Part shown: one piece after another, positions 1-29,531 of the stretch | How the letters are laid out: each line of letters opens with the position of its first letter | How positions within the stretch are numbered: the first letter of the stretch is position 1 | Source of the DNA: a virus | Taxonomy: Duplodnaviria > Heunggongvirae > Uroviricota > Caudoviricetes | IMG/VR virus record: IMGVR_UViG_648276670_000001 | Span: 1-29,531 of that record | DNA: 29,531 bases | Reading direction: 5' to 3' (one strand) | Translations under genes and position numbers: made by a program | The notes under the pieces: model-generated | Databases searched by the model: none | The model's input: the letters and a program-made list of their open reading frames with translations, nothing else | Told to the model about the DNA's origin: nothing

Positions 1-471
<471 letters not shown>

Positions 472-481
472 GTTTCCCTCC

Positions 482-2251
482 TCAGTTGCCGTTAACAATG
501 CTGATAACGCTGCTGCGGGCCGGCGTGGTCAGCGTGGCCATGACTTCATCCAGTGCGGCTTCCGGTACGCCGTCCGGATACTGTGCCGTTAACTGGCGGT
601 AATGTTCCGGCGTCCAGGTAAGGCCGTCGGCGCTGAACTTATCGCGCAGGGCTTTCGCGGCCTCCACATGAGTCATGGGACGTTGTTCAGTGCGCAGCCC
701 GCGTACGTCAGAGGCCTGACCTCGCTTCGGTATACAGGCCGGAAGTGTGGCGTCATCAATATGTTTATATGGGTCAAGCCGCCCGCCGAACGGCAGCGCC
801 TTCGCCTTGCGTGCGGCAGCTGCATCTGCGGCGTTGTCTGTACCGGTGACCAGCGCTTCGGTTTCTTTTGCCGCCATCTGCGCCGGGGTTTCCGGCAGGG
901 CTTTGTAACTTTCGCCAAATACCGCCGCGCTTTCAGCAAAGCCAAACTCGTTCTTTCTGACCTCTTCGACCAGGAAGAACGCCTCGTGGCCGTCCTCACC
1001 GGTCAGAACCACCTGTGCCACATCGCTGCGCCACGGGTTACGGGTAATCATCAGTTTTTCACCGACCAGTACGCCCGGTACCGTTGATACGTCAAATTCA
1101 GTGCCCCGGAACGAGACACGAAGTTTTGGCGTGACTTTGCGGAGTTCTGGTGTCGCCACAGCCAGTTCACGGCATACCTCAACGGAAGGCGCTTTTTTCA
1201 GCTGCTCAGCAGTAATCTTCAGCCAGATATCCGTGCGGGTTTTACCGTGGCGGCTGTGAACAGCCGTGGCGTTAAAGTGGCTGCGCCATTTCGCGGCCAG
1301 CGCGTTGAGTTCTTCCAGACTGTGAACCGGCCGGAACTTCAGACCCGGCTCCAGCTTGCGTTCGATAATGTCACGCGCCTTTTCCACCTGTCCGGTGGCG
1401 CGGGCGTTATGCGGCTTGTGTGCTATCAGGTCGATGCCCAGTGAGCGGCACATGTTTTTCGTCATACCCGCGGTGTTTGCCGAGCCGGGGTCGAGATAGA
1501 GTATTTTCGGCACGCCGTGCAGCACGTCTGCGCCGCCACGCTCCTGCATGGCGTTGATAAGCACAGAACACAGGTTCTCACCGGATTCCGCACCCGTCAC
1601 ATACTCAACGTAAATCCAGCCGCTGGCATGGTCGGTAATCTCGTAACTCCACACGCGGTCACTGGCGATACGGGCAAGGTTAGCGGGCTTGTTCTTGTAG
1701 AACTTCGCGCTGTCCATCACCTGCAGTCCTTTGTGTCCATTACTCAGGTAGTAAAGCGTGCAGAGCGAGGCATCAATCTGCCAGACATGATTGGGATGCA
1801 GACTGGCCACTTCAGTATGTGGTGCAGGGGCATCCAGTTGTTCCGGGTGCAGGCCATAGTTACGCAGGGCTCGGCTGATGGCATCTTCGGACAACGGGAA
1901 AAACTCACCGGTGGTTTCATCTGTTCTGCCTGCGGAGATAAAGCCGTTAGCCCGCAGGGTTTCCACTGCATCCGCGATGGAATAGAGACGCTTACCGTTC
2001 TTGCGGGTGGCCTCACGCAGTGTGGCAGATATCAGCGCGGCTTCGTCGCGGGTCAGGGCGCTGCGCCCGGCATCGGCGCGTTTTTTGCGTTTATCAGTCA
2101 CAGAGACCTCCTTCAGCCTGCGCAGCAGAGTGGCGCGGGACATGCCAAGTTCAGCACAGGCAGCGTCGTATATTGCACCGCGTTTACCATGCCCCGCGTC
2201 ACGTGCCGCGCGGGCGACATAAACCAGTCGTTCAGTCAGGGCAGCATTCAT
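482..2251 (-). CDS. DDE transposase, rve/integrase-core type (Tn552/BcepMu TnpA-like), 589 aa
   Basis: Long ORF with GGAGGC Shine-Dalgarno; catalytic-core-like motifs HVWQID, YLDPGSANT and GQVEKAR; sits in a Mu-like early operon immediately upstream of the B-like gene. Confidence 0.85.
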   Translation of the reverse strand: MNAALTERLVYVARAARDAGHGKRGAIYDAACAELGMSRATLLRRLKEVSVTDKRKKRADAGRSALTRDEAALISATLREATRKNGKRLYSIADAVETLRANGFISAGRTDETTGEFFPLSEDAISRALRNYGLHPEQLDAPAPHTEVASLHPNHVWQIDASLCTLYYLSNGHKGLQVMDSAKFYKNKPANLARIASDRVWSYEITDHASGWIYVEYVTGAESGENLCSVLINAMQERGGADVLHGVPKILYLDPGSANTAGMTKNMCRSLGIDLIAHKPHNARATGQVEKARDIIERKLEPGLKFRPVHSLEELNALAAKWRSHFNATAVHSRHGKTRTDIWLKITAEQLKKAPSVEVCRELAVATPELRKVTPKLRVSFRGTEFDVSTVPGVLVGEKLMITRNPWRSDVAQVVLTGEDGHEAFFLVEEVRKNEFGFAESAAVFGESYKALPETPAQMAAKETEALVTGTDNAADAAAARKAKALPFGGRLDPYKHIDDATLPACIPKRGQASDVRGLRTEQRPMTHVEAAKALRDKFSADGLTWTPEHYRQLTAQYPDGVPEAALDEVMATLTTPARSSVISIVNGN

Positions 2252-2254
2252 TGG

Positions 2255-3166
2255 TTATGCCTCCAGCCCGTTAATCTGTGGCGTCGGCTCAGTCAGCCAT
2301 GAAGGCGCTGCATTGCCTGTTGGCTCGTCCGGCAGGTCAAATGTGGAGCGCAGGCTACGCGCTGTGCTTTCCAGTTGACAGACCAGGCCTGCCATGAAGT
2401 CTCTGGGGGTATCAATCATGTTTTCAGCACAATATGCGCACAGTGTCTCAAAAGCGCTGGACAGTCGAACGGCGATAGCAGATTCCGCCTCAACCGCTAA
2501 TGCTGTCACTTCCGCCCGCAGCTTCTTAACCTCCTCATCAGGCTCAGGCGGCTGAATACGGGATTTCTTTTCCAGTCTGGTAGAGAGAGAATCAATTTTT
2601 TCATTTTTATCGGCGAGTACGCGCTGTTGTGCTGCGTTGGTTTCGCGCGCTTCGCGCAGGGCCTGGCGAAGTTCGCGTACTGACATGCGATCAACGTCGT
2701 CAAGCGTCAGGCCGGCAACTGTGCCGCCGTCAGCCAGTTCGGCAAGCTCTTCGTCGTCTTCTGTCATTAATTCGAAAAGTTTGGCTTTTCCCAAATGTGC
2801 CAACGTTGGCACATTTGGTTTCAGCGCCGGGGATAAGTATTTTGTCGATGCTTGCATCATTCTCACAGATGTCCGGTATGCCAGCCCCAACTCACTTTCA
2901 AGAATCTTTATAAACTCCCCGTGTGGTTCATTTTCCTTAAGGATTATCAGCCGCTTACCTGCCTCCAGCATGGCCTCAGCGCTCTGTGCCATATAAAAGC
3001 GTGCCTCATGGACAACACGATCGCGCTCATAGGGCAGACCATCGCCGAACTGTTGCATGATTTCCATGCGATGCTGTGTCATGGCGTTTAGACTGACATT
3101 GAGATCATCCGACAGCGGTACCTCGACGTTCAGTTCAGTGCTAACCGGTGATTTGGTGCGTCCCAT
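2255..3166 (-). CDS. Hypothetical early-operon protein, 303 aa, function unknown
   Basis: ORF with AAGGAG Shine-Dalgarno 6 nt upstream; stop abuts the transposase start; acidic, coiled-coil-rich sequence; no motif recognised. Confidence 0.6.
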   Translation of the reverse strand: MGRTKSPVSTELNVEVPLSDDLNVSLNAMTQHRMEIMQQFGDGLPYERDRVVHEARFYMAQSAEAMLEAGKRLIILKENEPHGEFIKILESELGLAYRTSVRMMQASTKYLSPALKPNVPTLAHLGKAKLFELMTEDDEELAELADGGTVAGLTLDDVDRMSVRELRQALREARETNAAQQRVLADKNEKIDSLSTRLEKKSRIQPPEPDEEVKKLRAEVTALAVEAESAIAVRLSSAFETLCAYCAENMIDTPRDFMAGLVCQLESTARSLRSTFDLPDEPTGNAAPSWLTEPTPQINGLEA

Positions 3167-3176
3167 TGATTACTCC

Positions 3177-3485
3177 TTACAAACGACTACCTGAAATAAC
3201 ACGTTGGTTGATTTCGTTAATGCGATCCTGTGCACGTGCCATCTCGTTACTGTGGGCCATGGCGATCTGCAGCAACTGGATGCCTGGTGCGAAACGCCCG
3301 TTTTCTAGTTTCAGAGCCAACCCTTCTTCAATGAGCGTGTTAAGTGCCCGGTTGATGTTTGCCGGTGATTCGTGCAGCGCAACCGCTAGTTCCCCGTTAG
3401 AAACACCGTTCAAAGCGTGGCCACGTAAGGCCTTAAGAACGCGCAAAATACGGGTACCTGAGCTTGATGTATTTGGTTTATTCAT
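3177..3485 (-). CDS. Small winged-helix/HTH transcriptional regulator, 102 aa
   Basis: AAGGAG Shine-Dalgarno; start overlaps the upstream gene stop (ATGA); HTH-like segment GVSNGELAVALHESPANINRALNTLIEEG. Confidence 0.55.
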   Translation of the reverse strand: MNKPNTSSSGTRILRVLKALRGHALNGVSNGELAVALHESPANINRALNTLIEEGLALKLENGRFAPGIQLLQIAMAHSNEMARAQDRINEINQRVISGSRL

Positions 3486-3712
3486 GACGCCTCCTTAAGG
3501 ATACCGGGGGTAACTTCTTTACCTATTGCAACCGATAGATCTCGCAAAATCCGATAAGTCAAACGACCGCGAGGTAGTTCACTTTTACCAGCCCAGCGAC
3601 TGACTGCCTGGGTGACTGTTCGTGGTTCATAGCCCGCGTTAAGCGCGAACTGGCGCAAGCTACTGCCTCGTTCAACCAGCCGTGCCCGAACTTGTTGTTT
3701 GTTCATATGCAC
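3482..3712 (-). CDS. ner: Ner-like small DNA-binding protein (Mu Ner/Nlp family), about 75 aa
   Basis: Size, position as first gene of the early operon divergent from the repressor, and HTH segment SLRQFALNAGYEPRTVTQAVSRW resembling Ner; start may be GTG 3710-3712 or ATG 3704-3706. Confidence 0.6.
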   Translation of the reverse strand: MHMNKQQVRARLVERGSSLRQFALNAGYEPRTVTQAVSRWAGKSELPRGRLTYRILRDLSVAIGKEVTPGILKEAS

Positions 3713-3794
3713 CGTGTTCCTGTTAGGTTATGATGTACTCTATTGGGTCTATTGTACACACCCAAATGAGTGTGTCAAATTGAGATATGTTCAA
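3713..3794. promoter_or_regulatory. Divergent early/repressor promoter-operator region
   Basis: AT-rich intergenic region between divergent ner-like and repressor genes; direct repeats TCTATTG at 3739-3745 and 3748-3754 flanked by TGTAC/GTACA, and ACACAC...GTGTGT inverted elements at 3756-3776. Confidence 0.4.
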
Positions 3795-4202
3795 ATGAGT
3801 ACAAAAGAGAGATTGCGTGAAGTGATGGATGCTAATGGCATGACAATAAAGGCATTATCTGACTTATCAAAAATTCCATATCGCTCACTTCAAAACTATT
3901 TGCGTGGAGAGAGAGAACCAAACGCAGAGGCTCTTGTTGCGCTAAGTGCCCATTTGGGTGTATCGATCGATTGGCTACTTACCGGTAAAGAACATATTCC
4001 ATCTAAAGAAATTGTTGCTGTACCAACACAACATCAATTCAGCCCGTCAGACCTTAAAATGCTTGAACTTCTAAACCAGTTAGATCCTGAGGTTCGGCGA
4101 GATCTCATGCGAGGCGCTGAAGAAAAACAGCGTGTGATTGAGATGGAAAAACAACTGAAGGAATTATCCGCAACGATTGAGCGGTTAAAAAATGTGGGTT
4201 AA
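3795..4202 (+). CDS. Prophage repressor-like XRE-family HTH protein, about 135 aa
   Basis: HTH motif TIKALSDLSKIPYRSLQNYLRGEREPNAEALVALSAHLGVSIDWLL plus C-terminal coiled coil; divergent from the early operon. The ORF-track start at TTG 3699 adds a hydrophobic extension that overlaps the operator region and is probably spurious. Confidence 0.7.
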   Translation: MSTKERLREVMDANGMTIKALSDLSKIPYRSLQNYLRGEREPNAEALVALSAHLGVSIDWLLTGKEHIPSKEIVAVPTQHQFSPSDLKMLELLNQLDPEVRRDLMRGAEEKQRVIEMEKQLKELSATIERLKNVG

Positions 4203-4272
4203 TGTGTTCCTAACGAGAACATATAGCAGAAATTATTTGCCATTAAGCAATAAAAAATAAGGTGGATAGCCA

Positions 4273-5280
4273 ATGTCTGAGCAGACCATTGAAGTTAAAC
4301 ACGTTGTAGTTCACATTTTAGACAAACAACAAAATGGAGACGCTTCTGAGAGATTGAGTCCTGAAGAAGGTCTAGTTACTGAAGCCTCTCAGCGCCTTAT
4401 AAACGATATTTGTGCAAAATATGCAGGACGCACAGGTAAAGGTTATGGCTATTTTGAAGGCGATACGGATAACTATCCTATGGAACGAATGGCTGGGGAC
4501 TTTCTCGAAGGTGTTGATGATTTCTACCAAAGTTCCTGCCGAATGATGCATCACCTGACGGAACGTTCTCAGCGAGAAAACATGGCTACTGGTGGTTATG
4601 TTCTTTTTGCAAATATCGTGATAGGACACAATGAACACCTGTTGATAGCTATTGTAAGCGCTACCATTGGGTCCACTGTCACAGATGATTTTAACATCCA
4701 AGATAGTACCTATCTTGATATTGCTAAGCTGCGTATGGCTGGGCGCATTGACTTAACCGCGTGGGAAAGTGGCGCAGAGCGCTATATCAGTTTTCTTAAG
4801 GGGCAAGGTAATGTTTCAAACTATTTTAAACAGTTCCTAGGCTGTAATGATGTCTTAATCGCCAAACGAGAGTCTGAAAAGTTACGTGACGTTTTAAAAG
4901 CATTTGCGGCAGAGAAAGGACTTGACGGCGCTGAAAAAGATGCATTTCTTAAGAGTGCGTTTGAACACTTACATGCACTAAGTAAGGCTGGTGAACCACT
5001 TAGTCTTGAAACCCTTGTTAATGCCATTTGGCCCCAGGCTCCCGAGGAGTTATCTGGTAAACTTGCTGCTGAAGAGTTGGAGTTATCGGATGGCTTCGTT
5101 CCTGATGGTCGAGTCATTCGGGCTCTGGTATCTTTTAAAGGCAAGTCTAAATATTGGGAACTTAAGTTTGACCGGGAAGGGAAAACTGAAGGCTATATTG
5201 ATTATGATCCGGAAACAAATATTATCACCCTACGTAATGTACCTGAAGAATTTAGGGAAATGTGGATGACTGAGGTTTAA
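4273..5280 (+). CDS. NdpA/YejK-family nucleoid-associated protein homolog, 335 aa
   Basis: AAGGTGGA Shine-Dalgarno 8 nt upstream; full-length resemblance to the YejK/NdpA family (GGYVLFANIV, TYLDIAKLRMAGRIDLTAWESGAERYISFLKGQG, C-terminal NIITLRNVPEEFRE); AT-rich codon usage unlike the flanking phage genes. Confidence 0.85.
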   Translation: MSEQTIEVKHVVVHILDKQQNGDASERLSPEEGLVTEASQRLINDICAKYAGRTGKGYGYFEGDTDNYPMERMAGDFLEGVDDFYQSSCRMMHHLTERSQRENMATGGYVLFANIVIGHNEHLLIAIVSATIGSTVTDDFNIQDSTYLDIAKLRMAGRIDLTAWESGAERYISFLKGQGNVSNYFKQFLGCNDVLIAKRESEKLRDVLKAFAAEKGLDGAEKDAFLKSAFEHLHALSKAGEPLSLETLVNAIWPQAPEELSGKLAAEELELSDGFVPDGRVIRALVSFKGKSKYWELKFDREGKTEGYIDYDPETNIITLRNVPEEFREMWMTEV

Positions 5281-5282
5281 TC

Positions 5283-6488
5283 GTGGCGATTTCATTTGAG
5301 ATGCTGACAGCTCTGTATCGTCGTATGGAATTCCAAGAGGGGTTTCGTGTCGGTTCGCTGTTGCTCTTAGATCAGTCCGATTGTGATCTGGTTGATACTT
5401 TGCTTGATGATCCTCGTGAATATGGTCTTTCTATTGATACAGGCACTATCGCTCCAGGTAACACGATCATCCTACGTGTGACGTCACCACGGAGTGGACT
5501 GGGACTTGTGTTTTCCACCCATGAAAAATTGCTAAATGCTCCAAAGCATCAGTGCCTTGAGCCAGCTAATTACTTCATCCTAGAAACAAAATTTCGTAAT
5601 GATGATGAAGATATCCCCGTTTTCATCAGCAACTACCGGAAGATTCTCGAGTTCGTTAACCTGCTAAAAGAGGCCGCGGCCTACTTTGATAACTCAACTT
5701 GTCAGTTAGTTTTTCTGAAAAAAGAAGTTATCAAGCTATTACCGCACTTCGCTGCAGAAAATGTACAAAATTTGCAAAGGGAGTATCTTGATAACCTTAT
5801 AGCTTGTTTCAATGATGATACCCATAAGGATCAGAAGCTAGATATTCTGATTGAAAGTATTCAAGCAGTTAGTGATGGAATTGATTCACCTCTAGTATTC
5901 GCTTATTTACTGGACAATATTCAGCGTCTGCATGAAAAGTTTCTGAAAGGGTATCGTATCTACTCTTCTGGATTCTCTTATGACAAAGTAATGGATCAAC
6001 TGCGTGCTGCAAAAGTCGAAGAAATGGGTAAAATCCACAAAGCGTTTTCAGATATCCAGAACCATATACTTGGCATTCCTGTTGCCTCTGTTATCGTAGC
6101 TACCCAATTCAAAGTGGCTACGAAATGGTCAGGCCAAGGGATAACAAACACAATAATTCTTCTGGGATGCATTTTTGCTGCAACGTTAATCTGGCTGGCA
6201 CTTTCGAACCAGATGCAATCTATAAAGGCCTTAGGCGAAGAAATTGAATACAAAGAAAAACAGATTAATAAGGAATATTCCTTCATTAAAGATGACGTGG
6301 CTGGTGTATTTAGCAGTATTTCTGCGCGACTAGACACGCAGAAACGTACGTTCTGGATTATACGTGGTGTTCTAGTTATGGGAATTATTACCGCTATCAC
6401 TGTTTATTTTTGGTACACAAAACCAGCCCTTGACTTCATGCAGTACTTGATTCACTGCATGAAGTCTTACTATTCGGTCAAAAGTTGA
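5283..6488 (+). CDS. Unknown 401-aa protein with two C-terminal transmembrane helices
   Basis: GTG start 2 nt after the NdpA-like stop with GAGG 7 nt upstream (translational coupling); hydrophobic helices ITNTIILLGCIFAATLIWLAL and FWIIRGVLVMGIITAITVYFWY; AT-rich; no catalytic motif recognised. Confidence 0.7.
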   Translation: MAISFEMLTALYRRMEFQEGFRVGSLLLLDQSDCDLVDTLLDDPREYGLSIDTGTIAPGNTIILRVTSPRSGLGLVFSTHEKLLNAPKHQCLEPANYFILETKFRNDDEDIPVFISNYRKILEFVNLLKEAAAYFDNSTCQLVFLKKEVIKLLPHFAAENVQNLQREYLDNLIACFNDDTHKDQKLDILIESIQAVSDGIDSPLVFAYLLDNIQRLHEKFLKGYRIYSSGFSYDKVMDQLRAAKVEEMGKIHKAFSDIQNHILGIPVASVIVATQFKVATKWSGQGITNTIILLGCIFAATLIWLALSNQMQSIKALGEEIEYKEKQINKEYSFIKDDVAGVFSSISARLDTQKRTFWIIRGVLVMGIITAITVYFWYTKPALDFMQYLIHCMKSYYSVKS

Positions 6489-7248
6489 GGATAATGAGTT
6501 CCTTCTTGCGACTGGATTTGCCAGTGATCTTGAGGTTGTAGCTGATATCAACCGACTGAATATTTAGACCGTTGAATGCCTGCCGCATTTCCGGGATATC
6601 GTTCACCGATATAATCATCTTCCCTTTGATCCTGCGTGCTAAATCTGCCATATGATCATAATTTTCTAGTCCGAACTCCACACCATAACCTTCCGTTCCC
6701 CAGTATGGAGGGTCACAGTAGAACAACGTATGCGGGCGATCATATCGTTCTATGCACTGTTGCCAGTCCATGTGTTCTATGACCGTTCTGGAAAGCCGCA
6801 GGTGTGCCGCTGACAGTTCTTCTTCAATACGCAGCAGGTTGAAGCGTGGCGGGGATATGGTGGAGGTACCAAAGCTGTGCTCCGCCACCTTGCCCCCAAA
6901 CGCCTGCTTCTGAAGGTAGTAGAACCGTGCTGCACGCTGGATATCCGTCAGTGTTTCTTCCGGGGTGATCTGCAGCCATTTGTAGATCTGCCGGCTGACC
7001 AGCGCCCATTTGAACTGGCGTACAAATTCTTCCAGATGATGTTTTACCACCCGATACAGGTTCACCAGCTCACCGTTGATATCATTAATGACTTCGATCT
7101 TGCCGGGTACCTTAAGAAAATAGAGCGCTGCTGCCCCACAAAACGGCTCCACATAACATTCATGCGCCGGAAACAGCGGCAGGATGTGTTTTGCAAGGCG
7201 GCGTTTGCCACCAATCCATGGAACGATGGGTAATGTCTGCATTTTCAT
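6478..7248 (-). CDS. dam: Dam-like N6-adenine DNA methyltransferase, 256 aa
   Basis: Motif I-like PFCGAAALYF and catalytic DPPY (YCDPPYWGTEGY) in the order typical of Dam-type enzymes; convergent with the upstream gene, 3' ends overlapping by 11 bp. Confidence 0.9.
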   Translation of the reverse strand: MKMQTLPIVPWIGGKRRLAKHILPLFPAHECYVEPFCGAAALYFLKVPGKIEVINDINGELVNLYRVVKHHLEEFVRQFKWALVSRQIYKWLQITPEETLTDIQRAARFYYLQKQAFGGKVAEHSFGTSTISPPRFNLLRIEEELSAAHLRLSRTVIEHMDWQQCIERYDRPHTLFYCDPPYWGTEGYGVEFGLENYDHMADLARRIKGKMIISVNDIPEMRQAFNGLNIQSVDISYNLKITGKSSRKKELIILNF

Positions 7249-7495
7249 AATCTGTAAGCCTTTTACAATTATAAAAAATATGGCAGGCTAGTCTGGTCTC
7301 GCGAGACTGACTGAACCTTGGTCGGCTCACAGCGCATTCCTGTGGGGCGATGGCCAGCCCGGTGTTCGGGTACCGGGCTGGTCGTTCTTTCAAAGCCATC
7401 ATGCAGTGCACGTTTACATCTTCACTATTAACGCTGTTTAAAATCCGTATCCCGCCACATTTGTGATGCTGTCTCCACCAAACGAGGAGACACAC
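7249..7495. promoter_or_regulatory. Divergent intergenic region between the methyltransferase and lysis genes, containing a perfect 12-bp palindrome
   Basis: GTCTCGCGAGAC at 7296-7307; a minus-strand TATAAT (plus 7268-7273) about 20 nt upstream of the methyltransferase ATG with a poor -35; GAGGAG Shine-Dalgarno at 7484-7489 for the downstream gene. Confidence 0.35.
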
Positions 7496-7846
7496 ATGAA
7501 AAACCTGAAAAAATTCATTCCCCCTGTTAAAAAACCTCGCCTCAGCGGCTGGCTGCTGACCTCAGTGCTGTTGCTGGGCATCATCGCTCTGGTCTCGCCA
7601 CAGCAGTTGCCTGTTGTGATCTACAAGCTGGCACTCATCACGCTGGCAGCAGTGCTGGGTTACTGGCTTGACCGTTCGCTCTTCCCCAAAGCCCGTCCCG
7701 GTCAGTACCTGAAACATGACAACAGACTGATGGCTGAAGGGCGTTTCCCTGTGCAGACCGGCCTTCACCTTGTATTTTCTGCTGCGTTAATCCGCCGTGC
7801 ACTGATTGTTGCAGCGGTCTGTCTGGCTGTGGCAACAGGACTGTGA
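7496..7846 (+). CDS. Small membrane protein, candidate holin, about 116 aa
   Basis: GAGGAG Shine-Dalgarno 6 nt upstream of ATG 7496; three hydrophobic segments; immediately precedes the endolysin gene with overlapping stop and start. Confidence 0.5.
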   Translation: MKNLKKFIPPVKKPRLSGWLLTSVLLLGIIALVSPQQLPVVIYKLALITLAAVLGYWLDRSLFPKARPGQYLKHDNRLMAEGRFPVQTGLHLVFSAALIRRALIVAAVCLAVATGL

Positions 7847-7848
7847 CC

Positions 7849-8577
7849 ATGAACTGGCCTCAAATCACCCTCATTATTCTGTTCGCCTTTGGTCTGGGCG
7901 TAACCGCCATCAGACACGGAGAACCACGTAACGATAAATACAGCTTCTGGTGGCAGCTTGCTGGCAACCTGGTGATTGTCTGGCTGCTCTGGTGTGGCGG
8001 CTTCTTCAGTCAGGCCCGCGCAGCGCAGCCTCCGCAGGCTGCGCTGCAGTATCGCGATGATGTGATCCGTAATGCCCGGCTTGAATGGGGACTGTCTGCG
8101 CCGGTGGCCGATTTCGCCGCGCAACTGCATCAGGAAAGCGGCTGGCGACCTGATGCGGTCTCGCCGGCTGGCGCTCAGGGACTGGCGCAGTTCATGCCTG
8201 CCACTGCCGACTGGATAAGCCAGTTGATACCGATGCTGAGCAGTCGTGAGCCGTTTAATCCTGCATGGGCTATCCGGGCGCTGGTCAGCTATGACCGCTG
8301 GCTGTGGCAGCGCGTCAGCGCCGCCAACGACTGCGAGCGTATGGCCATGACACTGTCGGGCTATAACGGTGGTCTGGGCTGGGTACAACGGGACAGGCGG
8401 CTTGCATCACAGAAAGGTCTGGACAGCACCCGCTGGTTCGGACATGTCGCCACGGTGAATGCCGGACGCAATGCGGCCAGCTGGCGGGAGAACCGCCATT
8501 ATCCGCAGCGCATCCTGCGCGAACTGGCACCGCGATATCTCACATGGGGAGGCAGCAGTTGTGTGGCATCTGGTTAA
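7849..8577 (+). CDS. Endolysin, lytic transglycosylase (SLT domain) with N-terminal hydrophobic, possibly SAR-type, region
   Basis: SLT-like motifs LHQESGWRPDAVSPAGAQGLAQFMPATA; N-terminal 55 aa contain two hydrophobic stretches; ATG 7849 follows the upstream stop (alternative GTG 7843). Confidence 0.8.
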   Translation: MNWPQITLIILFAFGLGVTAIRHGEPRNDKYSFWWQLAGNLVIVWLLWCGGFFSQARAAQPPQAALQYRDDVIRNARLEWGLSAPVADFAAQLHQESGWRPDAVSPAGAQGLAQFMPATADWISQLIPMLSSREPFNPAWAIRALVSYDRWLWQRVSAANDCERMAMTLSGYNGGLGWVQRDRRLASQKGLDSTRWFGHVATVNAGRNAASWRENRHYPQRILRELAPRYLTWGGSSCVASG

Positions 8578-9211
8578 AAAGCTGCCGTGGCGCGGCATTC
8601 TGCTGGCCATTCTTATCAATGCCTTTCTGGTCGGCCTGTATGCCATGGGATACAGAAGTGGTCATGACTCTGCAAAGCGTGACGGTGATACCGCGCTCAG
8701 TCAGTTGCAGTCAGCATTTGACGCGTACAAAACGGAGCAGGCAACGCTTGAGAATGCTGCGCTGCGGGCCTGGGCCAGACGGTATCAGGAGCAGGTGGCC
8801 GCCGGGCAGCGGGCTGAAGCCGGTTATCTTGAGCAGATTGCTCAACTGGAGAGCCGGAATAAACAACTACAGGGGCAAATTAACGATGTCACACAGCGCT
8901 GGATTGATGAAAAAGGTAAGAGCCATCCCATTGAGTGCGTGTTTACTCGCGGTTTCGTGCGCCAGTACAACGCCGCACTCGGATATGACAATGCATCCGT
9001 CGACACCGGTCATTCAGACTCAGTTGCCGCCGCTGGCACCCGCTCTGGCACAGCGACCGGGCAACCTGAAACCACTGACACCCGGTTACGCGATTCGGGT
9101 GTCTCCCAGCGTGACGTTCTCGCCAACATCATCGACAACGCAGGACAATGTCGTCGCTGGCGGAACCAGATAAACGCGTTACTGGATGAACGGGAAGGAT
9201 TACAGAAATGA
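8561..9211 (+). CDS. i-spanin (Rz-like), about 216 aa
   Basis: GTG start with GGGGAGG Shine-Dalgarno 7 nt upstream, overlapping the endolysin 3' end; N-terminal TM helix WRGILLAILINAFLVGLYAMG followed by coiled-coil periplasmic domain; wholly contains the o-spanin ORF. Confidence 0.65.
   Translation: MWHLVKKLPWRGILLAILINAFLVGLYAMGYRSGHDSAKRDGDTALSQLQSAFDAYKTEQATLENAALRAWARRYQEQVAAGQRAEAGYLEQIAQLESRNKQLQGQINDVTQRWIDEKGKSHPIECVFTRGFVRQYNAALGYDNASVDTGHSDSVAAAGTRSGTATGQPETTDTRLRDSGVSQRDVLANIIDNAGQCRRWRNQINALLDEREGLQK
8907..9173 (+). CDS. o-spanin (Rz1-like) outer-membrane lipoprotein, embedded in the +1 frame of the i-spanin gene
   Basis: MKKVRAIPLSACLLAVSC has a signal peptide and lipobox (LAVSC) followed by a proline-rich mature region; embedded architecture typical of Rz/Rz1. 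Confidence 0.65.
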   Translation: MKKVRAIPLSACLLAVSCASTTPHSDMTMHPSTPVIQTQLPPLAPALAQRPGNLKPLTPGYAIRVSPSVTFSPTSSTTQDNVVAGGTR

Positions 9212-9534
9212 CACTGCAGGTTGAATTCTGGACGGTGGTGAGTTTTCTGCTCACCTTCATGGGGTTTGTGGGAGGGCTCGCCAAATGGTTGTTCAGTAAA
9301 ACAGAAGAACGCCAGGCGGCACGATTCGCCTCCCTTGAACAGGCCCTGCAACAATCCGCCTCCAACTGGGGCGAGCTGGAAAAAGAATTTATGCGATTTA
9401 AAGCGGATTTACCGCTGAATTATGTCCGTCGAGAGGATTATATCCGTGGCCAGACAGTCATTGAGGCCAAACTGGACGCGCTTTATAACAAACTGGAAGT
9501 GGTACAGCAGTACCGCAATACCGGAGGTCAATAA
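9208..9534 (+). CDS. Small phage membrane protein, 108 aa, function unknown
   Basis: ATG overlaps the Rz stop (ATGA); N-terminal hydrophobic helix WTVVSFLLTFMGFVGGLAKWLF; lies between the lysis and terminase genes. Confidence 0.55.
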   Translation: MTLQVEFWTVVSFLLTFMGFVGGLAKWLFSKTEERQAARFASLEQALQQSASNWGELEKEFMRFKADLPLNYVRREDYIRGQTVIEAKLDALYNKLEVVQQYRNTGGQ

Positions 9535-9845
9535 TGGTCGATATTACCCGGGTACGCCGCGAATCCCTGCGCTGGAGTCTGCTGGTTGCCCTGAACAAGA
9601 CCCGCCCTTACACCGCCAGCGAGACGCTGCTGCTGGATGTGTCCCGTGCCATCTACCCGGACACCACACCGCTGGAACTGCGCCGCGAACTGGATTATCT
9701 GGCTGACCGTAAAATGGTTGATCTGGAGAAAAAACCTTCTGGCGACTGGTTTGCTGACCTGACCCGCCTCGGCGTAGACCTGGTGGAATACACCGTGGAA
9801 TGTGGTCCGGGTATTGCCCGCCCGGAAAAGTACTGGAGTGAATAA
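9534..9845 (+). CDS. Hypothetical phage protein, 103 aa
   Basis: GGAGG Shine-Dalgarno 7 nt upstream; tightly packed within the late operon. Confidence 0.55.
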   Translation: MVDITRVRRESLRWSLLVALNKTRPYTASETLLLDVSRAIYPDTTPLELRRELDYLADRKMVDLEKKPSGDWFADLTRLGVDLVEYTVECGPGIARPEKYWSE

Positions 9846-10390
9846 TGGCCAGACGCAGCACAATAGAAAAGCTGCCGGAAGACGTGCGCCGCTGGCTTGA
9901 ACGGGCGCTGACTGAATCCGGCTTCAGCGGGTATAACGAGCTGGAGTCCCTGCTGCGTGAGCGGGGGTACGTTATCAGCAAATCCGCTATCCATCGCTAT
10001 GGACAGAAGATTGAGCGCCGCTATGGTGCTATCCGTGCGGCAACAGAAGCGGCCCGCATGCTGACCGAAGGCGCAGCAGACGATCAGGATGCGCGTTCGG
10101 AGGCTGTGATAGCCCTTATTCAGACCGAGCTGTTCGAGAGTATTGTCCAGTTGCAGGAGGCGGAAGAAGGCGAAGTCGATCCTAAAGAACGCGTGGCCCT
10201 GCTGTCGAAGGTGGCGAAGAATGTGGCTACGCTGTCCCGCGCGTCCGTCAACCTCAAAAAGTTCCAGTCTGAAGTACGGGCCAGAGCGCAGCAGGCAGCC
10301 AGCAACGCCGAGAAAATTGCCCGTAAGGGGGGACTGTCAAGCGACGCAGTACAGGCGCTTCGTCGCGAGATTCTGGGGATTGCCACATGA
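9845..10390 (+). CDS. Putative small terminase subunit / DNA-binding packaging protein (Mu-like), 181 aa
   Basis: Position immediately upstream of the large terminase with start/stop overlap; helical, basic and acidic character typical of Mu-like small terminase candidates. Confidence 0.5.
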   Translation: MARRSTIEKLPEDVRRWLERALTESGFSGYNELESLLRERGYVISKSAIHRYGQKIERRYGAIRAATEAARMLTEGAADDQDARSEAVIALIQTELFESIVQLQEAEEGEVDPKERVALLSKVAKNVATLSRASVNLKKFQSEVRARAQQAASNAEKIARKGGLSSDAVQALRREILGIAT

Positions 10391-11982
10391 CAAAATCATC
10401 CGGAGTGATTTTAAACGCCGCTGGCGGCGGCCCCGAAGGGATGAGTCCCATGGACGGGAGGAATAACCTTGCTCCCGTTTTGCCTGATACCTCGGCGCTG
10501 GATGCCCCTCCCGTTCTGTTGCCTTACCAGCAGCGCTGGGTGGCAGACACCTCTCCGCTTAAGGTGATAGAAAAGAGCCGTCGTACCGGTATTACATGGG
10601 CTGAGGCATCCGATAACGTACTGACCGCCGCCTCTTCTGCGTCAGCAGGCGGGATGAATGTGTATTACATCGCCTATAACCAGGACATGACCGTCGAATA
10701 CATTCAGGCGTGTGCGATGTGGGCACGGGCATTCAACTATGCGGCCAGTGAAATTGAAGAAGGATTCTGGGAAGAGGACGACGACGACAAACACATCAGG
10801 ACTTACACCATCAAATTTCCTGACTCCGGCTTTCGTATTGTTGCGCTCTCCAGCCGCCCGTCTAACCTGCGTGGCCGTCAGGGTATTATTGTTATCGACG
10901 AAGCGGCGTTCCATGAGCAACTGGACGAACTGCTGAAAGCGGCGCTGGCGATGCTTATCTGGGGGGGAAAGGTACGCGTTATCTCCACCCATGACGGTGA
11001 CGACAATCCGTTCAATACGCTTATCGGGGATATCCGTGCCGGACGTCAGGGAGGCAGCGTACATCGCATCACTTTCCGGGAAGCCGTATCTGAGGGGCTG
11101 TTCCGGCGCGTTTGTCTGCGCACCGGGAAGGAATGGTCAGAGGCATCCGAGCAGGCCTGGATGGCGTCGGTGTACAAATTCTACGCTGCCGGCGCATCCG
11201 AAGAGCTTGACTGTATTCCGGCCAACGGTGGCGGCGCCTGGCTGTCCCGTGCCCTGATAGAGTCCCGCATGTCCGCTGATACGCCGGTATTGCGTCTGAC
11301 CTGTCAGGAAGGTTATGAACTGCTGTCTGATGAGGTTCGCTTCCACGAGACACAGGACTGGCTTGATGAGCATCTGAAACCCTTGCTGGAGGCACTCCCC
11401 GCTGATGCCCGCTCTTTCCTGGGGCGCGACTTTGGCCGTAGCGGTGATTTGTCGGTGGACTATCCCCTGCTGCAGGAGAAGAACCTGGTACGACGCGTGC
11501 CATTCGTACTGGAGCTGCGTAACGTGCCGTTCAGACAGCAGGAGCAAATCACCTGGTATCTGATGGATGGCCTGCCCGGTCTGCTGGGTGCAGCGTTTGA
11601 TGCCCGTGGTAATGGTGCCTATCTGGCTGAATACGCCATGCAGCGCTACGGCTCCAGCCGGGTTCAGCAGGTGATGCCAACTGAAGGCTGGTACCGGGAG
11701 CATATGCCTCCGGTCAAAGCTGCACTGGAAGACGGTAACCTGGTGGACTTACCAAAGGATGAAGACACACTGGATGACCTGCGGGCCGTTCAGGTGGTGA
11801 ACGGTGTCCCCCGCGTGCCGGAGCAACGCTCAAAAGCAAAGGCTGACGGTGGTAAACGCCACGGGGATTCAGCCATCGCACTGGCGCTGGCGTATTTCGC
11901 CAGCCGTGAAATTAACAAAGGGCCGGTGAAGGCAAGCTCACGCTGTCGTCGTCAGGCGGCCCGTATGCTGGAGGGATTCTGA
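10387..11982 (+). CDS. Terminase large subunit (Mu-like), 531 aa
   Basis: Size, Walker-B-like GIIVIDEAAF, and position upstream of the portal gene. Confidence 0.8.
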   Translation: MTKSSGVILNAAGGGPEGMSPMDGRNNLAPVLPDTSALDAPPVLLPYQQRWVADTSPLKVIEKSRRTGITWAEASDNVLTAASSASAGGMNVYYIAYNQDMTVEYIQACAMWARAFNYAASEIEEGFWEEDDDDKHIRTYTIKFPDSGFRIVALSSRPSNLRGRQGIIVIDEAAFHEQLDELLKAALAMLIWGGKVRVISTHDGDDNPFNTLIGDIRAGRQGGSVHRITFREAVSEGLFRRVCLRTGKEWSEASEQAWMASVYKFYAAGASEELDCIPANGGGAWLSRALIESRMSADTPVLRLTCQEGYELLSDEVRFHETQDWLDEHLKPLLEALPADARSFLGRDFGRSGDLSVDYPLLQEKNLVRRVPFVLELRNVPFRQQEQITWYLMDGLPGLLGAAFDARGNGAYLAEYAMQRYGSSRVQQVMPTEGWYREHMPPVKAALEDGNLVDLPKDEDTLDDLRAVQVVNGVPRVPEQRSKAKADGGKRHGDSAIALALAYFASREINKGPVKASSRCRRQAARMLEGF

Positions 11983-13478
11983 TGGCGAGGGGTATCTGGG
12001 TTTCACCCGATGAATTTGTTGCTTTTTCTGAGCCTCAGAAATCACTGACCGCGCAGATTGCCTCCCGCAGCCGCGCGATCGACTTTTACGGACTGGGCAT
12101 GTATCTGCCCAATCCTGATCCCATTCTCAAGGCTCAGGGACGGGATATCCGTATCTACCGCGAACTGCGCACCGACCCGCTGGTTGGGGGCTGTATCCGC
12201 AGACGTAAAGCAGCGCTCAAATCACTGGAGCGTGGACTGGAGCGCGGTCACGCTTCTGCCCGGGTCTTCCGTTTCATCCGCGACATGCTCGACGATCTGG
12301 ATCTGTCCCGCATCATCGGTGAGATGAGTGATGCCGTGCTCTACGGGTATCAGCCCTGTGAAATCATGTGGGGCCGTTCGGTCAGGGCGTGGGCAGTGAC
12401 GGATATTGTCGGCAAACCGCCTGAGTGGTTTCAGTTTGATACGGACAACTGCCTGCGCTTCCGGGCGCGTGATGCGGGTGTGGAGGGTGAGCTGCTGTCA
12501 CCGTCAAAATTCGTGGTGCCGGCACAGGATGCCTCGTATGACAATCCTTACGGTTTCCCGGACCTGTCCATGTGCTTCTGGCCGGTCGCCTTCAAGAAAG
12601 GCGGGATGAAATTCTGGCTCCGCTTTGCCGAAAAGTTTGGCTCCCCGTGGGTGATCGGTAAGCACCCGAGGGGTGCAAATGATGCAGAGATTGAAAAACT
12701 GCTGGACTCCATGGAGCAGATGGTGGAGGACGCGGTGGCCGCCATCCCCGATGACAGCAGCATCGAACTCAAAGCCGCGGATGGTAAGGCGGACAGCAGC
12801 GAGGTATTCCGCGAGCTGATCACACTGTCACGCAGTGAGATCTCCATTGCATTACTTGGTCAGAATCAGACCACGGAAGCGAACAGTAACAAGGCCTCTG
12901 CACAGGCCGGGCTGGAGGTAACGGCTGATATCCGCGATGCGGATGCGGACATCATTCAGGCAGCAGTGAATCAGGTTATCAGAACGGTGGTCACCCTGAA
13001 CTTCGGCGATGTGCCGTGTCCGGTCTGGGCCATGTGGGAACAGGAGACCATTGATGACACCCGCGCCACCCGCGACGAAAAACTCACCCGGGCGGGTCTG
13101 CGTCTGACCCCGCAATACTTTAAGCGTGAGTACCAGCTGCAGGACGGCGATATTGACGAGACACCACCGTCGGAACGCCAGAATAACATGCTGCCGCTGT
13201 CATTTGCCGAGGCGATTGATGCCGATATTCAGGCTCAGCAGCAGCTTGACGACGCGCTGGACATTCTGATGAACGGAGGTGTGTTAAATGGCACGCTGGA
13301 ACCCGTCCTGGCACCTCTGTTTAAGCGGGTCGAAAACGGGGTTAACCCGACTGAGCTGCTGGGCGAACTGGCGGAGCTCTACCCTCAGATGAACACGGAC
13401 GATCTGCAGGAACGGCTGGCCCGCATTCTCTTTGTGGCAAATATCTGGGGACGTCTGCATGAGCGTGACAACGGCTGA
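11982..13478 (+). CDS. Portal protein (Mu-like), 498 aa
   Basis: Size and position between terminase and the Mu F-like gene; start overlaps the terminase stop. Confidence 0.8.
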   Translation: MARGIWVSPDEFVAFSEPQKSLTAQIASRSRAIDFYGLGMYLPNPDPILKAQGRDIRIYRELRTDPLVGGCIRRRKAALKSLERGLERGHASARVFRFIRDMLDDLDLSRIIGEMSDAVLYGYQPCEIMWGRSVRAWAVTDIVGKPPEWFQFDTDNCLRFRARDAGVEGELLSPSKFVVPAQDASYDNPYGFPDLSMCFWPVAFKKGGMKFWLRFAEKFGSPWVIGKHPRGANDAEIEKLLDSMEQMVEDAVAAIPDDSSIELKAADGKADSSEVFRELITLSRSEISIALLGQNQTTEANSNKASAQAGLEVTADIRDADADIIQAAVNQVIRTVVTLNFGDVPCPVWAMWEQETIDDTRATRDEKLTRAGLRLTPQYFKREYQLQDGDIDETPPSERQNNMLPLSFAEAIDADIQAQQQLDDALDILMNGGVLNGTLEPVLAPLFKRVENGVNPTELLGELAELYPQMNTDDLQERLARILFVANIWGRLHERDNG

Positions 13479-14280
13479 ACTGGCGTACTGCATGACGCTT
13501 CCCCCGAAGCGGGCAGTCAGTTACCTGAAGTCCAAAGGGTATCAGATTACCTGGGACTGGGAAGAAATGTGGCAGGAGGCCCATGCCCGCGCCTTTACCG
13601 TTGCTAAAGTGACCCGCCTGGATATCCTGGAAGATATTCGCGGGGCAATGCAGCAGGCTGTCGATGAAGGAAAAACCGATCGCTGGTTCCGGCAGGAGCT
13701 GGAGCCGGTGCTGAAGCGTAAGGGATGGTGGGGACCACGTGACACGACTGACCCGGTAACGGGTAAGCCGGTCACCATTCAGCAGGGCAGTCCGTGGCGG
13801 CTCGATACCATCTTTCGCACCAATATGTCCGTACTCTACAGCGCCGGTCGTTGGGCGGAACAGATGGAAAACGTCGACGACAGGCCGTACTGGATGTATA
13901 CCGGCATCAACGACAGCCATACCCGCAGGAGCCATCTGGCGCTGCATGGTCTGGTGCTGCGCTGGGATGACCCGTTCTGGCAGGCATTTTACCCGCCGAA
14001 CGGCTGGCGCTGCCGCTGTAGTGTGATTGCCCTGAGTGCGGCGGATGTCCGTGCCCGTGGCCTGAAGGTTATCAGCTCCGGCTCTGCCATGGGCCAGGAA
14101 CTGAAACTGGTCTCAGAGAAAACCGGCGAAATGCGGAACGTGGCCACCTTTAATACCGGCACCACGAAGGTGACCACCGACGTCGGCTGGTCTTATGCAC
14201 CGGGGGCAGCATACCGTCCCGACCTGGCCCGCTATCAGGGTACGCTTCAGCCACTGGCACAACAGGAACTGAGAGGATAA
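13459..14280 (+). CDS. Head morphogenesis protein, Mu F-like
   Basis: Conserved F-like C-terminal region HTRRSHLALHGLVLRWDDPFWQAFYPPNGWRCRCS; ATG 13459 overlaps the portal 3' end. Confidence 0.8.
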   Translation: MSVTTAELAYCMTLPPKRAVSYLKSKGYQITWDWEEMWQEAHARAFTVAKVTRLDILEDIRGAMQQAVDEGKTDRWFRQELEPVLKRKGWWGPRDTTDPVTGKPVTIQQGSPWRLDTIFRTNMSVLYSAGRWAEQMENVDDRPYWMYTGINDSHTRRSHLALHGLVLRWDDPFWQAFYPPNGWRCRCSVIALSAADVRARGLKVISSGSAMGQELKLVSEKTGEMRNVATFNTGTTKVTTDVGWSYAPGAAYRPDLARYQGTLQPLAQQELRG

Positions 14281-14282
14281 CA

Positions 14283-14741
14283 ATGGCTTCCGATAACCTG
14301 GTCAGTATCACCATTAACGATAAATCCCTGCGCCGGAGCCTCCGTGCGCTGGATCTGGCTGCCACAGACATGGAGCCCGCGATGCGCAAAATCGCCGGAA
14401 CCCTGCTGGCGGAAACACAGTTTAACTTTCTTGATGAGGGGCGTCCGGGGTGGATGCCCTCGCTGGCAGCGGAAGAACGTGACGGGCAGACACTGCAGGA
14501 TACCGGGCGTCTGATGGGGTCAGTATCAACCGACCATGACGACCGGCAGGCTGTTGTGGGGACCAACGTTGTTTACGGTGCCATTCACCAGTTCGGGGGT
14601 AAAACGGGGCGTAATGAGTCTGTTGAACTTCCGGCCCGCCCGTTCCTGCCGGTGACGGGGGATGGAGAACTACAGCCTGAAGTGGTAATCCCCATCCTCG
14701 ATACCATTGTCCGCCATCTTGAATCAGCGGCCCGTCGCTGA
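14283..14741 (+). CDS. Virion morphogenesis protein, Mu G-like, 152 aa
   Basis: Size and position after the F-like gene; tight spacing. Confidence 0.65.
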   Translation: MASDNLVSITINDKSLRRSLRALDLAATDMEPAMRKIAGTLLAETQFNFLDEGRPGWMPSLAAEERDGQTLQDTGRLMGSVSTDHDDRQAVVGTNVVYGAIHQFGGKTGRNESVELPARPFLPVTGDGELQPEVVIPILDTIVRHLESAARR

Positions 14742-14784
14742 GTTTTCTCTCTTCAGGTGGGTGATTTATCATTGCCAGCGAATG

Positions 14785-14827
14785 AGGGGCTGTATTACCT
14801 TTATAAAGGCTTTACAGCCTCTGTTTT
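14785..14827 (+). terminator. Imperfect palindromic hairpin followed by a T-run; candidate intrinsic terminator and/or regulatory site
   Basis: AGGGGCTGTA (14785-14794) pairs with TACAGCCTCT (14813-14822) around a perfect inner palindrome CCTTTATAAAGG (14798-14809); followed by GTTTTAT; lies in the 214-bp gap between the G-like and I-like genes. Confidence 0.4.
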
Positions 14828-14955
14828 ATAACCGCCTCCGGTTCACCGCATTGCTTTCCCTGTCCTTCTCCCCTGATGTTTTCTAAAGCAGATTAAAATC
14901 GCCGGGCCTGCATTTCTCACAAACTGTCTCCGACAACATAACGCGGGACAGCAAA

Positions 14956-16071
14956 ATGTCAGCCATTCACATTTTTAAAGCCGGTACTCATACCGATATG
15001 CACGGCAAAAAACTGCCGTTCACGCCAGACGATCTTGCCGCCTGCGTGAAAGCCTATGACCCGTCCGTCCATGAAGCACCACTCGTGATTGGTCATCCCA
15101 GAACGGAAGACCCGGCGTGGGGCTGGGTGAAAGCCCTGTCGCTCAGCGGCGTCGATCTGATGGCAGAGCCTGCCCAGCTGGACCCGCAGTTTGCTGAGAT
15201 GGTCACCGACGGACGATTCAAAAAAGTGTCCGCCTCTTTCTACCTCCCGGATTCACCGTCCAATCCGAAGCCCGGCGTGCTCTACCTTCGCCATGTGGGC
15301 TTTCTCGGGGCACAGCCACCTTCCGTCAAAGGGCTGAAACAGGTGTCCTTCAGTGAGCAGGAAGAAGGTGTGGTGGAGTTCGCCGACTGGCAGGCCATCA
15401 CGAATGCCTCCCTGTGGGGAAAGCTGCGCGATTTTCTGATCGCCCGCTTCAGTCTGGACGAGGCAGAAAAAGTCCTGCCGGAATGGCAGCTCAACAGTCT
15501 GCGCGAAGAGGCGTACCGCGACACACTGTCGCAGGATGCAGCAGGTGCACAATTCAGTGAGACAGGCCCGGGGCCGTCTTCCGCAAGTAACGAGGAATCA
15601 TCGATGACAAAAGAAGAGATTGAAGCCCTTCAGGAGGAGAACCGCCGCCTGAAGCAGCAGGCTGCTGATCGCGATGCGCGTGATGCACAGGTCAGACAGG
15701 AGCAACTGCATAAGGACAATGTGGCCTTTGCAGAAAAACTGGTCGCAGAGGGGCGTCTGGCTCCCCGCGCCTCCTCTGTGGTGGTTGCCCTGCTGGATGC
15801 CGTCGCCGGTGGCGACAAGCCGGTGGAGTTTGCTGAGGGGGAAAGCCGCACACCGCTGGCCACCGCCTTCCGTTCATTGCTCTCCGACGGGGAGCCGGTG
15901 ATGAACTTCGCCGAACAGGCCACAAAGGATCGTGTCGGCGACGTGGTGAAGGTGGATGTGGCGGAGTTTGCGGAAGCCGATCCTGAGCGTCTGGCCCTGC
16001 ATCAGAAAGCAGTGGCCCTGTCCAAAAAAGAAGGCATCAGCTATGAGGCTGCTGTCGCACGCTGCCTGTAA
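14956..16071 (+). CDS. Head protease/scaffold protein, Mu I-like, 371 aa
   Basis: Position directly upstream of the major capsid gene; coiled-coil C-terminal half (EEIEALQEENRRLKQQAADRDARDAQVRQEQL) typical of scaffolds. Confidence 0.7.
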   Translation: MSAIHIFKAGTHTDMHGKKLPFTPDDLAACVKAYDPSVHEAPLVIGHPRTEDPAWGWVKALSLSGVDLMAEPAQLDPQFAEMVTDGRFKKVSASFYLPDSPSNPKPGVLYLRHVGFLGAQPPSVKGLKQVSFSEQEEGVVEFADWQAITNASLWGKLRDFLIARFSLDEAEKVLPEWQLNSLREEAYRDTLSQDAAGAQFSETGPGPSSASNEESSMTKEEIEALQEENRRLKQQAADRDARDAQVRQEQLHKDNVAFAEKLVAEGRLAPRASSVVVALLDAVAGGDKPVEFAEGESRTPLATAFRSLLSDGEPVMNFAEQATKDRVGDVVKVDVAEFAEADPERLALHQKAVALSKKEGISYEAAVARCL

Positions 16072-16085
16072 TTTAAGGAGAGAGC

Positions 16086-17039
16086 ATGTCTGATTACTTA
16101 AAAGGTAAACGTGTCGTTGATCCGGTACTGACCAGTATCGCCCGAGGCTATAAAAATGCCGCATTCATTGGCGAACGTATTTTCCCCGTCGTGCTGACGG
16201 ACAAGGAAGGCGTGCGTGTGCCGACCTTCGGGAAAACCGCCTTTGTGGAATATGACACCGAGCGTGCCGTCGGGGCGGACAGCAATGTTCTGGTCCGTGA
16301 GAAAACCGGCACGCTTGATCTGGTGCTGGGTGAGCACGATCTGGCTGCGCCAGTGGACTATCGCGAACAGGCGGAGTCCATGTTTAACGAGGAGAGCAAG
16401 GCCATCCGTCGCGCCACGAATGGCGTGAATCTGCGCCGTGAACTTATCGCCGCCCGTCTGGCTCAGGATGAAAAGGTCTACCGTACCGGGCACGTTAAAA
16501 AACTGACAGCCGGCGACCGCTGGGCCGGTGGTAAGGGGGACCCCATCGGGGTAATTGAAGCCGGTATGGAAGCGGTCCGTACGACCACGGGGCTGCGTCC
16601 TAACCTGATGACCATGGGGGCCAGCGTGATGGCGCTGCTGAAGTTCCACCCGGCAATTCAGGCAGCCATCGGAGCCAACGAACGCAAGCGCATCACCACG
16701 GAGATCCTGCAGGACCTCTTTCAGATCGAAGAGATCGCCATCGGTGCTCCTGTCTCCCTGCCGTCCATGAAAGCGGCAATGGATAAGGACAGCGTGCCGA
16801 CGGATATCTGGGGAGACAATCTGATGCTGCACTACGTCGGCAAGCCGCAGCCGGGGGCGGACAGCGCGGACGAGAACGAGCCGTCCTTCGGCTACACCCT
16901 GCGCCGTAAGGGGATGCCTGTTGCCGACAAGTACGACGGAGCCGGCGGCAAGGTGAAGTACTGCCGTTATACCGATATCTACAAAGTCGCCGTGGTTGGT
17001 GGCGATGCCGGGTATCTCATTACCGGTATCAGTAAATAA
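16086..17039 (+). CDS. Major capsid protein, Mu T-like, 317 aa
   Basis: AAGGAG Shine-Dalgarno; size and position; N-terminus MSDYLKGKRVVDPVLTSIARGY resembles Mu-type major head subunits. Confidence 0.8.
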   Translation: MSDYLKGKRVVDPVLTSIARGYKNAAFIGERIFPVVLTDKEGVRVPTFGKTAFVEYDTERAVGADSNVLVREKTGTLDLVLGEHDLAAPVDYREQAESMFNEESKAIRRATNGVNLRRELIAARLAQDEKVYRTGHVKKLTAGDRWAGGKGDPIGVIEAGMEAVRTTTGLRPNLMTMGASVMALLKFHPAIQAAIGANERKRITTEILQDLFQIEEIAIGAPVSLPSMKAAMDKDSVPTDIWGDNLMLHYVGKPQPGADSADENEPSFGYTLRRKGMPVADKYDGAGGKVKYCRYTDIYKVAVVGGDAGYLITGISK

Positions 17040-17048
17040 GGAGGCGTT

Positions 17049-17387
17049 ATGGGAACCACTCAGCAGGTCATTCTGATCACAACCGTAACGGCAGGGGCCG
17101 CACTGGCACAGCAGCGTTTTGTCGGGGCAGATAATACCCCCTGTAAAGCCGGTGCCGCAGCGCTCGGGGTTGCCGAAGTGGATGCTGTTACCGGCGACAG
17201 CACGCCGGTGAGCGTTCTGGGCATTATTGCTGTCGAGGCCGGGGCCGCTGTCAGCCGTGGTGTGGCTGTTCAGTCAGATGCTCAGGCCAGAGCCGTGCCG
17301 CAGTCCGGCGACGGTAAATCCTGTGGTATTGCACTTGATGAAGCCGGGGGTGAAGGCGACGTCATTCGTATCCTGCGCGGGGTGTGA
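17049..17387 (+). CDS. Small head-associated phage protein, Ala/Gly-rich, 112 aa
   Basis: AAGGAGG Shine-Dalgarno; immediately follows the capsid gene. Confidence 0.55.
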   Translation: MGTTQQVILITTVTAGAALAQQRFVGADNTPCKAGAAALGVAEVDAVTGDSTPVSVLGIIAVEAGAAVSRGVAVQSDAQARAVPQSGDGKSCGIALDEAGGEGDVIRILRGV

Positions 17388-17388
17388 C

Positions 17389-17835
17389 ATGTACTGCACC
17401 CTGGAGGATTTGCTTGCGCAGGTGCCGGAACGAACGCTGATCGAGCTCACCAGTGAAGAGATGGACTTCGACTCGCCTGCAACAGTGAATACCCGTGTGG
17501 TGGACAGCTGTATCCGCTATGCCGACGAGCTGATTGATGCCCATCTGCGCGGACGCTATATCCTGCCACTGGCAGAGATACCGACTGTTCTGCGGGACAT
17601 TGCCATCACGCTGGTCCGTTACCGGCTCTACGCCCGCCGCCCGGAAGGTGACCTCCCGGATACGGTGAAGGATGACCACAAAGAAGCGCTGCGGCAACTC
17701 AGGGAGTTACGTGATAACAGGCTCACGCTGGGGCTGCCGTCCACTCAGAAAGATGTGCCTGAGCCTGGCGAGTTTCGTGTACGCAGCCGCCCGGCCACTT
17801 TCGGCGGTCGTGACGGTTTACTGGAGAAATACTGA
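17389..17835 (+). CDS. Phage head-completion / Mu gp36-like protein, about 148 aa
   Basis: ATG 17389 two nt after the upstream stop; the ORF-track start at 17227 overlaps the previous gene and is probably upstream read-through. Confidence 0.6.
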   Translation: MYCTLEDLLAQVPERTLIELTSEEMDFDSPATVNTRVVDSCIRYADELIDAHLRGRYILPLAEIPTVLRDIAITLVRYRLYARRPEGDLPDTVKDDHKEALRQLRELRDNRLTLGLPSTQKDVPEPGEFRVRSRPATFGGRDGLLEKY

Positions 17836-18299
17836 TGAACGTTCTGCCCGTCCTTGATGCGGTACTGGCCCGGTTACGCGAGAAGCTGCCGCAACTGCAG
17901 GTGGAGTACTTCCCGGAGAAACCGGCTGAATATCGCCTGAACCATCCGGTTGGCGCGTTGCTGCTGAGCTATGCCGGTTCGCGCTTTGACAGGCCGGATG
18001 ATACCGGTGCGGTGATCCAGTCTCAGACTATCCAGTTCTGCGTCACGGTGGTCTTCCGCCAGCTCAACGGTAAAAAAGGGGCGATTAATGTCCTGGATGC
18101 TGTCCGCCGCATTCTCGGCGGCCACACCCCGCCCGGCTGCCGCCGCCGTATCTGGCTGACCCGCGAGGTGTTTATCGGTGAAGTCAGGGGGCTGTGGCAA
18201 TACGCCCTCGACTTCGCGACTGAAAGCGTCTTTATCGAAGACAGCGATTTACTGTCCGGCCCGCTGTTAACCGAAGTGAACTATGAGGAAAGCGAGTGA
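17835..18299 (+). CDS. Phage protein, Mu gp37-like, 154 aa
   Basis: Start/stop overlap with neighbours; position between head and tail sheath genes. Confidence 0.6.
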   Translation: MNVLPVLDAVLARLREKLPQLQVEYFPEKPAEYRLNHPVGALLLSYAGSRFDRPDDTGAVIQSQTIQFCVTVVFRQLNGKKGAINVLDAVRRILGGHTPPGCRRRIWLTREVFIGEVRGLWQYALDFATESVFIEDSDLLSGPLLTEVNYEESE

Positions 18300-18550
18300 T
18301 GAAAGAATACCGCTATTCCGGCCCGGCCAGCGGCGTCACGCTGTCGGACGGAACCGAAATCCTGCTCTGGCCGGGGAAGACGGTTTCCCTGCCGGAGGAG
18401 CATGACTACGTGAAGGTACTGGTGGCGCTGAAGCATCTGACGCCGGTACCAGAAGATACTAAACCCGCCGTCACACCAGCTGTGCAGTCACCAAAGCGCA
18501 GAAGCAGCAGTGACAGCGAAGTGAAAACGGAGGACTCCCATGGCAGCTAA
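18299..18550 (+). CDS. Hypothetical phage protein, about 83 aa
   Basis: Short ORF tightly packed upstream of the sheath gene; overlaps the sheath start. Confidence 0.45.
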   Translation: MKEYRYSGPASGVTLSDGTEILLWPGKTVSLPEEHDYVKVLVALKHLTPVPEDTKPAVTPAVQSPKRRSSSDSEVKTEDSHGS

Positions 18551-19967
18551 CTATCTGCATGGCGTCGAAACCATTGAGGTGGAAAACGGAGCCCGCCCGG
18601 TTAAAACGGTGAAATCTGCCGTTATTGGCCTGATTGGTACCGCCCCGATGGGGGATGTCAATACGCTGGTACAGTGCCTGTCTGAGAAAGACGCTGCGGC
18701 ATTTGGCAGCCAGTTCACCGGCTTTACCATTCCGCAGGCGCTGGATGCGATTTATGACCATGGTGCAGGCACCGTTCTGGTCATTAACGTACTCGATCCG
18801 TCTGTGCATAAAACCGCTGTGGTCAGTGAGAATGTGTCGTTCGACAAGGCGACAGGCAGAGCCCGGCTGGCTAATCCGGTGGTCGCGCAGCTGGTACTGA
18901 AACCGGACAGCGACGGTCAGCCTTATGTTGAAGGTCAGGACTACTCGCTTGATGCACAGACCGGGGTGATTACTAACCTGGGTAAAAGCATTGCTGCAGA
19001 TGCAACGGTGAAGGCCAGCTATAACTATGCTGATCCGACCAAAGTCACCCCGGCTGATATCATCGGTACCGTTAACGCTGCAGGCAACCGTACCGGCATG
19101 AAGCTGCTTAACGACAGTTTTAACCTGTTTGGCTACTTCGCCAAAATCCTGATTGCTCCGGTATTCTGCACCCAGAACAGCGTCTCGGTTGAGCTTATCG
19201 CCATGGCTGAGAAACTGGGAGCAGTAACCTATATTGATGCGCCGGTTGGTACCACTTTTGCGCAGGCTCTGGCGGGACGTGGCCCGGAAGGCACCATTAA
19301 CTTTAATACCAGCTCTGACCGTGTCCGCCTGTGCTACCCGCATGTGAAGGTATATGACCCGGTGACGAACACGGAGCGTCTGGAGCCACTGAGCCAGCGT
19401 GCGGCGGGCCTGCGTGCCAAAGTCGACCTGGACAAAGGGTACTGGTGGTCATCCTCCAATCAGGAAATTCTGGGGATCACCGGCGTGGAGCGCCAGCTGT
19501 CGGCAATGATTGACGATCCGCAGAGCGAGGTGAACCTGCTTAACGAACAGGGGATCACCACGGTATTCAGCAGTTACGGCAGCGGCCTTCGTCTGTGGGG
19601 TAACCGGACGGCAGCATGGCCAACGGTCACCCATATGCGTAACTTTGAGAACGTTCGCCGCACCGGTGATGTGATCAACGAGTCCATTCGTTACTTCAGC
19701 CAGCAGTACATCGACATGCCGATTACTCAGGCGCTGATTGATGCACTGACGGAGTCGGTCAACGCCTACGGTCGCAAAATGACTGGTGATGGTGCGGTAC
19801 TGGGCTTCCGTTGCTGGTTTGATCCGGCCCGCAATCCGGAGACGGAGCTGGCCGCCGGGCACCTGTTGCTGAGCTACAAATATACGCCACCACCGCCGCT
19901 GGAGCGACTGACGTTTGAGACTGAAATCACCTCGGAATACCTGTTAACCCTGAAAGGGGGCAACTGA
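18540..19967 (+). CDS. Contractile tail sheath protein, 475 aa
   Basis: Size, position immediately before the tube gene, overall sheath-like sequence character. Confidence 0.85.
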   Translation: MAANYLHGVETIEVENGARPVKTVKSAVIGLIGTAPMGDVNTLVQCLSEKDAAAFGSQFTGFTIPQALDAIYDHGAGTVLVINVLDPSVHKTAVVSENVSFDKATGRARLANPVVAQLVLKPDSDGQPYVEGQDYSLDAQTGVITNLGKSIAADATVKASYNYADPTKVTPADIIGTVNAAGNRTGMKLLNDSFNLFGYFAKILIAPVFCTQNSVSVELIAMAEKLGAVTYIDAPVGTTFAQALAGRGPEGTINFNTSSDRVRLCYPHVKVYDPVTNTERLEPLSQRAAGLRAKVDLDKGYWWSSSNQEILGITGVERQLSAMIDDPQSEVNLLNEQGITTVFSSYGSGLRLWGNRTAAWPTVTHMRNFENVRRTGDVINESIRYFSQQYIDMPITQALIDALTESVNAYGRKMTGDGAVLGFRCWFDPARNPETELAAGHLLLSYKYTPPPPLERLTFETEITSEYLLTLKGGN

Positions 19968-20488
19968 TGTCAAAGATTGAGATAAACCGAATCACGAATG
20001 CCAACATCTATCTGGATGGTACTAACCTGCTGGGACGGGCTGAGGAAGTTAAACTCCCCGATGTCTCCATGATTATGCAGGAGCACAAGGCACTGGGGAT
20101 GGTGGGTAAGGTGGAACTCCCGGCTGGTTTTGACAAACTGGAAGGCGAAATCAAATGGAACAGCTTTTACCGCGATGCGATGTTGTCTGCCGCGAACCCG
20201 TACAAGTCGCTGGCGCTGCAGTGTCGCTCCAGCGTCCAGCGCTACAGCTCGCAGGGGCTGATCGACGAAATCCCGCTGGTCACCTTCCTGACAATTATGT
20301 TCAAGAAGAACCCGCTGGGGACGTTCAAACAGCACGAGAACGCCGAGTTCTCCAGTAGCTTCACCTGCACGTATATCAGACAGGTACTGGGTGGTGAAGA
20401 GTTGCTGCAACTGGACTATCTGGCCAACATCTTCCGCGTCGGTGGCGTTGATCAACTGACTGACTATCGAATCAATATCGGGGGCTGA
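19967..20488 (+). CDS. Tail tube protein, 173 aa
   Basis: Size and position directly after the sheath gene with overlapping start. Confidence 0.8.
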   Translation: MSKIEINRITNANIYLDGTNLLGRAEEVKLPDVSMIMQEHKALGMVGKVELPAGFDKLEGEIKWNSFYRDAMLSAANPYKSLALQCRSSVQRYSSQGLIDEIPLVTFLTIMFKKNPLGTFKQHENAEFSSSFTCTYIRQVLGGEELLQLDYLANIFRVGGVDQLTDYRINIGG

Positions 20489-20490
20489 CG

Positions 20491-20772
20491 GTGAGTGTTG
20501 AACTGACTGACAAAGGAGGGCGATGTGCGTCACTGGGCATGTCAAATGGTACGTGGTTTACCCTCCTTGATATTCCGGGGGTGGAGACCCTCTTTAATAC
20601 CCGTAAAACCAATGACCCGATTGACTGCACACGTTCAAAGGCCCGCAAACTGGCCGATTTGATTGAAGCATGGGAGCCGCCCGACCAGTGGTTCTCCGGC
20701 ACCGGCAAATCTGAGGGAAAGGCGCTTCTCATCGCTTTCCTGCGTAACTGCAAGGGTTTTCGCACTTGCTGA
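20491..20772 (+). CDS. Hypothetical protein, 93 aa
   Basis: GTG start 2 nt after the tube stop; followed by a GC hairpin; coding status uncertain. Confidence 0.4.
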   Translation: MSVELTDKGGRCASLGMSNGTWFTLLDIPGVETLFNTRKTNDPIDCTRSKARKLADLIEAWEPPDQWFSGTGKSEGKALLIAFLRNCKGFRTC

Positions 20773-20778
20773 CATCAC

Positions 20779-20800
20779 AGGGGCTCCGGCCCCTTCTTCT
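20779..20800 (+). terminator. Candidate weak intrinsic terminator
   Basis: Hairpin AGGGGC-TCCG-GCCCCT (20779-20794) followed by TCTTCTT. Confidence 0.3.
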
Positions 20801-20869
20801 TAATCCCCTTTAATATCCGTCACGTCCACCGCCAGACATACTGCTCTGAATTTACAAAGGAGTATGATC

Positions 20870-21205
20870 ATGTCACAGACCCAGTCCGATACTTTTACGC
20901 TGTCTTATCCTTTCACCACTGCTGCAGGTACCAGAATTGAACAGATTGAACTGAAACGCCTGACAGTAAAAGACCTGAAGCAGGTGCGCAAAATCAACAA
21001 AGACCCGACAGACTGGGACGAACCACTGATTGCCCGTAGCACCGGTATCCTCCCGGAAGACCTCGATAACATGGATCTTGCCGACTATATGGAGCTGCAG
21101 AAACGATTTCAGAAAATCACTGGGCTGGGCAAGAGCGACAAAAACACTGATGCAGGTGCAGGGCCTGCTGGCGAGATGGTTCAGGTTTCAACCGGGGGAG
21201 ATTGA
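20870..21205 (+). CDS. Tail assembly chaperone (P2 gpE / lambda gpG analogue)
   Basis: AAGGAG Shine-Dalgarno 7 nt upstream of ATG 20870; located between tube and tape-measure genes; an overlapping downstream ORF in another frame suggests a frameshift extension. Confidence 0.65.
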   Translation: MSQTQSDTFTLSYPFTTAAGTRIEQIELKRLTVKDLKQVRKINKDPTDWDEPLIARSTGILPEDLDNMDLADYMELQKRFQKITGLGKSDKNTDAGAGPAGEMVQVSTGGD

Positions 21206-21287
21206 TGCCCTCGATACTGACGATCTGGAGATGTGGCTGGAGCAGGCTGAAGAGCAAATCAAAAGCGAGTTCGGCGACAATCAGTAA
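20870..21287 (+). CDS. Predicted frameshift-extended chaperone product (E+E-prime-like); shift to the +1 (equivalently -2) frame near 21194-21198
   Basis: ORF 21030-21287 overlaps the 3' end of the chaperone ORF; its tail EIDALDTDDLEMWLEQAEEQIKSEFGDNQ looks protein-like; run GGGGG at 21194-21198 lies two codons before the chaperone stop. Confidence 0.45.
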
Positions 21288-21300
21288 CAACGTATCACTT

Positions 21301-21323
21301 AACAGCCGCCAGTCGCGGCTGTT
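21301..21323 (+). other. Perfect 9-bp stem hairpin upstream of the tape-measure gene
   Basis: AACAGCCGC-CAGTC-GCGGCTGTT; a T7 run follows only about 30 nt downstream at 21353-21359, so not a canonical terminator. Confidence 0.3.
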
Positions 21324-21379
21324 CTGCATGGGTTTCAGACACTTCCCTTCCGTTTTTTTGCTTTCAGAGGATAGCCACC

Positions 21380-23845
21380 GTGGCCAGTGAATTTTCAGTC
21401 GGCGTCATTATTGGCGGCATTGTCGGGAGCAGCTTCCGCTCAGCCGTCAGTGGCACCCGACGCGCCCTTGATTCCCTTGGTGATACCTCCCGCCGTCTGC
21501 AGGAACGCCAGAATGCCTTAACCCGGGCAACAGAACGTTATGGTCAACTGGGTTCTTCCCGGATGCAGCATCTCAACAGCGAGTTGCTGCGGGTAAGCCG
21601 CACCATGGAGCAAATTGAACGTCAGCAGCGCCGTCTGTCAGCAGTATCAGCCACCGGTGATGCGTTGAAGGCTAACCGCCTGGCGCTCTATGGTCAGGGT
21701 GCAGAAACCTATGCTATTGGCAGAACGCTGGGCGCACCGGTCATGGCCTCGGTTAAACAATATGCCTCGTTTGAATCACAGTTGCGGGATATCAGTGTCA
21801 CAGGAGACCTGGATGCAAAACAGGAACGTGCAATTGGCCAGGCTATCAGACAGGCCTCGCTGAAGGTTAACCAACTGCAGGAGTCTCTGTTAGGGGGAGT
21901 CGGACAATTAGTTGCTGATGGTATGGCCCCCGAACGGGCAGCAACGTTTGCAGAGATGCTTGGAAAGACCGCTACAGCAACCAAAGCCGATATGACCGAC
22001 CTTGCCAAAATGACTTATGCCTTCAGCGATGCACTCAGAATCACTGATGCGAAAGAACTTGAACAGGCGTTTGGTATTGCGGCAACAGGAGCCAAACTTG
22101 GGTCATTTGAGCTGAAGGATATGGCAAAAGCATTACCCGGTATGGCTAAAGCCTTCGCTGCTCGTGGTATTTATGGAAAAGATGCGATTACCCAGATTGT
22201 TGCCAGTCTGGAGGTCGGTAAAGGTAGTGGCTCTGCAGAGGAAGCGGTCACCAATATGTCCAACTGGCTGGCAGCAATGGGCCGCGGAGATACCATCCAG
22301 AAATATGCTAAAGCCGGGGTGGATTACCAGGGGTCAATGCAGAATTACGTCGCTCAGGGTTTTTCGCAGTACGAAGCTTCACTGATGATTGCCAACCGTT
22401 TTATCGACAGTAAAGGCAAAGCGTTCTTGCAGCAATGGAAAGCTGCAGGAGCAAGAGGCGATCAGGAAGGTCAGCAGAAACTCATGGAGTCATTTGGTCT
22501 GGCTGAGGTCTTTACCGATATTCAGACTGTCAACCATTTACTGTCAATGCGACAGGGCTGGGATAAATACCTTTCCAGTAAGCAGGAAATGAATGCTCCG
22601 GCTGCAATTTCTACCCTGGATAAGGATGCTGCAAAGCAGAATGATACGCTTGAAGGTCGCTGGCGCAGAATGCAGATCGGCTTTAATGATTCTGCTATCA
22701 GCATCGGGCAATCCTTGCGTCCGGCTTTGCTCCAGTTGGGTGAAACATTTATTCCTTTAATGGACAGTGTTGGCAAATGGATAGCGGCAAATCCGCAGCT
22801 CGTCAGCAGCACCATAAAGGTTGTGGGCGCATTACTCGCTTTCAGGATGGCCACTATCGGTCTCAAGCTTGGGCTGAATCTCCTTCTTTCCCCCTTTGTA
22901 AGCGTCTGGAAAAATGCTGTTTTACTTCGGGCCAACTGGCTTCGTCTGACGCTCGCACTGGGGGAAGGCGGTAAACTCCGCTGGCTGGTGACAGGCTTTG
23001 GTGCTGTCGCCAGAGGAGCCAGAACACTGGGTGGTGTGCTCTCAGGGGGGCTGGTTCGCGGAATTATGAGCGCCGGGCGTGCCGTTCTCTGGATTGGCCG
23101 GGCGCTGCTGATGAATCCCATCGGTCTCGTTATCACCGCCGTCGCGGCAGCAGCTTACCTTATCTACCGCAACTGGGGCGCAGTCAGTAGCTGGTTTAAA
23201 CAGCGCTGGGCTGACATTCAGGAAGCCTTTAACGGCGGCATCGTGGGAACTGGTAAACTGCTGGTTAACTGGTCTCCGGCTGGTCTGCTTTATAAAGCCT
23301 TTGCGGCTGCGCTGAAATATCTCGGCGTTGATCTGCCGGCGAAATTCACCGACTTCGGTGGTCATCTTATTGACGGGTTGATAAATGGCATCAGAAACAA
23401 ATGGGCGTCACTCAAAACCAGCGTAACCGGAATGGGTGACAGCATCAGTGACTGGTTCAGCGAAAAGCTGGGCATCCATTCACCGAGTCGCGTGTTTATG
23501 GGCTTTGGTGACAATATCGCGCAGGGTGCCGCCATTGGCCTGCAACGGACCACTCCGCTTGCTGCACTGGCCGGGCAGCGCCTGGCCGCTGAAATGACAC
23601 CGGATGTTCCCCGTATCCCGTCGCCGGAAATCATGGCTGCCGGATATTCAGGCCGTGGTGCAACGGCAACTGGCGGTGGAGCGTCTGGCGGTATCCAGGT
23701 CAGCTTTAATCCTCAGTTTTTCCTCAATGGTAAGGAAACCGCAGCGCCTGCCGGGCTGACTGGTGCCCTGAATATGAGCCTGCATGAGCTGGAAAAAATG
23801 CTGGAGCGTCTGCTGGCTCAGAAACAACGTAAGGAGTACAGCTGA
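21380..23845 (+). CDS. Tail tape measure protein, 821 aa
   Basis: GTG start with AGAGGA Shine-Dalgarno; large helical protein with a central hydrophobic segment, directly downstream of the chaperone pair. Confidence 0.8.
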   Translation: MASEFSVGVIIGGIVGSSFRSAVSGTRRALDSLGDTSRRLQERQNALTRATERYGQLGSSRMQHLNSELLRVSRTMEQIERQQRRLSAVSATGDALKANRLALYGQGAETYAIGRTLGAPVMASVKQYASFESQLRDISVTGDLDAKQERAIGQAIRQASLKVNQLQESLLGGVGQLVADGMAPERAATFAEMLGKTATATKADMTDLAKMTYAFSDALRITDAKELEQAFGIAATGAKLGSFELKDMAKALPGMAKAFAARGIYGKDAITQIVASLEVGKGSGSAEEAVTNMSNWLAAMGRGDTIQKYAKAGVDYQGSMQNYVAQGFSQYEASLMIANRFIDSKGKAFLQQWKAAGARGDQEGQQKLMESFGLAEVFTDIQTVNHLLSMRQGWDKYLSSKQEMNAPAAISTLDKDAAKQNDTLEGRWRRMQIGFNDSAISIGQSLRPALLQLGETFIPLMDSVGKWIAANPQLVSSTIKVVGALLAFRMATIGLKLGLNLLLSPFVSVWKNAVLLRANWLRLTLALGEGGKLRWLVTGFGAVARGARTLGGVLSGGLVRGIMSAGRAVLWIGRALLMNPIGLVITAVAAAAYLIYRNWGAVSSWFKQRWADIQEAFNGGIVGTGKLLVNWSPAGLLYKAFAAALKYLGVDLPAKFTDFGGHLIDGLINGIRNKWASLKTSVTGMGDSISDWFSEKLGIHSPSRVFMGFGDNIAQGAAIGLQRTTPLAALAGQRLAAEMTPDVPRIPSPEIMAAGYSGRGATATGGGASGGIQVSFNPQFFLNGKETAAPAGLTGALNMSLHELEKMLERLLAQKQRKEYS

Positions 23846-24690
23846 TGTTTGCCGTACTGGGTGATATTGAGTTTGAACTGATTACCTACTGGGACGGCTT
23901 CGAGGCCACGTTCGGCGTCGATTATGCGGAGCATGCCCGCATCGAGGGTAAACCCGGCCTGCAGTTTGTCGGCGACAGGCTGGACGAAATCCAGATAAGC
24001 CTGGTCTTCCATCAGCATTATTGTGTGCCCGACGTGGAGCTGGCGAGAGTGCGAACAGCCATGAAGGCCCATCAGGCACTGGCGCTGGTCTTCGGCAACG
24101 GTGACTATCGCGGCTGGTTCGTGATTACCGATGTGACCGCAACCAGCGAGCAGACAGACAGCACCGGTAACGTGCTGGCTGTCAGTGCCACCGTGTCTCT
24201 CCGGGAATACACCGGTGACCCGAAAAATCCTCTGCAACCGCCGGCAATACGCAGGCAGGTTCCCGGTGCCGGAGCTGTATCGGGTGCTGTTCCATCGCCT
24301 TCCGGGGTGGCGCAGTTCGTCCGTAACGGCGTCAACTATGCGAAACAGGCGCAGTCTGTACTCCAGACCACTATCAGTGCCGTTCGGGTGGCGCAGAAAA
24401 TGAAGGGTAACCCCGTTGTCGCGCTGACCCGTGTGCCTGGACTGATGAGCGGACTGGGTAATATATCCGGAGCTCTGGGGAAAAGTGTTCCGGCGTTTAA
24501 TGCACTCTCTGAATCCATGCCCGATGCCATCAGTCTGGCCAGAACAGCCAGTGAGGCAGCCACGTATGTACAGCAGGCGCAGTCGGCGCTGAGTGGTGTG
24601 GACAAAAGAATATTGCAGGTGCTCTGGATACCGTTTCCGGGCAGCTTAACGCCGCCGGCACAGCATTCAACCGCATGTCTCCGGGATTAA
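23845..24690 (+). CDS. Tail protein with P2 gpU-like N-terminal domain (Mu N position) and an Ala/Ser/Gly-rich C-terminal extension, 281 aa
   Basis: N-terminal 130 aa (MFAVLGDIEFELITYWDG...GLQFVGDRLDEIQISLVF...) resemble the gpU tail protein family; start overlaps the tape-measure stop. Confidence 0.6.
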   Translation: MFAVLGDIEFELITYWDGFEATFGVDYAEHARIEGKPGLQFVGDRLDEIQISLVFHQHYCVPDVELARVRTAMKAHQALALVFGNGDYRGWFVITDVTATSEQTDSTGNVLAVSATVSLREYTGDPKNPLQPPAIRRQVPGAGAVSGAVPSPSGVAQFVRNGVNYAKQAQSVLQTTISAVRVAQKMKGNPVVALTRVPGLMSGLGNISGALGKSVPAFNALSESMPDAISLARTASEAATYVQQAQSALSGVDKRILQVLWIPFPGSLTPPAQHSTACLRD

Positions 24691-24727
24691 GTGCAATGGC
24701 CGCCAGAATACTGACGAGGAGTGTGTG

Positions 24728-24940
24728 ATGTTTCTTGAACATATTACCCGTGACGGAGAGCGCTGGGATTCGCTGGCATGGCAGTACTACGGTGACCCGC
24801 TGGGCTATCCCCGGATTATTGCAGCCAATCCGCACGTGGCCATTACGCCGGTGCTGCCCTCCGGGGTGTTGTTACTGATCCCGGTTATTGAGGCTGAAGA
24901 TGCCCGCACAGAAGAGGATATTGCCCCATGGCTGAGATAA
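24728..24940 (+). CDS. Tail protein X-like (P2 gpX family), 70 aa
   Basis: GAGGAG Shine-Dalgarno 6 nt upstream; gpX-like pattern GERWDSLAWQYYGDPLGYPRIIAANPHVA...LPSGVLLLIP. Confidence 0.75.
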   Translation: MFLEHITRDGERWDSLAWQYYGDPLGYPRIIAANPHVAITPVLPSGVLLLIPVIEAEDARTEEDIAPWLR

Positions 24941-26082
24941 ACAGTACTGCGCAAGACGTATCAGCGTTAACCGGCGTCAGCGATGTGCTGACGCCGGTGT
25001 TCACTCTGTGGTATCTGCAGAAAAATATCACCTCTGATATCGCGCCTTATGTCACCCGTGTGACCTGGAGCGATAACATCAAAAATGAGTCCGATACCAT
25101 TGAGGTGGAGCTGGATGACACCGATGGTCGCTGGCTGGATAAGTGGTATCCGGGCAAGGGTGACACGCTGACGCTGAAAATGGGTTATCAGGGCGAGAAA
25201 CTGCTGTCCTGCGGTACATTCTCAATAGACGAGATCGAAGTGAGTTCGCCCGCGTCCGTTGTCGCTATCCGTGGGGTGGCCACCTCGGTTAACAGTGCTC
25301 TGCGGACTAAATCCAGCCGTGGTTTTGAGAACACCACGCTGGCAGCTGTTGCGGGGCGGATTGCCAGAAAGCACCGACTGAAACTGGTGGGCAGCATTGA
25401 GTCCATCAAAATCGACCGGGTGACCCAGTATGCTGAAACCGACGTGGGTTTTCTGCGCCGGCTGGCCAGCGAGTATGGTTATGCAGTGAAAGTGGTCAGT
25501 GACCAGTTGATTTTTTCTCATCTGGCCACACTGCGCAGTCAGGAGCCGGTCAGGCAGTTAAAACCGCAGGATGTGGCCCGCTTTTCCCTGCGTGACACCA
25601 TCAACCGGGTCTATAAATCTGCAAAGGTAAAACACCAGAAAAGCAGCAGTAAAAAACTGATCGTCTACGAAGCTGATGGTGGTACCCGTGAAAGCGACAA
25701 AAAGCTCAAAGGTGGTAAGGTTACCAGCGCTGACTCACTTAAAGTTAACAGCCGTGTCAGCGACCCGGACAGTGCCCGGATTAAAGCGGATTCAGCACTG
25801 GCCAGACATAACGAATACCAGCAGAACGGCTCCCTGACGCTGACGGGAACGCCTCAACTGACAGCAGGCAACAAAATTGAACTGGTGGGCTTTGGACAGT
25901 TATCCGGTCCATGGCTGATAATCACTGCCCGCCATGCGTTTGAGCGTAACAGCGGCTACACCACAGAGCTGGAAGTGGCACGGGGGCCAGTCACAAGAGG
26001 GAAAAAACAAAAAACTCAGAAACTCACGGTTTATCACCCGGATGGCAGTACATCGACGGTGATTAAGGAGAAGAAAAAATGA
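24928..26082 (+). CDS. Tail protein D-like (P2 gpD / Mu P family), 384 aa
   Basis: Size and position after the X-like gene and before the V-like spike gene; overlapping start. Confidence 0.75.
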   Translation: MAEINSTAQDVSALTGVSDVLTPVFTLWYLQKNITSDIAPYVTRVTWSDNIKNESDTIEVELDDTDGRWLDKWYPGKGDTLTLKMGYQGEKLLSCGTFSIDEIEVSSPASVVAIRGVATSVNSALRTKSSRGFENTTLAAVAGRIARKHRLKLVGSIESIKIDRVTQYAETDVGFLRRLASEYGYAVKVVSDQLIFSHLATLRSQEPVRQLKPQDVARFSLRDTINRVYKSAKVKHQKSSSKKLIVYEADGGTRESDKKLKGGKVTSADSLKVNSRVSDPDSARIKADSALARHNEYQQNGSLTLTGTPQLTAGNKIELVGFGQLSGPWLIITARHAFERNSGYTTELEVARGPVTRGKKQKTQKLTVYHPDGSTSTVIKEKKK

Positions 26083-26606
26083 CTGGTGTCACCCGTCAGG
26101 TCGGTACGGTCAGTGCCGTTGATGCCGACAGGGTTCAGGCCCGCGTTCGTCTGCCTGAATGCGATAATCTGCGCACAAACTGGCTTAACGTGCTACAGCG
26201 CAATACCCAGGATAACAAGGATTACTGGCTCCCTGACGTGGGGGAGCAGGTTGAGGTGCTGCTCGATGCCAACGGCGAGGATGGTGTTATTCTGGGCGCG
26301 GTGTACTCAGACGTCGATAAACCGCCGTTCAGTGATAAAAACGTCCGGGGTACGAAATACGCTGATGGCGCGGAGTTCAGTTATAACCGCGCGACCCATA
26401 CGCTGACGGTCAGAGGAGGTATTGAGCGTATCGTGGTGGAGGTTGCCGCTGATATCTCTCTCAAAGGGAAAAAACTCGACCTCACGGGAGTTACCACGAT
26501 CAACGGCCCCGCGACACTCAATGGTGATCTGGAAATCAACGGAAGCGCCCATGCAACGGGTAACATATTTGCTGATGGTCAGAACTCTAATCACCATTCC
26601 CATTGA
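26079..26606 (+). CDS. Baseplate spike / assembly protein V-like, 175 aa
   Basis: gpV-like N-terminus (VGTVSAVDADRVQARVRL...NWLNVLQ...YWLPDVGEQVEVLLDANGEDGVILGAVYSD). Confidence 0.8.
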   Translation: MTGVTRQVGTVSAVDADRVQARVRLPECDNLRTNWLNVLQRNTQDNKDYWLPDVGEQVEVLLDANGEDGVILGAVYSDVDKPPFSDKNVRGTKYADGAEFSYNRATHTLTVRGGIERIVVEVAADISLKGKKLDLTGVTTINGPATLNGDLEINGSAHATGNIFADGQNSNHHSH

Positions 26607-26662
26607 ACCTTCTTAAACGCCTTTAATATCGGCGCTTACTTCCCGGGGGCAATACTGCCTCC

Positions 26663-27010
26663 ATGAAAACGACCTCAGTATTCTGGCAACCAGCTCTGCA
26701 GGCTCCCGGCGAAATCGTCCGGGGGCTGGATGATATCCGGCAGTCCATCCAGATCATCCTGCGGACTCCCCGCGGCAGCGACCCGCATCGCCCGGAGTTC
26801 GGCAGCAATCTGCACCTTTATATCGACTGGCCTGTCGGCCGGGCCATTCCGCATGTGGTTCGCGAATCCGTCGATGCCATCAGGCGCTGGGAACCCCGCT
26901 GCCAGCTTATGTCGGTTAAACCCGCCGTCGACGGCGAACATCTTACGCTCCGGGTGAGCTGGAAAGGCTCAGACGGACAACCCCGTACTCAGGAACTGCT
27001 ATGGCGCTGA
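26663..27010 (+). CDS. Baseplate protein, GPW/gp25 family, 115 aa
   Basis: Size and position upstream of the J-like gene; sequence character typical of gp25-like baseplate wedge proteins. Confidence 0.8.
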   Translation: MKTTSVFWQPALQAPGEIVRGLDDIRQSIQIILRTPRGSDPHRPEFGSNLHLYIDWPVGRAIPHVVRESVDAIRRWEPRCQLMSVKPAVDGEHLTLRVSWKGSDGQPRTQELLWR

Positions 27011-28104
27011 CAGAACCCGATTTTATTGAACGCGATGCCGATAAAATCACGGCAGAAATGATTGCGAAGTATGAAGAGGATACCGGAAAAACGCTGTACC
27101 CGGCACAGGCTGAACGTCTGCTGATTGACCTGTGGGCCTATCGCGAAATGCTGGTCAGGGTGGCAGTACAGGAGGCGGCGAAGCAGAATCTGGTCGCTTT
27201 TTCCCGTGAGCCGATGATTGATTACCTCGGTGAACTGGTCGGTGTATACCGCCTTGCTGCGCAGCCTGCCACCACCACACTTCAGTTCTCTGTGGATGAG
27301 GCACTGGCCATTGATGTGCTGATCCCGGCAGGCACCCGCGTCAGCGCTTCCGACAGTATTATTTTTGCCACCGATACAGATGTGGTGCTGAAGGCCGGAT
27401 TGCTGCTGGTCAATGTCACGGCCACCTGTACCGAGCCGGGTACCGCTGGCAACGGCTGGCAACCGGCGCAGGTCAGTCAGTTACTCGATGAGATTGATAA
27501 CATTGACCTGCTGGTGACCAATCTGACGGCCAGCTCTGGCGGTTCAGAGCAGGAAGACGATGACCGGCTCCGGGAGCGTATCAGGCTGGCCCCGGAGTCA
27601 TTCACCAATGCCGGAAGCCGTGGTGCATACCGTTTTCATGCTATGGGGGCGCATCCCGGCATTGTCGACGTTGCTGTTCTTTCTCCCGCTCCCGGCACTG
27701 TCGAGCTGTATCCGCTGCTCAGCACTGGTCTGCCGGACAGCAGTATCCTCACTCTGGTAGAGAGTTTCTGTTCTGACGAAAAAGTCAGACCACTCACTGA
27801 TACCGTGCGGGCTAAAACACCTGTTCAGGTGGATTACACCATTGAAGCCAGGATTACGATCTATCGTGATCAGGATGCAAGGTTGGTAAAGGACAACGCT
27901 AACAGCGCCATACAGAACTGGGTGGCATCCCGTACCGCCACGCTGGGGCGCGATATTGTTCCCAGCCAGATTATCAGCGTGTTGTCCGTTTCCGGGGTGT
28001 ACCAGGTCGAACTGGTGACACCGGCACTGAGGGTGGTGGCAGAAAACGAATGGGCAAACTGTACGGCGATCACTCTTAACATGACCGGGGTGTCCGATGG
28101 CTGA
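27001..28104 (+). CDS. Baseplate J-like protein, 367 aa
   Basis: N-terminal pattern DFIERDADKITAEMIAKYEEDTGKTLYPAQAERLLIDLWAYRE typical of the baseplate J family. Confidence 0.8.
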   Translation: MALTEPDFIERDADKITAEMIAKYEEDTGKTLYPAQAERLLIDLWAYREMLVRVAVQEAAKQNLVAFSREPMIDYLGELVGVYRLAAQPATTTLQFSVDEALAIDVLIPAGTRVSASDSIIFATDTDVVLKAGLLLVNVTATCTEPGTAGNGWQPAQVSQLLDEIDNIDLLVTNLTASSGGSEQEDDDRLRERIRLAPESFTNAGSRGAYRFHAMGAHPGIVDVAVLSPAPGTVELYPLLSTGLPDSSILTLVESFCSDEKVRPLTDTVRAKTPVQVDYTIEARITIYRDQDARLVKDNANSAIQNWVASRTATLGRDIVPSQIISVLSVSGVYQVELVTPALRVVAENEWANCTAITLNMTGVSDG

Positions 28105-28675
28105 GGTGCTACAACTCCCGCCACCGCTTGAGGGTGATATCAGTCTCAGAACGCTGGGAAGACTGGCCGGACGGCTGGATAACATCGACCTGAGCGTACT
28201 GATGGTCGGTCTCGTCGATATTGTCGACAGTTCCGCGCTGCCATGGCTTGGCGAGCAGTTCTCGCTGTTCGGCGATGGCTGGGAACTGGCGGAATCGGAC
28301 GATGTACGCCGCATGCTTATCAAATCCGCTATCGAGCTACACCGCTATAAAGGAACACCGTGGTCAATCCGGGAAATTATCCGCCGTTTTGGCTTCGGCG
28401 AAGTGGATCTGATTGAAGGTACGGGGCAGATTGGCTATGACGGCAGACACACGTACAACGGGCTTTTCGTCCATGGTGATGCACAAGCCTGGGCAGTCTA
28501 TCGCGTCATCCTTCAACAACCCATCACTAACGATCAGGCGGCGCTGTTACGTCAGACGCTTGCTGCCTTTGCTCCGGCTCGCTGTCATCTGGCAAGTCTG
28601 GAATATCAGTCTGTCGCCATTCGATACAACAGTACTACCTGTTATGACGGTAGTTACAACCACGGGAGCAGTTAA
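28097..28675 (+). CDS. Tail protein I-like (P2 gpI family), 192 aa
   Basis: gpI-like segment ALPWLGEQFSLFGDGWE...HRYKGTPWSIREIIRRFGF; overlaps the J-like stop. Confidence 0.75.
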   Translation: MAEVLQLPPPLEGDISLRTLGRLAGRLDNIDLSVLMVGLVDIVDSSALPWLGEQFSLFGDGWELAESDDVRRMLIKSAIELHRYKGTPWSIREIIRRFGFGEVDLIEGTGQIGYDGRHTYNGLFVHGDAQAWAVYRVILQQPITNDQAALLRQTLAAFAPARCHLASLEYQSVAIRYNSTTCYDGSYNHGSS

Positions 28676-28677
28676 TT

Positions 28678-29531
28678 ATGGCAAATCTACCCGAAACCCC
28701 GCAGTGGGAAAGCGGCATCTACCAGATTGAGGTCTCTGACCCCGTTCTGGGCGGACCTGACGGAATTTCTAACCGCCAGGCTAAACAACTGGCCAGCCGA
28801 ACGTCATACCTCAAACAGAAGGTCGAAAAAAGCGGAACAGACCTGGCTGCACATATCGCGGCAGTTGACCCGCATACCCAGTACGCGACGAAAGCCAGTC
28901 CGACATTCACCGGCACACCAACAGCACCTACACCTGCAAATGGTGATAACAGCAAAAAGCTGGCGACGACGGAGTTTGTGGCCAAAGCACTTGCGGCACT
29001 TGCAGGCAGCGCCCCTGAGACACTGGATACGCTTAAAGAGCTGGCTGACGCTCTCGGTAATGATCCAAACTTTGCGACTACGGTACTGAACAAGCTGGCG
29101 GAAAAGCTGGCTAAAGACCAGAACGGCGCAGATATTCCTGAGCCTGCGCTGTTTGTCAAAAACCTTGGTTTGGGGGAAGGCTCTGCACTGCCCGTTGGTG
29201 TGCCCGTTCCGTGGCCCTTAGCAACACCACCAACGGGCTGGCTGAAATGTAACGGTGCAGCATTTTCTTCTGAAATGTACCCCAAACTGGCAAAAGCCTA
29301 CCCCGCGAATAAATTACCGGATTTACGCGGAGAATTTATCCGTGGCTGGGATGATGGGCGAGGAATTGATGCGGCACGCGCTTTATTGAGCATTCAAAAC
29401 GGGATGTTGGAAAAACACCGCCATATTGTTGTAGCTAACGATGGATATGACACAAAAGATGAATGGGAGTTGGCTACGATTTTCAAAAAAACATATACAC
29501 AAGGCAGGGGGCTTGATGCCACAAATACAGG
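28678..29531 (+). CDS. Tail fibre protein, N-terminal part (3' end beyond the window)
   Basis: Frame open from ATG 28678 to the window end (hand-translated; absent from the ORF track because it has no stop); conserved fibre N-terminus MANLPETPQWESGIYQIEVSDPVLGGPDGISNRQAKQLASRTSYLKQKVE and collar-like motif LPDLRGEFIRGWDDGRGID. Confidence 0.8.
   Translation, partial: MANLPETPQWESGIYQIEVSDPVLGGPDGISNRQAKQLASRTSYLKQKVEKSGTDLAAHIAAVDPHTQYATKASPTFTGTPTAPTPANGDNSKKLATTEFVAKALAALAGSAPETLDTLKELADALGNDPNFATTVLNKLAEKLAKDQNGADIPEPALFVKNLGLGEGSALPVGVPVPWPLATPPTGWLKCNGAAFSSEMYPKLAKAYPANKLPDLRGEFIRGWDDGRGIDAARALLSIQNGMLEKHRHIVVANDGYDTKDEWELATIFKKTYTQGRGLDATNT

Follow-up and report, generated by a model that had tools for sequence, protein, structure and literature searches.

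BcepMu carries its genes in two divergent arms, with the bottom strand carrying genes 1-13 and the top strand genes 17-52 (PMC2771037, PMC5977238). This layout and its accompanying transposase, which is not of the Mu kind, have been described before (PMC2771037, PMC2628397, PMC5977238), and the BcepMu-type early architecture has been known from work published between 2004 and 2018. The BcepMu transposase was described as "a distant member of the Tn552-IS1604 family" (PMC2771037, PMC5977238), while B3/Tn552-family transposases have been reported to leave 5'-TG...CA-3' ends with a 6-bp duplication as their footprint (PMC8705779). The early cassette, consisting of a Ner-like protein, a winged-helix (wHTH) protein of about 100 aa, a protein of about 300 aa, TnpA, and TnpB, is kept in this order in BcepMu, B3, phiSHP3, Lsp-JY19, and Bise.

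The window studied here is a stretch of 29,531 nucleotides from a viral record, and the region of interest occupies its left end. This region is very probably where a BcepMu-type transposable myovirus prophage (Bcepmuvirus) encodes its immunity and early (transposition) functions, with the B-like gene disrupted by IS100. As a type it is ordinary, since BcepMu-type Mu-like prophages are a well-known kind and common in E. coli. The features are as follows:

1-320, plus strand: right end of IS100 (IS21 family), ending ...TTGACA at 320
69-254, plus strand: C-terminus of the IstB helper ATPase, within IS100 (Pfam IstB_IS21, E 8e-24)
321-471, minus strand: stub of a B-like transposition ATPase of the ExeA/AAA_22 family, codons 1-50 only
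482-2251, minus strand: transposase gene, TnpA, 589 aa
2255-3166, minus strand: DUF3102 gene, 303 aa
3177-3485, minus strand: IclR-type winged-helix gene, 102 aa
3482-3712, minus strand: HTH gene in the Ner/Cro position, 76 aa
3737-3771, no strand: inverted repeat ACTCTATTGGGT / ACCCAAATGAGT, overlapping the candidate promoter
3751-3778, minus strand: candidate early promoter (Pe) of the leftward operon, TTGACA, 16 nt, TACAAT
3795-4202, plus strand: repressor gene, 135 aa counted from ATG

The original prediction described a leftward early operon and a rightward repressor, and the ORF map bears this out: 482-4202 contains a tightly packed leftward operon, divergent from an HTH_3 repressor, and all five ORFs lie where they had been placed, each with strong homologues. 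Spacing between the leftward genes is +10, +3, +10, and -4 nt. The further claim that all late genes run rightward holds for every structural and lysis gene (7463-28675, plus strand), but not for the Dam methylase gene at 6478-7248, which is to the right of the repressor on the minus strand. By tblastn, 28 window genes have BcepMu counterparts in the same order and orientation, while only five match Mu, so the predicted likeness to BcepMu-type phages rather than to canonical Mu is upheld by synteny as well as by the transposase. The late region (7463-28675) accounts for 24 colinear matches to BcepMu genes 21-51, with 28-77% identity, and the tail genes match the P2-like contractile tail of BcepMu (sheath 77%, tube 67%). 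The same searches found no B3 matches in the late region beyond the head genes, and none in the tail (17835-28675).

The nearest cultured relative is Escherichia phage PhiKM (PQ738613), classified in Bcepmuvirus, and another enterobacterial relative is a Klebsiella phage KP12 contig (OM835952). A set of 5,426 complete E. coli genomes includes 62 that carry 80% or more of window positions 1-4300, their prophages being about 99% identical to the one in the window. The prophage of E. coli MS20655 has 99.3% nucleotide identity to the window over 317-29374 and has 5'-TG...CA-3' ends (TGATTAGAC...GGCGCATCA), flanked on both sides by the 6-bp duplication ACGACC within a split gene for a 4Fe-4S protein; both ends of the copy studied here lie outside the window, as does everything to the left of IS100.

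TnpA shares 68% identity with BcepMu gp09 and 56% with B3 TnpA (ORF12), with at least 98% of the length covered, and the PhiKM transposase is 97.6% identical to it. The protein scores 35.7 bits for Pfam rve (cutoff 32.6), matches phrog_310 (E 4e-146), and has an N-terminal HTH region, an rve core, and then a predicted beta-barrel region. The catalytic triad (D160, D254, and E290) is invariant in a six-phage alignment and aligns with the core of Tn552 p480. No similarity to MuA was detectable by BLASTP (E = 0.26) or hhalign (probability 0.3%), and rve was the only Pfam domain found; DDE_2, HTH_Tnp_Mu_1, HTH_Tnp_Mu_2, and Mu-transpos_C, all four of which MuA has, gave no Pfam match. As had been predicted, TnpA thus does not group with the MuA type. 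The companion claim that it is Tn552-like needs qualification. Homology to Tn552 p480 was found by hhalign (96.3%, E 1.8e-9, 229 columns covering the core and the following barrel region) and pairwise (23% identity in the core, E 5e-5, with the DDE residues aligned), but an IS481-family protein gave a stronger hhalign match (99.4%, E 3.8e-21, over 381 columns that take in the N-terminal HTH region), with about 26% pairwise identity to transposases of that family over 360 residues. The NCBIfam IS481 profile NF033577 gives 67.2 bits, under its cutoff of 224. Tn552 p480 scores 62.7 bits for Mu-transpos_C (PF09299), while TnpA has no Pfam match to this domain at E <= 0.01, though the hhalign alignment crosses the p480 region to residue 410. 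Judged by these profile and pairwise comparisons, the kinship with Tn552 is real but remote, and IS481-family transposases are the nearest non-phage relatives of TnpA, which is itself no member of that family.

The 303-aa protein encoded next to TnpA had been left without a function. An HMM search gave DUF3102 (PF11300; 30.5 bits, cutoff 24.4) and phrog_1748 (E 1e-139), and it is homologous to BcepMu gp10 (41% identity) and B3 ORF13 (52%); DUF3102 was found in five of six aligned phage homologues. The protein is predicted to be all-helical, with an N-terminal domain that contains a putative HTH (residues 65-111, approximately) and, at 163-275, a long helical hairpin (AF2 model, pLDDT 69.5). 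Fold searches and sequence and profile searches with this protein returned no informative match and no support for DNA binding or contact with TnpA. The gene adjoins TnpA on the upstream side in all nine relatives inspected, and homologues occur in 68 phage records, compared with 69 for TnpA, in the same taxa. Its constant place immediately upstream of BcepMu/B3-type transposases suggests a putative role as a DNA-binding accessory of the transposition/early module.

The 102-aa protein passes the HTH_IclR threshold (24.8 bits, cutoff 22), matches phrog_1368 "transcriptional regulator" (E 2e-44), and has homologues in BcepMu gp12 (35% identity) and B3 ORF14 (56%), which would make this winged-helix protein an early regulator. 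The first gene of the leftward operon overlaps it by 4 nt and begins either with GTG at 3712 (76 aa) or with ATG at 3706 (74 aa), as annotated in relatives. Its product matches phrog_8503 (E 5e-35) and, over 42 residues, Mu Ner (pairwise E 6e-4), but falls below the curated thresholds for HTH_35 (PF13693; 17.6 bits, cutoff 25) and TIGR04111 (BcepMu_gp16; 28.9 bits, cutoff 34), and there is no pairwise similarity to BcepMu gp16 itself. Of the original label "Ner-like," what survives is a small HTH gene in the Ner position with a faint Mu Ner match, below every curated threshold; this position hints that the protein could work as Ner does. The repressor has matches to HTH_3 (E 2e-12), Phage_CI_repr (E 2e-6), and phrog_4 "transcriptional repressor." It occupies the position equivalent to that of BcepMu gp17, with 27% identity over the HTH (E 2e-5).

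Between these two genes, a consensus scan found the candidate Pe, which is sigma-70-like with 11 of 12 positions matching. A repeat search found the inverted repeat at 3737-3771, with 12-nt arms that are 83% complementary and 11 nt between them, and this repeat is a candidate operator. Klebsiella phage KP12 has almost the same sequence in the Pe region, whereas that of PhiKM is unrelated, as would suit an immunity-specific control region.

The B-like gene placed by the original prediction at the end of the operon is present only as a homologous stub, cut by an IS100 element that the prediction had not seen. Positions 1-320 are 100% identical by megablast to IS100 copies annotated "IS21-like element IS100kyp family helper ATPase IstB." The stub begins 10 nt downstream of TnpA, matches phrog_296 "DNA transposition protein" (E 7e-11), and is 43% identical to the N-terminus of BcepMu gp08 (E 4e-11) and 49% identical to B3 ORF11; beyond codon 50 it reads into a few IS-encoded codons and stops at 298. 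The junction was read against an intact relative (L005), in which the homologue at 10989-12155 is a complete ATPase of 388 aa (AAA_22, E 4e-20). IS100 lies inside this phage gene, oriented opposite to the early operon, and the junction was found in none of the complete E. coli genomes of the collection, nor in the other records examined.

The gene content, homologies, gene order, and IS junction are direct observations, and a working scheme can be proposed from them. The CI-like repressor and a leftward promoter that appears strong (about 3778-3751) would stand opposite one another, with an 82-bp control region between them and the inverted repeat as the putative operator. Loss of the repressor would allow transcription of the leftward operon in the order Ner/Cro-position HTH protein, IclR-type winged-helix protein, DUF3102 protein, DDE transposase, and ExeA-like AAA+ ATPase, the last presumably in the role of MuB. 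In intact relatives, TnpA would cut the 5'-TG...CA-3' phage ends and insert them with a 6-bp target duplication. In the window copy, the B-like protein would be null because IS100 is inserted after codon 50 of its gene, antisense to the operon, and polarity probably prevents the early genes farther downstream (Gam, GemA, and Mor in relatives) from being expressed. Because of this interruption the transposition module is probably dead, and the prophage would have lost transposition. Most likely it is locked in place with the repressor and cargo genes still expressed, while read-through of IS100, or an outward promoter supplied by it, might operate.

A classical Mu-type (Muvirus) early region that encodes a MuA-family transposase and is simply shown in reverse orientation would account for the head genes that match Mu (TerL 49%, gp30/F 48%, portal 27%, and G 29%), the faint Ner match of the first early gene, and the shared lifestyle. 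The early operon, however, is divergent from the late genes, which are co-directional with it in Mu, and the tail is P2-like and matches BcepMu. The intact B-like protein of the relative has no Phage-MuB_C domain and a pairwise E of 2.3 against MuB. Together with the missing MuA similarity, the lack of a Pfam match to any of the four MuA domains, and the synteny with BcepMu, this refutes the Mu-type reading, which retains practically no probability. A B3-type (Beetrevirus) siphovirus prophage is also highly improbable, though marginally less so. The early module alone cannot separate the B3 and BcepMu types, since the divergent layout and the cassette are common to both, and the DUF3102 and winged-helix proteins are in fact closer to those of B3; TnpA, however, is closer to that of BcepMu, and all tail genes match the BcepMu contractile tail.

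The early module could also be functional despite IS100, if the ATPase were dispensable, if a second prophage copy provided it in trans, or if the element excised precisely and so restored it. The ORFs for the transposase, the DUF3102 protein, both HTH proteins, and the repressor are all intact, at about 99% identity to their counterparts in uninterrupted prophages, and within some E. coli genomes matches occur at several places. This is unlikely, although considerably less so than either of the other two alternatives, as only 50 of the 388 ATPase codons are left upstream of the element, which lies antisense between the promoter and downstream early genes that in relatives include a Mor-family late activator. 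In Mu, efficient replicative transposition requires MuB. The preferred reading is a BcepMu-type module that is probably inactivated in its B-like gene.

Among known systems, Mu resembles the window in several respects: it is temperate and transposable, its repressor and Ner-type switch lie beside the transposase, it encodes an AAA+ ATPase for target capture, and the window has homologues of its head genes for terminase, portal, F, and G. In Mu, however, only the repressor is divergent, there is neither a DUF3102 protein nor an IclR-type regulator, and MuB has only the generic AAA_22 domain in common with the window-type ATPase. Tn552 p480 and the IS481-family transposases (for example, rlgA of pSLT) have the rve DDE core in common with TnpA, but pairwise identity is only 23-26%, and TnpA has a C-terminal extension of about 170 residues and belongs to a phage genome. 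The Pseudomonas phage B3 has the same inverted early operon, with the cassette of HTH protein, regulator of about 100 aa, DUF3102 protein (ORF13), TnpA (ORF12), and TnpB (ORF11), and with 56%, 52%, and 56% identity to the window for TnpA, DUF3102, and wHTH proteins; it differs in being a siphovirus and in having extra early genes, ORF15 and ORF16, which separate the first HTH gene from the regulator. BcepMu has the two-arm layout of the window, with a leftward early operon and a rightward repressor and late genes, and has homologues of TnpA, the DUF3102 protein (gp10), the wHTH protein (gp12), and the ATPase (gp08), as well as colinear lysis, head, and P2-like tail genes. The differences are that BcepMu genes 11 and 13-15 have no counterpart in the window, only the window, among the records examined, has IS100 in the B-like gene, and the cargo between repressor and holin differs, comprising in the window a gene resembling YejK, one for a membrane protein, and Dam. 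Neither the Ner-position protein nor the repressor has any essential sequence relationship to its BcepMu counterpart, which suggests a different immunity type.

The region at 482-4202 is a textbook BcepMu-type early region, in which a leftward transposition operon diverges from a rightward repressor gene. This arrangement had been predicted from the sequence alone, and the ORF map confirmed its coordinates, with the following genes:

3482-3712, minus strand: small HTH gene, 76 aa from GTG 3712, or 74 aa from ATG 3706 (the start annotated in relatives)
3177-3485, minus strand: wHTH gene, 102 aa; HTH_IclR 24.8 bits (cutoff 22), phrog_1368
2255-3166, minus strand: DUF3102 gene, 303 aa; DUF3102 30.5 bits (cutoff 24.4), phrog_1748
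482-2251, minus strand: transposase (TnpA) gene, 589 aa; Pfam rve 35.7 bits (cutoff 32.6), phrog_310 "transposase" E 4e-146
3795-4202, plus strand: repressor gene, 135 aa from the likely start ATG 3795; HTH_3, Phage_CI_repr

The leftward string (482-3712) is tightly spaced, with gaps of -4, +10, and +3 nt in gene order from 3712, and an 82-bp gap separates it from the facing repressor. A consensus scan placed a candidate leftward promoter at 3778-3751 (TTGACA-16-TACAAT, 11/12 matches), overlapped by an inverted repeat (3737-3748 / 3760-3771); both are candidate elements, as consensus matches are not proof of function. The description of the first gene as Ner-like is weakly supported: the 76-aa protein aligns to Mu Ner (BLASTP E = 6e-4 over 42 residues), but its family matches are below threshold, both for HTH_35 (17.6 bits, cutoff 25) and for TIGR04111 "BcepMu_gp16 family" (28.9 bits, cutoff 34). 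No RNA genes turned up anywhere in the window in Rfam or tRNA scans, and PADLOC had no match to any early gene.

Five window proteins match Mu, of which four are encoded by head genes and one by a baseplate gene, while 28 of the 36 have colinear, same-orientation matches in BcepMu; this larger set takes in the P2-like tail, with the sheath at 77%, the tube at 67%, and the baseplate. A classical Mu prophage is ruled out by this synteny and by a MuA that lies beyond detection: comparison of TnpA with MuA gave a BLASTP E of 0.26, and a TnpA profile built from six phages reached a probability of 0.3% in hhalign. The MuA Pfam domains are DDE_2, HTH_Tnp_Mu_1, HTH_Tnp_Mu_2, and Mu-transpos_C, whereas the window TnpA and its BcepMu counterpart gp09 have rve only. 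By tblastn against 50,697 phage records, TnpA matched 69, all BcepMu-like or B3-like transposable phages, and Mu was not among them; identity was 97.6% for PhiKM, 92.9% for Phi06_2974 B, 68% for BcepMu gp09, and 56% for B3. The original prediction of a BcepMu-like rather than Mu layout, with a transposase that is not MuA-like, is thus supported. A B3-type siphovirus would account for the matches of B3 to early, lysis, and head genes, but no tail gene matches B3 and the tail genes do match BcepMu, which rules it out. Colinearity with BcepMu extending through the tail, together with the lack of B3 tail matches, therefore identifies the element as a BcepMu-type myovirus. PhiKM is classified in Bcepmuvirus.

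TnpA belongs to the BcepMu/B3 clade of rve-type DDE transposases, and its residues D160, D254, and E290 are invariant among six aligned phages. It had been expected to be Tn552-like, and remote kinship of this kind was found, but the IS481 family is closer. Against the Tn552 p480 reference sequence from plasmid pN315, the core was 23% identical in a pairwise alignment (E 5e-5) that also brought the D, D, and E residues into register, and a TnpA profile matched with 96.3% probability (E 1.8e-9, 229 columns); Mu-transpos_C is clear in Tn552 p480 but undetected by Pfam in the window TnpA. The profile matched rlgA of pSLT, an IS481-family sequence, with 99.4% probability (E 3.8e-21) over 381 columns that include the N-terminal HTH region. 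Among 72,556 plasmids, tblastn of TnpA found hundreds of IS481-family transposases (~26% identity, residues 30-388), and Staphylococcus was absent from the ten most frequent genera. IS481 was also top-ranked in NCBIfam, far under cutoff (67 vs 224 bits). Together, the plasmid, profile, and NCBIfam results place the nearest non-phage relatives among IS481-like transposases, with Tn552 more distant and MuA beyond detection. The common label "Tn552-like" understates this closer kinship, a point useful for annotation. Sequence comparison of TnpA with solved structures, run with the single sequence and with a profile of six sequences, returned retroviral integrase cores alone (E ~1e-5) and neither MuA nor TnsB, and therefore gives no finer placement. 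Although the transposase has relatives in both families, a stand-alone IS481 or Tn552 element is rejected because the gene sits inside a complete phage gene set.

The sole copy-specific feature of the early region is an IS100 knockout of the B-like gene. Positions 1-320 match the right end of IS100, an IS21-family element, at 100% identity; the element is antisense to the early operon, with the IstB C-terminus at 69-254. Escherichia coli MS20655 has a 99.3%-identical prophage that lacks the insertion (region L005 of that genome), and comparison with it shows that the B-like gene, which starts at 471 on the minus strand in the window, keeps its first 50 codons and then breaks off at the IS end (...TTGACA at 320). 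The gene next after the transposase in the MS20655 prophage encodes the intact protein, a 388-aa ExeA-family AAA+ ATPase (AAA_22, E 4e-20). The original prediction of an operon ending in a B-like gene was therefore correct that an ExeA-family gene follows TnpA, but overlooked the cut by IS100. Gam, GemA-like, and Mor-family genes carry the operon onward in relatives. The roles of MuB and Mor in Mu are established, and by analogy a prophage with this insertion should no longer be capable of efficient replicative transposition; late-gene activation has probably been lost as well. Of 5,426 complete E. coli genomes, 62 carry uninterrupted prophages that are ~99% identical, and none contains the IS100/B-like junction. 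For annotation, it is useful that this copy has probably been immobilised by IS100 with its repressor and candidate defence cargo retained, and that DUF3102 is a conserved partner of BcepMu/B3-type transposases.

Judged from protein identities, the early operon is a mosaic. TnpA is closer to BcepMu (68% vs 56% for B3), while B3 is the nearer relative for the DUF3102 protein (52% vs 41% for BcepMu) and for the wHTH protein (56% vs 35%). In the enterobacterial relative PhiKM, TnpA is 97.6% identical but the DUF3102 protein just 76%, and the control region is unrelated to that of the window; the control region of KP12, another enterobacterial relative, is common with the window. Pairwise comparison showed no similarity between the Ner-position protein and BcepMu gp16, and the repressor aligns to BcepMu gp17 over the HTH only. 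Divergence of the control region, Ner-position protein, and repressor is the usual picture among heteroimmune relatives.

The 303-aa protein had been left without an assignable function, and HMM search likewise gave a family only (DUF3102 / gp10), the protein being a homologue of BcepMu gp10 (41%) and B3 ORF13 (52%). The identical sequence is present on at least 1,000 contigs, and initial homologue searches returned almost only E. coli copies (82-100% identity); a profile search omitting E. coli and B3 sequences supplied the diversity for a 41-sequence alignment. The AlphaFold2 model built with this alignment is all-helical (pLDDT 69.5), with a predicted N-terminal domain (20-111) containing an HTH-like helix-turn-helix (84-111) and a predicted long hairpin (163-275). 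The DUF3102 profile gave one insignificant match among PDB sequences (2x48, E 0.6) and, by hhalign, none among 20 Mu early proteins, and the genes neighbouring a DUF3102-like match in Streptococcus satellite Javan410 gave no clue.

A ~300-aa homologue lies directly upstream of TnpA in the nine related elements inspected, including BcepMu, B3, phiSHP3, Lsp-JY19, Bise, PhiKM, KP12, and the MS20655 prophage, and in these named elements it is preceded by a ~100-aa wHTH gene. In the phage collection the DUF3102 protein occurs in 68 records and TnpA in 69, with equal taxon counts. In JBD25, JBD67, Fc02, and other B3-related Pseudomonas phages, only residues 177-280, the C-terminal helical hairpin, are found upstream of TnpA, the N-terminal domain having been replaced, which hints that the hairpin may be the part tied to the transposase. 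The best guess, drawn from gene linkage and less likely than not, is that the protein may be a DNA-binding accessory of the transposition or early module. Rather unlikely, but fitting the gene position, the co-occurrence in the same phage groups, and the hairpin kept where the N-terminal domain is swapped, is that the protein, perhaps with the adjacent wHTH protein, would be an obligatory, unstudied cofactor of BcepMu/B3-type transposases, possibly a separate DNA-binding subunit doing the job of the MuA N-terminal end- and enhancer-binding domains.

Evidence on the prophage ends comes from the MS20655 relative (L005 6600-6640 and, in a second region of that genome, L013 6440-6470), outside the window. 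This prophage interrupts a 4Fe-4S protein gene and has the ends 5'-TGATTAGAC...GGCGCATCA-3', with ACGACC on both flanks (TG...CA, 6-bp duplication). Such ends, together with a duplication of this length, have been reported as the footprint of B3/Tn552-family transposases (PMC8705779). The MS20655 ends and duplication are sequence evidence suggesting that the BcepMu/B3-type family transposes in E. coli. The motif TGAGATAAAT(G/T)ACA, read by eye, is repeated near both ends and is a putative TnpA binding site.

Beyond the repressor, two genes of low GC (41% vs ~56% nearby) lie at 4273-5280 and 5283-6488 on the plus strand. The first encodes a YejK/NA37-like nucleoid-associated protein and the second a protein of 401 aa whose C-terminal part has a weak KwaA-like match; the two score far under cutoff against the NCBIfam antiphage pair DS1_1 (63.7 bits, cutoff 330) and DS1_2 (75.9 bits, cutoff 315). 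A 2026 preprint describes "PANGU type II" defence systems as a NAP-sensor with a membrane-effector, and the pair, which resembles these, is a candidate prophage-borne defence system. A Dam-family adenine methylase gene (6478-7248, minus strand) lies between this pair and the holin; its counterpart, B3 ORF48 (66% identical), is in the B3 tail region, so the methylase looks like a mobile module within the phage group.

The tail-fibre constant/variable joint (29160-29382) matches four places in the MS20655 prophage (L013 7156-8789), adjoined by a recombinase-family gene (L013 6523-7095). The arrangement points to a tail-fibre region that may be invertible and contain several cassettes; BcepMu is reported to have no such region. 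The window and the MS20655 prophage part company after 29374. The early region is of little significance in itself, and dozens of complete E. coli genomes have ~99% identical prophages in their annotation. The phage type, inverted early operon, and non-Mu transposase are already known from the 2004 descriptions of BcepMu and B3 and from a further survey in 2018, and the published layout agrees with that of the window.

Follow-up and report, generated by a model that had tools for sequence, protein, structure and literature searches.

The cassette analysed herein is composed of two coupled genes inside a Mu-like prophage of E. coli. The window is the whole stretch of DNA that was analysed, 29,531 nt in length. 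The relevant features of the window are listed below in order of position.

3778 to 3751, minus strand: strong divergent early promoter-like site
3795..4202, plus strand: repressor gene, HTH_3 / CI-like (Pfam HTH_3 and Phage_CI_repr, RefSeq start); context, not part of the module
4203..4272, plus strand: spacer of 70 nt that separates gene 1 from the repressor gene
4273..5280, plus strand: gene 1 (ATG 4273 to TAA 5280), 335-aa NA37/YejK-family protein, DS-1A / Pag2A-like
5278..5285, plus strand: junction of the two genes, made up of TAA, a 2-nt spacer (TC) and GTG, with GAGG 7 nt upstream of the GTG
5283..6488, plus strand: gene 2 (GTG 5283 to TGA 6488), 401-aa membrane protein, DS-1B / Pag2B-like
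6478-7248, minus strand: Dam-family adenine methyltransferase gene (TIGR00571 dam, 116.9 bits, which exceeds the cutoff); context that lies outside the module
7463-8577: lysis genes (holin/SLT)

The same starts of gene 1 and gene 2 are annotated by RefSeq in identical copies, and good Shine-Dalgarno sites are present for both (AAGGTGG ahead of 4273 and GAGG ahead of 5283). The 2-nt TAA/GTG junction with its GAGG is consistent with translational coupling of the two genes. A first-pass annotation of the sequence had placed a GTG start at 5283, two nucleotides past the stop of gene 1, with a 401-aa product, and these coordinates hold. It had also described an AT-rich cassette between the repressor and the lysis genes. 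Both points are borne out: the GC content is 41.2% in the cassette versus 56.1% in the remaining prophage, GC3 is 0.35-0.39 versus 0.64-0.66, and the cassette is the lowest-GC 2.2-kb stretch of the window. When sequenced phages were compared with the cassette at the nucleotide level, one 147-nt match was found and nothing more. The prophage in the window carries an IS21 insertion that cripples it; the NA37 cassette is nevertheless intact. Strain MS20655 is among the lysogens of this prophage.

The two gene products

Protein 1 was identified as a member of the NA37 family over its whole length. Pfam NA37 (PF04245) matches it with 272.1 bits, above the gathering cutoff of 24.6 (E 1e-80, model positions 1-324 of 325), phrog_3767 matches with E 7e-117, and the solved structure of E. 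coli YejK, 9be2, matches with E 6.8e-30. The earlier description of this reading frame as NdpA/YejK-like along its entire length is confirmed. E. coli YejK (NdpA) is a nucleoid-associated DNA clamp (PDB 9be2; Schumacher et al., NAR 2024), and its Kd for DNA is in the micromolar range. Protein 1 resembles YejK in its full-length NA37 fold, its overall acidic character, K171, R280 and a basic patch in the C-domain. However, YejK is a stand-alone chromosomal housekeeping gene product without a membrane partner, whereas protein 1 has a partner and lacks R173/R176/K177: Q stands in place of R173 and N in place of K177, and R176 is missing. The triple alanine mutant of these residues in YejK abolished DNA binding. 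Nucleoid binding by protein 1 is therefore not assured after the loss of this patch. K171, R280 and a basic-rich C-domain patch are retained, and the basic residues of this patch other than R280 (the YejK set R276/R280/K284) are shifted by 1-2 positions. Protein 1 also scores 186 bits against the YejK equivalog NF001557, below its threshold of 341, and falls outside the YejK orthologues by both the equivalog score and the pore-lining basic residues. The dN/dS of gene 1 is 0.034-0.036, which indicates purifying selection.

Protein 2 begins with an acidic cytoplasmic N-domain (1-212). A juxtamembrane helix of high conservation (213-261) and a C-terminal membrane part follow. The membrane part contains three hydrophobic helices, TM1 262-280, TM2 289-309 and TM3 356-378, with a cytoplasmic helix at 310-355, and the topology obeys the positive-inside rule. 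In the juxtamembrane/TM core, G223, Y224, F231-Y233, K235, K250, D257-Q259, P266, N309 and Q310 are invariant. The first-pass annotation was right about the C-terminal membrane anchor, which had been predicted with two helices instead of three. The N-domain (aa 1-212) has a pI of 4.59 and a net charge of -14, and the median pI of the family is 4.93. AF2 modelling gave a pLDDT of 82 for the full-length protein and 93.9 for the N-domain, a confident globular model. A Pfam search of protein 2 found no domain, in agreement with the earlier statement that it carries no recognisable motif, and phrog_5023 matches it with E 2e-142. Gene 2 is under purifying selection as well (dN/dS 0.07-0.09).

Relationship to DS-1, type II PANGU and other systems

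DS-1 is a DefensePredictor-discovered E. coli system composed of DS-1A (WP_000355468.1) and DS-1B (WP_000150292.1) (DeWeirdt et al., Science 2026; PMC13092281). When DS-1 was carried on a low-copy plasmid with its native promoter, plating was reduced for Bas1 (10^7.6), Bas26, Bas3, T3, T5 and T7; T4 has no row in the screen table, and the pair was maintained with no toxicity reported (PMC13092281).

Profile-HMM searches, which confirmed NA37 for protein 1, also matched the two DS-1 antiphage profiles to proteins 1 and 2. NF053868 (DS1_1_antiphage) matches protein 1 with 63.7 bits (E 1.4e-17), over aa 33-258 only and below the cutoff of 330. NF053869 (DS1_2_antiphage) matches protein 2 with 75.9 bits (E 3e-21), below the cutoff of 315, and aligns aa 74-366 with positions 31-329 of the 337 in the profile. 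All 37 family members tested match the DS1_2 profile, with a best E of 2.4e-27 among them. BLASTP gave colinear matches at 23% identity for both proteins (protein 1 versus DS-1A, E 8e-9; protein 2 versus DS-1B, E 6e-10), and hhalign of protein 2 with DS-1B gave a probability of 95.8% (E 7.8e-9, 273 columns). Judged by these scores, protein 1 is a homologue of DS-1A and not an equivalog, and the protein 2 family forms a homologous superfamily with DS-1B and not a set of equivalogs. In the part of the DefensePredictor tables that was covered, the exact window proteins do not occur; a relative of protein 1, WP_077474557.1, is entered there as a predicted defence gene.

The gene order is also that of DS-1, with the NA37/YejK gene first and a partner of ~400 aa second, abutting at a 2-nt junction (221777/221780 in DS-1). 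The conserved FSxxK...IP motif block is common to DS-1B and protein 2, and so are the acidic N-domain and the hydrophobic helices near the C-terminus, although the hydrophobic segments are weaker in DS-1B. DS-1A differs in its length of 391 aa and its N-terminal zinc ribbon; protein 1 has no ribbon and is closer to YejK (the 186 bits above). The window allele is in addition prophage-borne and repressor-proximal, with ~23% identity to DS-1 and scores far under the equivalog cutoffs. At the level of sequence, the window pair is a divergent prophage-borne homologue of DS-1.

Type II PANGU consists of Pag2A and Pag2B and was described from Cluster 2 NAP operons (Li et al., bioRxiv 2026, 10.64898/2026.04.06.716658). 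In the PANGU model, degradation of the host DNA by a phage frees the NAP from the nucleoid; the NAP then attaches to the acidic domain of an effector in the membrane, and abortive infection follows. For PANGU-Ecu against T4, both genes were required, neither was toxic alone and the NAP acted as the activator; the phenotype at MOI 10 was Abi-like. Before infection Pag2A-GFP is found on the nucleoid, from which it departs once the cell is infected, and the KD between Pag2A and the acidic N-domain of Pag2B is 19 nM. Mutations in denA are the escape route of T4, and the EndoII-dependent host DNA degradation trigger was established for T4 on PANGU-Ecu only (all 10.64898/2026.04.06.716658).

The window pair has the same bicistronic layout, in which a YejK-like NAP is joined to an effector whose N-terminal domain is acidic (the putatively 'DNA-mimicking' or DMK domain) and whose C-terminal part is transmembrane. 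Its 2-nt spacing lies below the 40-bp operon criterion of the PANGU study, and protein 2 shows the acidic N-domain and C-terminal TM by which the partner is recognised. Spread across phyla and mobility are common to type II PANGU and the family of the window pair. The PANGU study chose operons near defence islands, whereas the window pair lies within a prophage. The window pair matches the type II PANGU kind by its architecture. The triggers may differ between subfamilies, since PANGU-Ecu blocks T4 while the DS-1 screen has no T4 row.

The lambda cI-rexA-rexB arrangement was compared with the window pair in the same way. In lambda, rexAB is transcribed with cI, and a cytoplasmic sensor is paired with an inner-membrane effector. 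Both are two-gene prophage exclusion/Abi modules directly downstream of a repressor gene on the same strand, with co-transcription being presumed for the window pair. However, RexA is not an NA37 protein, and RexB has four TM helices and no large cytoplasmic domain. The analogy is one of working principle, with no kinship of sequence or fold.

Kiwa is likewise a defence pair of a membrane protein (KwaA) and a DNA-binding protein (KwaB). PADLOC KwaA matches aa 262-394 of protein 2 weakly (21 bits, E 8e-5), and only 2-3 of the 37 family members match. Protein 1 gave no PADLOC match of any kind, and so none to KwaB/DUF4868, and no Kiwa structure is found among the Foldseek PDB matches. Kinship with Kiwa was rejected on the small number of matching members and the lack of structural support, and the similarity is attributed to TM-helix composition.

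Distribution of the pair and the prophage slot

The neighbourhood of the pair was compared across loci, and the pair co-occurs elsewhere. In all 57 informative loci the partner immediately follows the NA37 gene and the two genes abut or overlap, and a search around the pair across the loci found no third conserved gene. Proteins 1 and 2 co-diverge with a Mantel r of 0.94, which gives indirect support to the predicted binding between the NAP and its partner. The pair is seen in Mu-like prophages, in lambdoid prophages and beside integrases. The phrog_5023 family, which has no Pfam domain, is widespread with ~1,280 clusters at 50% identity, and intermediates (our loci L045-L068) bridge the window allele and DS-1 in a graded series.

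In ~500 E. coli genomes, ST131 included, sister prophages without the pair carry other cargo or none in this slot. Cargo in the slot that holds the pair, downstream of the repressor gene, varies from one member of the prophage family to another. In ~10 BcepMu-like transposable prophages of distant hosts the pair sits in the same slot, including divergent alleles (L052 and L057), and the BcepMu-like phages that hold the module in the repressor-proximal slot span beta- and gamma-proteobacteria. The strict synteny, the mobility and the variable slot uphold the earlier proposal of a horizontally acquired two-gene accessory operon.

A search of the spacer 4203-4272 for a terminator, hairpin or inverted repeat found none. 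Its last ~40 nt, including the Shine-Dalgarno site, are conserved in Brenneria and Pectobacterium loci despite different upstream genes, which indicates that the 3' part of the spacer travels with the cassette. A consensus scan for a promoter or terminator of the cassette itself gave promoter-like sites no commoner than in shuffled sequence, and transcription of the pair in the lysogen may start from a promoter of the repressor gene.

The 3' end of the convergent Dam gene overlaps gene 2 by 11 nt. The first-pass annotation had correctly noted a convergent Dam-like methyltransferase and had taken it as the closing boundary of the module; the latter part does not stand. The Dam gene is found in sister prophages without the NA37 pair (L070, L072 and L073) and is part of the prophage backbone, not of the module. 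The methyltransferase was also considered as a third component, because the trio of NA37 gene, partner and convergent methyltransferase recurs in Sinorhizobium phage phi2LM21. It was rejected in this role: only 5 of 68 loci have the methyltransferase linked with the pair, and pair-less sisters keep it.

The position in transposable prophages bears on the alternative that the pair serves the phage life cycle and not defence, by organising or protecting prophage or transposing DNA or by tuning expression. Mu-type transposition relies on nucleoid proteins, and the recurrence of the slot in BcepMu-like prophages of distant hosts, divergent alleles included, would fit such a role. An NA37 protein encoded by a mobile element is also known to regulate that element: NdpA2, on the ICE PAPI-1, works with TprA to activate the transfer genes of the ICE (PMC8565334). 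However, the partner of NdpA2 is an Arc-like DNA binder, unlike the membrane protein 2. The pair-less sister prophages in the ~500 E. coli genomes indicate that the pair is dispensable for the phage, the pair is also present in lambdoid prophages and integrase islands, and the homologous DS-1 defends without any phage context. A life-cycle role is thus considered quite unlikely.

Proposed mechanism and alternative readings

The pair probably acts in abortive infection, as a two-gene system of the DS-1 / type II PANGU kind that the prophage carries. The first-pass annotation had suggested superinfection exclusion or abortive infection by a DNA-binding sensor and a membrane effector, and this suggestion gains support from the homology to DS-1 and the architecture of type II PANGU. 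Its remark that the pairing was not recognised as a named defence system is superseded by these two names.

In the uninfected lysogen, protein 1 would be kept on the chromosome as a dimeric DNA clamp of the YejK type and would serve as the sensor of the pair. Protein 2 would reside in the inner membrane with its acidic, putatively DNA-mimicking N-domain towards the cytoplasm, and its conserved juxtamembrane helix and three TM helices would act as the effector. Once a lytic phage superinfects the cell and destroys the host chromosome, the clamp would lose its DNA, bind the acidic domain of protein 2 and switch on the TM module. This module would most likely compromise the inner membrane, and the cell would be sacrificed to halt phage production. 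Lysogens probably transcribe the pair together with the prophage repressor, an arrangement known from cI and rexAB in lambda. We infer that the allele is active, that it has this trigger, that the repressor promoter drives it and that killing results from membrane damage. The transposable phage would not trip its own sensor, because such a phage requires an intact host chromosome. The model suggests why a phage with this requirement would carry a sensor of host-genome destruction.

The loss of three of the basic pore residues of YejK bears on the order of these events. In a second alternative, protein 2 would hold the clamp at the membrane at rest by means of its DNA-mimic domain, and phage DNA arriving at the injection site would compete for the clamp. 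Entry of foreign DNA would then be sensed directly, which would give exclusion without host-genome degradation. Protein 1 without these residues may not be stably nucleoid-bound, and the 19 nM affinity of Pag2A for the acidic domain contrasts with the micromolar Kd of YejK for DNA. The strong effect of DS-1 on siphoviruses such as Bas1, with no T4 row in the screen table, would also agree with this order. However, Pag2A-GFP lies on the nucleoid before infection and T4 escapes via denA in the one type II system examined, the basic-rich C-domain patch is kept in protein 1, and the sequence offers nothing direct for such an order of events. Exclusion by a membrane-held clamp is regarded as distinctly unlikely.

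A bolder version is a lifestyle-matched immune module. Here protein 2 would keep the clamp on its DNA-mimic domain at rest until a particular DNA state, incoming linear phage DNA or a fragmented chromosome, pulled it off, after which the juxtamembrane/TM core would form a novel type of pore. The prophage would be invisible to such a module because a transposable phage causes no host-chromosome degradation and provides no free linear replicating DNA. The window subfamily may depart from the PANGU route, since the N-domain basic patch is lost and the module is kept in a transposable-phage slot. We hold this version to be unlikely.

Translational coupling in a two-gene operon on a mobile element, with the membrane protein second, is also compatible with a toxin-antitoxin-like addiction module that stabilises the prophage, with protein 2 as toxin and the NA37 protein as antidote. 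The intact cassette within the IS21-crippled prophage could be read in the same way. Against this reading, the PANGU-Ecu genes are singly non-toxic and their NAP is an activator and not an antidote, the DS-1 pair is maintained without reported toxicity, and the module is readily missing from sister prophages. An addiction module is highly unlikely.

The phrog_5023 family and its NA37 partners can now be placed in the DS-1 / type II PANGU class, and this class is seen as a strictly two-gene, co-evolving, mobile unit. Temperate phages, in particular transposable Mu-like phages, carry it in a repressor-proximal cargo slot. What is new is a divergent prophage-borne member; the system class itself was already known and no new kind is revealed. 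The window allele offers natural, probably lysogen-expressed material for the study of membrane-effector action. The alternative cargoes of the slot were also compared with NCBIfam and PADLOC, which gave no defence match and one weak Flk-like N-terminus; several of these cargoes are candidate defence genes.

Gene content and proteins of the cassette

The cassette and its neighbours are arranged as follows.

3795-4202, + strand: CI-like HTH repressor gene, upstream neighbour of the cassette
4273-5280, + strand: gene 1, ATG to TAA, 335 aa (ORF call)
5283-6488, + strand: gene 2, GTG to TGA, 401 aa (ORF call), after a 2-nt spacer
6478-7248, - strand: Dam-family methyltransferase gene, convergent with the cassette and overlapping its 3' end by 11 nt
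7463-8577: holin/SLT lysis genes, on the other side of the cassette

The first-pass annotation had described two AT-rich genes, 2 nt apart, between the repressor and the lysis module. Its coordinates were exact, the starts of both genes are identical to those in the RefSeq annotation of identical copies, and the position was confirmed. Good Shine-Dalgarno sequences precede gene 1 (AAGGTGG) and gene 2 (GAGG). The GC content was 41.2% for the cassette versus 56.1% for the remaining prophage, the lowest of any 2.2-kb stretch in the window, and GC3 was 0.35-0.39 versus about 0.65. The 11-nt overlap at 6478-6488 contains the stop-codon ends of gene 2 (+) and the Dam gene (-). No terminator was found on either strand at this convergence, and the two genes could interfere with each other through convergent transcription.

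Protein 1 had been read as NdpA/YejK-like along its whole length, and the profile search agreed (Pfam NA37, E 1e-80, model positions 1-324 of 325). It belongs to phrog_3767 and matches the solved YejK structure 9be2 at E 6.8e-30. A YejK orthologue was rejected, with 186 bits versus a cutoff of 341. YejK is a dimeric DNA clamp with a pore lined by R173/R176/K177 and R276/R280/K284 (PMC11229321). In YejK numbering, protein 1 keeps K171, R280, and the basic-rich C-domain patch; positions 173, 176, and 177 are Q, a deletion, and N, so that the N-domain basic patch is lost. Of 59 NA37 proteins with a linked partner, almost all have K171 and 41 have R or K at position 173; most carry an acidic residue at position 177, and the median number of K/R in the C-patch is 5.

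No Pfam domain was found in protein 2, in which the first-pass annotation had recognised no motif. The protein falls in phrog_5023 (E 2e-142), and its family comprised 166 close matches in a word-indexed search and 1,281 representatives at 50% identity in an exhaustive profile search (E <= 1e-3). The AlphaFold2 models are confident (pLDDT 82 for the full length; 93.9 with pTM 0.88 for the N-domain) and predict a globular alpha/beta N-domain (aa 1-212) and a very long helix (aa 213-274) continuing into TM1, followed by a tight turn, TM2, a 46-aa helix, and TM3. The two C-terminal TM helices proposed earlier are corrected to three hydrophobic helices (262-280, 289-309, and 356-378). Conservation within the family peaks in the juxtamembrane helix and TM1-TM2, where pairwise identity is 0.64 and 0.54, respectively, versus 0.36 in the N-domain. 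The invariant residues include G223, Y224, F231, S232, Y233, K235, K250, D257, I258, Q259, P266, N309, and Q310.

Relationship to DS-1 and type II PANGU

DS-1 (clone D390), from E. coli, consists of two genes (DeWeirdt et al., Science 2026, PMC13092281). DS-1A is 391 aa long and combines a zinc ribbon with NA37, and DS-1B is a hypothetical protein of 404 aa. Expressed from the native promoter on a low-copy plasmid, the system reduced the efficiency of plating of Bas1 by 10^7.6, Bas26 by 10^2.7, Bas3 and T3 by 10^1.7 each, T5 by 10^1.0, and T7 by 10^0.9 (PMC13092281). The gene order and the 2-nt junction are identical between DS-1 and the window pair. Protein 1 is colinear with DS-1A at 23% identity (E 8e-9), and protein 2 is colinear with DS-1B at 23% identity over 302 residues (E 6e-10). 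Similarly, the protein 2 profile aligned with DS-1B at an hhalign probability of 95.8% (E 7.8e-9, 273 columns). The NCBIfam models DS1_1_antiphage and DS1_2_antiphage matched protein 1 (E 1.4e-17) and protein 2 (E 3e-21), both with scores far under the equivalog cutoff, and DS1_2 was matched by all 37 protein 2 family members tested. Loci L045-L068 from other genomes are intermediates, similar to protein 2 at about 1e-30 and to DS-1B down to 4e-18. A single superfamily therefore runs from the window pair at one end to DS-1 at the other. In some NA37 proteins with a linked partner, the N-terminus is extended by 50-100 aa, with NA37 starting at aa 52 or 104 (loci L030 4641-5951, L064 4629-5807, and L038 4803-5999). 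These extensions recall the one that carries the zinc ribbon in DS-1A, and longest-ORF start calling may add to their length.

Type II PANGU was defined independently (Li et al., bioRxiv 10.64898/2026.04.06.716658) as a YejK-like NAP, Pag2A, with an effector, Pag2B, in which an acidic, "DNA-mimicking" domain at the N-terminus is joined to a TM domain at the C-terminus. The window pair has every architectural feature of this type, and is likened to it at the level of architecture. In PANGU-Ecu from E. coli, anti-T4 activity requires both genes and the phenotype is abortive-infection-like; infection moves Pag2A-GFP off the nucleoid, Pag2A binds the acidic domain with a KD of 19 nM, and denA (EndoII) mutations let T4 escape (10.64898/2026.04.06.716658). 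The single genes are non-toxic in that system (10.64898/2026.04.06.716658), which argues against a rival explanation of the pair as an addiction module. A relationship to Kiwa was also tested and rejected.

The defence interpretation of the first-pass annotation is supported, and the pairing, which it did not recognise as a named system, is of a kind now named and experimentally validated. Judged by its sequence, the window pair is a putative new member of this kind, divergent and prophage-borne.

Synteny, cargo slot, and expression

A locus scan with one genome per species gave 65 loci, of which 57 were informative, with a full-length protein 2 homologue and upstream DNA. The NA37 gene was directly upstream, on the same strand, and abutting or overlapping in 57/57, and the pair thus recurs elsewhere. 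The loci outside this set were contig edges and a truncated 208-aa remnant. The latter is an identical ORF at 5992-6618 in three Cupriavidus genomes (L041, L042, and L043), which spans only the juxtamembrane helix and TM region (protein 2 aa 191-392), with neither N-domain nor NA37 gene. Two readings fit this ORF: a remnant that has been conserved, or a TM module standing on its own. The pairwise distances of proteins 1 and 2 correlate tightly (Mantel r 0.94, 0/2,000 permutations as high), and dN/dS values of 0.034-0.036 for gene 1 and 0.069-0.089 for gene 2 indicate strong purifying selection on both. Neighbour clustering found no conserved third gene beside the pair, the next commonest cluster occurring in 9 loci. 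In Acinetobacter phage MD-2021a (L004 3779-5657), ndpA and the partner are followed by an overlapping same-strand 210-aa gene with no Pfam match, a hint that the module may comprise three genes in certain lineages.

The genomic contexts of the pair are mobile. It occupies the same slot in about 10 BcepMu-like prophages (Enterobacterales, Chitinimonas, Jeongeupia, Rhodoferax, Alishewanella, and Terasakiispira), and is also found in lambdoid regions adjoining antiterminator Q and DUF968, beside tyrosine integrases at some loci, and in Sinorhizobium, Klebsiella, and Acinetobacter phages. The exact cassette is present in 19/5,426 complete E. coli genomes. Sister prophages with matching flanks, in which the slot downstream of the repressor is empty or holds other genes, are present in about 500 E. 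coli genomes, ST131 among them. The slots equivalent to window 4203-7462 in four of them contain the following.

L070 1301-3824 (ST131): nothing
L071 1359-3962: 328- and 203-aa proteins plus DUF2441
L072 1364-1891: 175-aa protein
L073 1458-2748: 297- and 145-aa proteins

Slot content differs among these prophages, which marks the slot as a variable cargo site, and Dam, kept in 3/4 of them, belongs to the backbone. The alternative cargoes had no PADLOC or NCBIfam match to a known defence family, which makes them candidates for uncharacterised defence or moron genes. Between Dam and holin, this prophage family has three small genes that form a second variable block. The methyltransferase said to close off the cassette is indeed convergent, with the 11-nt overlap, but is prophage backbone and not part of the module. 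A three-gene module including Dam was rejected, since the Dam cluster is linked to the pair in only 5/68 loci and Dam is kept in sister prophages without the pair. The same trio of NA37, partner, and convergent adenine methyltransferase was seen in Sinorhizobium phage phi2LM21 (L002 628-3718, p68-p66), an unrelated alphaproteobacterial phage. Given the 5/68 linkage, the trio may have arisen by chance, or the neighbourhood may be one that recurs as cargo.

The pair might alternatively benefit the phage or have a regulatory role, for which NdpA2 is a precedent; against this, the module is dispensable in sister prophages and also occurs outside transposable phages.

No terminator-like site or hairpin was found between the repressor gene and gene 1. 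The final ~40 nt ahead of the gene 1 ATG travel with the cassette among different prophages. In a consensus scan, shuffled sequence gave promoter-like matches at least as often. A strong sigma-70 promoter-like site, close to consensus (TTGACA-16-TACAAT, 11/12), lies at 3751-3778 (-), divergent from the repressor gene and facing the ner-like/early operon; this region is likely the prophage early promoter/operator. By analogy with lambda cI-rexAB, it is reasonable to infer that in a lysogen the pair is transcribed by read-through from the repressor promoter.

Proposed mechanism and the host prophage

The best-supported mechanism, by analogy, is the DS-1/type II PANGU route. In an uninfected cell, the clamp protein would sit on the chromosome. 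A lytic superinfecting phage would fragment the host DNA and free the clamp protein, which would then bind the acidic N-domain of the membrane protein. The juxtamembrane/TM core would be switched on, and the infected cell would arrest or die. The effector step may be membrane damage, as the model has no enzyme-like fold, the three TM helices carry polar invariant residues, and conservation peaks in the core. A less likely rival defence scheme would reverse this logic, with the clamp parked on the membrane protein and released by incoming DNA. Caution on the DS-1/PANGU route is called for because protein 1 has lost the N-domain basic patch, because its identity and that of protein 2 to the tested systems are very low, and because DS-1 and PANGU-Ecu are reported to act on different phages.

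Transposable phages replicate by transposition into an intact host chromosome, and would therefore not trigger a sensor of host-genome destruction. This may account for the long association of the module with a transposable phage lineage.

The present analysis adds evidence on synteny and co-evolution across the family, the three-TM topology, a conservation map of the effector, the partial loss of YejK DNA-binding residues, the cargo slot next to the repressor in a prophage family common in E. coli, and the exclusion of Dam from the module. The pair would not surprise a 2026 specialist; its use is as a natural allele in which the effector mechanism can be studied.

The window is E. coli chromosome with a BcepMu-like transposable myovirus prophage. 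The prophage encodes an rve transposase, an ExeA/MuB-like ATPase, Gam, a DUF3102 protein, and ner-like/CI-like regulators; holin, SLT endolysin, and spanin genes serve lysis, and a DUF935 portal, tail and baseplate genes of P2-like type, and an invertase are also present. Over positions 317-29374, the window shares 99.5% identity with the prophage of strain MS20655. Its first 316 nt are the 3' end of an IS21-family element (IstB-like ORF 69-254). The element interrupts the MuB-like ExeA gene about 155 bp in; MS20655 has this gene intact. The window copy is therefore probably transposition-defective, with its defence cassette intact. Near the right end, a segment of about 211 nt (29160-29370) has three matches within the MS20655 prophage, with both orientations represented; they lie in its tail-fibre region, adjoining a recombinase gene. 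This pattern is consistent with an invertible, G-segment-like tail-fibre host-range switch.

Follow-up and report, generated by a model that had tools for sequence, protein, structure and literature searches.

Background

Orphan methylases of phages remodel the host epigenome and aid evasion of restriction. Apart from mom of phage Mu, their control is, to our knowledge, poorly understood. The mom control region contains Pmom (momP1) and the divergent promoter momP2, and it is served by the activator C and the translational activator Com. A different type of phage control is represented by lambda OOP, directed against cII, and P22 sar, directed against ant. Both are short (about 70-100 nt), highly structured antisense RNAs with a constitutive promoter and an intrinsic terminator; their genes lie opposite the message under control, and they act by RNase III duplexes and/or transcriptional interference.

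Here we describe the region upstream of a Dam-like methylase gene in a tailed phage (IMG/VR record IMGVR_UViG_648276670_000001; "the window" denotes the whole stretch of 29,531 nt that was analysed). An earlier note on this sequence had pointed to a perfect 12-bp palindrome in the putative methylase promoter and had proposed control by a late activator, as at mom. The palindrome is present in the sequence. We consider it probable, at roughly 60%, that it is the first hairpin of a structured RNA gene standing back-to-back with the methylase and not a site for a protein at the methylase promoter, and that this RNA regulates the modification gene. Features of the locus are listed in Table 1.

Table 1. 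Features of the methylase locus (positions in the window)
Feature	Position	Strand	Remarks
D12/Dam-family N6-adenine DNA methyltransferase, orphan	6478..7248	-	256 aa; Pfam, NCBIfam, PADLOC and PDB matches
Shine-Dalgarno-like AAGGC in methylase leader AAAAGGCUUACAG-N-AUG	7258..7262	-	conserved in gamma- and betaproteobacterial relatives
TATAAT of the earlier note	7268..7273	-	present, not conserved
TATTTT, candidate methylase -10	7275..7280	-	better conserved than TATAAT; putative assignment
Extended -10 TGgCAGGCT (family consensus TGnTAnnnT) for divergent RNA	7281..7289	+	60 aligned variants
SL1, 12-bp perfect palindrome GTCTCGCGAGAC, predicted 5'-terminal hairpin of RNA	7296..7307	+	palindrome conserved in position
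P0, 5' strand (GAAC)	7313..7316	+	pairs with 7384-7387; closes SL2/SL3 domain
Conserved junction CCUUGG, after P0 5' strand	7316-7321	+	
SL2, G.U-rich hairpin	7321..7351	+	covariation, wobble counts
SL3, GC-rich hairpin, conserved loop GUGUU...GCA	7352..7383	+	12/12 pairs covary
P0, 3' strand (GUUC), then U-run (UUU)	7384..7391	+	predicted intrinsic termination point

Orphan methylase and its neighbours

The protein matches Pfam PF02086 MethyltransfD12 (E 7e-28, 98.4 bits against a cut-off of 22), NCBIfam TIGR00571 "dam" (116.9 bits, narrowly over the cut-off of 114.85) and PADLOC MTase_II (E 4e-115); PDB matches are DpnM (5e-17) and E. coli Dam (1e-14). Its translation displays AdoMet-binding motif I (EPFCGAAALYF, residues 34-44) followed by CDPPYW (residues 178-183), which is the alpha-class order. 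These results bear out the earlier identification of a Dam-like enzyme from motif I and DPPY. The GATC-Dam equivalog NF008152 scores 69 bits against a cut-off of 441.

As had been noted, the late genes are on the other strand, and the 3' end of the methylase gene overlaps a cargo ORF; 11 nt at the stop end are shared with a convergent frame of 401 aa (5283-6488). Neighbours in the window are an NA37-like protein, the 401-aa protein, which is without Pfam match, and the holin. No nuclease family was detected among them by Pfam and PADLOC, in agreement with the reported lack of a restriction-endonuclease partner. The neighbourhood changes from relative to relative. Since the cassette of NA37 and 401-aa cargo adjoins the methylase in only 3 of about 21 related prophages, the suggested functional tie between the two was dismissed. 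Judged by its sequence, the methylase is an orphan (solitary) Dam-family enzyme, ordinary for phages, and it is likely to serve self-protection or epigenetic modification. GATC is under-represented across the window; GATC clusters were found upstream of the motif-less homologues L050 and L069.

Palindrome in the window and in relatives

When up to two mismatches were allowed, no more copies of the palindrome were found in the 29.5-kb window; 1.05 matches are expected by chance and one was observed. Taken alone, the palindrome is statistically unremarkable, and it gains significance only through conservation in relatives. Its uniqueness among mainly late genes argues that it is not a shared late-activator site like the Mu C sites.

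The palindrome is invariant in four phages and prophages despite methylase genes that are only 85-90% identical. About 60 distinct variants have a palindromic hairpin at this position, and in about 50 of 60 the palindrome is perfect through its centre over at least 6 nt. Counted from the promoter hexamer (see below), the ungapped palindromic helix begins 5-8 nt downstream in 54 of 62 variants, with mode at +7. The sequence itself is hypervariable among relatives and always self-complementary, with centres TCGCGA, CTCGAG, ATCGAT, GTCGAC, GTGCAC, AGCGCT and others. In Aquitalea, closely related loci share none of the six central bases and retain the palindrome, and Photorhabdus carries an 18-nt loop in its place. 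Variation that preserves self-complementarity indicates base pairing and not a site read by a conserved protein.

Basal SL1 pairs (7290-7293 with 7309-7312) covary in gammaproteobacteria and are only 70% paired in the wide sequence set; they sit upstream of the predicted transcription start. Strand asymmetry of the SL1 apex is weak (37 G.U versus 20 A.C), which is why the apex could act at the DNA level. For an RNA dimer formed through the palindrome, the predicted gain in stability over two hairpins is 16-20 kcal/mol.

Promoter signatures

Conservation of the 145 bp that precede the methylase (7249-7392) exceeds that of its coding sequence, and the view that this is a conserved regulatory region is thereby supported. 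Of the promoter proposed for the methylase, the minus-strand TATAAT does exist (plus 7268-7273 reads ATTATA, 19 nt from the ATG at 7248); it is not conserved, being limited to the window and PhiKM, and KP12 and Phi06 have ACTGAT or ATTGAT at the same place. TATTTT is a better-conserved candidate for the methylase -10, and its site, an AAAAT tract of the plus strand, occurs at fixed distance in about 60% of 60 variants. It would stand back-to-back with the -10 of the RNA, 3 bp apart. Between the methylase Shine-Dalgarno sequence and the RNA -10 there is also an AT-rich inverted repeat, TTTTCA-N5-TGAAAA.

The signature facing away from the methylase is strongly conserved. In the 60 variants anchored on the hexamer, its second position is A and its sixth T without exception (100% each), and its first is T in 80%; G is found two nucleotides upstream of the hexamer in 93% and T three nucleotides upstream in 55%. 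No conserved -35 was seen in these 60 variants. The hexamer of the E. coli clade is CAGGCT, and because of C at -12 this -10 should be weak. In the window, the extended -10 ends 6 nt before the palindrome, whose first base, G7296, is the predicted transcription start. From these signals we predict a plus-strand RNA of about 95 nt (about 7296-7391) with its own promoter and a terminator-like end.

Secondary structure of the plus strand

Folding of the plus strand gives a z-score of -5.1. In an alignment of 23 sequences built without structural input, 93.9% of cells are paired, as compared with 31-48% in slid controls; 17 pairs show double changes, and none of 500 shuffles was as high as the observed alignment. 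A wider set of 65 distinct sequences, fitted to the structure model, has 91.2% of cells paired versus 33-55%, and 33 of 37 pairs are compensatory. P0 is paired in 99.6% of cells of this set and three of its four pairs covary; at the pair 67:141, G-C occurs in 13 sequences and A-U in 10. Since the covariation partner of position 67 is 141 and not 33, a basal pairing AGGCU:AGCCU was dropped in favour of P0. SL3 contains a perfect 10-nt inverted repeat (7354-7363/7372-7381).

The strand was assigned from wobble pairs. G.U cells outnumber A.C cells in SL2 (196 vs 5), SL3 (96 vs 21) and P0 (8 vs 0), so all three belong to the plus strand. SL2 is paired in 96.7% of cells when read on the plus strand versus 69.8% on the minus strand, and these wobble statistics rule out a minus-strand 5'-UTR structure or riboswitch of the methylase. 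The plus strand thus has a conserved secondary structure backed by covariation.

At the 3' end, conservation stops at the U-run, and the insertions of KP12 and PhiKM begin immediately past it. Betaproteobacterial variants have 6-8 U directly after P0. The run is clean in many of these; among all variants it is broken in many, the window included (UCGUUCUUUC).

No conserved ORF exists within the element. A 22-aa frame (7269-7337, minus strand) is kept in the E. coli clade and stopped after 6 codons in Photorhabdus, and other short frames over the element are broken by the KP12 and PhiKM insertions. Rfam 15 gave no match at gathering score in the whole window and none in the element region at E up to 10. 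Many loci display, by eye, 5-7 nt of complementarity between the junction G(A/G)GCCUU and the methylase leader AAGGCUU. Anti-Shine-Dalgarno pairing of the two was set aside as a weak idea, as the variable position covaries with P0 and the complementarity is absent in com-type loci, e.g. L060.

Distribution of the element

A covariance model placed the element next to the methylase, directly upstream and in divergent orientation, in about 68 of the 80 species genomes; the model also located it in phages VP882, vB_HM795 and B3 and in KS5. In VP882 (NC_009016) the predicted RNA would run on the minus strand from about 20,954 to about 20,860. A search of IMG/VR that started from the motif and not from the methylase returned 47 confirmed matches. 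D12 methylase genes are flanked in 33 of them, a Com gene followed by other cargo in 9-10 and an N6_N4 methylase in 2. A zinc-ribbon gene of the Mu Com type (PF10122) lies between element and modification gene in B3, KS5 and about 10 IMG/VR loci. The element spans transposable, P2-like, B3-like and telomere phages of beta- and gammaproteobacteria. Tiny "hypothetical proteins" overlap it in B3 (ORF45/46) and VP882 (ABM73400.1) and may be mis-annotations.

The cassette is found in either orientation and at operon boundaries, and the distance from the element to the start codon of its first gene is strictly kept at about 20-35 nt. The methylase/element region is matched by 636 of 5,426 complete E. 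coli genomes, about a tenth; E. coli M-17 (NZ_CP068394) is 100% identical to the 1.3-kb query 6300-7600. In E. coli 8178, the element is retained and the methylase deleted; in Pantoea stewartii, the element is cut directly after the hexamer.

Of 64 loci, 45 have the gene past the RNA 3' end on the same strand as the methylase; its end often lies 0-16 nt from the element. As the next gene is convergent there, the terminator-like end cannot serve the neighbour, and a local promoter is implied. The same count argues against a put- or Q-type antitermination leader for the holin operon downstream, since no co-oriented gene follows, and the idea was rejected; this candidate is also contradicted by KP12 and PhiKM, where the holin-proximal block splits from the element.

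Alternative explanations

According to the interpretation first given to the palindrome, it would be the site of a dimeric late activator that replaces the poor -35 of the minus-strand TATAAT, as Mu C does at Pmom. Its position at about -35 to -47 of this TATAAT would suit such a site, as would its Watson-Crick perfection, identical on both strands, the small strand bias of the apex and the mom-type regulator Com in relatives; within BcepMu-like gammaproteobacterial prophages the outer GTY...RAC bases are kept. On our analysis this model is nevertheless quite improbable. Neither is the TATAAT conserved nor the palindrome repeated in the window; elsewhere the palindrome is hypervariable, e.g. 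in Aquitalea, no conserved DNA-binding gene travels with the element, and the strongly conserved promoter signature faces the other way, with the palindrome at its +1. A protein site in the methylase promoter is at odds with a sequence that is variable yet self-complementary, with the covarying plus-strand RNA and with the divergent extended -10. The RNA might instead act in trans, as an Hfq-type phage sRNA on host mRNAs or other phage mRNAs, its linkage to the methylase reflecting co-mobility in one moron. We regard this as rather unlikely. An own promoter signature and a terminator-like end would fit, and the unpaired junction CCUUGG and SL3 loop GUGUU are possible seed regions; the RNA also outlasts the methylase in E. 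coli 8178 and accompanies non-methylase cargo, and VP882, an element carrier, is reported in PMC12197685 to have an Hfq-binding sRNA, VpdS. Against it, the RNA is nearly all base-paired with very short single strands, its U-tail is interrupted, the fixed spacing to the first cassette gene suggests action in cis, and PMC12197685 lists VpdS at about 50 nt, not about 95 nt.

Two further explanations dispense with a regulatory RNA. The element could be punctuation only, a structured insulator or terminator that stops plus-strand read-through (e.g. from the repressor and cargo genes at 3699-6488) into the lysis operon. In favour of this, the window has the element between lysogenic genes of the plus strand and the holin, its 3' end is a hairpin with U-run, and cassettes are found at operon boundaries; but with nothing upstream transcribed on the element strand and a convergent next gene in those 45 of 64 loci, this is very unlikely. 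One hairpin would suffice for such a task, yet SL1, SL2, P0 and unpaired nucleotides are conserved across beta- and gammaproteobacteria, and the conserved extended -10 would be left without explanation. A single-stranded DNA site for recombination or mobilisation (attC-like or an HUH-enzyme target) would account for the sharp cassette borders, with the element stopping exactly at the end of homology, for the cut right past the hexamer in Pantoea stewartii and for the either-way orientation, and the wobbles, as G.T pairs, are tolerated in DNA hairpins. We hold it to be highly improbable, as the element is not accompanied by an integrase or HUH gene, a four-helix architecture with closing helix is typical of RNA, and the conserved TGnTAnnnT and U-run are transcription signals.

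Proposed mode of action

If the palindrome opens a regulatory RNA, as we prefer to think, sigma-70 would use the extended -10, with G7296 as first base of the RNA. At about 95 nt, the RNA would consist of the 5' hairpin SL1 and a Y-shaped domain in which P0 closes SL2 and SL3, and it would end at the U-run past P0. The RNA gene and the modification gene, with or without com, would together form a mobile cassette located at operon boundaries of many temperate phages. Because an upstream late gene is co-directional with the methylase in most cassette phages, B3, KS5 and VP882 among them, the RNA would be antisense to the leader or intercistronic region of any read-through modification-gene mRNA. 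Made constitutively, it could lower or time expression of the modification gene, either by promoter occlusion or collision with overlapping or oncoming methylase transcription, like Mu momP2 versus momP1, or by forming a duplex with the complementary leader that is then processed by RNase III, like lambda OOP and P22 sar. For the arrangement in the window, an antisense overlap would require methylase transcription across the element. Several observations fit the RNA model less well: the weak -10 of the E. coli clade, the covarying basal SL1 pairs upstream of the predicted start, the loop in Photorhabdus, the interrupted U-run, the small strand asymmetry of the SL1 apex and the retention of the element without methylase in E. 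coli 8178.

A more speculative proposal, which we consider unlikely, treats the palindromic 5' end as a functional module for RNA homodimerisation or for pairing with the identical sequence in an opposite-strand message or DNA. It would be a rapidly diversifying specificity "barcode" and the conserved Y-body a protein-binding platform, with the RNA as dedicated cofactor or regulator of modification cassettes (Dam-like enzymes, N4/N6 methylases and Com-controlled cargo). If true, DNA-modification enzymes would have an RNA partner of a new class.

The element is a widespread one without Rfam family match, physically coupled to orphan phage methylase genes. It provides a candidate regulator with predicted promoter, start site, structure and 3' end, and it links methylase cassettes to Com-type control. 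Its unusual feature is a transcript predicted to open with a self-complementary, fast-evolving sequence.

Comparison with known systems

The methylase resembles other orphan Dam methylases (E. coli Dam, DpnM and the annotated Dam proteins of B3, VP882 and phiE125 gp27) in Pfam family, FxGxA...DPPY order, length of about 256 aa and lack of a nuclease. It is 64-66% identical to the B3, VP882 and phiE125 proteins and only a distant relative of the GATC enzymes with solved structure (E 1e-14 to 5e-17).

Among RNA families, Rfam matches in 14 related loci were confined to sub-threshold hits of ctRNA_pGA1 (RF00236) in two Burkholderia variants, vB_HM795 (37.0 bits) and B. aenigmatica (29.5 bits), over the full 79-position model with a gathering score of 45. 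SL2, SL3 and the tail of these two variants align with this two-hairpin antisense RNA with terminator. In contrast to the element, ctRNA_pGA1 lacks SL1 and P0 and belongs to plasmid rep control; the window copy (E up to 10) and eight other variants gave no match to it. VpdS of vibriophage VP882 is likewise a phage-encoded sRNA of an element-carrying phage, in which the element adjoins dam. It is described as Hfq-binding, trans-acting and promoting replication (PMC12197685 and PMC13250501, citing Sprenger et al. 2024, doi 10.1016/j.chom.2024.03.010), and its size as given in PMC12197685, about 50 nt, differs from the about 95 nt predicted here.

Lambda OOP and P22 sar have no sequence or model similarity to this RNA. 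Unlike them, it would overlap the distal leader or intercistronic region and not the ribosome-binding site or 3' end, and its terminator domain is Y-shaped and its 5' hairpin a hypervariable palindrome.

With Mu mom, the locus shares the control of a modification gene and bidirectional transcription, predicted here, from overlapping promoters just upstream of the operon. The earlier comparison with mom holds in part, as related cassettes from B3, KS5 and IMG/VR have a Com zinc-ribbon gene ahead of the modification gene. It fails for the repeated activator site, the GATC cluster, a conserved -10 and, in the window itself, com: no com gene was found in the window, and there is no GATC between 7100 and 7617 and no OxyR/Dam-type cluster as at mom. 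Mu, in turn, is without the element, its best covariance-model score being 2.9 bits. The main difference lies in the divergent transcript, which at this locus is predicted to be a conserved, covarying structured RNA.

Methylase gene and its neighbourhood

The window represents a BcepMu-like (Bcepmuvirus) transposable prophage of E. coli, whose features are listed in the table. E. coli M-17 matches a 1.3-kb query (6300-7600) at 100% identity, and the nearest deposited phages are KP12 (Klebsiella phage), PhiKM (Escherichia phage) and Phi06_2974 B.

Features of the prophage and of the predicted RNA (window coordinates)
Feature	Position	Strand	Remark
Early genes incl. rve-type transposase	482-2251 (transposase)	minus	
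HTH_3/CI-like repressor	3699-4202	plus	
Cargo gene 1	4273-5280	plus	NA37 family
Cargo gene 2 (401 aa)	5283-6488	plus	without Pfam match
Methylase	6478-7248	minus	256 aa
Extended -10-like TGgCAGGCT	7281-7289	plus	TGnTAnnnT signature
SL1	7296-7307	plus	12-bp palindrome; supported in 23-copy alignment
P0 closing helix	GAAC 7313-7316 with GUUC 7384-7387	plus	supported in 23-copy alignment
SL2	7321-7351	plus	supported in 23-copy alignment
SL3	7352-7383	plus	supported in 23-copy alignment
Holin, SLT transglycosylase, morphogenesis genes	from ~7496	plus	

The call of a Dam-like methylase made in an earlier note holds. The translated ORF contains the motifs EPFCGAAALYF and DPPY, matches PF02086 (E 7e-28) and the PADLOC type II methylase model (E 4e-115), scores just over the cut-off of TIGR00571 and has distant relatives of solved structure in DpnM and E. 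coli Dam. A nuclease domain was found in no neighbour, in agreement with the reported lack of a restriction-endonuclease partner. The methylase itself is ordinary. GATC is rarer than expected across the window (85 sites vs 112 +/- 9), with none between 7100 and 7617. Methylase homologues of Yersinia pekkanenii and Ca. Pantoea bathycoeliae (67-70% identical) are found without the RNA element described below; 3-4 GATC sites are clustered there about 100 nt upstream of the gene, within repeated CGATCGGTT/AACCGATC motifs. These clusters hint at methylation-sensitive control and GATC specificity in the methylase family.

A functional link between methylase and the adjacent cargo, also suggested earlier, is not supported: the cargo pair occupies a variable slot, and of about 21 related prophages only 3 have it beside the methylase. 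Elsewhere, a pair of NA37/YejK-like and 401-aa proteins adjoins the methylase only in Mixta tenebrionis and Brenneria. The cargo proteins stay below the cut-offs of the NCBIfam anti-phage pair DS1_1/DS1_2 (63.7 bits vs 330 and 75.9 bits vs 315), and the 401-aa protein gives a weak PADLOC KwaA match. The pair probably represents distant defence-system cargo. Where the ends of the 401-aa ORF and the methylase converge, an inverted repeat (6432-6444 / 6454-6466, perfect over 13 bp, 9-nt loop) may serve as shared terminator hairpin.

Conserved block upstream of the methylase

Alignment with three related phages revealed that 145 bp from the methylase ATG to ~7392 are near-invariant, as compared with 85-90% identity of the methylase genes. 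This unit of methylase and 145-bp block occurs with identical borders (query 238-1093) in about 600 E. coli genomes. Since unrelated insertions in KP12 and PhiKM start exactly after ...GGTCGTTCTTT (~7392), any conserved methylase promoter must fall within 7249-7392. The earlier note had suggested an activator-dependent promoter here, with a minus-strand TATAAT as -10 and an activator bound to the palindrome. That the region is a special regulatory one was correct, and the TATAAT is present (7273..7268); it lies outside conserved sequence, with ACTGAT or ATTGAT at its place in KP12 and Phi06, and the proposed promoter is unsupported.

Several further observations concern this region. Between the Shine-Dalgarno sequence of the methylase and the -10 of the predicted RNA there is an AT-rich inverted repeat (e.g. 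TTTTCA-N5-TGAAAA; 7261-7280 and relatives), with apparent covariation at inner positions (CA:TG, CG:CG, C:G). Directly after the U-run of the RNA there is an insertion hot spot (window ~7392; locus L001, 6996-7562; L002, 6903-8225; E. coli 8178, L210, 2832-3407), containing a DUF2441-type ORF in KP12 and E. coli 8178 and two minus-strand ORFs in PhiKM. The Pantoea stewartii copy (L005, 2959-2999) of the element breaks off exactly behind the -10 hexamer (…GGCAGGCT), with unrelated DNA in place of the remainder.

A second conserved block (~7420-7496) keeps company with the holin, not with the methylase, in the alignment with the three phages. Within 7420-7498 there is a TAAAAT (7439-7444) that lacks a good -35, as well as an inverted repeat, TGTCTCC (7470-7476) / GGAGACA (7486-7492), by which the Shine-Dalgarno sequence of the holin would be sequestered. 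For the holin, ATG 7496 is a more probable start than GTG 7463.

Structure and covariation

The plus strand of the block folds with -59.1 kcal/mol (z = -5.1 vs shuffled controls). Using the methylase protein as query, 80 genomic loci were fetched. By blastn, the block is recognisable upstream of the methylase in about 21 Enterobacterales prophages (66-90% identity), all BcepMu-like and with the methylase divergent from holin-SLT. In a structure-blind MAFFT alignment of 23 copies, 93.9% of cells are paired, vs 31-48% with slid partners; 17 pairs display both-sided changes, and the observed values were reached by 0 of 500 shuffles. One position of P0, the helix enclosing hairpins SL2 and SL3, alternates between G-C (13 sequences) and A-U (10). 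For 65 distinct sequences, whose alignment was fitted to a covariance model and thus leans towards structure, the corresponding values are 91.2% vs 33-55%, compensatory changes occur in 33 of 37 pairs, and every shuffle is exceeded on all five measures. Covariation lends the RNA element strong support.

The folding strand follows from the wobble pairs: pairing of SL2 amounts to 96.7% on the plus strand vs 69.8% on the minus strand, and counts of G.U vs A.C are 196:5 (SL2), 96:21 (SL3) and 8:0 (P0). The basal extension of SL1, the palindrome hairpin, covaries within gammaproteobacteria but reaches only 70% pairing over the wide set, and probably precedes the transcription start. No Rfam 15 family matches the window copy. 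The plasmid antisense RNA ctRNA_pGA1 (gathering score 45) gives sub-threshold hits of 37 and 29.5 bits in two Burkholderia variants.

Promoter-like and terminator-like signatures

Sixty distinct variants were anchored on a conserved hexamer immediately 5' of SL1. It reads T (80%), A (100%), three variable positions, T (100%), with G (93%) two and T (55%) three nucleotides upstream; no conserved -35 was found among these variants. TGnTAnnnT is the signature of extended -10 sigma-70 promoters. In 54 of 62 variants the uninterrupted palindromic helix starts 5-8 nt past the hexamer (mode +7), at the distance expected of a transcription start; for the window, that position is G7296, with which the palindrome opens. 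The helix begins with G in 28 of the 62, C in 19, T in 13 and A in 2. Directly 3' of P0 there is a U-run; in the window it is interrupted, and many beta-proteobacterial variants have a clean run of 6-8 U. Start signature and U-run end together delimit a predicted RNA of ~95 nt (~7296-7391).

The palindrome reported by the earlier note is present, and on its own it is within chance (~1 match at up to 2 mismatches expected in the window). Among 60 distinct SL1 variants, about 50 have centre-perfect palindromes of 6-18 nt, 28 of them at least 12 nt long, where only ~1 in 16 hairpins with arbitrary tetraloop would be centre-perfect; SL3 displays nothing comparable. SL1 is hypervariable, with centres TCGCGA, CTCGAG, ATCGAT, GTCGAC, GTGCAC, CGATCG, TGATCA, GGTACC, TGTACA, AGCGCT, TGGCCA, ACCGGT, GACGTC and TGCGCA. 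Two near-identical Aquitalea elements differ in all six central bases (GTGCAC vs AGCGCT), and Photorhabdus copies have lost the palindrome. What is kept here is base pairing, not recognition by a conserved protein.

Several explanations of the centre pairing are possible. On its own the 5' hairpin has little stability (-1 to -7.5 kcal/mol), and the predicted advantage of a homoduplex over two hairpins is 16-20 kcal/mol; RNA dimerisation is one possible explanation. The SL1 apex displays little strand asymmetry. Pairing with the identical sequence on the transcript of the other strand, a DNA-level dyad at +1 and mutational template-switch bias are possible as well.

Distribution and genomic company

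With a covariance model built from the 23-copy alignment, about 68 of the 80 loci proved to carry the element directly upstream of the methylase, always divergent; among them are Burkholderia, Paraburkholderia, Chromobacterium, Iodobacter, Nitrosomonas, Methylophilaceae, Undibacterium and a Francisella MAG; VP882, vB_HM795, B3 and KS5 are characterised phages carrying it. A motif-first pattern scan of IMG/VR, filtered by the model, yielded 47 confirmed loci, 33 with an adjacent divergent D12 methylase. In 9-10 IMG/VR loci a Mu Com-type zinc-ribbon gene (PF10122) comes first among the divergent genes, and other cargo, lectin-like proteins for instance, follows it; an N6_N4 methylase (PF01555) is the divergent gene in 2. 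Gene order is element-com-dam in B3 and element-com-N4/N6 methylase in KS5; Mu itself does not have the element. Since element and Com also precede non-methylase cargo, the cassette is not restricted to methylases, and the varied first genes make the RNA element its constant part. The first gene always begins ~20-35 nt from the hexamer.

In seven IMG/VR loci, element and Com gene stand ahead of such non-methylase cargo (lectin-like ~320-aa proteins and a conserved 106-aa protein), adjoining holin-like membrane proteins. In E. coli 8178 (L210, 2500-2731) a deletion has left only the first ~80 nt of the methylase; the element is intact (129 bits), with substitutions at two otherwise at least 90%-conserved positions (CCUUGG to CCUCGG; GUGUU to GAGUU). 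Small "hypothetical proteins" overlap the element on either strand in B3 (ORF45/46; L084, 3272-3497) and VP882 (ABM73400.1; L085, 3155-3487) and may be mis-annotations.

Possible function and known systems

In 45 of 64 loci the gene past the 3' end of the RNA shares the strand of the methylase, and it often ends within 0-16 nt of the element; the layout of the window, with the RNA pointing at the holin, is the minority (19 of 64). In the usual layout, the order is upstream late gene, element on the opposite strand, optional com and modification gene. The hairpin/U-run end therefore cannot terminate a neighbouring gene, nor is there a co-oriented downstream gene for the element to regulate as leader, and read-through mRNA for the modification gene includes the complement of the RNA.

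A cis-encoded regulatory RNA is the most economical reading. Its putative constitutive promoter would stand back-to-back with the best-conserved minus-strand -10 candidate, TATTTT (7280..7275), 3 bp apart, so that binding of RNA polymerase at both should be mutually exclusive. Wherever the leader of the modification gene originates upstream, the RNA would also be complementary to it. The analysis shows that the element is conserved and structured, on which strand it folds, that it has promoter-like and terminator-like signatures and that it is linked to these genes; we infer that the RNA is made, with the start and end proposed here, and that it controls the neighbouring gene.

No description of the element was found in the literature searched. 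A published account of the KS5 com-methylase pair does not mention an RNA (PMC3091744), and for VP882 an Hfq-binding sRNA, VpdS, is reported, with a listed length of ~50 nt (PMC12197685; PMC13250501). The analogy to the Mu mom gene drawn by the earlier note has some basis through Com. The proposed arrangement of element and methylase resembles promoter competition at Mu momP2/momP1, and the proposed RNA resembles the antisense RNAs lambda OOP and P22 sar. Among antisense and divergent regulatory RNAs of phages and plasmids, the element is a new, widespread family with an odd 5' end and predicted expression and function.

Follow-up and report, generated by a model that had tools for sequence, protein, structure and literature searches.

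A lysis gene block lies at positions 7496-9211 of the window, as we call the whole 29,531-nt stretch of viral DNA analyzed here. All features described below are on the plus strand. The four genes of the block are confirmed at the coordinates given for each one, and their order is a PF13272 holin-like gene, an SLT endolysin, an i-spanin, and an o-spanin embedded in the +1 frame of the latter. The end of the cassette is probably one gene further downstream, at 9534, and on sequence grounds the region 7496-9534 constitutes the late lysis operon of an E. coli prophage, a transposable one of the BcepMu-like type (Bcepmuvirus). The original prediction had described a lysis cassette to be compared with that of BcepMu, and the BcepMu type is borne out by synteny, since the genes of the block correspond to BcepMu genes 21-24 and the synteny extends over BcepMu 21-27. 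The same order of holin, SLT endolysin, Rz, embedded +1 Rz1, gp25, gp26, and TerS is found in BcepMu (NC_005882; Summer et al. 2004), being the identities 58% for the endolysin and 36% for Rz1 (gp24). Promoter and terminator scans inside the operon gave nothing above the shuffled expectation. The cassette is ordinary apart from the export signal of its endolysin, which is a fused small membrane protein.

The holin-like membrane protein (7496-7846, ATG start, 116 aa) has a GAGGAG sequence 6 nt ahead of its ATG, and its stop codon lies 2 nt before the ATG of the endolysin. In its hydropathy profile, residues 16-34, 40-58, and 92-110 stand out as three hydrophobic peaks, and its N-tail is basic, with 6 K/R among the first 15 residues. 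The protein matches Pfam PF13272 (Holin_2-3; E = 5e-41, 139.6 bits with a cut-off of 27) and phrog_1528 'holin' (E = 5e-54). Moreover, nearly every one of the ~90 related loci has a match to the holin family HMM 5' of its SLT gene. The family match, the small size, the transmembrane domains (TMDs), and the adjacency to the endolysin are all those of a holin, being holin function an annotation for PF13272 proteins. Hence, the upstream three-TM protein that had been proposed as a possible holin or pinholin does belong to the BcepMu holin family according to both the Pfam and the phrog profiles.

On the other side of the endolysin, the i-spanin gene (Rz-like; 8561-9211, 216 aa) overlaps the endolysin stop by 17 nt and begins at a GTG preceded by GGGGAGG, the same start used in RefSeq. 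Its product matches phrog_1403 'Rz-like spanin' (E = 7e-92); residues 12-30 (nt 8594-8650) form a TMD near its N terminus, and it has two periplasmic cysteines, Cys126 and Cys197. The o-spanin gene (Rz1-like; 8907-9173, with an alternative ATG at 8886) encodes an 88-aa precursor and lies wholly inside the i-spanin gene, from 0.50/0.53 to 0.94 of its length, with an offset (8907-8561 = 346) that corresponds to the +1 frame. The signal of the precursor is MKKVRAIPLSACLLAVSC, with the lipobox LAVSC at nt 8946-8960, a predicted lipidated Cys18, and Ala at +2; the mature part has 71 aa without Cys and includes 11 Pro. An alternative lipobox at Cys12 (PLSAC) was ruled out because the signal would be of 11 residues, which is too short, with a Pro at -4, and homologues keep the second site. 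Thus, the position and the lipobox of the o-spanin are as originally predicted, whereas its proline-rich character is only moderate, 15% versus 25% in lambda Rz1. A lipobox ORF overlaps the i-spanin gene in 60 of 65 related loci (56 embedded and 4 overlapped), with the consensus ..LL(V/A)(A/V)SC followed by (S/A)xTTPP, and because this lipoprotein signal is conserved in homologues, the spanin reading stands. An i-spanin TMD, an out-of-frame lipobox ORF, and at least one periplasmic Cys are all predicted, as for an embedded two-component spanin. The pair is similar to lambda Rz/Rz1 (Kongari et al. 2018, PMC6139136) in the +1-frame embedded o-spanin, its lipobox, the Pro/Ser/Thr-rich mature part, and the periplasmic Cys of the i-spanin. 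However, no sequence similarity to the lambda proteins is observed, and the mature o-spanin is longer (71 aa versus 40) and lacks Cys. The o-spanin is missing from the RefSeq annotation. Finally, among the 5426 complete genomes of E. coli, 638 (~12%) carry the cassette, with the block being 95-99.8% conserved; this prevalence and the overlapping lipobox ORF of the related loci indicate that the cassette is not a chance finding.

The endolysin precursor (7849-8577, ATG start, 242 aa, 27.2 kDa) comprises a two-helix module, an A-x-A junction, and an SLT domain, and the same ORF is annotated in RefSeq. The protein matches Pfam SLT (PF01464; E = 1e-14, 54.4 bits with a cut-off of 21.3) over residues 93-189 and phrog_669 with E = 2e-70. 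A phmmer comparison with E. coli Slt70 (1sly; E = 4.8e-6) aligns HQES to RQES, and by the alignment offset Glu96 (codon at 8134-8136) corresponds to residue 478, the catalytic acid of Slt70. Glu96, Cys162, and Cys238 are invariant among homologues. A domain above threshold together with a Glu in an E-S motif points to an SLT family 1 lytic transglycosylase with Glu96 as the putative catalytic residue, whose predicted mature form corresponds to residues 59-242 (8023-8574, 20.5 kDa). The AlphaFold2 model of the endolysin has a mean pLDDT of 64 (low confidence), too low for a fold search, so it was used for the helix boundaries and the disordered junction only. A frameshift or sequencing artifact as the source of the fusion was ruled out, because the 242-aa ORF is kept across Enterobacterales down to 64% identity and in RefSeq. 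Also, an internal start from which helix 2 would be translated as a normal signal at the N terminus was ruled out, because there is no in-frame ATG and the sole GTG (Val43) has no Shine-Dalgarno sequence as read by eye.

The N-terminal module spans residues 1-55 (7849-8013). Helix 1 (residues 6-21, ITLIILFAFGLGVTAI, 7864-7911; Kyte-Doolittle and AlphaFold2, with a modeled helix at 4-21) has a mean hydropathy of 1.82 over residues 3-21 and 62% of L/I/V/F/M, being a strongly hydrophobic anchor expected to remain in the bilayer. Helix 2 (residues 33-53, FWWQLAGNLVIVWLLWCGGFF, 7945-8007), the putative h-region of the export signal, has a mean hydropathy of 1.43 and contains Gln, Asn, three Gly, and four Trp, with G50, G51, F52, and F53 invariant. 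The ~55 N-terminal residues with two hydrophobic stretches that had been noticed ahead of the SLT domain are therefore confirmed. The N-tail MNWPQ has no basic residue and the loop after helix 1, RHGEPRNDKYS, carries 3 K/R, so the positive-inside rule suggests an N-out, loop-in topology. Endolysin residues 1-54 match positions 1-53 of the 53 in the phrog_5479 profile (E = 8.5e-14), and the module shares 42.6% identity with FoX5 gp66 by tblastn. Stand-alone genes for it occur as JBD67 gp20, Ps60 gp24, and Fc02_22 in Pseudomonas phages and as gp66 in the Xanthomonas phage FoX5. The family comprises 229 homologues, mostly of 52-60 aa, with conserved ends (xWPQI... and ...LLW(C/W)GGFF) and invariant Q5 and GGFF. 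By homology, then, the N-terminal module is a full-length copy of a widespread stand-alone phage membrane protein of ~54 aa fused to the SLT enzyme.

A comparison with related phages shows both fused and split arrangements. The Pseudomonas phages B3 (ORF24-28), JBD67, Ps60, and Fc02 have the holin family, the SLT domain, and the spanin family in common with the window, with an overlapped o-spanin instead of an embedded one. B3 ORF25 is a fusion of module and SLT domain with an A-K-A site, like the endolysin of the window, whereas JBD67, Ps60, and Fc02 encode the module in a gene apart (52 aa) and have an endolysin with a lipobox-type signal of its own. The fused form of B3 and the split form of JBD67 are one 53-nt indel apart. 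This indel comprises precisely the stop codon and the ATG plus the n/h-region of the signal proper to the endolysin; the c-regions, AKA followed by D and AFA followed by T, are retained in both forms. On the other hand, the N-terminal signal of BcepMu gp22, MRVLIAFVVALLGAAAPVAA followed by QVP, is short and simple, and this protein lacks the two-helix module, being the enzyme of the window 39 aa longer.

Directly after helix 2, the junction reads GGFF-SQ-A56-R57-A58 followed by A59, and a signal peptidase I site is predicted at A56-R57-A58 (8014-8022), with the cut between A58 and A59 (nt 8022/8023). In the AlphaFold2 model, residues 56-60 have a pLDDT below 50, so the junction is unstructured there. 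Among 116 homologues, position -3 is Ala in 102 and position -1 is Ala in 113, with 11 residue types at -2. Moreover, a (-3,-1) site is found in 85 of 86 related loci, 82 of them with the site 8-10 aa before a YR motif, and the -1 position is Ala in 83 of 85 loci whatever the type of export signal. The site holds across nonhomologous signals: classic signal peptides (MANRIRNRDSGPGQLLLLLILLLTGAFDSDA followed by AQPP and MRHLLITLLVSPMLFSAAACA followed by DTIP), lipobox types, and the deletion-derived short signals of Photorhabdus. An h-region followed by a c-region with small -3 and -1 residues and a variable -2 is consistent with the Sec/signal peptidase I pattern, and the SignalP cleavage site reported for the KS10 homologue at residues 44/45 (Goudie et al. 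2008) falls at the same junction. Against cleavage, helix 2 is long for a cleavable h-region (21 residues) and internal, and both features can disfavor LepB. We give a probability of about 50% to the reading in which the endolysin would be exported by Sec and then cut by signal peptidase I, leaving a soluble transglycosylase in the periplasm and a remnant of 58 aa in the membrane.

The membrane-bound lytic transglycosylases of the host are active in the anchored state, and in NCBIfam the endolysin gave only subthreshold Mlt-type (MltF-type) matches, with no match for the other cassette proteins. A permanently anchored transglycosylase, active while tethered or nonlytic (for example, in local wall remodeling), would agree with both observations. 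It is nevertheless very unlikely, given that holin and spanin genes flank the gene within a late operon of tightly coupled genes, exactly as they flank BcepMu gene 22, that helix 2 and the catalytic domain are joined by a short linker, and that the conserved A-x-A would be left unexplained.

The module itself is under a particular pattern of variation. A hypervariable allelic cassette of 115 nt with sharp boundaries (7870-7984) covers the end of helix 1, the loop, and the start of helix 2, and the entropy is 1.8-2.1 bits at residues 11-40 versus 0.25-1.0 in the catalytic domain. In E. coli, two alleles are segregating, with the allele of the window in 67 complete genomes and the PhiKM-type allele in 572. 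This hypervariable middle between conserved ends that would face the periplasm, the existence of a conserved independent gene family with 229 matches and invariant Q5 and GGFF, and the location of the module between holin and endolysin in B3-like phages could all be accommodated by a polyprotein. That is, the precursor would be cleaved as proposed and the 58-aa remnant would itself regulate lysis, as a pinholin, an antiholin, or a partner of the holin, and would be produced in a 1:1 ratio to the enzyme. This two-product reading is compatible with the cleavage reading and additional to it, but it is unlikely, because the module is missing from BcepMu and from many other holin-retaining cassettes and deletions have left no more than a short, plain signal of it in Photorhabdus and Xenorhabdus and in some loci of Pectobacterium and Brenneria. 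Also, stand-alone copies occur outside lysis cassettes: those of L093-L096 have head genes around them, and that of FoX5 is surrounded by small hypothetical genes, with no SLT gene adjacent. In a wider form, which we regard as a long shot of similar standing, the polyprotein would yield a ~54-aa regulator of lysis timing and a soluble enzyme restrained by non-SAR means, the allelic cassette would tune timing or specificity, and the gp25-like protein would be a second, nonhomologous releasin-like family.

This gp25-like membrane protein (9208-9534, 108 aa; phrog_462, E = 1.6e-36) is encoded by the gene whose ATG overlaps the i-spanin stop (ATGA). It has 51% identity with BcepMu gp25 and consists of an N-terminal TMD (residues 7-29) followed by a hydrophilic C-terminal part. 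The phrog_462-type family comprises 1088 clusters, has no Pfam model, and provides the downstream gene in the window, B3, JBD67, and Ps60; in Fc02, beside an 87%-identical cassette, a DUF2730 protein occupies the slot instead. The gp25-like protein is releasin-like in its size, its TMD, and its position as the first gene after the spanins, assuming an N-out/C-in orientation. Nonetheless, no Pfam match to the releasin family PF10805 (DUF2730) was obtained for it (E up to 10) or for 24 relatives, and a scan of 148 family representatives against DUF2730 yielded 4 subthreshold matches, the best with E = 0.011. Also, hhalign comparisons of shallow and deep profiles of the family with Mu gp25 and Fc02_26 (DUF2730) gave probabilities of at most 2%. 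These searches detect no homology with the Mu releasin, and only the positional argument is kept: because it sits in the position of the Mu releasin, the gp25-like protein may modulate lysis, and it can tentatively be listed as a candidate lysis accessory.

The annotation of BcepMu-type lysis cassettes goes back to 2004, and the SLT endolysins that they encode are usually classed as signal-anchor-release (SAR) enzymes. To our knowledge, the exported endolysins of Gram-negative phages characterized so far are all of the SAR type. The original prediction called the endolysin compatible with a SAR enzyme, and the part of it concerning an SLT enzyme exported through a membrane-inserting N terminus is supported by the helices and the charge distribution, which computationally indicate export by an N-terminal hydrophobic segment without a holin. 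By analogy, this Sec-dependent, holin-independent route would be shared with the SAR endolysins P1 Lyz, phage 21 R, and Mu gp22 (PMC9239132), and in the window, as in the SAR systems, the genes lie in a late operon like that of Mu, which includes spanins and, downstream, a small TMD protein. However, the architecture and composition expected of a SAR domain are absent. Instead of a single TMD after 2-3 basic residues (Chamblee et al. 2022), there are two helices and the N-tail lacks a basic residue, and instead of about half Gly/Ala/Ser/Thr in the TMD, helix 2 has 19% and helix 1 38%, compared with 50% in Mu gp22. The enzyme also differs from the SAR endolysins in being an SLT protein and not a lysozyme, in its conserved A-x-A, and in a downstream protein that is not DUF2730. 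Moreover, the two alternatives named at the outset as opposed to a SAR endolysin, a cleaved signal peptide and a separate ORF, are both approached, by the conserved A-x-A and by the stand-alone phrog_5479 genes, respectively.

An uncleaved SAR-like endolysin, tethered and inactive until freed on depolarization by the holin or a pinholin, possibly with the gp25-like protein as a releasin analog, is a possibility that we hold to be doubtful. It would account for the avoidance of premature lysis, helix 2 is only marginally hydrophobic, and the enzyme has as conserved neighbors both the holin and, at the releasin position, a membrane protein; also, the closely related Fc02-type N terminus is currently classed as a SAR domain (Chamblee et al. 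2022, PMC9239132). Nonetheless, helix 1, which is strongly hydrophobic, would also have to exit the bilayer, no basic residues precede it, the Gly/Ala/Ser/Thr content of both helices is low, the A-x-A site would have no role in an uncleaved anchor, and no relationship between the gp25-like family and DUF2730 is detected. Such a tether is, in addition, impossible for the homologues with poly-Leu or lipobox signals. Since the poly-Leu signals of close homologues cannot be SAR domains, the enzyme family tolerates export without SAR-type tethering, and since the interchangeable export signals all keep the signal peptidase site, SAR control may not apply to the BcepMu-type SLT enzyme family.

Returning to cleavage by signal peptidase I, the precursor would insert into the inner membrane as a two-helix hairpin with both termini out and the basic loop in the cytoplasm, which would place the SLT domain in the periplasm without holin help. 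As the comparison with related phages supports, the hairpin is a fused small phage membrane protein whose helix 2 has taken over the role of the signal-peptide h-region. The host enzyme LepB would then cut after A56-R57-A58, releasing the 20.5-kDa soluble lytic transglycosylase with its Glu96 and leaving the 58-aa membrane peptide. By analogy with secreted and SAR endolysin systems, the enzyme would build up without lysis until the PF13272 holin collapses the membrane potential, and murein degradation would follow. The i-spanin and the lipoprotein o-spanin, as suggested by their family membership, would complete lysis by fusing the inner membrane with the outer one, perhaps modulated by the gp25-like protein. 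A point against this scheme is that an endolysin freely soluble in the periplasm of a Gram-negative host would have to be kept harmless by some means until the holin triggers. There are precedents for the processing: signal peptide cleavage was shown experimentally for the secreted endolysin Lys44 of the Oenococcus phage fOg44, according to its citation in PMC2628397, and T4 RI was reclassified from SAR to a cleavable signal peptide, with cleavage also shown experimentally (PMC8385771). Lys44, the KS10 endolysin, and RI have an export signal followed by a signal peptidase site, as predicted in the window. The difference is that here the signal is helix 2 of a fused independent membrane protein, and the predicted cleavage leaves a two-helix product.

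The available data suggest that BcepMu-type SLT enzymes are exported by freely interchangeable signals, namely classic signal peptides, lipoboxes, and a fused two-helix protein. If this is true, how a secreted soluble endolysin is restrained until the holin fires becomes a question for the lysis of Gram-negative hosts by phages, and E. coli allows it to be addressed directly, since ~12% of its complete genomes carry the cassette. Also, a first context is provided for two uncharacterized families of small proteins, phrog_5479 and phrog_462, and the RefSeq records are flagged as lacking the embedded o-spanin. For antibacterial use of the endolysin, residues 59-242 would be the part to express and not the full ORF. 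Separately, two UniRef names label homologues of the gp25-like protein as 'DUF2730'.

The lysis genes of the window form a dense series on a single strand, as judged from the ORF list and the sequence, in the order of BcepMu genes 21-27 (holin, endolysin, Rz, embedded Rz1, gp25, gp26 and TerS). The original prediction had placed a lysis cassette at 7496-9211 and proposed a comparison with the BcepMu lysis genes, which proved apt; the genes are present and the BcepMu-like order confirms the observation. The first gene (plus strand, ATG 7496 to stop 7846, GAGGAG 6 nt upstream) encodes a holin-like membrane protein of 116 aa matching PF13272 (Holin_2-3, E=5e-41) and phrog_1528 ('holin'). It is followed on the same strand by an endolysin of 242 aa (ATG 7849 to stop 8577; SLT E=1e-14; phrog_669 'endolysin', E=2e-70), by an i-spanin of 216 aa (GTG 8561 to stop 9211, GGGGAGG upstream; phrog_1403 'Rz-like spanin', E=7e-92) and by an embedded o-spanin ORF of 88 aa (ATG 8907, or 8886, to 9173) in the +1 frame of the i-spanin gene, offset 346 nt, gene identities that the profile matches support. 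A gp25-like gene (9208-9534, plus strand, phrog_462) comes next, and two further plus-strand genes follow without gaps (9534-9845 and 9845-10390), the latter being a Mu gp27-type small terminase. Since stops overlap starts (8561 versus 8577, and ATGA at 9208), the lysis genes form a single translationally coupled late operon, and a scan of the block found no terminator-like sites on the plus strand within it. Upstream of the holin ATG, an in-frame GTG 7463 and ATG 7466 would add MMLSPPNEETH, with two acidic residues, and recall holin/antiholin dual starts; no Shine-Dalgarno sequence is found ahead of either one, and the RefSeq start is 7496.

Overall, this cassette is of the known BcepMu/B3 type. 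The lysis block shares 97.5% identity with Escherichia phage PhiKM (Bcepmuvirus) and 90% with a Klebsiella phage KP12 clone, and it also turns up, for the most part with 95-99% identity, in 638 of 5426 complete E. coli genomes; in strain MS20655 it sits in a Mu-like prophage adjoining torS. The KP12 clone, KP12_2 (OM835952.1, 35-kb), is filed under Vequintavirinae, yet it is BcepMu-like and 90% identical to the window, and is probably prophage DNA that was sequenced together with the lytic phage. Also, relatives have differing extra genes in the interval that separates the dam methylase gene from the holin gene (7249-7495): some E. coli strains carry a DUF2441 gene, KP12 a 567-nt ORF and PhiKM two ORFs. 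The interval resembles a hot spot for moron insertion.

In the endolysin, residues 79-180 align to E. coli Slt70 (PDB 1sly, E=4.8e-6) within its catalytic domain, with HQES over RQES of Slt70. By the alignment offset Glu96 corresponds to Slt70 residue 478, the catalytic acid of that enzyme; Glu96 is invariant in every endolysin alignment made, as are Cys162 and Cys238. Hydropathy analysis of the N-terminus recovers the two hydrophobic stretches originally described, at residues 6-21 (ITLIILFAFGLGVTAI) and 33-53 (FWWQLAGNLVIVWLLWCGGFF). In an AlphaFold2 model of low confidence (mean pLDDT 64), residues 4-21 and 33-49 are helical; a break follows, and pLDDT falls below 50 at residues 56-60. As the N-tail is uncharged and three K/R lie in the loop RHGEPRNDKYS, the positive-inside rule points to a likely topology with the N-terminus out, the loop in and the C-terminus out, the SLT domain being periplasmic.

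These features had been described as compatible with an endolysin of the signal-anchor-release (SAR) type. According to Chamblee et al. 2022 (PMC9239132), a SAR domain consists of just one TMD, which follows 2-3 basic residues and is composed mostly of weakly hydrophobic residues. The window enzyme departs from this description in helix number, having two, in its N-tail, where the basic residues are absent, and in composition, Gly/Ala/Ser/Thr making up 19% of helix 2 and 38% of helix 1 versus 50% of the SAR domain of Mu gp22. The anchor that helix 1 forms is strongly hydrophobic, and release of the SAR type would need both helices to leave the bilayer. Moreover, poly-Leu signals occur in close homologues; they cannot be SAR domains, and therefore the enzyme family does not depend on SAR tethering.

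A comparison with other phages suggests another origin for this N-terminus. Endolysin residues 1-54 match the whole 53-position profile phrog_5479 (E=8.5e-14), and a profile search with this two-helix module returned 229 homologues, nearly all of 52-60 aa with a WGGFF(G) end, which define a widespread phage family of about 54 aa with the consensus MGxPQII...LLWWGGFFG and then the stop. In the Pseudomonas phages JBD67, Ps60 and Fc02 the module is a 52-aa gene of its own between holin and endolysin (gp20 in JBD67, L006:1220-1378 at that locus), ending ...WWGGFFG before the stop, and the endolysin has a separate signal (MKRLLTLGLLGLLSACQPAFA, followed by TD). Xanthomonas phage FoX5 has a stand-alone 56-aa homologue (gp66, locus L008:2501-2671) with the end ...WWGGFFSQP before the stop and no SLT gene near it, and in metagenomic siphophage contigs (L093-L096:3501-3665) the gene lies between a MuF-like head gene and a scaffold gene. 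The stand-alone genes are seen in lysis cassettes, among head genes (the siphophage contigs) and, in FoX5, with small hypothetical genes around it. The name 'lytic murein transglycosylase' given to FoX5 gp66 is wrong and apparently stems from its similarity to the fused proteins.

Phage B3 has the fused module-SLT form, and at the fusion point it differs from JBD67 by a single clean 53-nt indel. A stop codon, an ATG and the endolysin's own n/h signal region are exactly what the indel contains, and both phages keep the c-regions (AKA before D, and AFA before T). Therefore, helix 2 of the small protein has replaced the h-region of a signal peptide. These alignments support the fusion, and the endolysin N-terminus is, on sequence grounds, an independent protein fused to the enzyme. 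Of the SAR reading, an exported, membrane-inserting N-terminus stands; the label in its original form is not supported, as residues 1-54 are a separate ORF elsewhere and depart from the SAR description. As far as the searchable literature shows, neither the N-terminus of the Enterobacterales/B3 enzyme as a fused independent small membrane protein nor the interconversion of fused and split forms by a simple indel has been described.

Within the fused gene, window 7870-7984 (endolysin codons 8-45) is a sharply bounded hypervariable cassette, the remainder of the gene being 95-99% conserved. The window allele, a two-helix hairpin, occurs in 67 complete E. coli genomes. The PhiKM-type allele (MNWPQITWIVCMSLKLAFEAFRVFIRTERLSVRAG...) cannot be aligned with it; it apparently consists of one TMD and an amphipathic segment and is carried by 572 complete E. 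coli genomes. Across Enterobacterales the allele types number at least six.

The junction that follows the module reads ...LLWCGGFF-SQ-A-x-A-A-(Q/E)-P-P in 116 homologues, with Ala at -3 in 102 and at -1 in 113, and 11 residue types at -2. A survey of signals (80 loci, one genome per species, plus phage loci; 86 usable) showed that the SLT domain lies nearly always behind a PF13272-type gene, with very different signals: the fused module in Enterobacterales, Pandoraea and Collimonas; classic signal peptides (for example MANRIRNRDSGPGQLLLLLILLLTGAFDSDA before AQPP and MRHLLITLLVSPMLFSAAACA before DTIP); a lipobox; and short deletion derivatives of the module in Photorhabdus and Xenorhabdus (for example MNWRQIIGIVLLWCGGLISPVLA before DEPP). 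In these last (L039, L043, L055-L063) and at loci L037, L038 and L068 an internal deletion shrank the module and both conserved ends were kept; what selection retains of the module appears to be export. A small-residue (-3,-1) site is found at 85 of the 86 usable loci, although the search was permissive and the mere presence of a site is weak evidence; 82 of these sites lie 8-10 residues ahead of a conserved YR motif. Ala occupies -1 in 83 of 85, with 15 residue types at -2. The informative part is the fixed distance and the near-invariant -1 Ala across non-homologous signals, which support a conserved site. Such a signal-peptidase site kept by all signal types of the family is likewise undescribed as far as the searchable literature shows. 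For the KS10 homologue, Goudie et al. 2008 gave a SignalP cleavage site at residues 44/45, which is the same junction (SAHA before QVP) as that of the window.

We put at about one half the probability of a model in which this site is cleaved, with the topology, the cleavage, the holin's role and the timing being what we infer. The 27.2-kDa endolysin precursor would insert as a hairpin, and LepB would cut after A56-R57-A58, between nt 8022 and 8023, giving a soluble transglycosylase of 20.5 kDa in the periplasm and leaving a two-helix remnant of 6.7 kDa. The holin-family protein would then trigger and depolarise the membrane, degradation of the wall would come next, and the spanins would fuse the two membranes. 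The weakest step is the tolerance of a soluble periplasmic endolysin before triggering. Overproduced E. coli Slt70 is not known to lyse cells alone, and phage fOg44's secreted endolysin, Lys44, requires membrane depolarisation. The main rival, which we consider rather unlikely, is an uncleaved SAR-like tether, perhaps aided by the downstream 9208-9534 protein. It would account for the protection of the cell and matches how the field labels the sister enzyme of Fc02, but it leaves helix 1, the A-x-A site and the poly-Leu homologues unexplained. T4 RI offers a precedent, its supposed SAR domain having turned out to be a cleavable signal peptide (PMC8385771). For a lysis specialist the findings on the window enzyme would be no great surprise. 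They do call the SAR label of a whole endolysin family into question, and a test in E. coli would be cheap. The endolysin N-terminus of JBD67 (L006:1375-2004) and Fc02 (L091:2270-2899), MKRLLTLGLLGLLSAC followed by QPAFA and then TD, has a canonical lipobox (LSAC) plus the AFA site; it is handled as a SAR domain in the literature and may be a lipoprotein or a cleaved signal instead.

The 9208-9534 product (108 aa) has an N-terminal TMD (residues 7-29) and then a hydrophilic C-terminal part, with 51% identity to BcepMu gp25 and 20% to Mu gp25, the releasin. The DUF2730 protein of Fc02 appears in Table S1 of Chamblee et al. 2022 (PMC9239132) and matches PF10805 (E=4.6e-9). From the holin gene through the end of the i-spanin gene, Fc02 and JBD67 share 87% DNA identity; beyond it they are wholly different over a two-gene block (DUF2730 and Fc02_27 in Fc02; a phrog_462 protein and a gp26-like gene in JBD67), and similarity returns in the small terminase gene. 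Therefore, the phrog_462 family of the window occupies the releasin slot (L091:3724-4044 in Fc02, L006:2806-3195 in JBD67). This suggests that the phrog_462 and DUF2730 proteins are functionally equivalent, which sequence comparison cannot confirm: the window product and 24 relatives gave no Pfam match, a DUF2730 search of 148 phrog_462-family representatives gave only sub-threshold matches, in 4, and hhalign of the family against Mu gp25 and Fc02 DUF2730 gave probabilities of at most 2%. Clustering at 50% identity divides the phrog_462 family into 1088 clusters, and Pfam has no model for it. We consider 9208-9534 a candidate accessory lysis gene and do not class it as a releasin.

Finally, the spanin anatomy is supported by sequence features. 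In the i-spanin a single N-terminal TMD (residues 12-30) is accompanied by two cysteines on the periplasmic side, and the embedded o-spanin ORF spans from 0.50-0.53 to 0.94 of the i-spanin length, a placement that conforms to the typical geometry of embedded spanins (Kongari et al. 2018, PMC6139136). The o-spanin signal MKKVRAIPLSACLLAVSC closes with a lipobox whose cysteine is Cys18; the +2 residue is Ala, and the mature protein of 71 residues contains 15% Pro and 27% Ser+Thr. The o-spanin aligns with BcepMu gp24 (Rz1) at 36% identity. The predicted embedded lipoprotein holds among homologues: when 65 related loci, each with an i-spanin hit, were searched for a lipobox ORF in another frame, 60 had one out of frame in the i-spanin gene (56 embedded, 4 overlapped), with the common motif ...LL(V/A)(A/V)SC followed by (S/A)xTTPP. 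According to Kongari et al. 2018 (PMC6139136), no spanin family combines embedded with other architectures. In the B3-like phages (loci L006, L007 and L009) the o-spanin is overlapped, ending 7 nt past the i-spanin stop, and in BcepMu and the E. coli types, whose i-spanins belong to the same HMM family, it is embedded. RefSeq/PGAP records of the prophage leave the embedded o-spanin (window 8907-9173) unannotated, and the i-spanin is variously named 'lipoprotein', 'hypothetical protein' or 'lysis system spanin subunit'.

Follow-up and report, generated by a model that had tools for sequence, protein, structure and literature searches.

The window (the whole stretch of DNA analysed here, 29,531 nucleotides) represents the larger part of a BcepMu-type, Mu-like transposable prophage of E. 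coli, and shares 99% identity with Escherichia phage PhiKM (Bcepmuvirus) over the region. Prophages of this type occur in 640 of 5,426 complete E. coli genomes (∼12%), including ST131 strains, and their relatives are spread over the Gamma- and Betaproteobacteria. A complete copy is present in E. coli A31, where it is inserted in rlmI. The early genes, among them the rve transposase, face leftward and are followed by the repressor and a cargo region, after which the + strand carries every remaining gene of the window. These are, in order, the holin, transglycosylase, small terminase (Mu gp27-like), large terminase, Mu portal, Mu F and G-like genes, then a gap, and beyond it the I-like, T-like and P2-like tail genes (Table 1). 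The G-like virion morphogenesis gene is the last of the upstream late operon, and its PhiKM counterpart (99% identical) is annotated as Mup31/G. The I-like (protease/scaffold) gene is the first of the head operon; a Pfam search with it gave no match. A gene for a Mor-family activator is found at the far left end of the A31 prophage, ∼4.3 kb beyond the point where the window starts, and its BcepMu counterpart is gp01.

Table 1. Positions of genes, sequence elements and predicted transcription signals in the window.
Feature	Position	Strand	Basis
rve transposase (early genes)	482–2251	leftward	
Sister late promoter before holin: TTAACGCTGTTTAAAATC ... GATGCTGTCTCC	7428–7476	+	pattern search
Holin	7463–7846	+	
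Mu G-like virion morphogenesis gene	14283–14741	+	Pfam Phage_tail_S, 6e-23
Small terminator-like hairpin TCAGCGG-CCCG-TCGCTGA, then GTTTTCTCTCTTC	14724–14753	+	terminator scan
Conserved block GGGTGATTTATCATTGCC; reverse complement contains GATAAATCAC	14758–14775	.	gap alignment
Imperfect palindrome; outer stem AGGGGCTGTA/TACAGCCTCT, inner stem CCTT/AAGG	14785–14822	+	repeat search, RNA fold
Invariant core TTTATAAAG, within the perfect palindrome at 14798–14809	14800–14808	.	46 distinct flanking contexts
T-rich tail GTTTTATAA, directly 3' of hairpin	14823–14831	+	sequence, terminator scan
Predicted Mor/C-family activator box CTAA-AGCAGA-TTAA-AATC	14883–14900	+	pattern search, relatives
Predicted −10 CAAACT, without −35	14920–14925	+	alignment with Mu late promoters; identical to Mu P_I −10
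Mu I-like (protease/scaffold) gene	14956–16071	+	position, synteny with Mu and BcepMu gp32
Sister late promoter before tail-chaperone/tape-measure genes	20800–20848	+	pattern search
Sister late promoter before baseplate gp25/W-like gene	26613–26661	+	pattern search

The cargo region (4273–7248), between the repressor and the lysis genes, encodes a homologue of the NA37/YejK-family 37-kDa nucleoid-associated protein (1e-80), a 401-amino-acid protein without a Pfam match and, on the opposite strand, a Dam-type methylase; the A31 prophage has other genes in its place. The interval separating the Dam methylase gene from the first late promoter (7242–7393) holds a sigma-70-like promoter (TTTTCA-16-TACAAT, 7242–7269, + strand) and, ∼80 nt past it, a very strong hairpin (7350–7385; dG −27.5, z −7) that is followed by TCGTTCTTTC. 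The pair could represent a small RNA, or a terminator of the cargo region.

The gap between the G-like and I-like genes

The G-like reading frame stops (TGA) at 14741 and the I-like frame starts at 14956, leaving a gap of 214 bp. As had been said in the original prediction, this is the largest gap of the structural cluster; the others are 91 bp (20773–20863) and 174 bp (21206–21379), the latter probably holding a frameshifted chaperone. In 82 related viral loci the gap is 191–215 bp long, though the G protein drops to 44% identity, and the core of the palindrome is kept across the same loci. Because gap length and palindrome core are both conserved, the palindrome is more than a chance occurrence. 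An alignment of 57 distinct gaps from relatives shows conserved blocks with variable sequence between them: the block at 14758–14775, the extended motif around the core, CCTTTATAAAGGCTTTACAGCC (14798–14819), then TTTTCTAAAGCAGATTAAAA (14879–14898) and finally CACAAACTGTC...GGGACAGCAAAATG (14918–14958). Taken as a whole, the 214 nt are barely more structured than shuffled sequence (z −1.94).

The annotated 196-bp gap between G and I of Mu holds a gyrase cut site, then a predicted terminator and lastly the C-dependent promoter P_I, and it resembles the gap of the window in several respects. The two flanking genes are the same, the sizes are comparable (196 vs 214 bp), both lie near the centre of the genome, and each has a predicted terminator hairpin (−19.8 kcal/mol in Mu, −19.6 kcal/mol here) followed by GTTTTAT. 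The left halves, in contrast, lack sequence similarity, nothing in the Mu hairpin corresponds to the invariant TTTATAAAG, and no gyrase site is predicted at the palindrome, unlike the strong gyrase site of Mu.

The stem-loop of the small terminator-like hairpin at the end of G (14724–14741) overlaps the stop codon and is followed by GTTTTCTCTC. This hairpin is kept in close relatives, is partly coding, and is unrecognisable in distant lineages. Just past the stop codon, CUCUUCA (14747–14753) can pair with UGAGGGG (14783–14789), which overlaps the left arm of the palindrome, so that this pairing and the palindrome hairpin exclude each other. A ribosome halted at the G stop codon would cover the CUCUUCA arm. 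The two pairings could form an attenuation-like arrangement, or be a coincidence.

The reverse complement of the block at 14758–14775 matches the ends of the prophage: GATAAATCAC is found exactly elsewhere only in the terminal repeats there, and the 41-kb A31 locus has three exact copies of GATAAATNAC, in both terminal repeats (647–656 and 38570–38579) and in the gap between G and I. The end-repeat family GAGATAAAT / GCGATATTT is also present at the ends of BcepMu. A central transposase site in this block was considered and rejected: the ends are unchanged in phages where the block differs, and there is no match in the BcepMu gap. The meaning of the GATAAATCAC match is doubtful.

Four betaproteobacterial and other distant relatives (L118, L119, L285 and L363) have an extra small gene between the core and the I homologue, its ribosome-binding site lying 30–95 nt past the core. 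A small-ORF reading, suggested by 41 codons annotated in KP12, was rejected, a frame being open through the core in only 7 of 17 lineages and in 0 of the betaproteobacterial ones.

The palindrome hairpin and its invariant core

The two arms of the palindrome (14785–14803 and 14804–14822) are 19 nt each, directly adjacent, and 79% complementary in the repeat search. They are built around a perfect 12-bp palindrome, CCTTTATAAAGG (14798–14809), which has no second exact copy in the window. Folding of the RNA from 14783 to 14824 gives −19.6 kcal/mol (z −3.83, 1 of 200 shuffles being as stable), with a 10-bp outer stem, a 3×3 internal loop, a 4-bp inner stem and a UAUA loop, 14 pairs in all. The tail directly 3' of the stem (GUUUUAUAA, 5 U in 8) begins GTTTTAT. 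Both the hairpin and the T-run of the original prediction are thus confirmed; as a kind of element the hairpin is ordinary. It lies on the sense strand, 44 nt past the G stop codon and 60 nt before the next promoter box.

Conservation is uneven along this element. Across 27 lineages the outer stem co-varies (score 0.263 vs 0.157 for shuffles, 0/500, and ≤0.14 for slid controls), with pairs 13–16/41–44 alternating among GC, CG and UA, and the arms reading GGCTGTA/TACAGCC in the window, CCCGTA/TACGGG in BcepMu and GCCATA/TATGGC in L118. A well-formed long hairpin is confined to the window, KP12, L055 and L063 types; in L118, L124 and BcepMu a register shift of +1 is required, and in six other lineages, which still keep the core, the long hairpin is absent. 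Where the long palindrome is missing, another hairpin, GC-rich and of −14 to −27 kcal/mol, has its end precisely at the core, TTTATAAA forming its T-rich tail, and a terminator-like arrangement therefore recurs in most lineages. For the L068, L073 and L110 types, the terminator scan detected no such arrangement at the core. Types L063 and L055 retain the T-run; in the KP12 (CGCTTTGC, CGCUUUGC) and L073 types it is weak or absent. Conservation of the long palindrome's left arm breaks down in the large group of the L048 type, and so it is the core and its right flank, rather than the entire hairpin, that are most conserved. The stem pairs across lineages include 26 G-U pairs and 23 A-C mismatches, which is no difference, and therefore nothing here indicates that the structure acts as RNA rather than as DNA. 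An Rfam search gave no match better than E = 2.7.

The nine core bases are unchanged in gamma- and betaproteobacterial relatives that together give 46 distinct flanking contexts. They were surveyed with one genome per species, using an alignment of the G protein, and the exact 9-mer is found 48–73 nt past the G stop codon in nearly all relatives with a G identity of at least ∼41%. The hosts of these relatives are Escherichia, Pantoea, Erwinia, Dickeya, Pectobacterium, Photorhabdus and Xenorhabdus, as well as Chromobacterium, Pandoraea, Dechloromonas and a Neisseriaceae bacterium, so that the core is unchanged from Enterobacterales to Betaproteobacteria. Two exceptions among these relatives have other DNA after G, and the motif is absent from FluMu-like and Helicobacter relatives. 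In BcepMu (63% G+C) the core occurs once, at 18739 of 36748 (51.0%), and contains the sole TATAAA of that genome; in the complete A31 prophage it is at ∼52%, and the Mu gyrase site is at 48.7%. The same nine bases form the hairpin apex in some lineages and lie in the T-rich tail of another hairpin elsewhere, a pattern of conservation that suggests a sequence-specific reader. A collection-wide scan for the longer TTTATAAAGGCTTTA gave 119 matches, only 14 of them beside a G-like gene, and the others are most likely chance occurrences of an AT-rich 15-mer.

Predicted late promoters with Mor/C-type architecture

The element at 14883–14931, 60–110 bp downstream of the palindrome hairpin, is well supported by sequence comparison as the late promoter of the head operon, with the architecture of Mor/C promoters. 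In these the dyad extends from −51 to −36, is centred at −43.5, and there is no −35 (PMC4287176). In the window, the dyad TAA-N6-TTA of the predicted box is centred 30.5 nt upstream of the −10, or at about −43, and CAAACT lies 30 nt before the I-like start codon (32 nt in Mu), giving a predicted transcript start near 14932. The four late promoters of Mu can be aligned without gaps, with −10 sequences TAGACT, CAAACT, TATCCT and TAAGAT and the C site ∼31 bp upstream. Like the element, Mu P_I lacks a −35, has CAAACT at ∼30 nt from the start codon, and carries a dyad ∼43 bp ahead of the transcript start. Upstream of the I genes of relatives, NTAA-N6-TTAA occurs at a fixed distance from the start codon in all 40 of the 40 distinct regions. 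The box spacers vary (AGCAGA, TGGGGG, ACGCCA, AGCGGA), as do the −10 sequences (CAGACT, CACACT, GACACT, CAACAT), and A2 and T6 of the −10 are always retained.

Searching the window with parts of this element located the three sister promoters of Table 1. All four promoters align ungapped as TTAA-N6-TTAA(A/T)ATC, ∼19 nt, and cAnACT, without a −35, and each precedes a late operon. With up to one mismatch, YTAANNNNNNTTAAWATC has 4 matches in the window (0.12 expected), all on the + strand and all before late operons. The motif was derived from those same four sites, which makes the count of four circular, and the informative result is that there is no other match in the window. In the A31 prophage it likewise finds only the four late-promoter sites, and on the + strand of BcepMu the pattern occurs only twice, before the holin gene and before the equivalent of I. 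At the fourth promoter, the −10 (AATACT, 26651–26656) ends just 6 nt before the annotated start codon (26663), so that either the mRNA downstream is leaderless or the true start codon is further downstream.

The Mor-family protein of the phage presumably acts at the box at 14883–14900. Mu uses Mor plus C, in contrast to the one Mor-family gene of this phage type, and the half-site sequences also differ, the C half-site of Mu being CATAACCCC (TTAT-N6-ATAA at Pmom) as opposed to the TTAA-N6-TTAA box. With these reservations, it is the element at 14883–14931, and not the palindrome, that is like the Mor/C promoters of Mu (Pm, Plys, P_I, P_P, Pmom). The original prediction was therefore right in viewing the gap as the counterpart of the Mu G–I gap with a Mu-type late promoter, and mistaken in offering the palindrome as the site of the late activator, the box and −10 being placed 60–110 bp downstream instead. 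The literature that was searched contained no description of late transcription signals for this prophage type. The resulting map places a terminator-like element at the boundary of the packaging and head operons and comprises four late promoters predicted to depend on an activator; it corrects where the activator site should be looked for.

Possible functions of the palindrome

The best explanation, and one we hold at about even odds, is that the palindrome hairpin is an intrinsic (Rho-independent) terminator of the late operon that runs from the lysis genes to G. The first late transcription unit (holin, lysis, terminase, portal, F, G) would start at the late promoter at 7428 and be closed by the stem-loop of the palindrome, where RNA polymerase presumably stops. 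Transcription of the head genes would restart ∼100 bp further on from the separate activator-dependent promoter (14883–14900 and 14920–14925), on which the Mor-family protein from the left end of the phage probably acts. In the window, the palindrome encodes a stable, G+C-containing stem-loop with a T-run behind it, on the sense strand and where an operon ends; its outer stem co-varies, as in intrinsic terminators, and a separate promoter follows. Elsewhere in the window a hairpin with a T-run also precedes the late promoters at 7428 and 20800, the latter having a clean terminator hairpin (20779–20792, dG −12.8) directly before it, but not the one at 26613. BcepMu has a 13-bp stem (−16.1 kcal/mol) followed by UUUGGUU between G and the I promoter. 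In relatives with an extra gene after G, the core remains beside the G end, or behind a separate terminator, and does not travel with the promoter of I.

The loops of terminators usually show no sequence conservation. Here, unlike in a plain terminator, the apex is the most conserved part of the gap, far more so than the stem, which is the variable part; the same bases serve as loop or, in some lineages, as the tail behind a different hairpin; many close relatives have a poor T-run, and six lineages lack the long hairpin. The part of the original prediction that proposed a terminator is plausible. The terminator model leaves the invariance of the nine bases at the tip of the hairpin, over two bacterial classes, unaccounted for.

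A DNA-level role has to be considered because the Mu G–I gap holds a strong gyrase site, which the original prediction had missed. The core and its flanking symmetry might, with a low but appreciable probability, be a cis-acting DNA site at the centre of a transposable genome, the functional counterpart of the strong gyrase site of Mu. Such a site could be bound by gyrase or by a nucleoid protein (HU or IHF type), or be extruded as an AT-centred cruciform, and would fix the apex of a supercoiled loop and help to unite the prophage ends for transposition. A strong gyrase site lies between G and I in Mu and FluMu (PMC2628397), and a central site has been proposed for the Pseudomonas phage Ab30 (PMC5977238). 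In the annotation of Mu the gyrase cut site is 20 bp past the G stop codon, in the equivalent gap, and the locations near the genome centre agree in BcepMu, A31 and Mu. The core is invariant over gamma- and betaproteobacterial hosts whatever the hairpin context, which is typical of a DNA site recognised by a protein, and it accounts for the only TATAAA in the G+C-rich BcepMu genome. The central position, on the other side, is also explained by shared gene order alone. Oram and Pato reportedly found in 2004 that the central fragment of a Mu-like prophage of Salmonella Typhi, which we take to be of the BcepMu type, is cleaved by gyrase and is no substitute for the Mu site.

To examine the gyrase form of this reading, a matrix was rebuilt from 200 kb of W3110 sequence and 416 published cleavage sites listed in the supplement of PMC6379681. 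With a cross-validated r of 0.8 the matrix is crude; it recovers the Mu gyrase site at the annotated cut, at rank 7 of 36,600, a site that was missed (rank 1835) when scoring against the published 133-bp gyrase consensus. It gives no high score for the 130-bp gyrase binding and cleavage motif at the palindrome, and predicts no site centred there in either the window or BcepMu. The best nearby site (14703–14705, inside G) ranks 20–138 in the window, and above 100 in BcepMu. Over 20 lineages the best site at the junction ranks at about chance (median ∼12 of 5,300, with a 350-bp search window). This negative result is a weak one because the rebuilt matrix is crude. For IHF (consensus WATCAANNNNTTR), comparison by eye showed that TATAAAGGCTTTA fits 12 of 13 positions and misses the conserved C, and the TTR part of this flank is lost in the L083 and L120 types; neither the IHF nor the Fis consensus was matched in full by eye, and both sites were rejected.

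A narrower version has TTTATAAAG and its symmetric flanks as a new central cis-acting DNA site of BcepMu-type phages that does the job of the Mu gyrase site, which we regard as improbable. Instead of a gyrase motif, it would rely on a nucleoid-protein site or on a palindrome or cruciform centred on AT, and would loop the prophage for synapsis of its ends; this suggestion is to be held just as loosely. An invariant 9-base AT palindrome at the genome centre raises the question of whether a central site is required by transposable phages besides Mu as well, and what kind of site it would be.

It is improbable, to a greater degree, that the hairpin is an element of RNA processing or stability within a read-through late mRNA, either a site for RNase III or RNase E or a protective 3' hairpin. 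In that role it would let packaging and head proteins be made in independent amounts, and a protein would read the conserved apex. The long, imperfect stem with internal loops, as in the RNase III sites of phage T7, the AU-rich apex, the conservation of that apex above a co-varying stem, and the weak T-run of many relatives are all consistent with it. Against it, several lineages keep the core without the hairpin, G-U pairs are not in excess of A-C, and there is no Rfam match.

The palindrome is very unlikely to be a site of the late activator (Mor/C family), whether an upstream site of the head promoter or a decoy, because a separate promoter with Mor/C architecture is present at 14883–14925. 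Its half-sites do resemble parts of the box, TAAAG(C/G) being found at 14883 and, on the minus strand, at 20800 and 26613, and in BcepMu the core region GTAAAGTTTTATAAAGG and the box GTAAAGCCGATTAAAAG have GTAAAG-N5-TAAA in common. However, the spacing of the half-sites is unlike TTAA-N6-TTAA, YTAANNNNNNTTAAWATC with one mismatch does not match the palindrome, and there is no conserved −10 at the required ∼30–31 bp on either strand, the CCTCCG that lies 31 bp downstream of the palindrome centre being unconserved. The distance from the palindrome to the true box also changes from 72 to 92 bp between lineages, and a gene inserted before I leaves the core next to G.

Least likely of all, and hardly to be expected, is that TATAAA of the core is the −10 of a weak constitutive promoter, for inserted accessory genes or an antisense RNA. 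Three lineages (L118, L119 and L285) do have a ribosome-binding site and start codon 30–95 nt past the core, and in betaproteobacterial lineages there is a weak CTGAnn 16–17 bp upstream of it. The final T of −10 hexamers is nearly invariant, but TATAAA ends without it, neither a conserved −35 nor a TG extension is present, the promoter scan was negative at the core, and most lineages have no gene between the core and the activator-dependent promoter. A sigma-70 promoter at the core was accordingly rejected, with no −35 and no final T. An operator-like site was also rejected, as no similar motif occurs in the early control region (3690–3900).

The 10-bp palindrome CTTTATAAAG has a second exact copy with a similar right flank (GCTTTATAAAGCCTTTGCGG) in the tape-measure gene (23287–23306), the chance expectation for an exact 10-mer being 0.03 in the window.

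Follow-up and report, generated by a model that had tools for sequence, protein, structure and literature searches.

[quoted passage not shown] The gene lies in a stretch of 29,531 nucleotides from a virus of the Caudoviricetes (IMG/VR record IMGVR_UViG_648276670_000001), referred to here as the window, in which the list of open reading frames together with Pfam matches delimits a contractile-tail module at positions 18540-23845. The window carries the tail module of a BcepMu-like, P2-tailed prophage of Escherichia coli, and the chaperone gene is the homologue of P2 gene E. Positions 20400-21600 were matched in 642 of 5426 complete E. coli genomes (about 12%), with at least 99% identity in 27 of the matching genomes, and also in three deposited phages, one of which, PhiKM, is classed in Bcepmuvirus. 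The chaperone gene is situated between the genes of the tail tube and tape measure proteins (Table 1), and the chaperone presumably acts on the tape measure protein. In identical E. coli prophages the ORF is named 'phage tail assembly protein' by PGAP and started at ATG 20870, ATG 20864 being likewise in frame. Residues 10-84 match PF10109 (Phage_TAC_7) with E=4.6e-22 and 83 bits vs a cut-off of 25, and the predicted fusion discussed below matches the same family with E=1.2e-23. The 3' end of the gene reads GTT CAG GTT TCA ACC GGG GGA GAT TGA, the stop codon being located at 21203-21205.

Table 1. Features of the chaperone locus, codons at the proposed shift site in the lineages compared, and variants (synonymous/non-synonymous, 55 unique enteric sequences) counted in both reading frames
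Feature	Positions	Strand	Description
Tail sheath gene	18540-19967	+	PF04984/PF17482
Tail tube protein gene	19967-20488	+	PF04985 Phage_tube, E=9.6e-53
Small ORF between tube and chaperone genes	20491-20772		
Tail assembly chaperone, short (zero-frame) form, 111 aa	20870-21205	+	PF10109 Phage_TAC_7; corresponds to P2 gpE
Proposed +1 shift site, CGA TTT C	21104-21110	+	Zero-frame Arg-Phe, then the C of CAG
Predicted extension, +1 frame after the shift	21111-21287	+	58 codons and TAA; reads RKSLGWARATKTLMQVQGLLARWFRFQPGEIDALDTDDLEMWLEQAEEQIKSEFGDNQ
45-aa CDS 'GpE family phage tail protein'	21150-21287	+	PGAP, in some identical prophages (NZ_CP155528.1)
Extension core, very likely homologous to P2 E'	21168-21266	+	PF06528 Phage_P2_GpE; LARWFRFQPGEIDALDTDDLEMWLEQAEEQIKS
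GGGGG run	21194-21198	+	Pro-Gly-Glu codons (CCG GGG GAG) of the extension; not the shift site
Tape measure protein gene	21380-23845	+	PF10145 PhageMin_Tail, E=1.2e-15; PGAP 'phage tail tape measure protein'
Site in enteric loci			CGA TTT CAG (L099: CGG TTT CAG)
Site in Burkholderiales			CGA TTT CTG
Site in Pseudomonas			GTG TTT CGG
Site in Methylotenera			ACA TTT CAG
Site in Neisseria and Kingella			TGG or ACC, then TTT CGC/CGT
Site in Polaromonas-like loci			GCG or TCG, then TTT CAA
Site in BcepMu			TCC TTT CGC
Variants	20870-21106		Zero frame 146/93; +1 frame 62/207, with 9 stop columns
Variants	21111-21139		Zero frame 9/19; +1 frame 12/17; frames inseparable
Variants	21140-21181		Zero frame 5/25; +1 frame 17/11
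Variants (interval holds the G-run)	21182-21202		Zero frame 0/12, with stops; +1 frame 7/1

A second ORF, open from 21030 to 21287, occupies the +1 (equivalently -2) frame relative to the chaperone ORF. The two frames overlap at 21030-21205, upstream of the tape measure gene, and the second frame has no conserved start. A preliminary description of this DNA had placed the second ORF one nucleotide forward of the chaperone, had pointed to the GGGGG run close to the chaperone stop, and had proposed that tRNA-Gly re-pairs on that run in a +1 (or -2) frameshift. The relation of the frames and the position of the run are as described there. The forward direction of the shift is also supported, and selection acts on the +1 frame. 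The site is not supported, the evidence pointing to TTT_C at 21107-21110 and not to the G-run.

The relatives compared comprised 77 loci from viral contigs (58-100% protein identity), 39 from reference genomes and several deposited phages. Among 126 related loci, 112 have an open +1 frame, the remainder being of the -1 type or fused in frame. The earlier view that the +1 frame, unlike the -1 frame, looks like protein, which came with the suggestion that conservation be checked in related phages, agrees with these comparisons. The -1 frame ORF (21202-21390) was ruled out as the extension, being unconserved and broken by stops in relatives: beyond the chaperone stop this frame runs for 1 to more than 400 codons across relatives, and its variants there are 10 synonymous and 46 non-synonymous. 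Variants counted in both frames of the enteric sequences (Table 1) follow the zero frame in the first part of the gene. From about 21140 on, most substitutions are silent in the +1 frame, whereas in the zero frame they lead to amino acid changes or stops. Hence, purifying selection already acts on the +1 frame at 21140-21202, well upstream of the G-run.

The nature of the extension was assessed by homology. Residues 100-132 of the predicted fusion match PF06528 with 17.5 bits (E=0.003), under the cut-off of 23, and the +1-type relatives of Neisseria, Kingella and Polaromonas match it over that cut-off, with 26.3-39.7 bits. Since the E'-like cores align cleanly and unambiguously with those of P2 and Pasteurella, homology of the extension to P2 E' is very likely by transitivity. 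The predicted 138-aa fusion, with the architecture PF10109 plus a PF06528-like part, aligns over its whole length with P2 gpE+E', and likewise with the -1 fusions from Pasteurellaceae. Its E'-like part (LARWFRFQPGEID...) starts at 21168, upstream of the G-run. Scanned against NCBIfam, neither the chaperone nor the 45-aa ORF nor a fusion gave a match, and among solved structures no sequence relative of the fusion was found. In the phage collection, none of the matches lying under the extension carries a frameshift annotation, and the names in the protein database cover the short chaperone forms only.

The position of the shift was delimited by taking, for each locus, the interval from the last stop of the extension frame to the stop of the chaperone frame. 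The extension frame does not open until 8 nt ahead of the TTT in relatives from Ralstonia, Pandoraea, Verminephrobacter and Pseudomonas, the zero frame ends 24 nt after the TTT in two loci (L103 and L125), and in several Neisseriaceae loci the whole interval is only 50-56 nt long. Because of these stops, which bound the interval in both frames, the permissible interval shared by the relatives is reduced to about 35 nt, approximately 21099-21133. A motif survey was carried out on 74 distinct +1-type loci from Enterobacterales, Burkholderiales, Pseudomonas and Neisseriaceae. The results showed that exactly one in-frame TTT followed by C is present inside the interval in 73 of the 74 unique loci, always at the homologous codon F80, the phenylalanine that closes the chaperone domain. 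The exception, from Pseudomonas brassicacearum (L110), has TTG CGG instead. TTT_C is the sole motif kept within the permissible interval in all lineages compared, and in the window its TTT lies 87 bases upstream of the G-run.

CGA TTT C is conserved at the nucleotide level. In the enteric loci both CGA and TTT are invariant (58 of 58 unique sequences), while all other arginine and phenylalanine codons of the gene vary synonymously. CGA makes up about 6% of the arginine codons of the window, and TTT is retained in GC-rich relatives although it accounts for 0-30% of their phenylalanine codons. Part of the TTT conservation must be attributed to the protein and not to the RNA, since the phenylalanine is itself a conserved residue. 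Stimulatory elements were searched for around the site. No X_XXY_YYZ heptamer is present in 21099-21140, the 90 nt at 21111-21200 fold no better than shuffled sequences (z=+0.58), and there is no Shine-Dalgarno-like stimulator within a few nt upstream of the TTT. The A-site codon is CAG in the window and CTG, CGG, CGC or CAA in relatives. CAG is a common codon in E. coli, and neither a slowly decoded A-site codon nor another stimulator was found at TTT_C. AGA is rare in E. coli and, as the first codon of the +1 frame, would not favour the shift. The rare, conserved E-site CGA is a possible stimulator, in the enteric and Burkholderiales clades only.

We propose with good confidence that the E. 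coli prophage makes the long chaperone form by a +1 slip at the conserved CGA-UUU-C. Most ribosomes would read the zero frame to its stop and produce the short form. A minority, with P-site tRNA-Phe on UUU (21107-21109), would slip +1 onto UUC (21108-21110). The anticodon of tRNA-Phe is GAA, and the slip would exchange a third-position G·U wobble for a G-C pair. AGA AAA UCA and the following codons would then be read in the +1 frame from 21111 to the TAA at 21285-21287. The predicted fusion has 80 + 58 = 138 residues (...DYMELQKRF-RKSLGWARATKTLMQVQGLLARWFRFQPGEIDAL...GDNQ), arranged as the chaperone domain, a linker of about 19 residues and the P2 E'-like domain, and slippage at TTT_C predicts LQKRFRKSLGWARATKTLMQVQGLLARWFRFQPGE as the junction peptide after Glu-C digestion. 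If the pair works as lambda gpG/gpGT and P2 gpE/gpE+E' do, the short and the long form would each bind the tape measure protein, and the rare long form would use its extension to recruit the tube protein. Infrequent slipping would be in keeping with a chaperone pair whose long member is made in the smaller amount. We infer the shifting of ribosomes itself, P-site +1 slippage as its mode, its efficiency and any role of the E-site CGA from the sequences compared. A -2 event is incompatible with the TTT_C site, because nothing re-pairs two bases back. Transcriptional slippage was set aside, as a run of three T is presumably too short for it.

Four other readings of the locus were weighed. The one that survives best, although it is unlikely, maintains the +1 direction and moves the shift elsewhere in 21099-21140, for example to AAA_A at 21113-21116 or to the A-run at 21140-21144. 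The tRNA-Lys of E. coli is slippery, both A-runs permit +1 re-pairing in the window, and the variant counts at 21111-21139 fail to separate the frames. However, the relatives have CAA GTC or CTC ATC in place of the first A-run and GAC GAA AAC or AAC CAG GGC in place of the second, and TTT_C alone is common to all lineages.

Slightly less probable still is that the extension is a separate 45-aa protein initiated at ATG 21150, for which no frameshift would be needed. An ATG does exist at that position in the window, and PGAP calls the corresponding CDS in some genomes. Nevertheless, close relatives have ACG or ATT in place of this ATG, no Shine-Dalgarno-like sequence precedes it, no start codon of the extension frame is kept across the relatives, and two of them (L086 and L112) have zero start codons between the upstream stop and the conserved core. 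Independent initiation is unlikely for these reasons, the lack of a conserved start and the two relatives that have none. Moreover, the +1-frame selection detected at 21140-21181 includes 10 nt upstream of the ATG, and in P2 the homologue E', which is essential, is produced solely as a frameshift fusion according to the annotation of AF063097. In the annotation, the 45-aa CDS most likely takes the place of a frameshift extension that went unrecognised.

A shift at the G-run is very improbable. There, tRNA-Gly would slip +1 from GGG (21194-21196) to GGG (21195-21197), or -2 from GGA (21197-21199), and the product would contain ...VQVSTG(G)EIDALD.... In the window sequence the run permits re-pairing, GGA is a rare codon in E. 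coli, phage Mu has a verified -2 shift on a G-run, and assemblies one G shorter (P0003-P0005 and P0009 of the protein database) give exactly such a fusion. The chaperone frame, which reads GGG GGA GAT TGA across the run, nevertheless ends ahead of it in common relatives, with TAG at the equivalent of 21182-21184 (KP12 and L016-L032; 88%-identity group) or of 21140-21142 (L048 and L049). The resulting short forms of 104 aa, found on 161 contigs, and of 90 aa, found on 914 contigs, come from widespread relatives and not from rare mutants. The run itself is missing in four relatives whose +1 frame is conserved (L081 and L082, which have CCG AGT GAG, L084 and L085), in Salmonella and Ralstonia relatives and in distant ones, and loci without it still encode ...LLARWFRF(Q/P)PSE... 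in the +1 frame. Its first G is G, T or A among relatives, synonymously, being the third position of a Pro codon of the +1 frame, and every substitution at 21182-21202 is non-synonymous or a stop in the zero frame. A shift at the run would also yield a product without LARWFRFQP, where the E' homology that begins at 21168 is most strongly conserved. The re-pairing of tRNA-Gly proposed earlier was abandoned on account of the upstream stops, the loss of the run in relatives and the codon-position variation. The fused 138-aa database entries come mostly from Logan assemblies of sequencing runs and are uninformative on the site. They were rejected as frameshift products or natural fusions, resembling homopolymer indels in the A5 and G5 runs or having several frame changes. 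GGGGG as such is depleted in the window, with 41 copies vs about 71 expected from shuffles.

The remaining reading, that the +1 ORF is open by chance or as a relic and no long form exists, is hardly credible: although the fusion is predicted in this lineage from sequence comparison, the frame is open and under purifying selection in Enterobacterales, Burkholderiales, Pseudomonas, Neisseriaceae and others, and its ORF is very likely homologous to the essential P2 E'.

With the slip placed at TTT_C, the comparison of relatives probably describes one chaperone family, PF10109 with an E'-like extension, that switched the direction of its shift several times (-1 on T_TTT_TTG, -1 on G_GGA_AAG, +1 on UUU_C), the -2 shift of Mu being perhaps included. 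The +1 form would be widespread and unannotated and would need no hungry codon, Shine-Dalgarno-like element or downstream structure, with CGA possibly helping in some clades. Jointly with that reading, it is probable that about 12% of complete E. coli genomes carry the +1 form, as do BcepMu-like phages of beta- and gamma-proteobacteria. The -1 relatives within the family have TTTTTTG (P2) or GGGAAAG (Pasteurellaceae and Moraxella), the latter, as G_GGA_AAG, being the lambda heptamer. Since these relatives use canonical heptamers, the family has probably changed its recoding solution more than once.

In practical terms, public records lack the predicted long chaperone form of this prophage family: PGAP either omits the extension or calls the 45-aa fragment. 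The GenBank record of BcepMu pairs the wrong ORFs, gp42 with gp43, yet gp42 is the +1 ORF that overlaps gp41. An annotation rule, namely an in-frame TTT_C at the end of the Phage_TAC_7 domain followed by an extension in the +1 frame, could enable pipelines to call the fusion. If the proposal is true, the locus would provide a phylogenetically broad and naturally selected bacterial UUU_C +1 site, and a single protein family in which the -1, the +1 and perhaps the Mu -2 solutions can be compared directly. The gain is incremental, because the general phenomenon is well known.

The tail chaperone frameshift is reportedly conserved among phages. Tail chaperone frameshifting is a classical case of recoding, with -1, -2 (in Mu, verified) and +1 shifts all recorded (PMC5009743). 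For the chaperones of BcepMu-like phages no frameshift was found described in the literature, nor was a TTT_C shift for the chaperone family, and the KS10 paper found no frameshift site (PMC2628397).

Among the closest known systems is gpE/gpE+E' of the P2 FETUD operon. Its E' is said to be made only as a frameshift fusion and to be essential. The two systems share the N-terminal family PF10109, a PF06528-like extension core (WF..P.E...L...L..W), the position of the gene between those of the tube and the tape measure, a similar fusion length (142 aa in P2 vs 138 aa here) and a junction at a Phe codon at the end of the chaperone domain. They differ in the shift itself, which in P2 is -1 on T_TTT_TTG and here would lead into the +1 frame on TTT_C, with no heptamer. 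Mu gp41/gp41-42 likewise serves a Mu-type transposable phage as tail chaperone, and its extension is offset from the first frame just as here (+1 = -2). Mu gp41 belongs to PF10109 by family description only, and tblastn searches of the Mu locus with E' peptides and the chaperone N-domain gave zero matches. In the Mu site, CGG GGG CGA, the last three of five Gs form the zero-frame codon, followed by CGA and close to the stop. The G-run of the window has another phase (GGG GGA GAT), lacks the CGA, is unconserved and cannot be reached in relatives, so the analogy with the Mu G-run implied by the preliminary description fails in both phase and context.

In lambda gpG/gpGT, as would be the case here, overlapping frames ahead of the tape measure gene yield a pair of products, of which the long one is rare; the +1 direction and the type of site proposed here set the present locus apart. 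The ratio of short to long form in lambda is 30:1, and the efficiency in P2 is 2-3 times higher; in lambda, gpG and gpGT each attach to the tape measure protein, the extension being what brings in the tube protein (PMC5009743). The forward direction is shared with chaperones of actinobacteriophages (SEA-PHAGES), whose hosts differ: the training set of PRFect holds 350 forward vs 2368 backward shifts, and 'three or four identical bases' is as far as the definition of a forward slippery motif goes there (PMC10885494).

The proposed site itself finds its counterpart in unrelated genes. UUU_Ynn is described as especially prone to +1 shifts in bacteria, even without a stop codon, as in argI and YopN-TyeA, and the shift cassette of influenza PA-X is UCC_UUU_CGU (PMC5009743). 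In the UUU_Y sites of E. coli argI, Yersinia YopN-TyeA and influenza A PA-X, as in the TTT_C of the chaperone genes, a P-site UUU is followed by a pyrimidine, so that tRNA-Phe can re-pair in the +1 frame. PA-X needs a rare A-site codon, whereas the codons found here (CAG, CTG, CGC) are common; the TCC TTT CGC of BcepMu comes close to being the PA-X cassette itself.

The arrangement of the chaperone (PF10109, Phage_TAC_7) and of the P2 E'-like extension in two frames appears altered in some related loci. In that of Apirhabdus apintestini (L088), a 1-nt deletion 17 nt 5' of TTT_C, the proposed +1 shift site (CGA TTT C), places both in one frame, so that only the long form could be made. Deletions of 1 nt also occur at L079 and L083, adjoining or inside the GGGGG run that the preliminary description had proposed as the shift site. 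These three deletions may be true mutations, prophage decay or sequencing errors. The only +1-type relative devoid of TTT_C, from Pseudomonas brassicacearum, carries GTG TTG CGG at the homologous position, and may be a decayed prophage or employ another shift site.

Chaperone entries of 138 aa that appear fused (P0001-P0012) are present in a large protein database, mostly derived from Logan assemblies of sequencing runs. In these the frame is broken at homopolymers, namely the equivalents of the A5 or the G5 run, or changes several times. The form with a G5 deletion is recurrent, being found in at least 20 contigs. The fusions are likely to be indel errors. In the window, GGGGG/CCCCC runs are depleted on both strands, with 41 observed versus 71 ± 11 expected from 100 dinucleotide-preserving shuffles, every one of which contained at least 41.

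Annotation by PGAP of identical prophages was not uniform: some (NZ_CP155528.1) carry part of the extension as a free-standing "GpE family phage tail protein", others (NZ_CP028744.1) leave the extension un-annotated, and the long chaperone form is annotated in none of them.

Coordinates of the features (window positions unless another sequence is named)
Feature	Sequence	Position	Description
Small ORF	window	20491-20772	93 aa, between tube and chaperone genes
Terminator-like hairpin	window	20779-20804	AGGGGCTCCGGCCCCT then TCTTCTTAAT
A5 run	window	21140-21144	
GpE family protein (PGAP)	window	21150-21287	45 aa
GpE family protein (PGAP)	L003	2251-2388	45 aa
G5 run	window	21194-21198	
Second hairpin	window	21303-21321	perfect 7 bp, CAGCCGC-CAGTC-GCGGCTG
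L088	CP138906.1	about 1201-1605	fused frames
L127	AY539836	4603-5364	BcepMu
gp42	AY539836	4859-5062	E'-like ORF

The small ORF, hypothetical in the annotations of KP12, PhiKM and E. coli prophages, gave a weak DUF7739 match below threshold (E=1.6e-5, 25.8 bits vs a cut-off of 27), and P2 lacks a counterpart there. The terminator-like hairpin separates it from the chaperone gene, within what is expected to be a single tail operon. The second hairpin, directly 3' of the extension stop and 5' of the tape measure start, has no T-run and was not among the terminator scan results.

In phage BcepMu, the GenBank record describes gp42 and gp43 as a frameshift pair like lambda G/T. The PF10109 chaperone is gp41, which contains TCC TTT CGC, and gp42 lies in the +1 frame relative to it; gp43, the reading of the gp41 frame 3' of the gp41 stop, is rich in Arg, Gly and Ala and looks non-coding.
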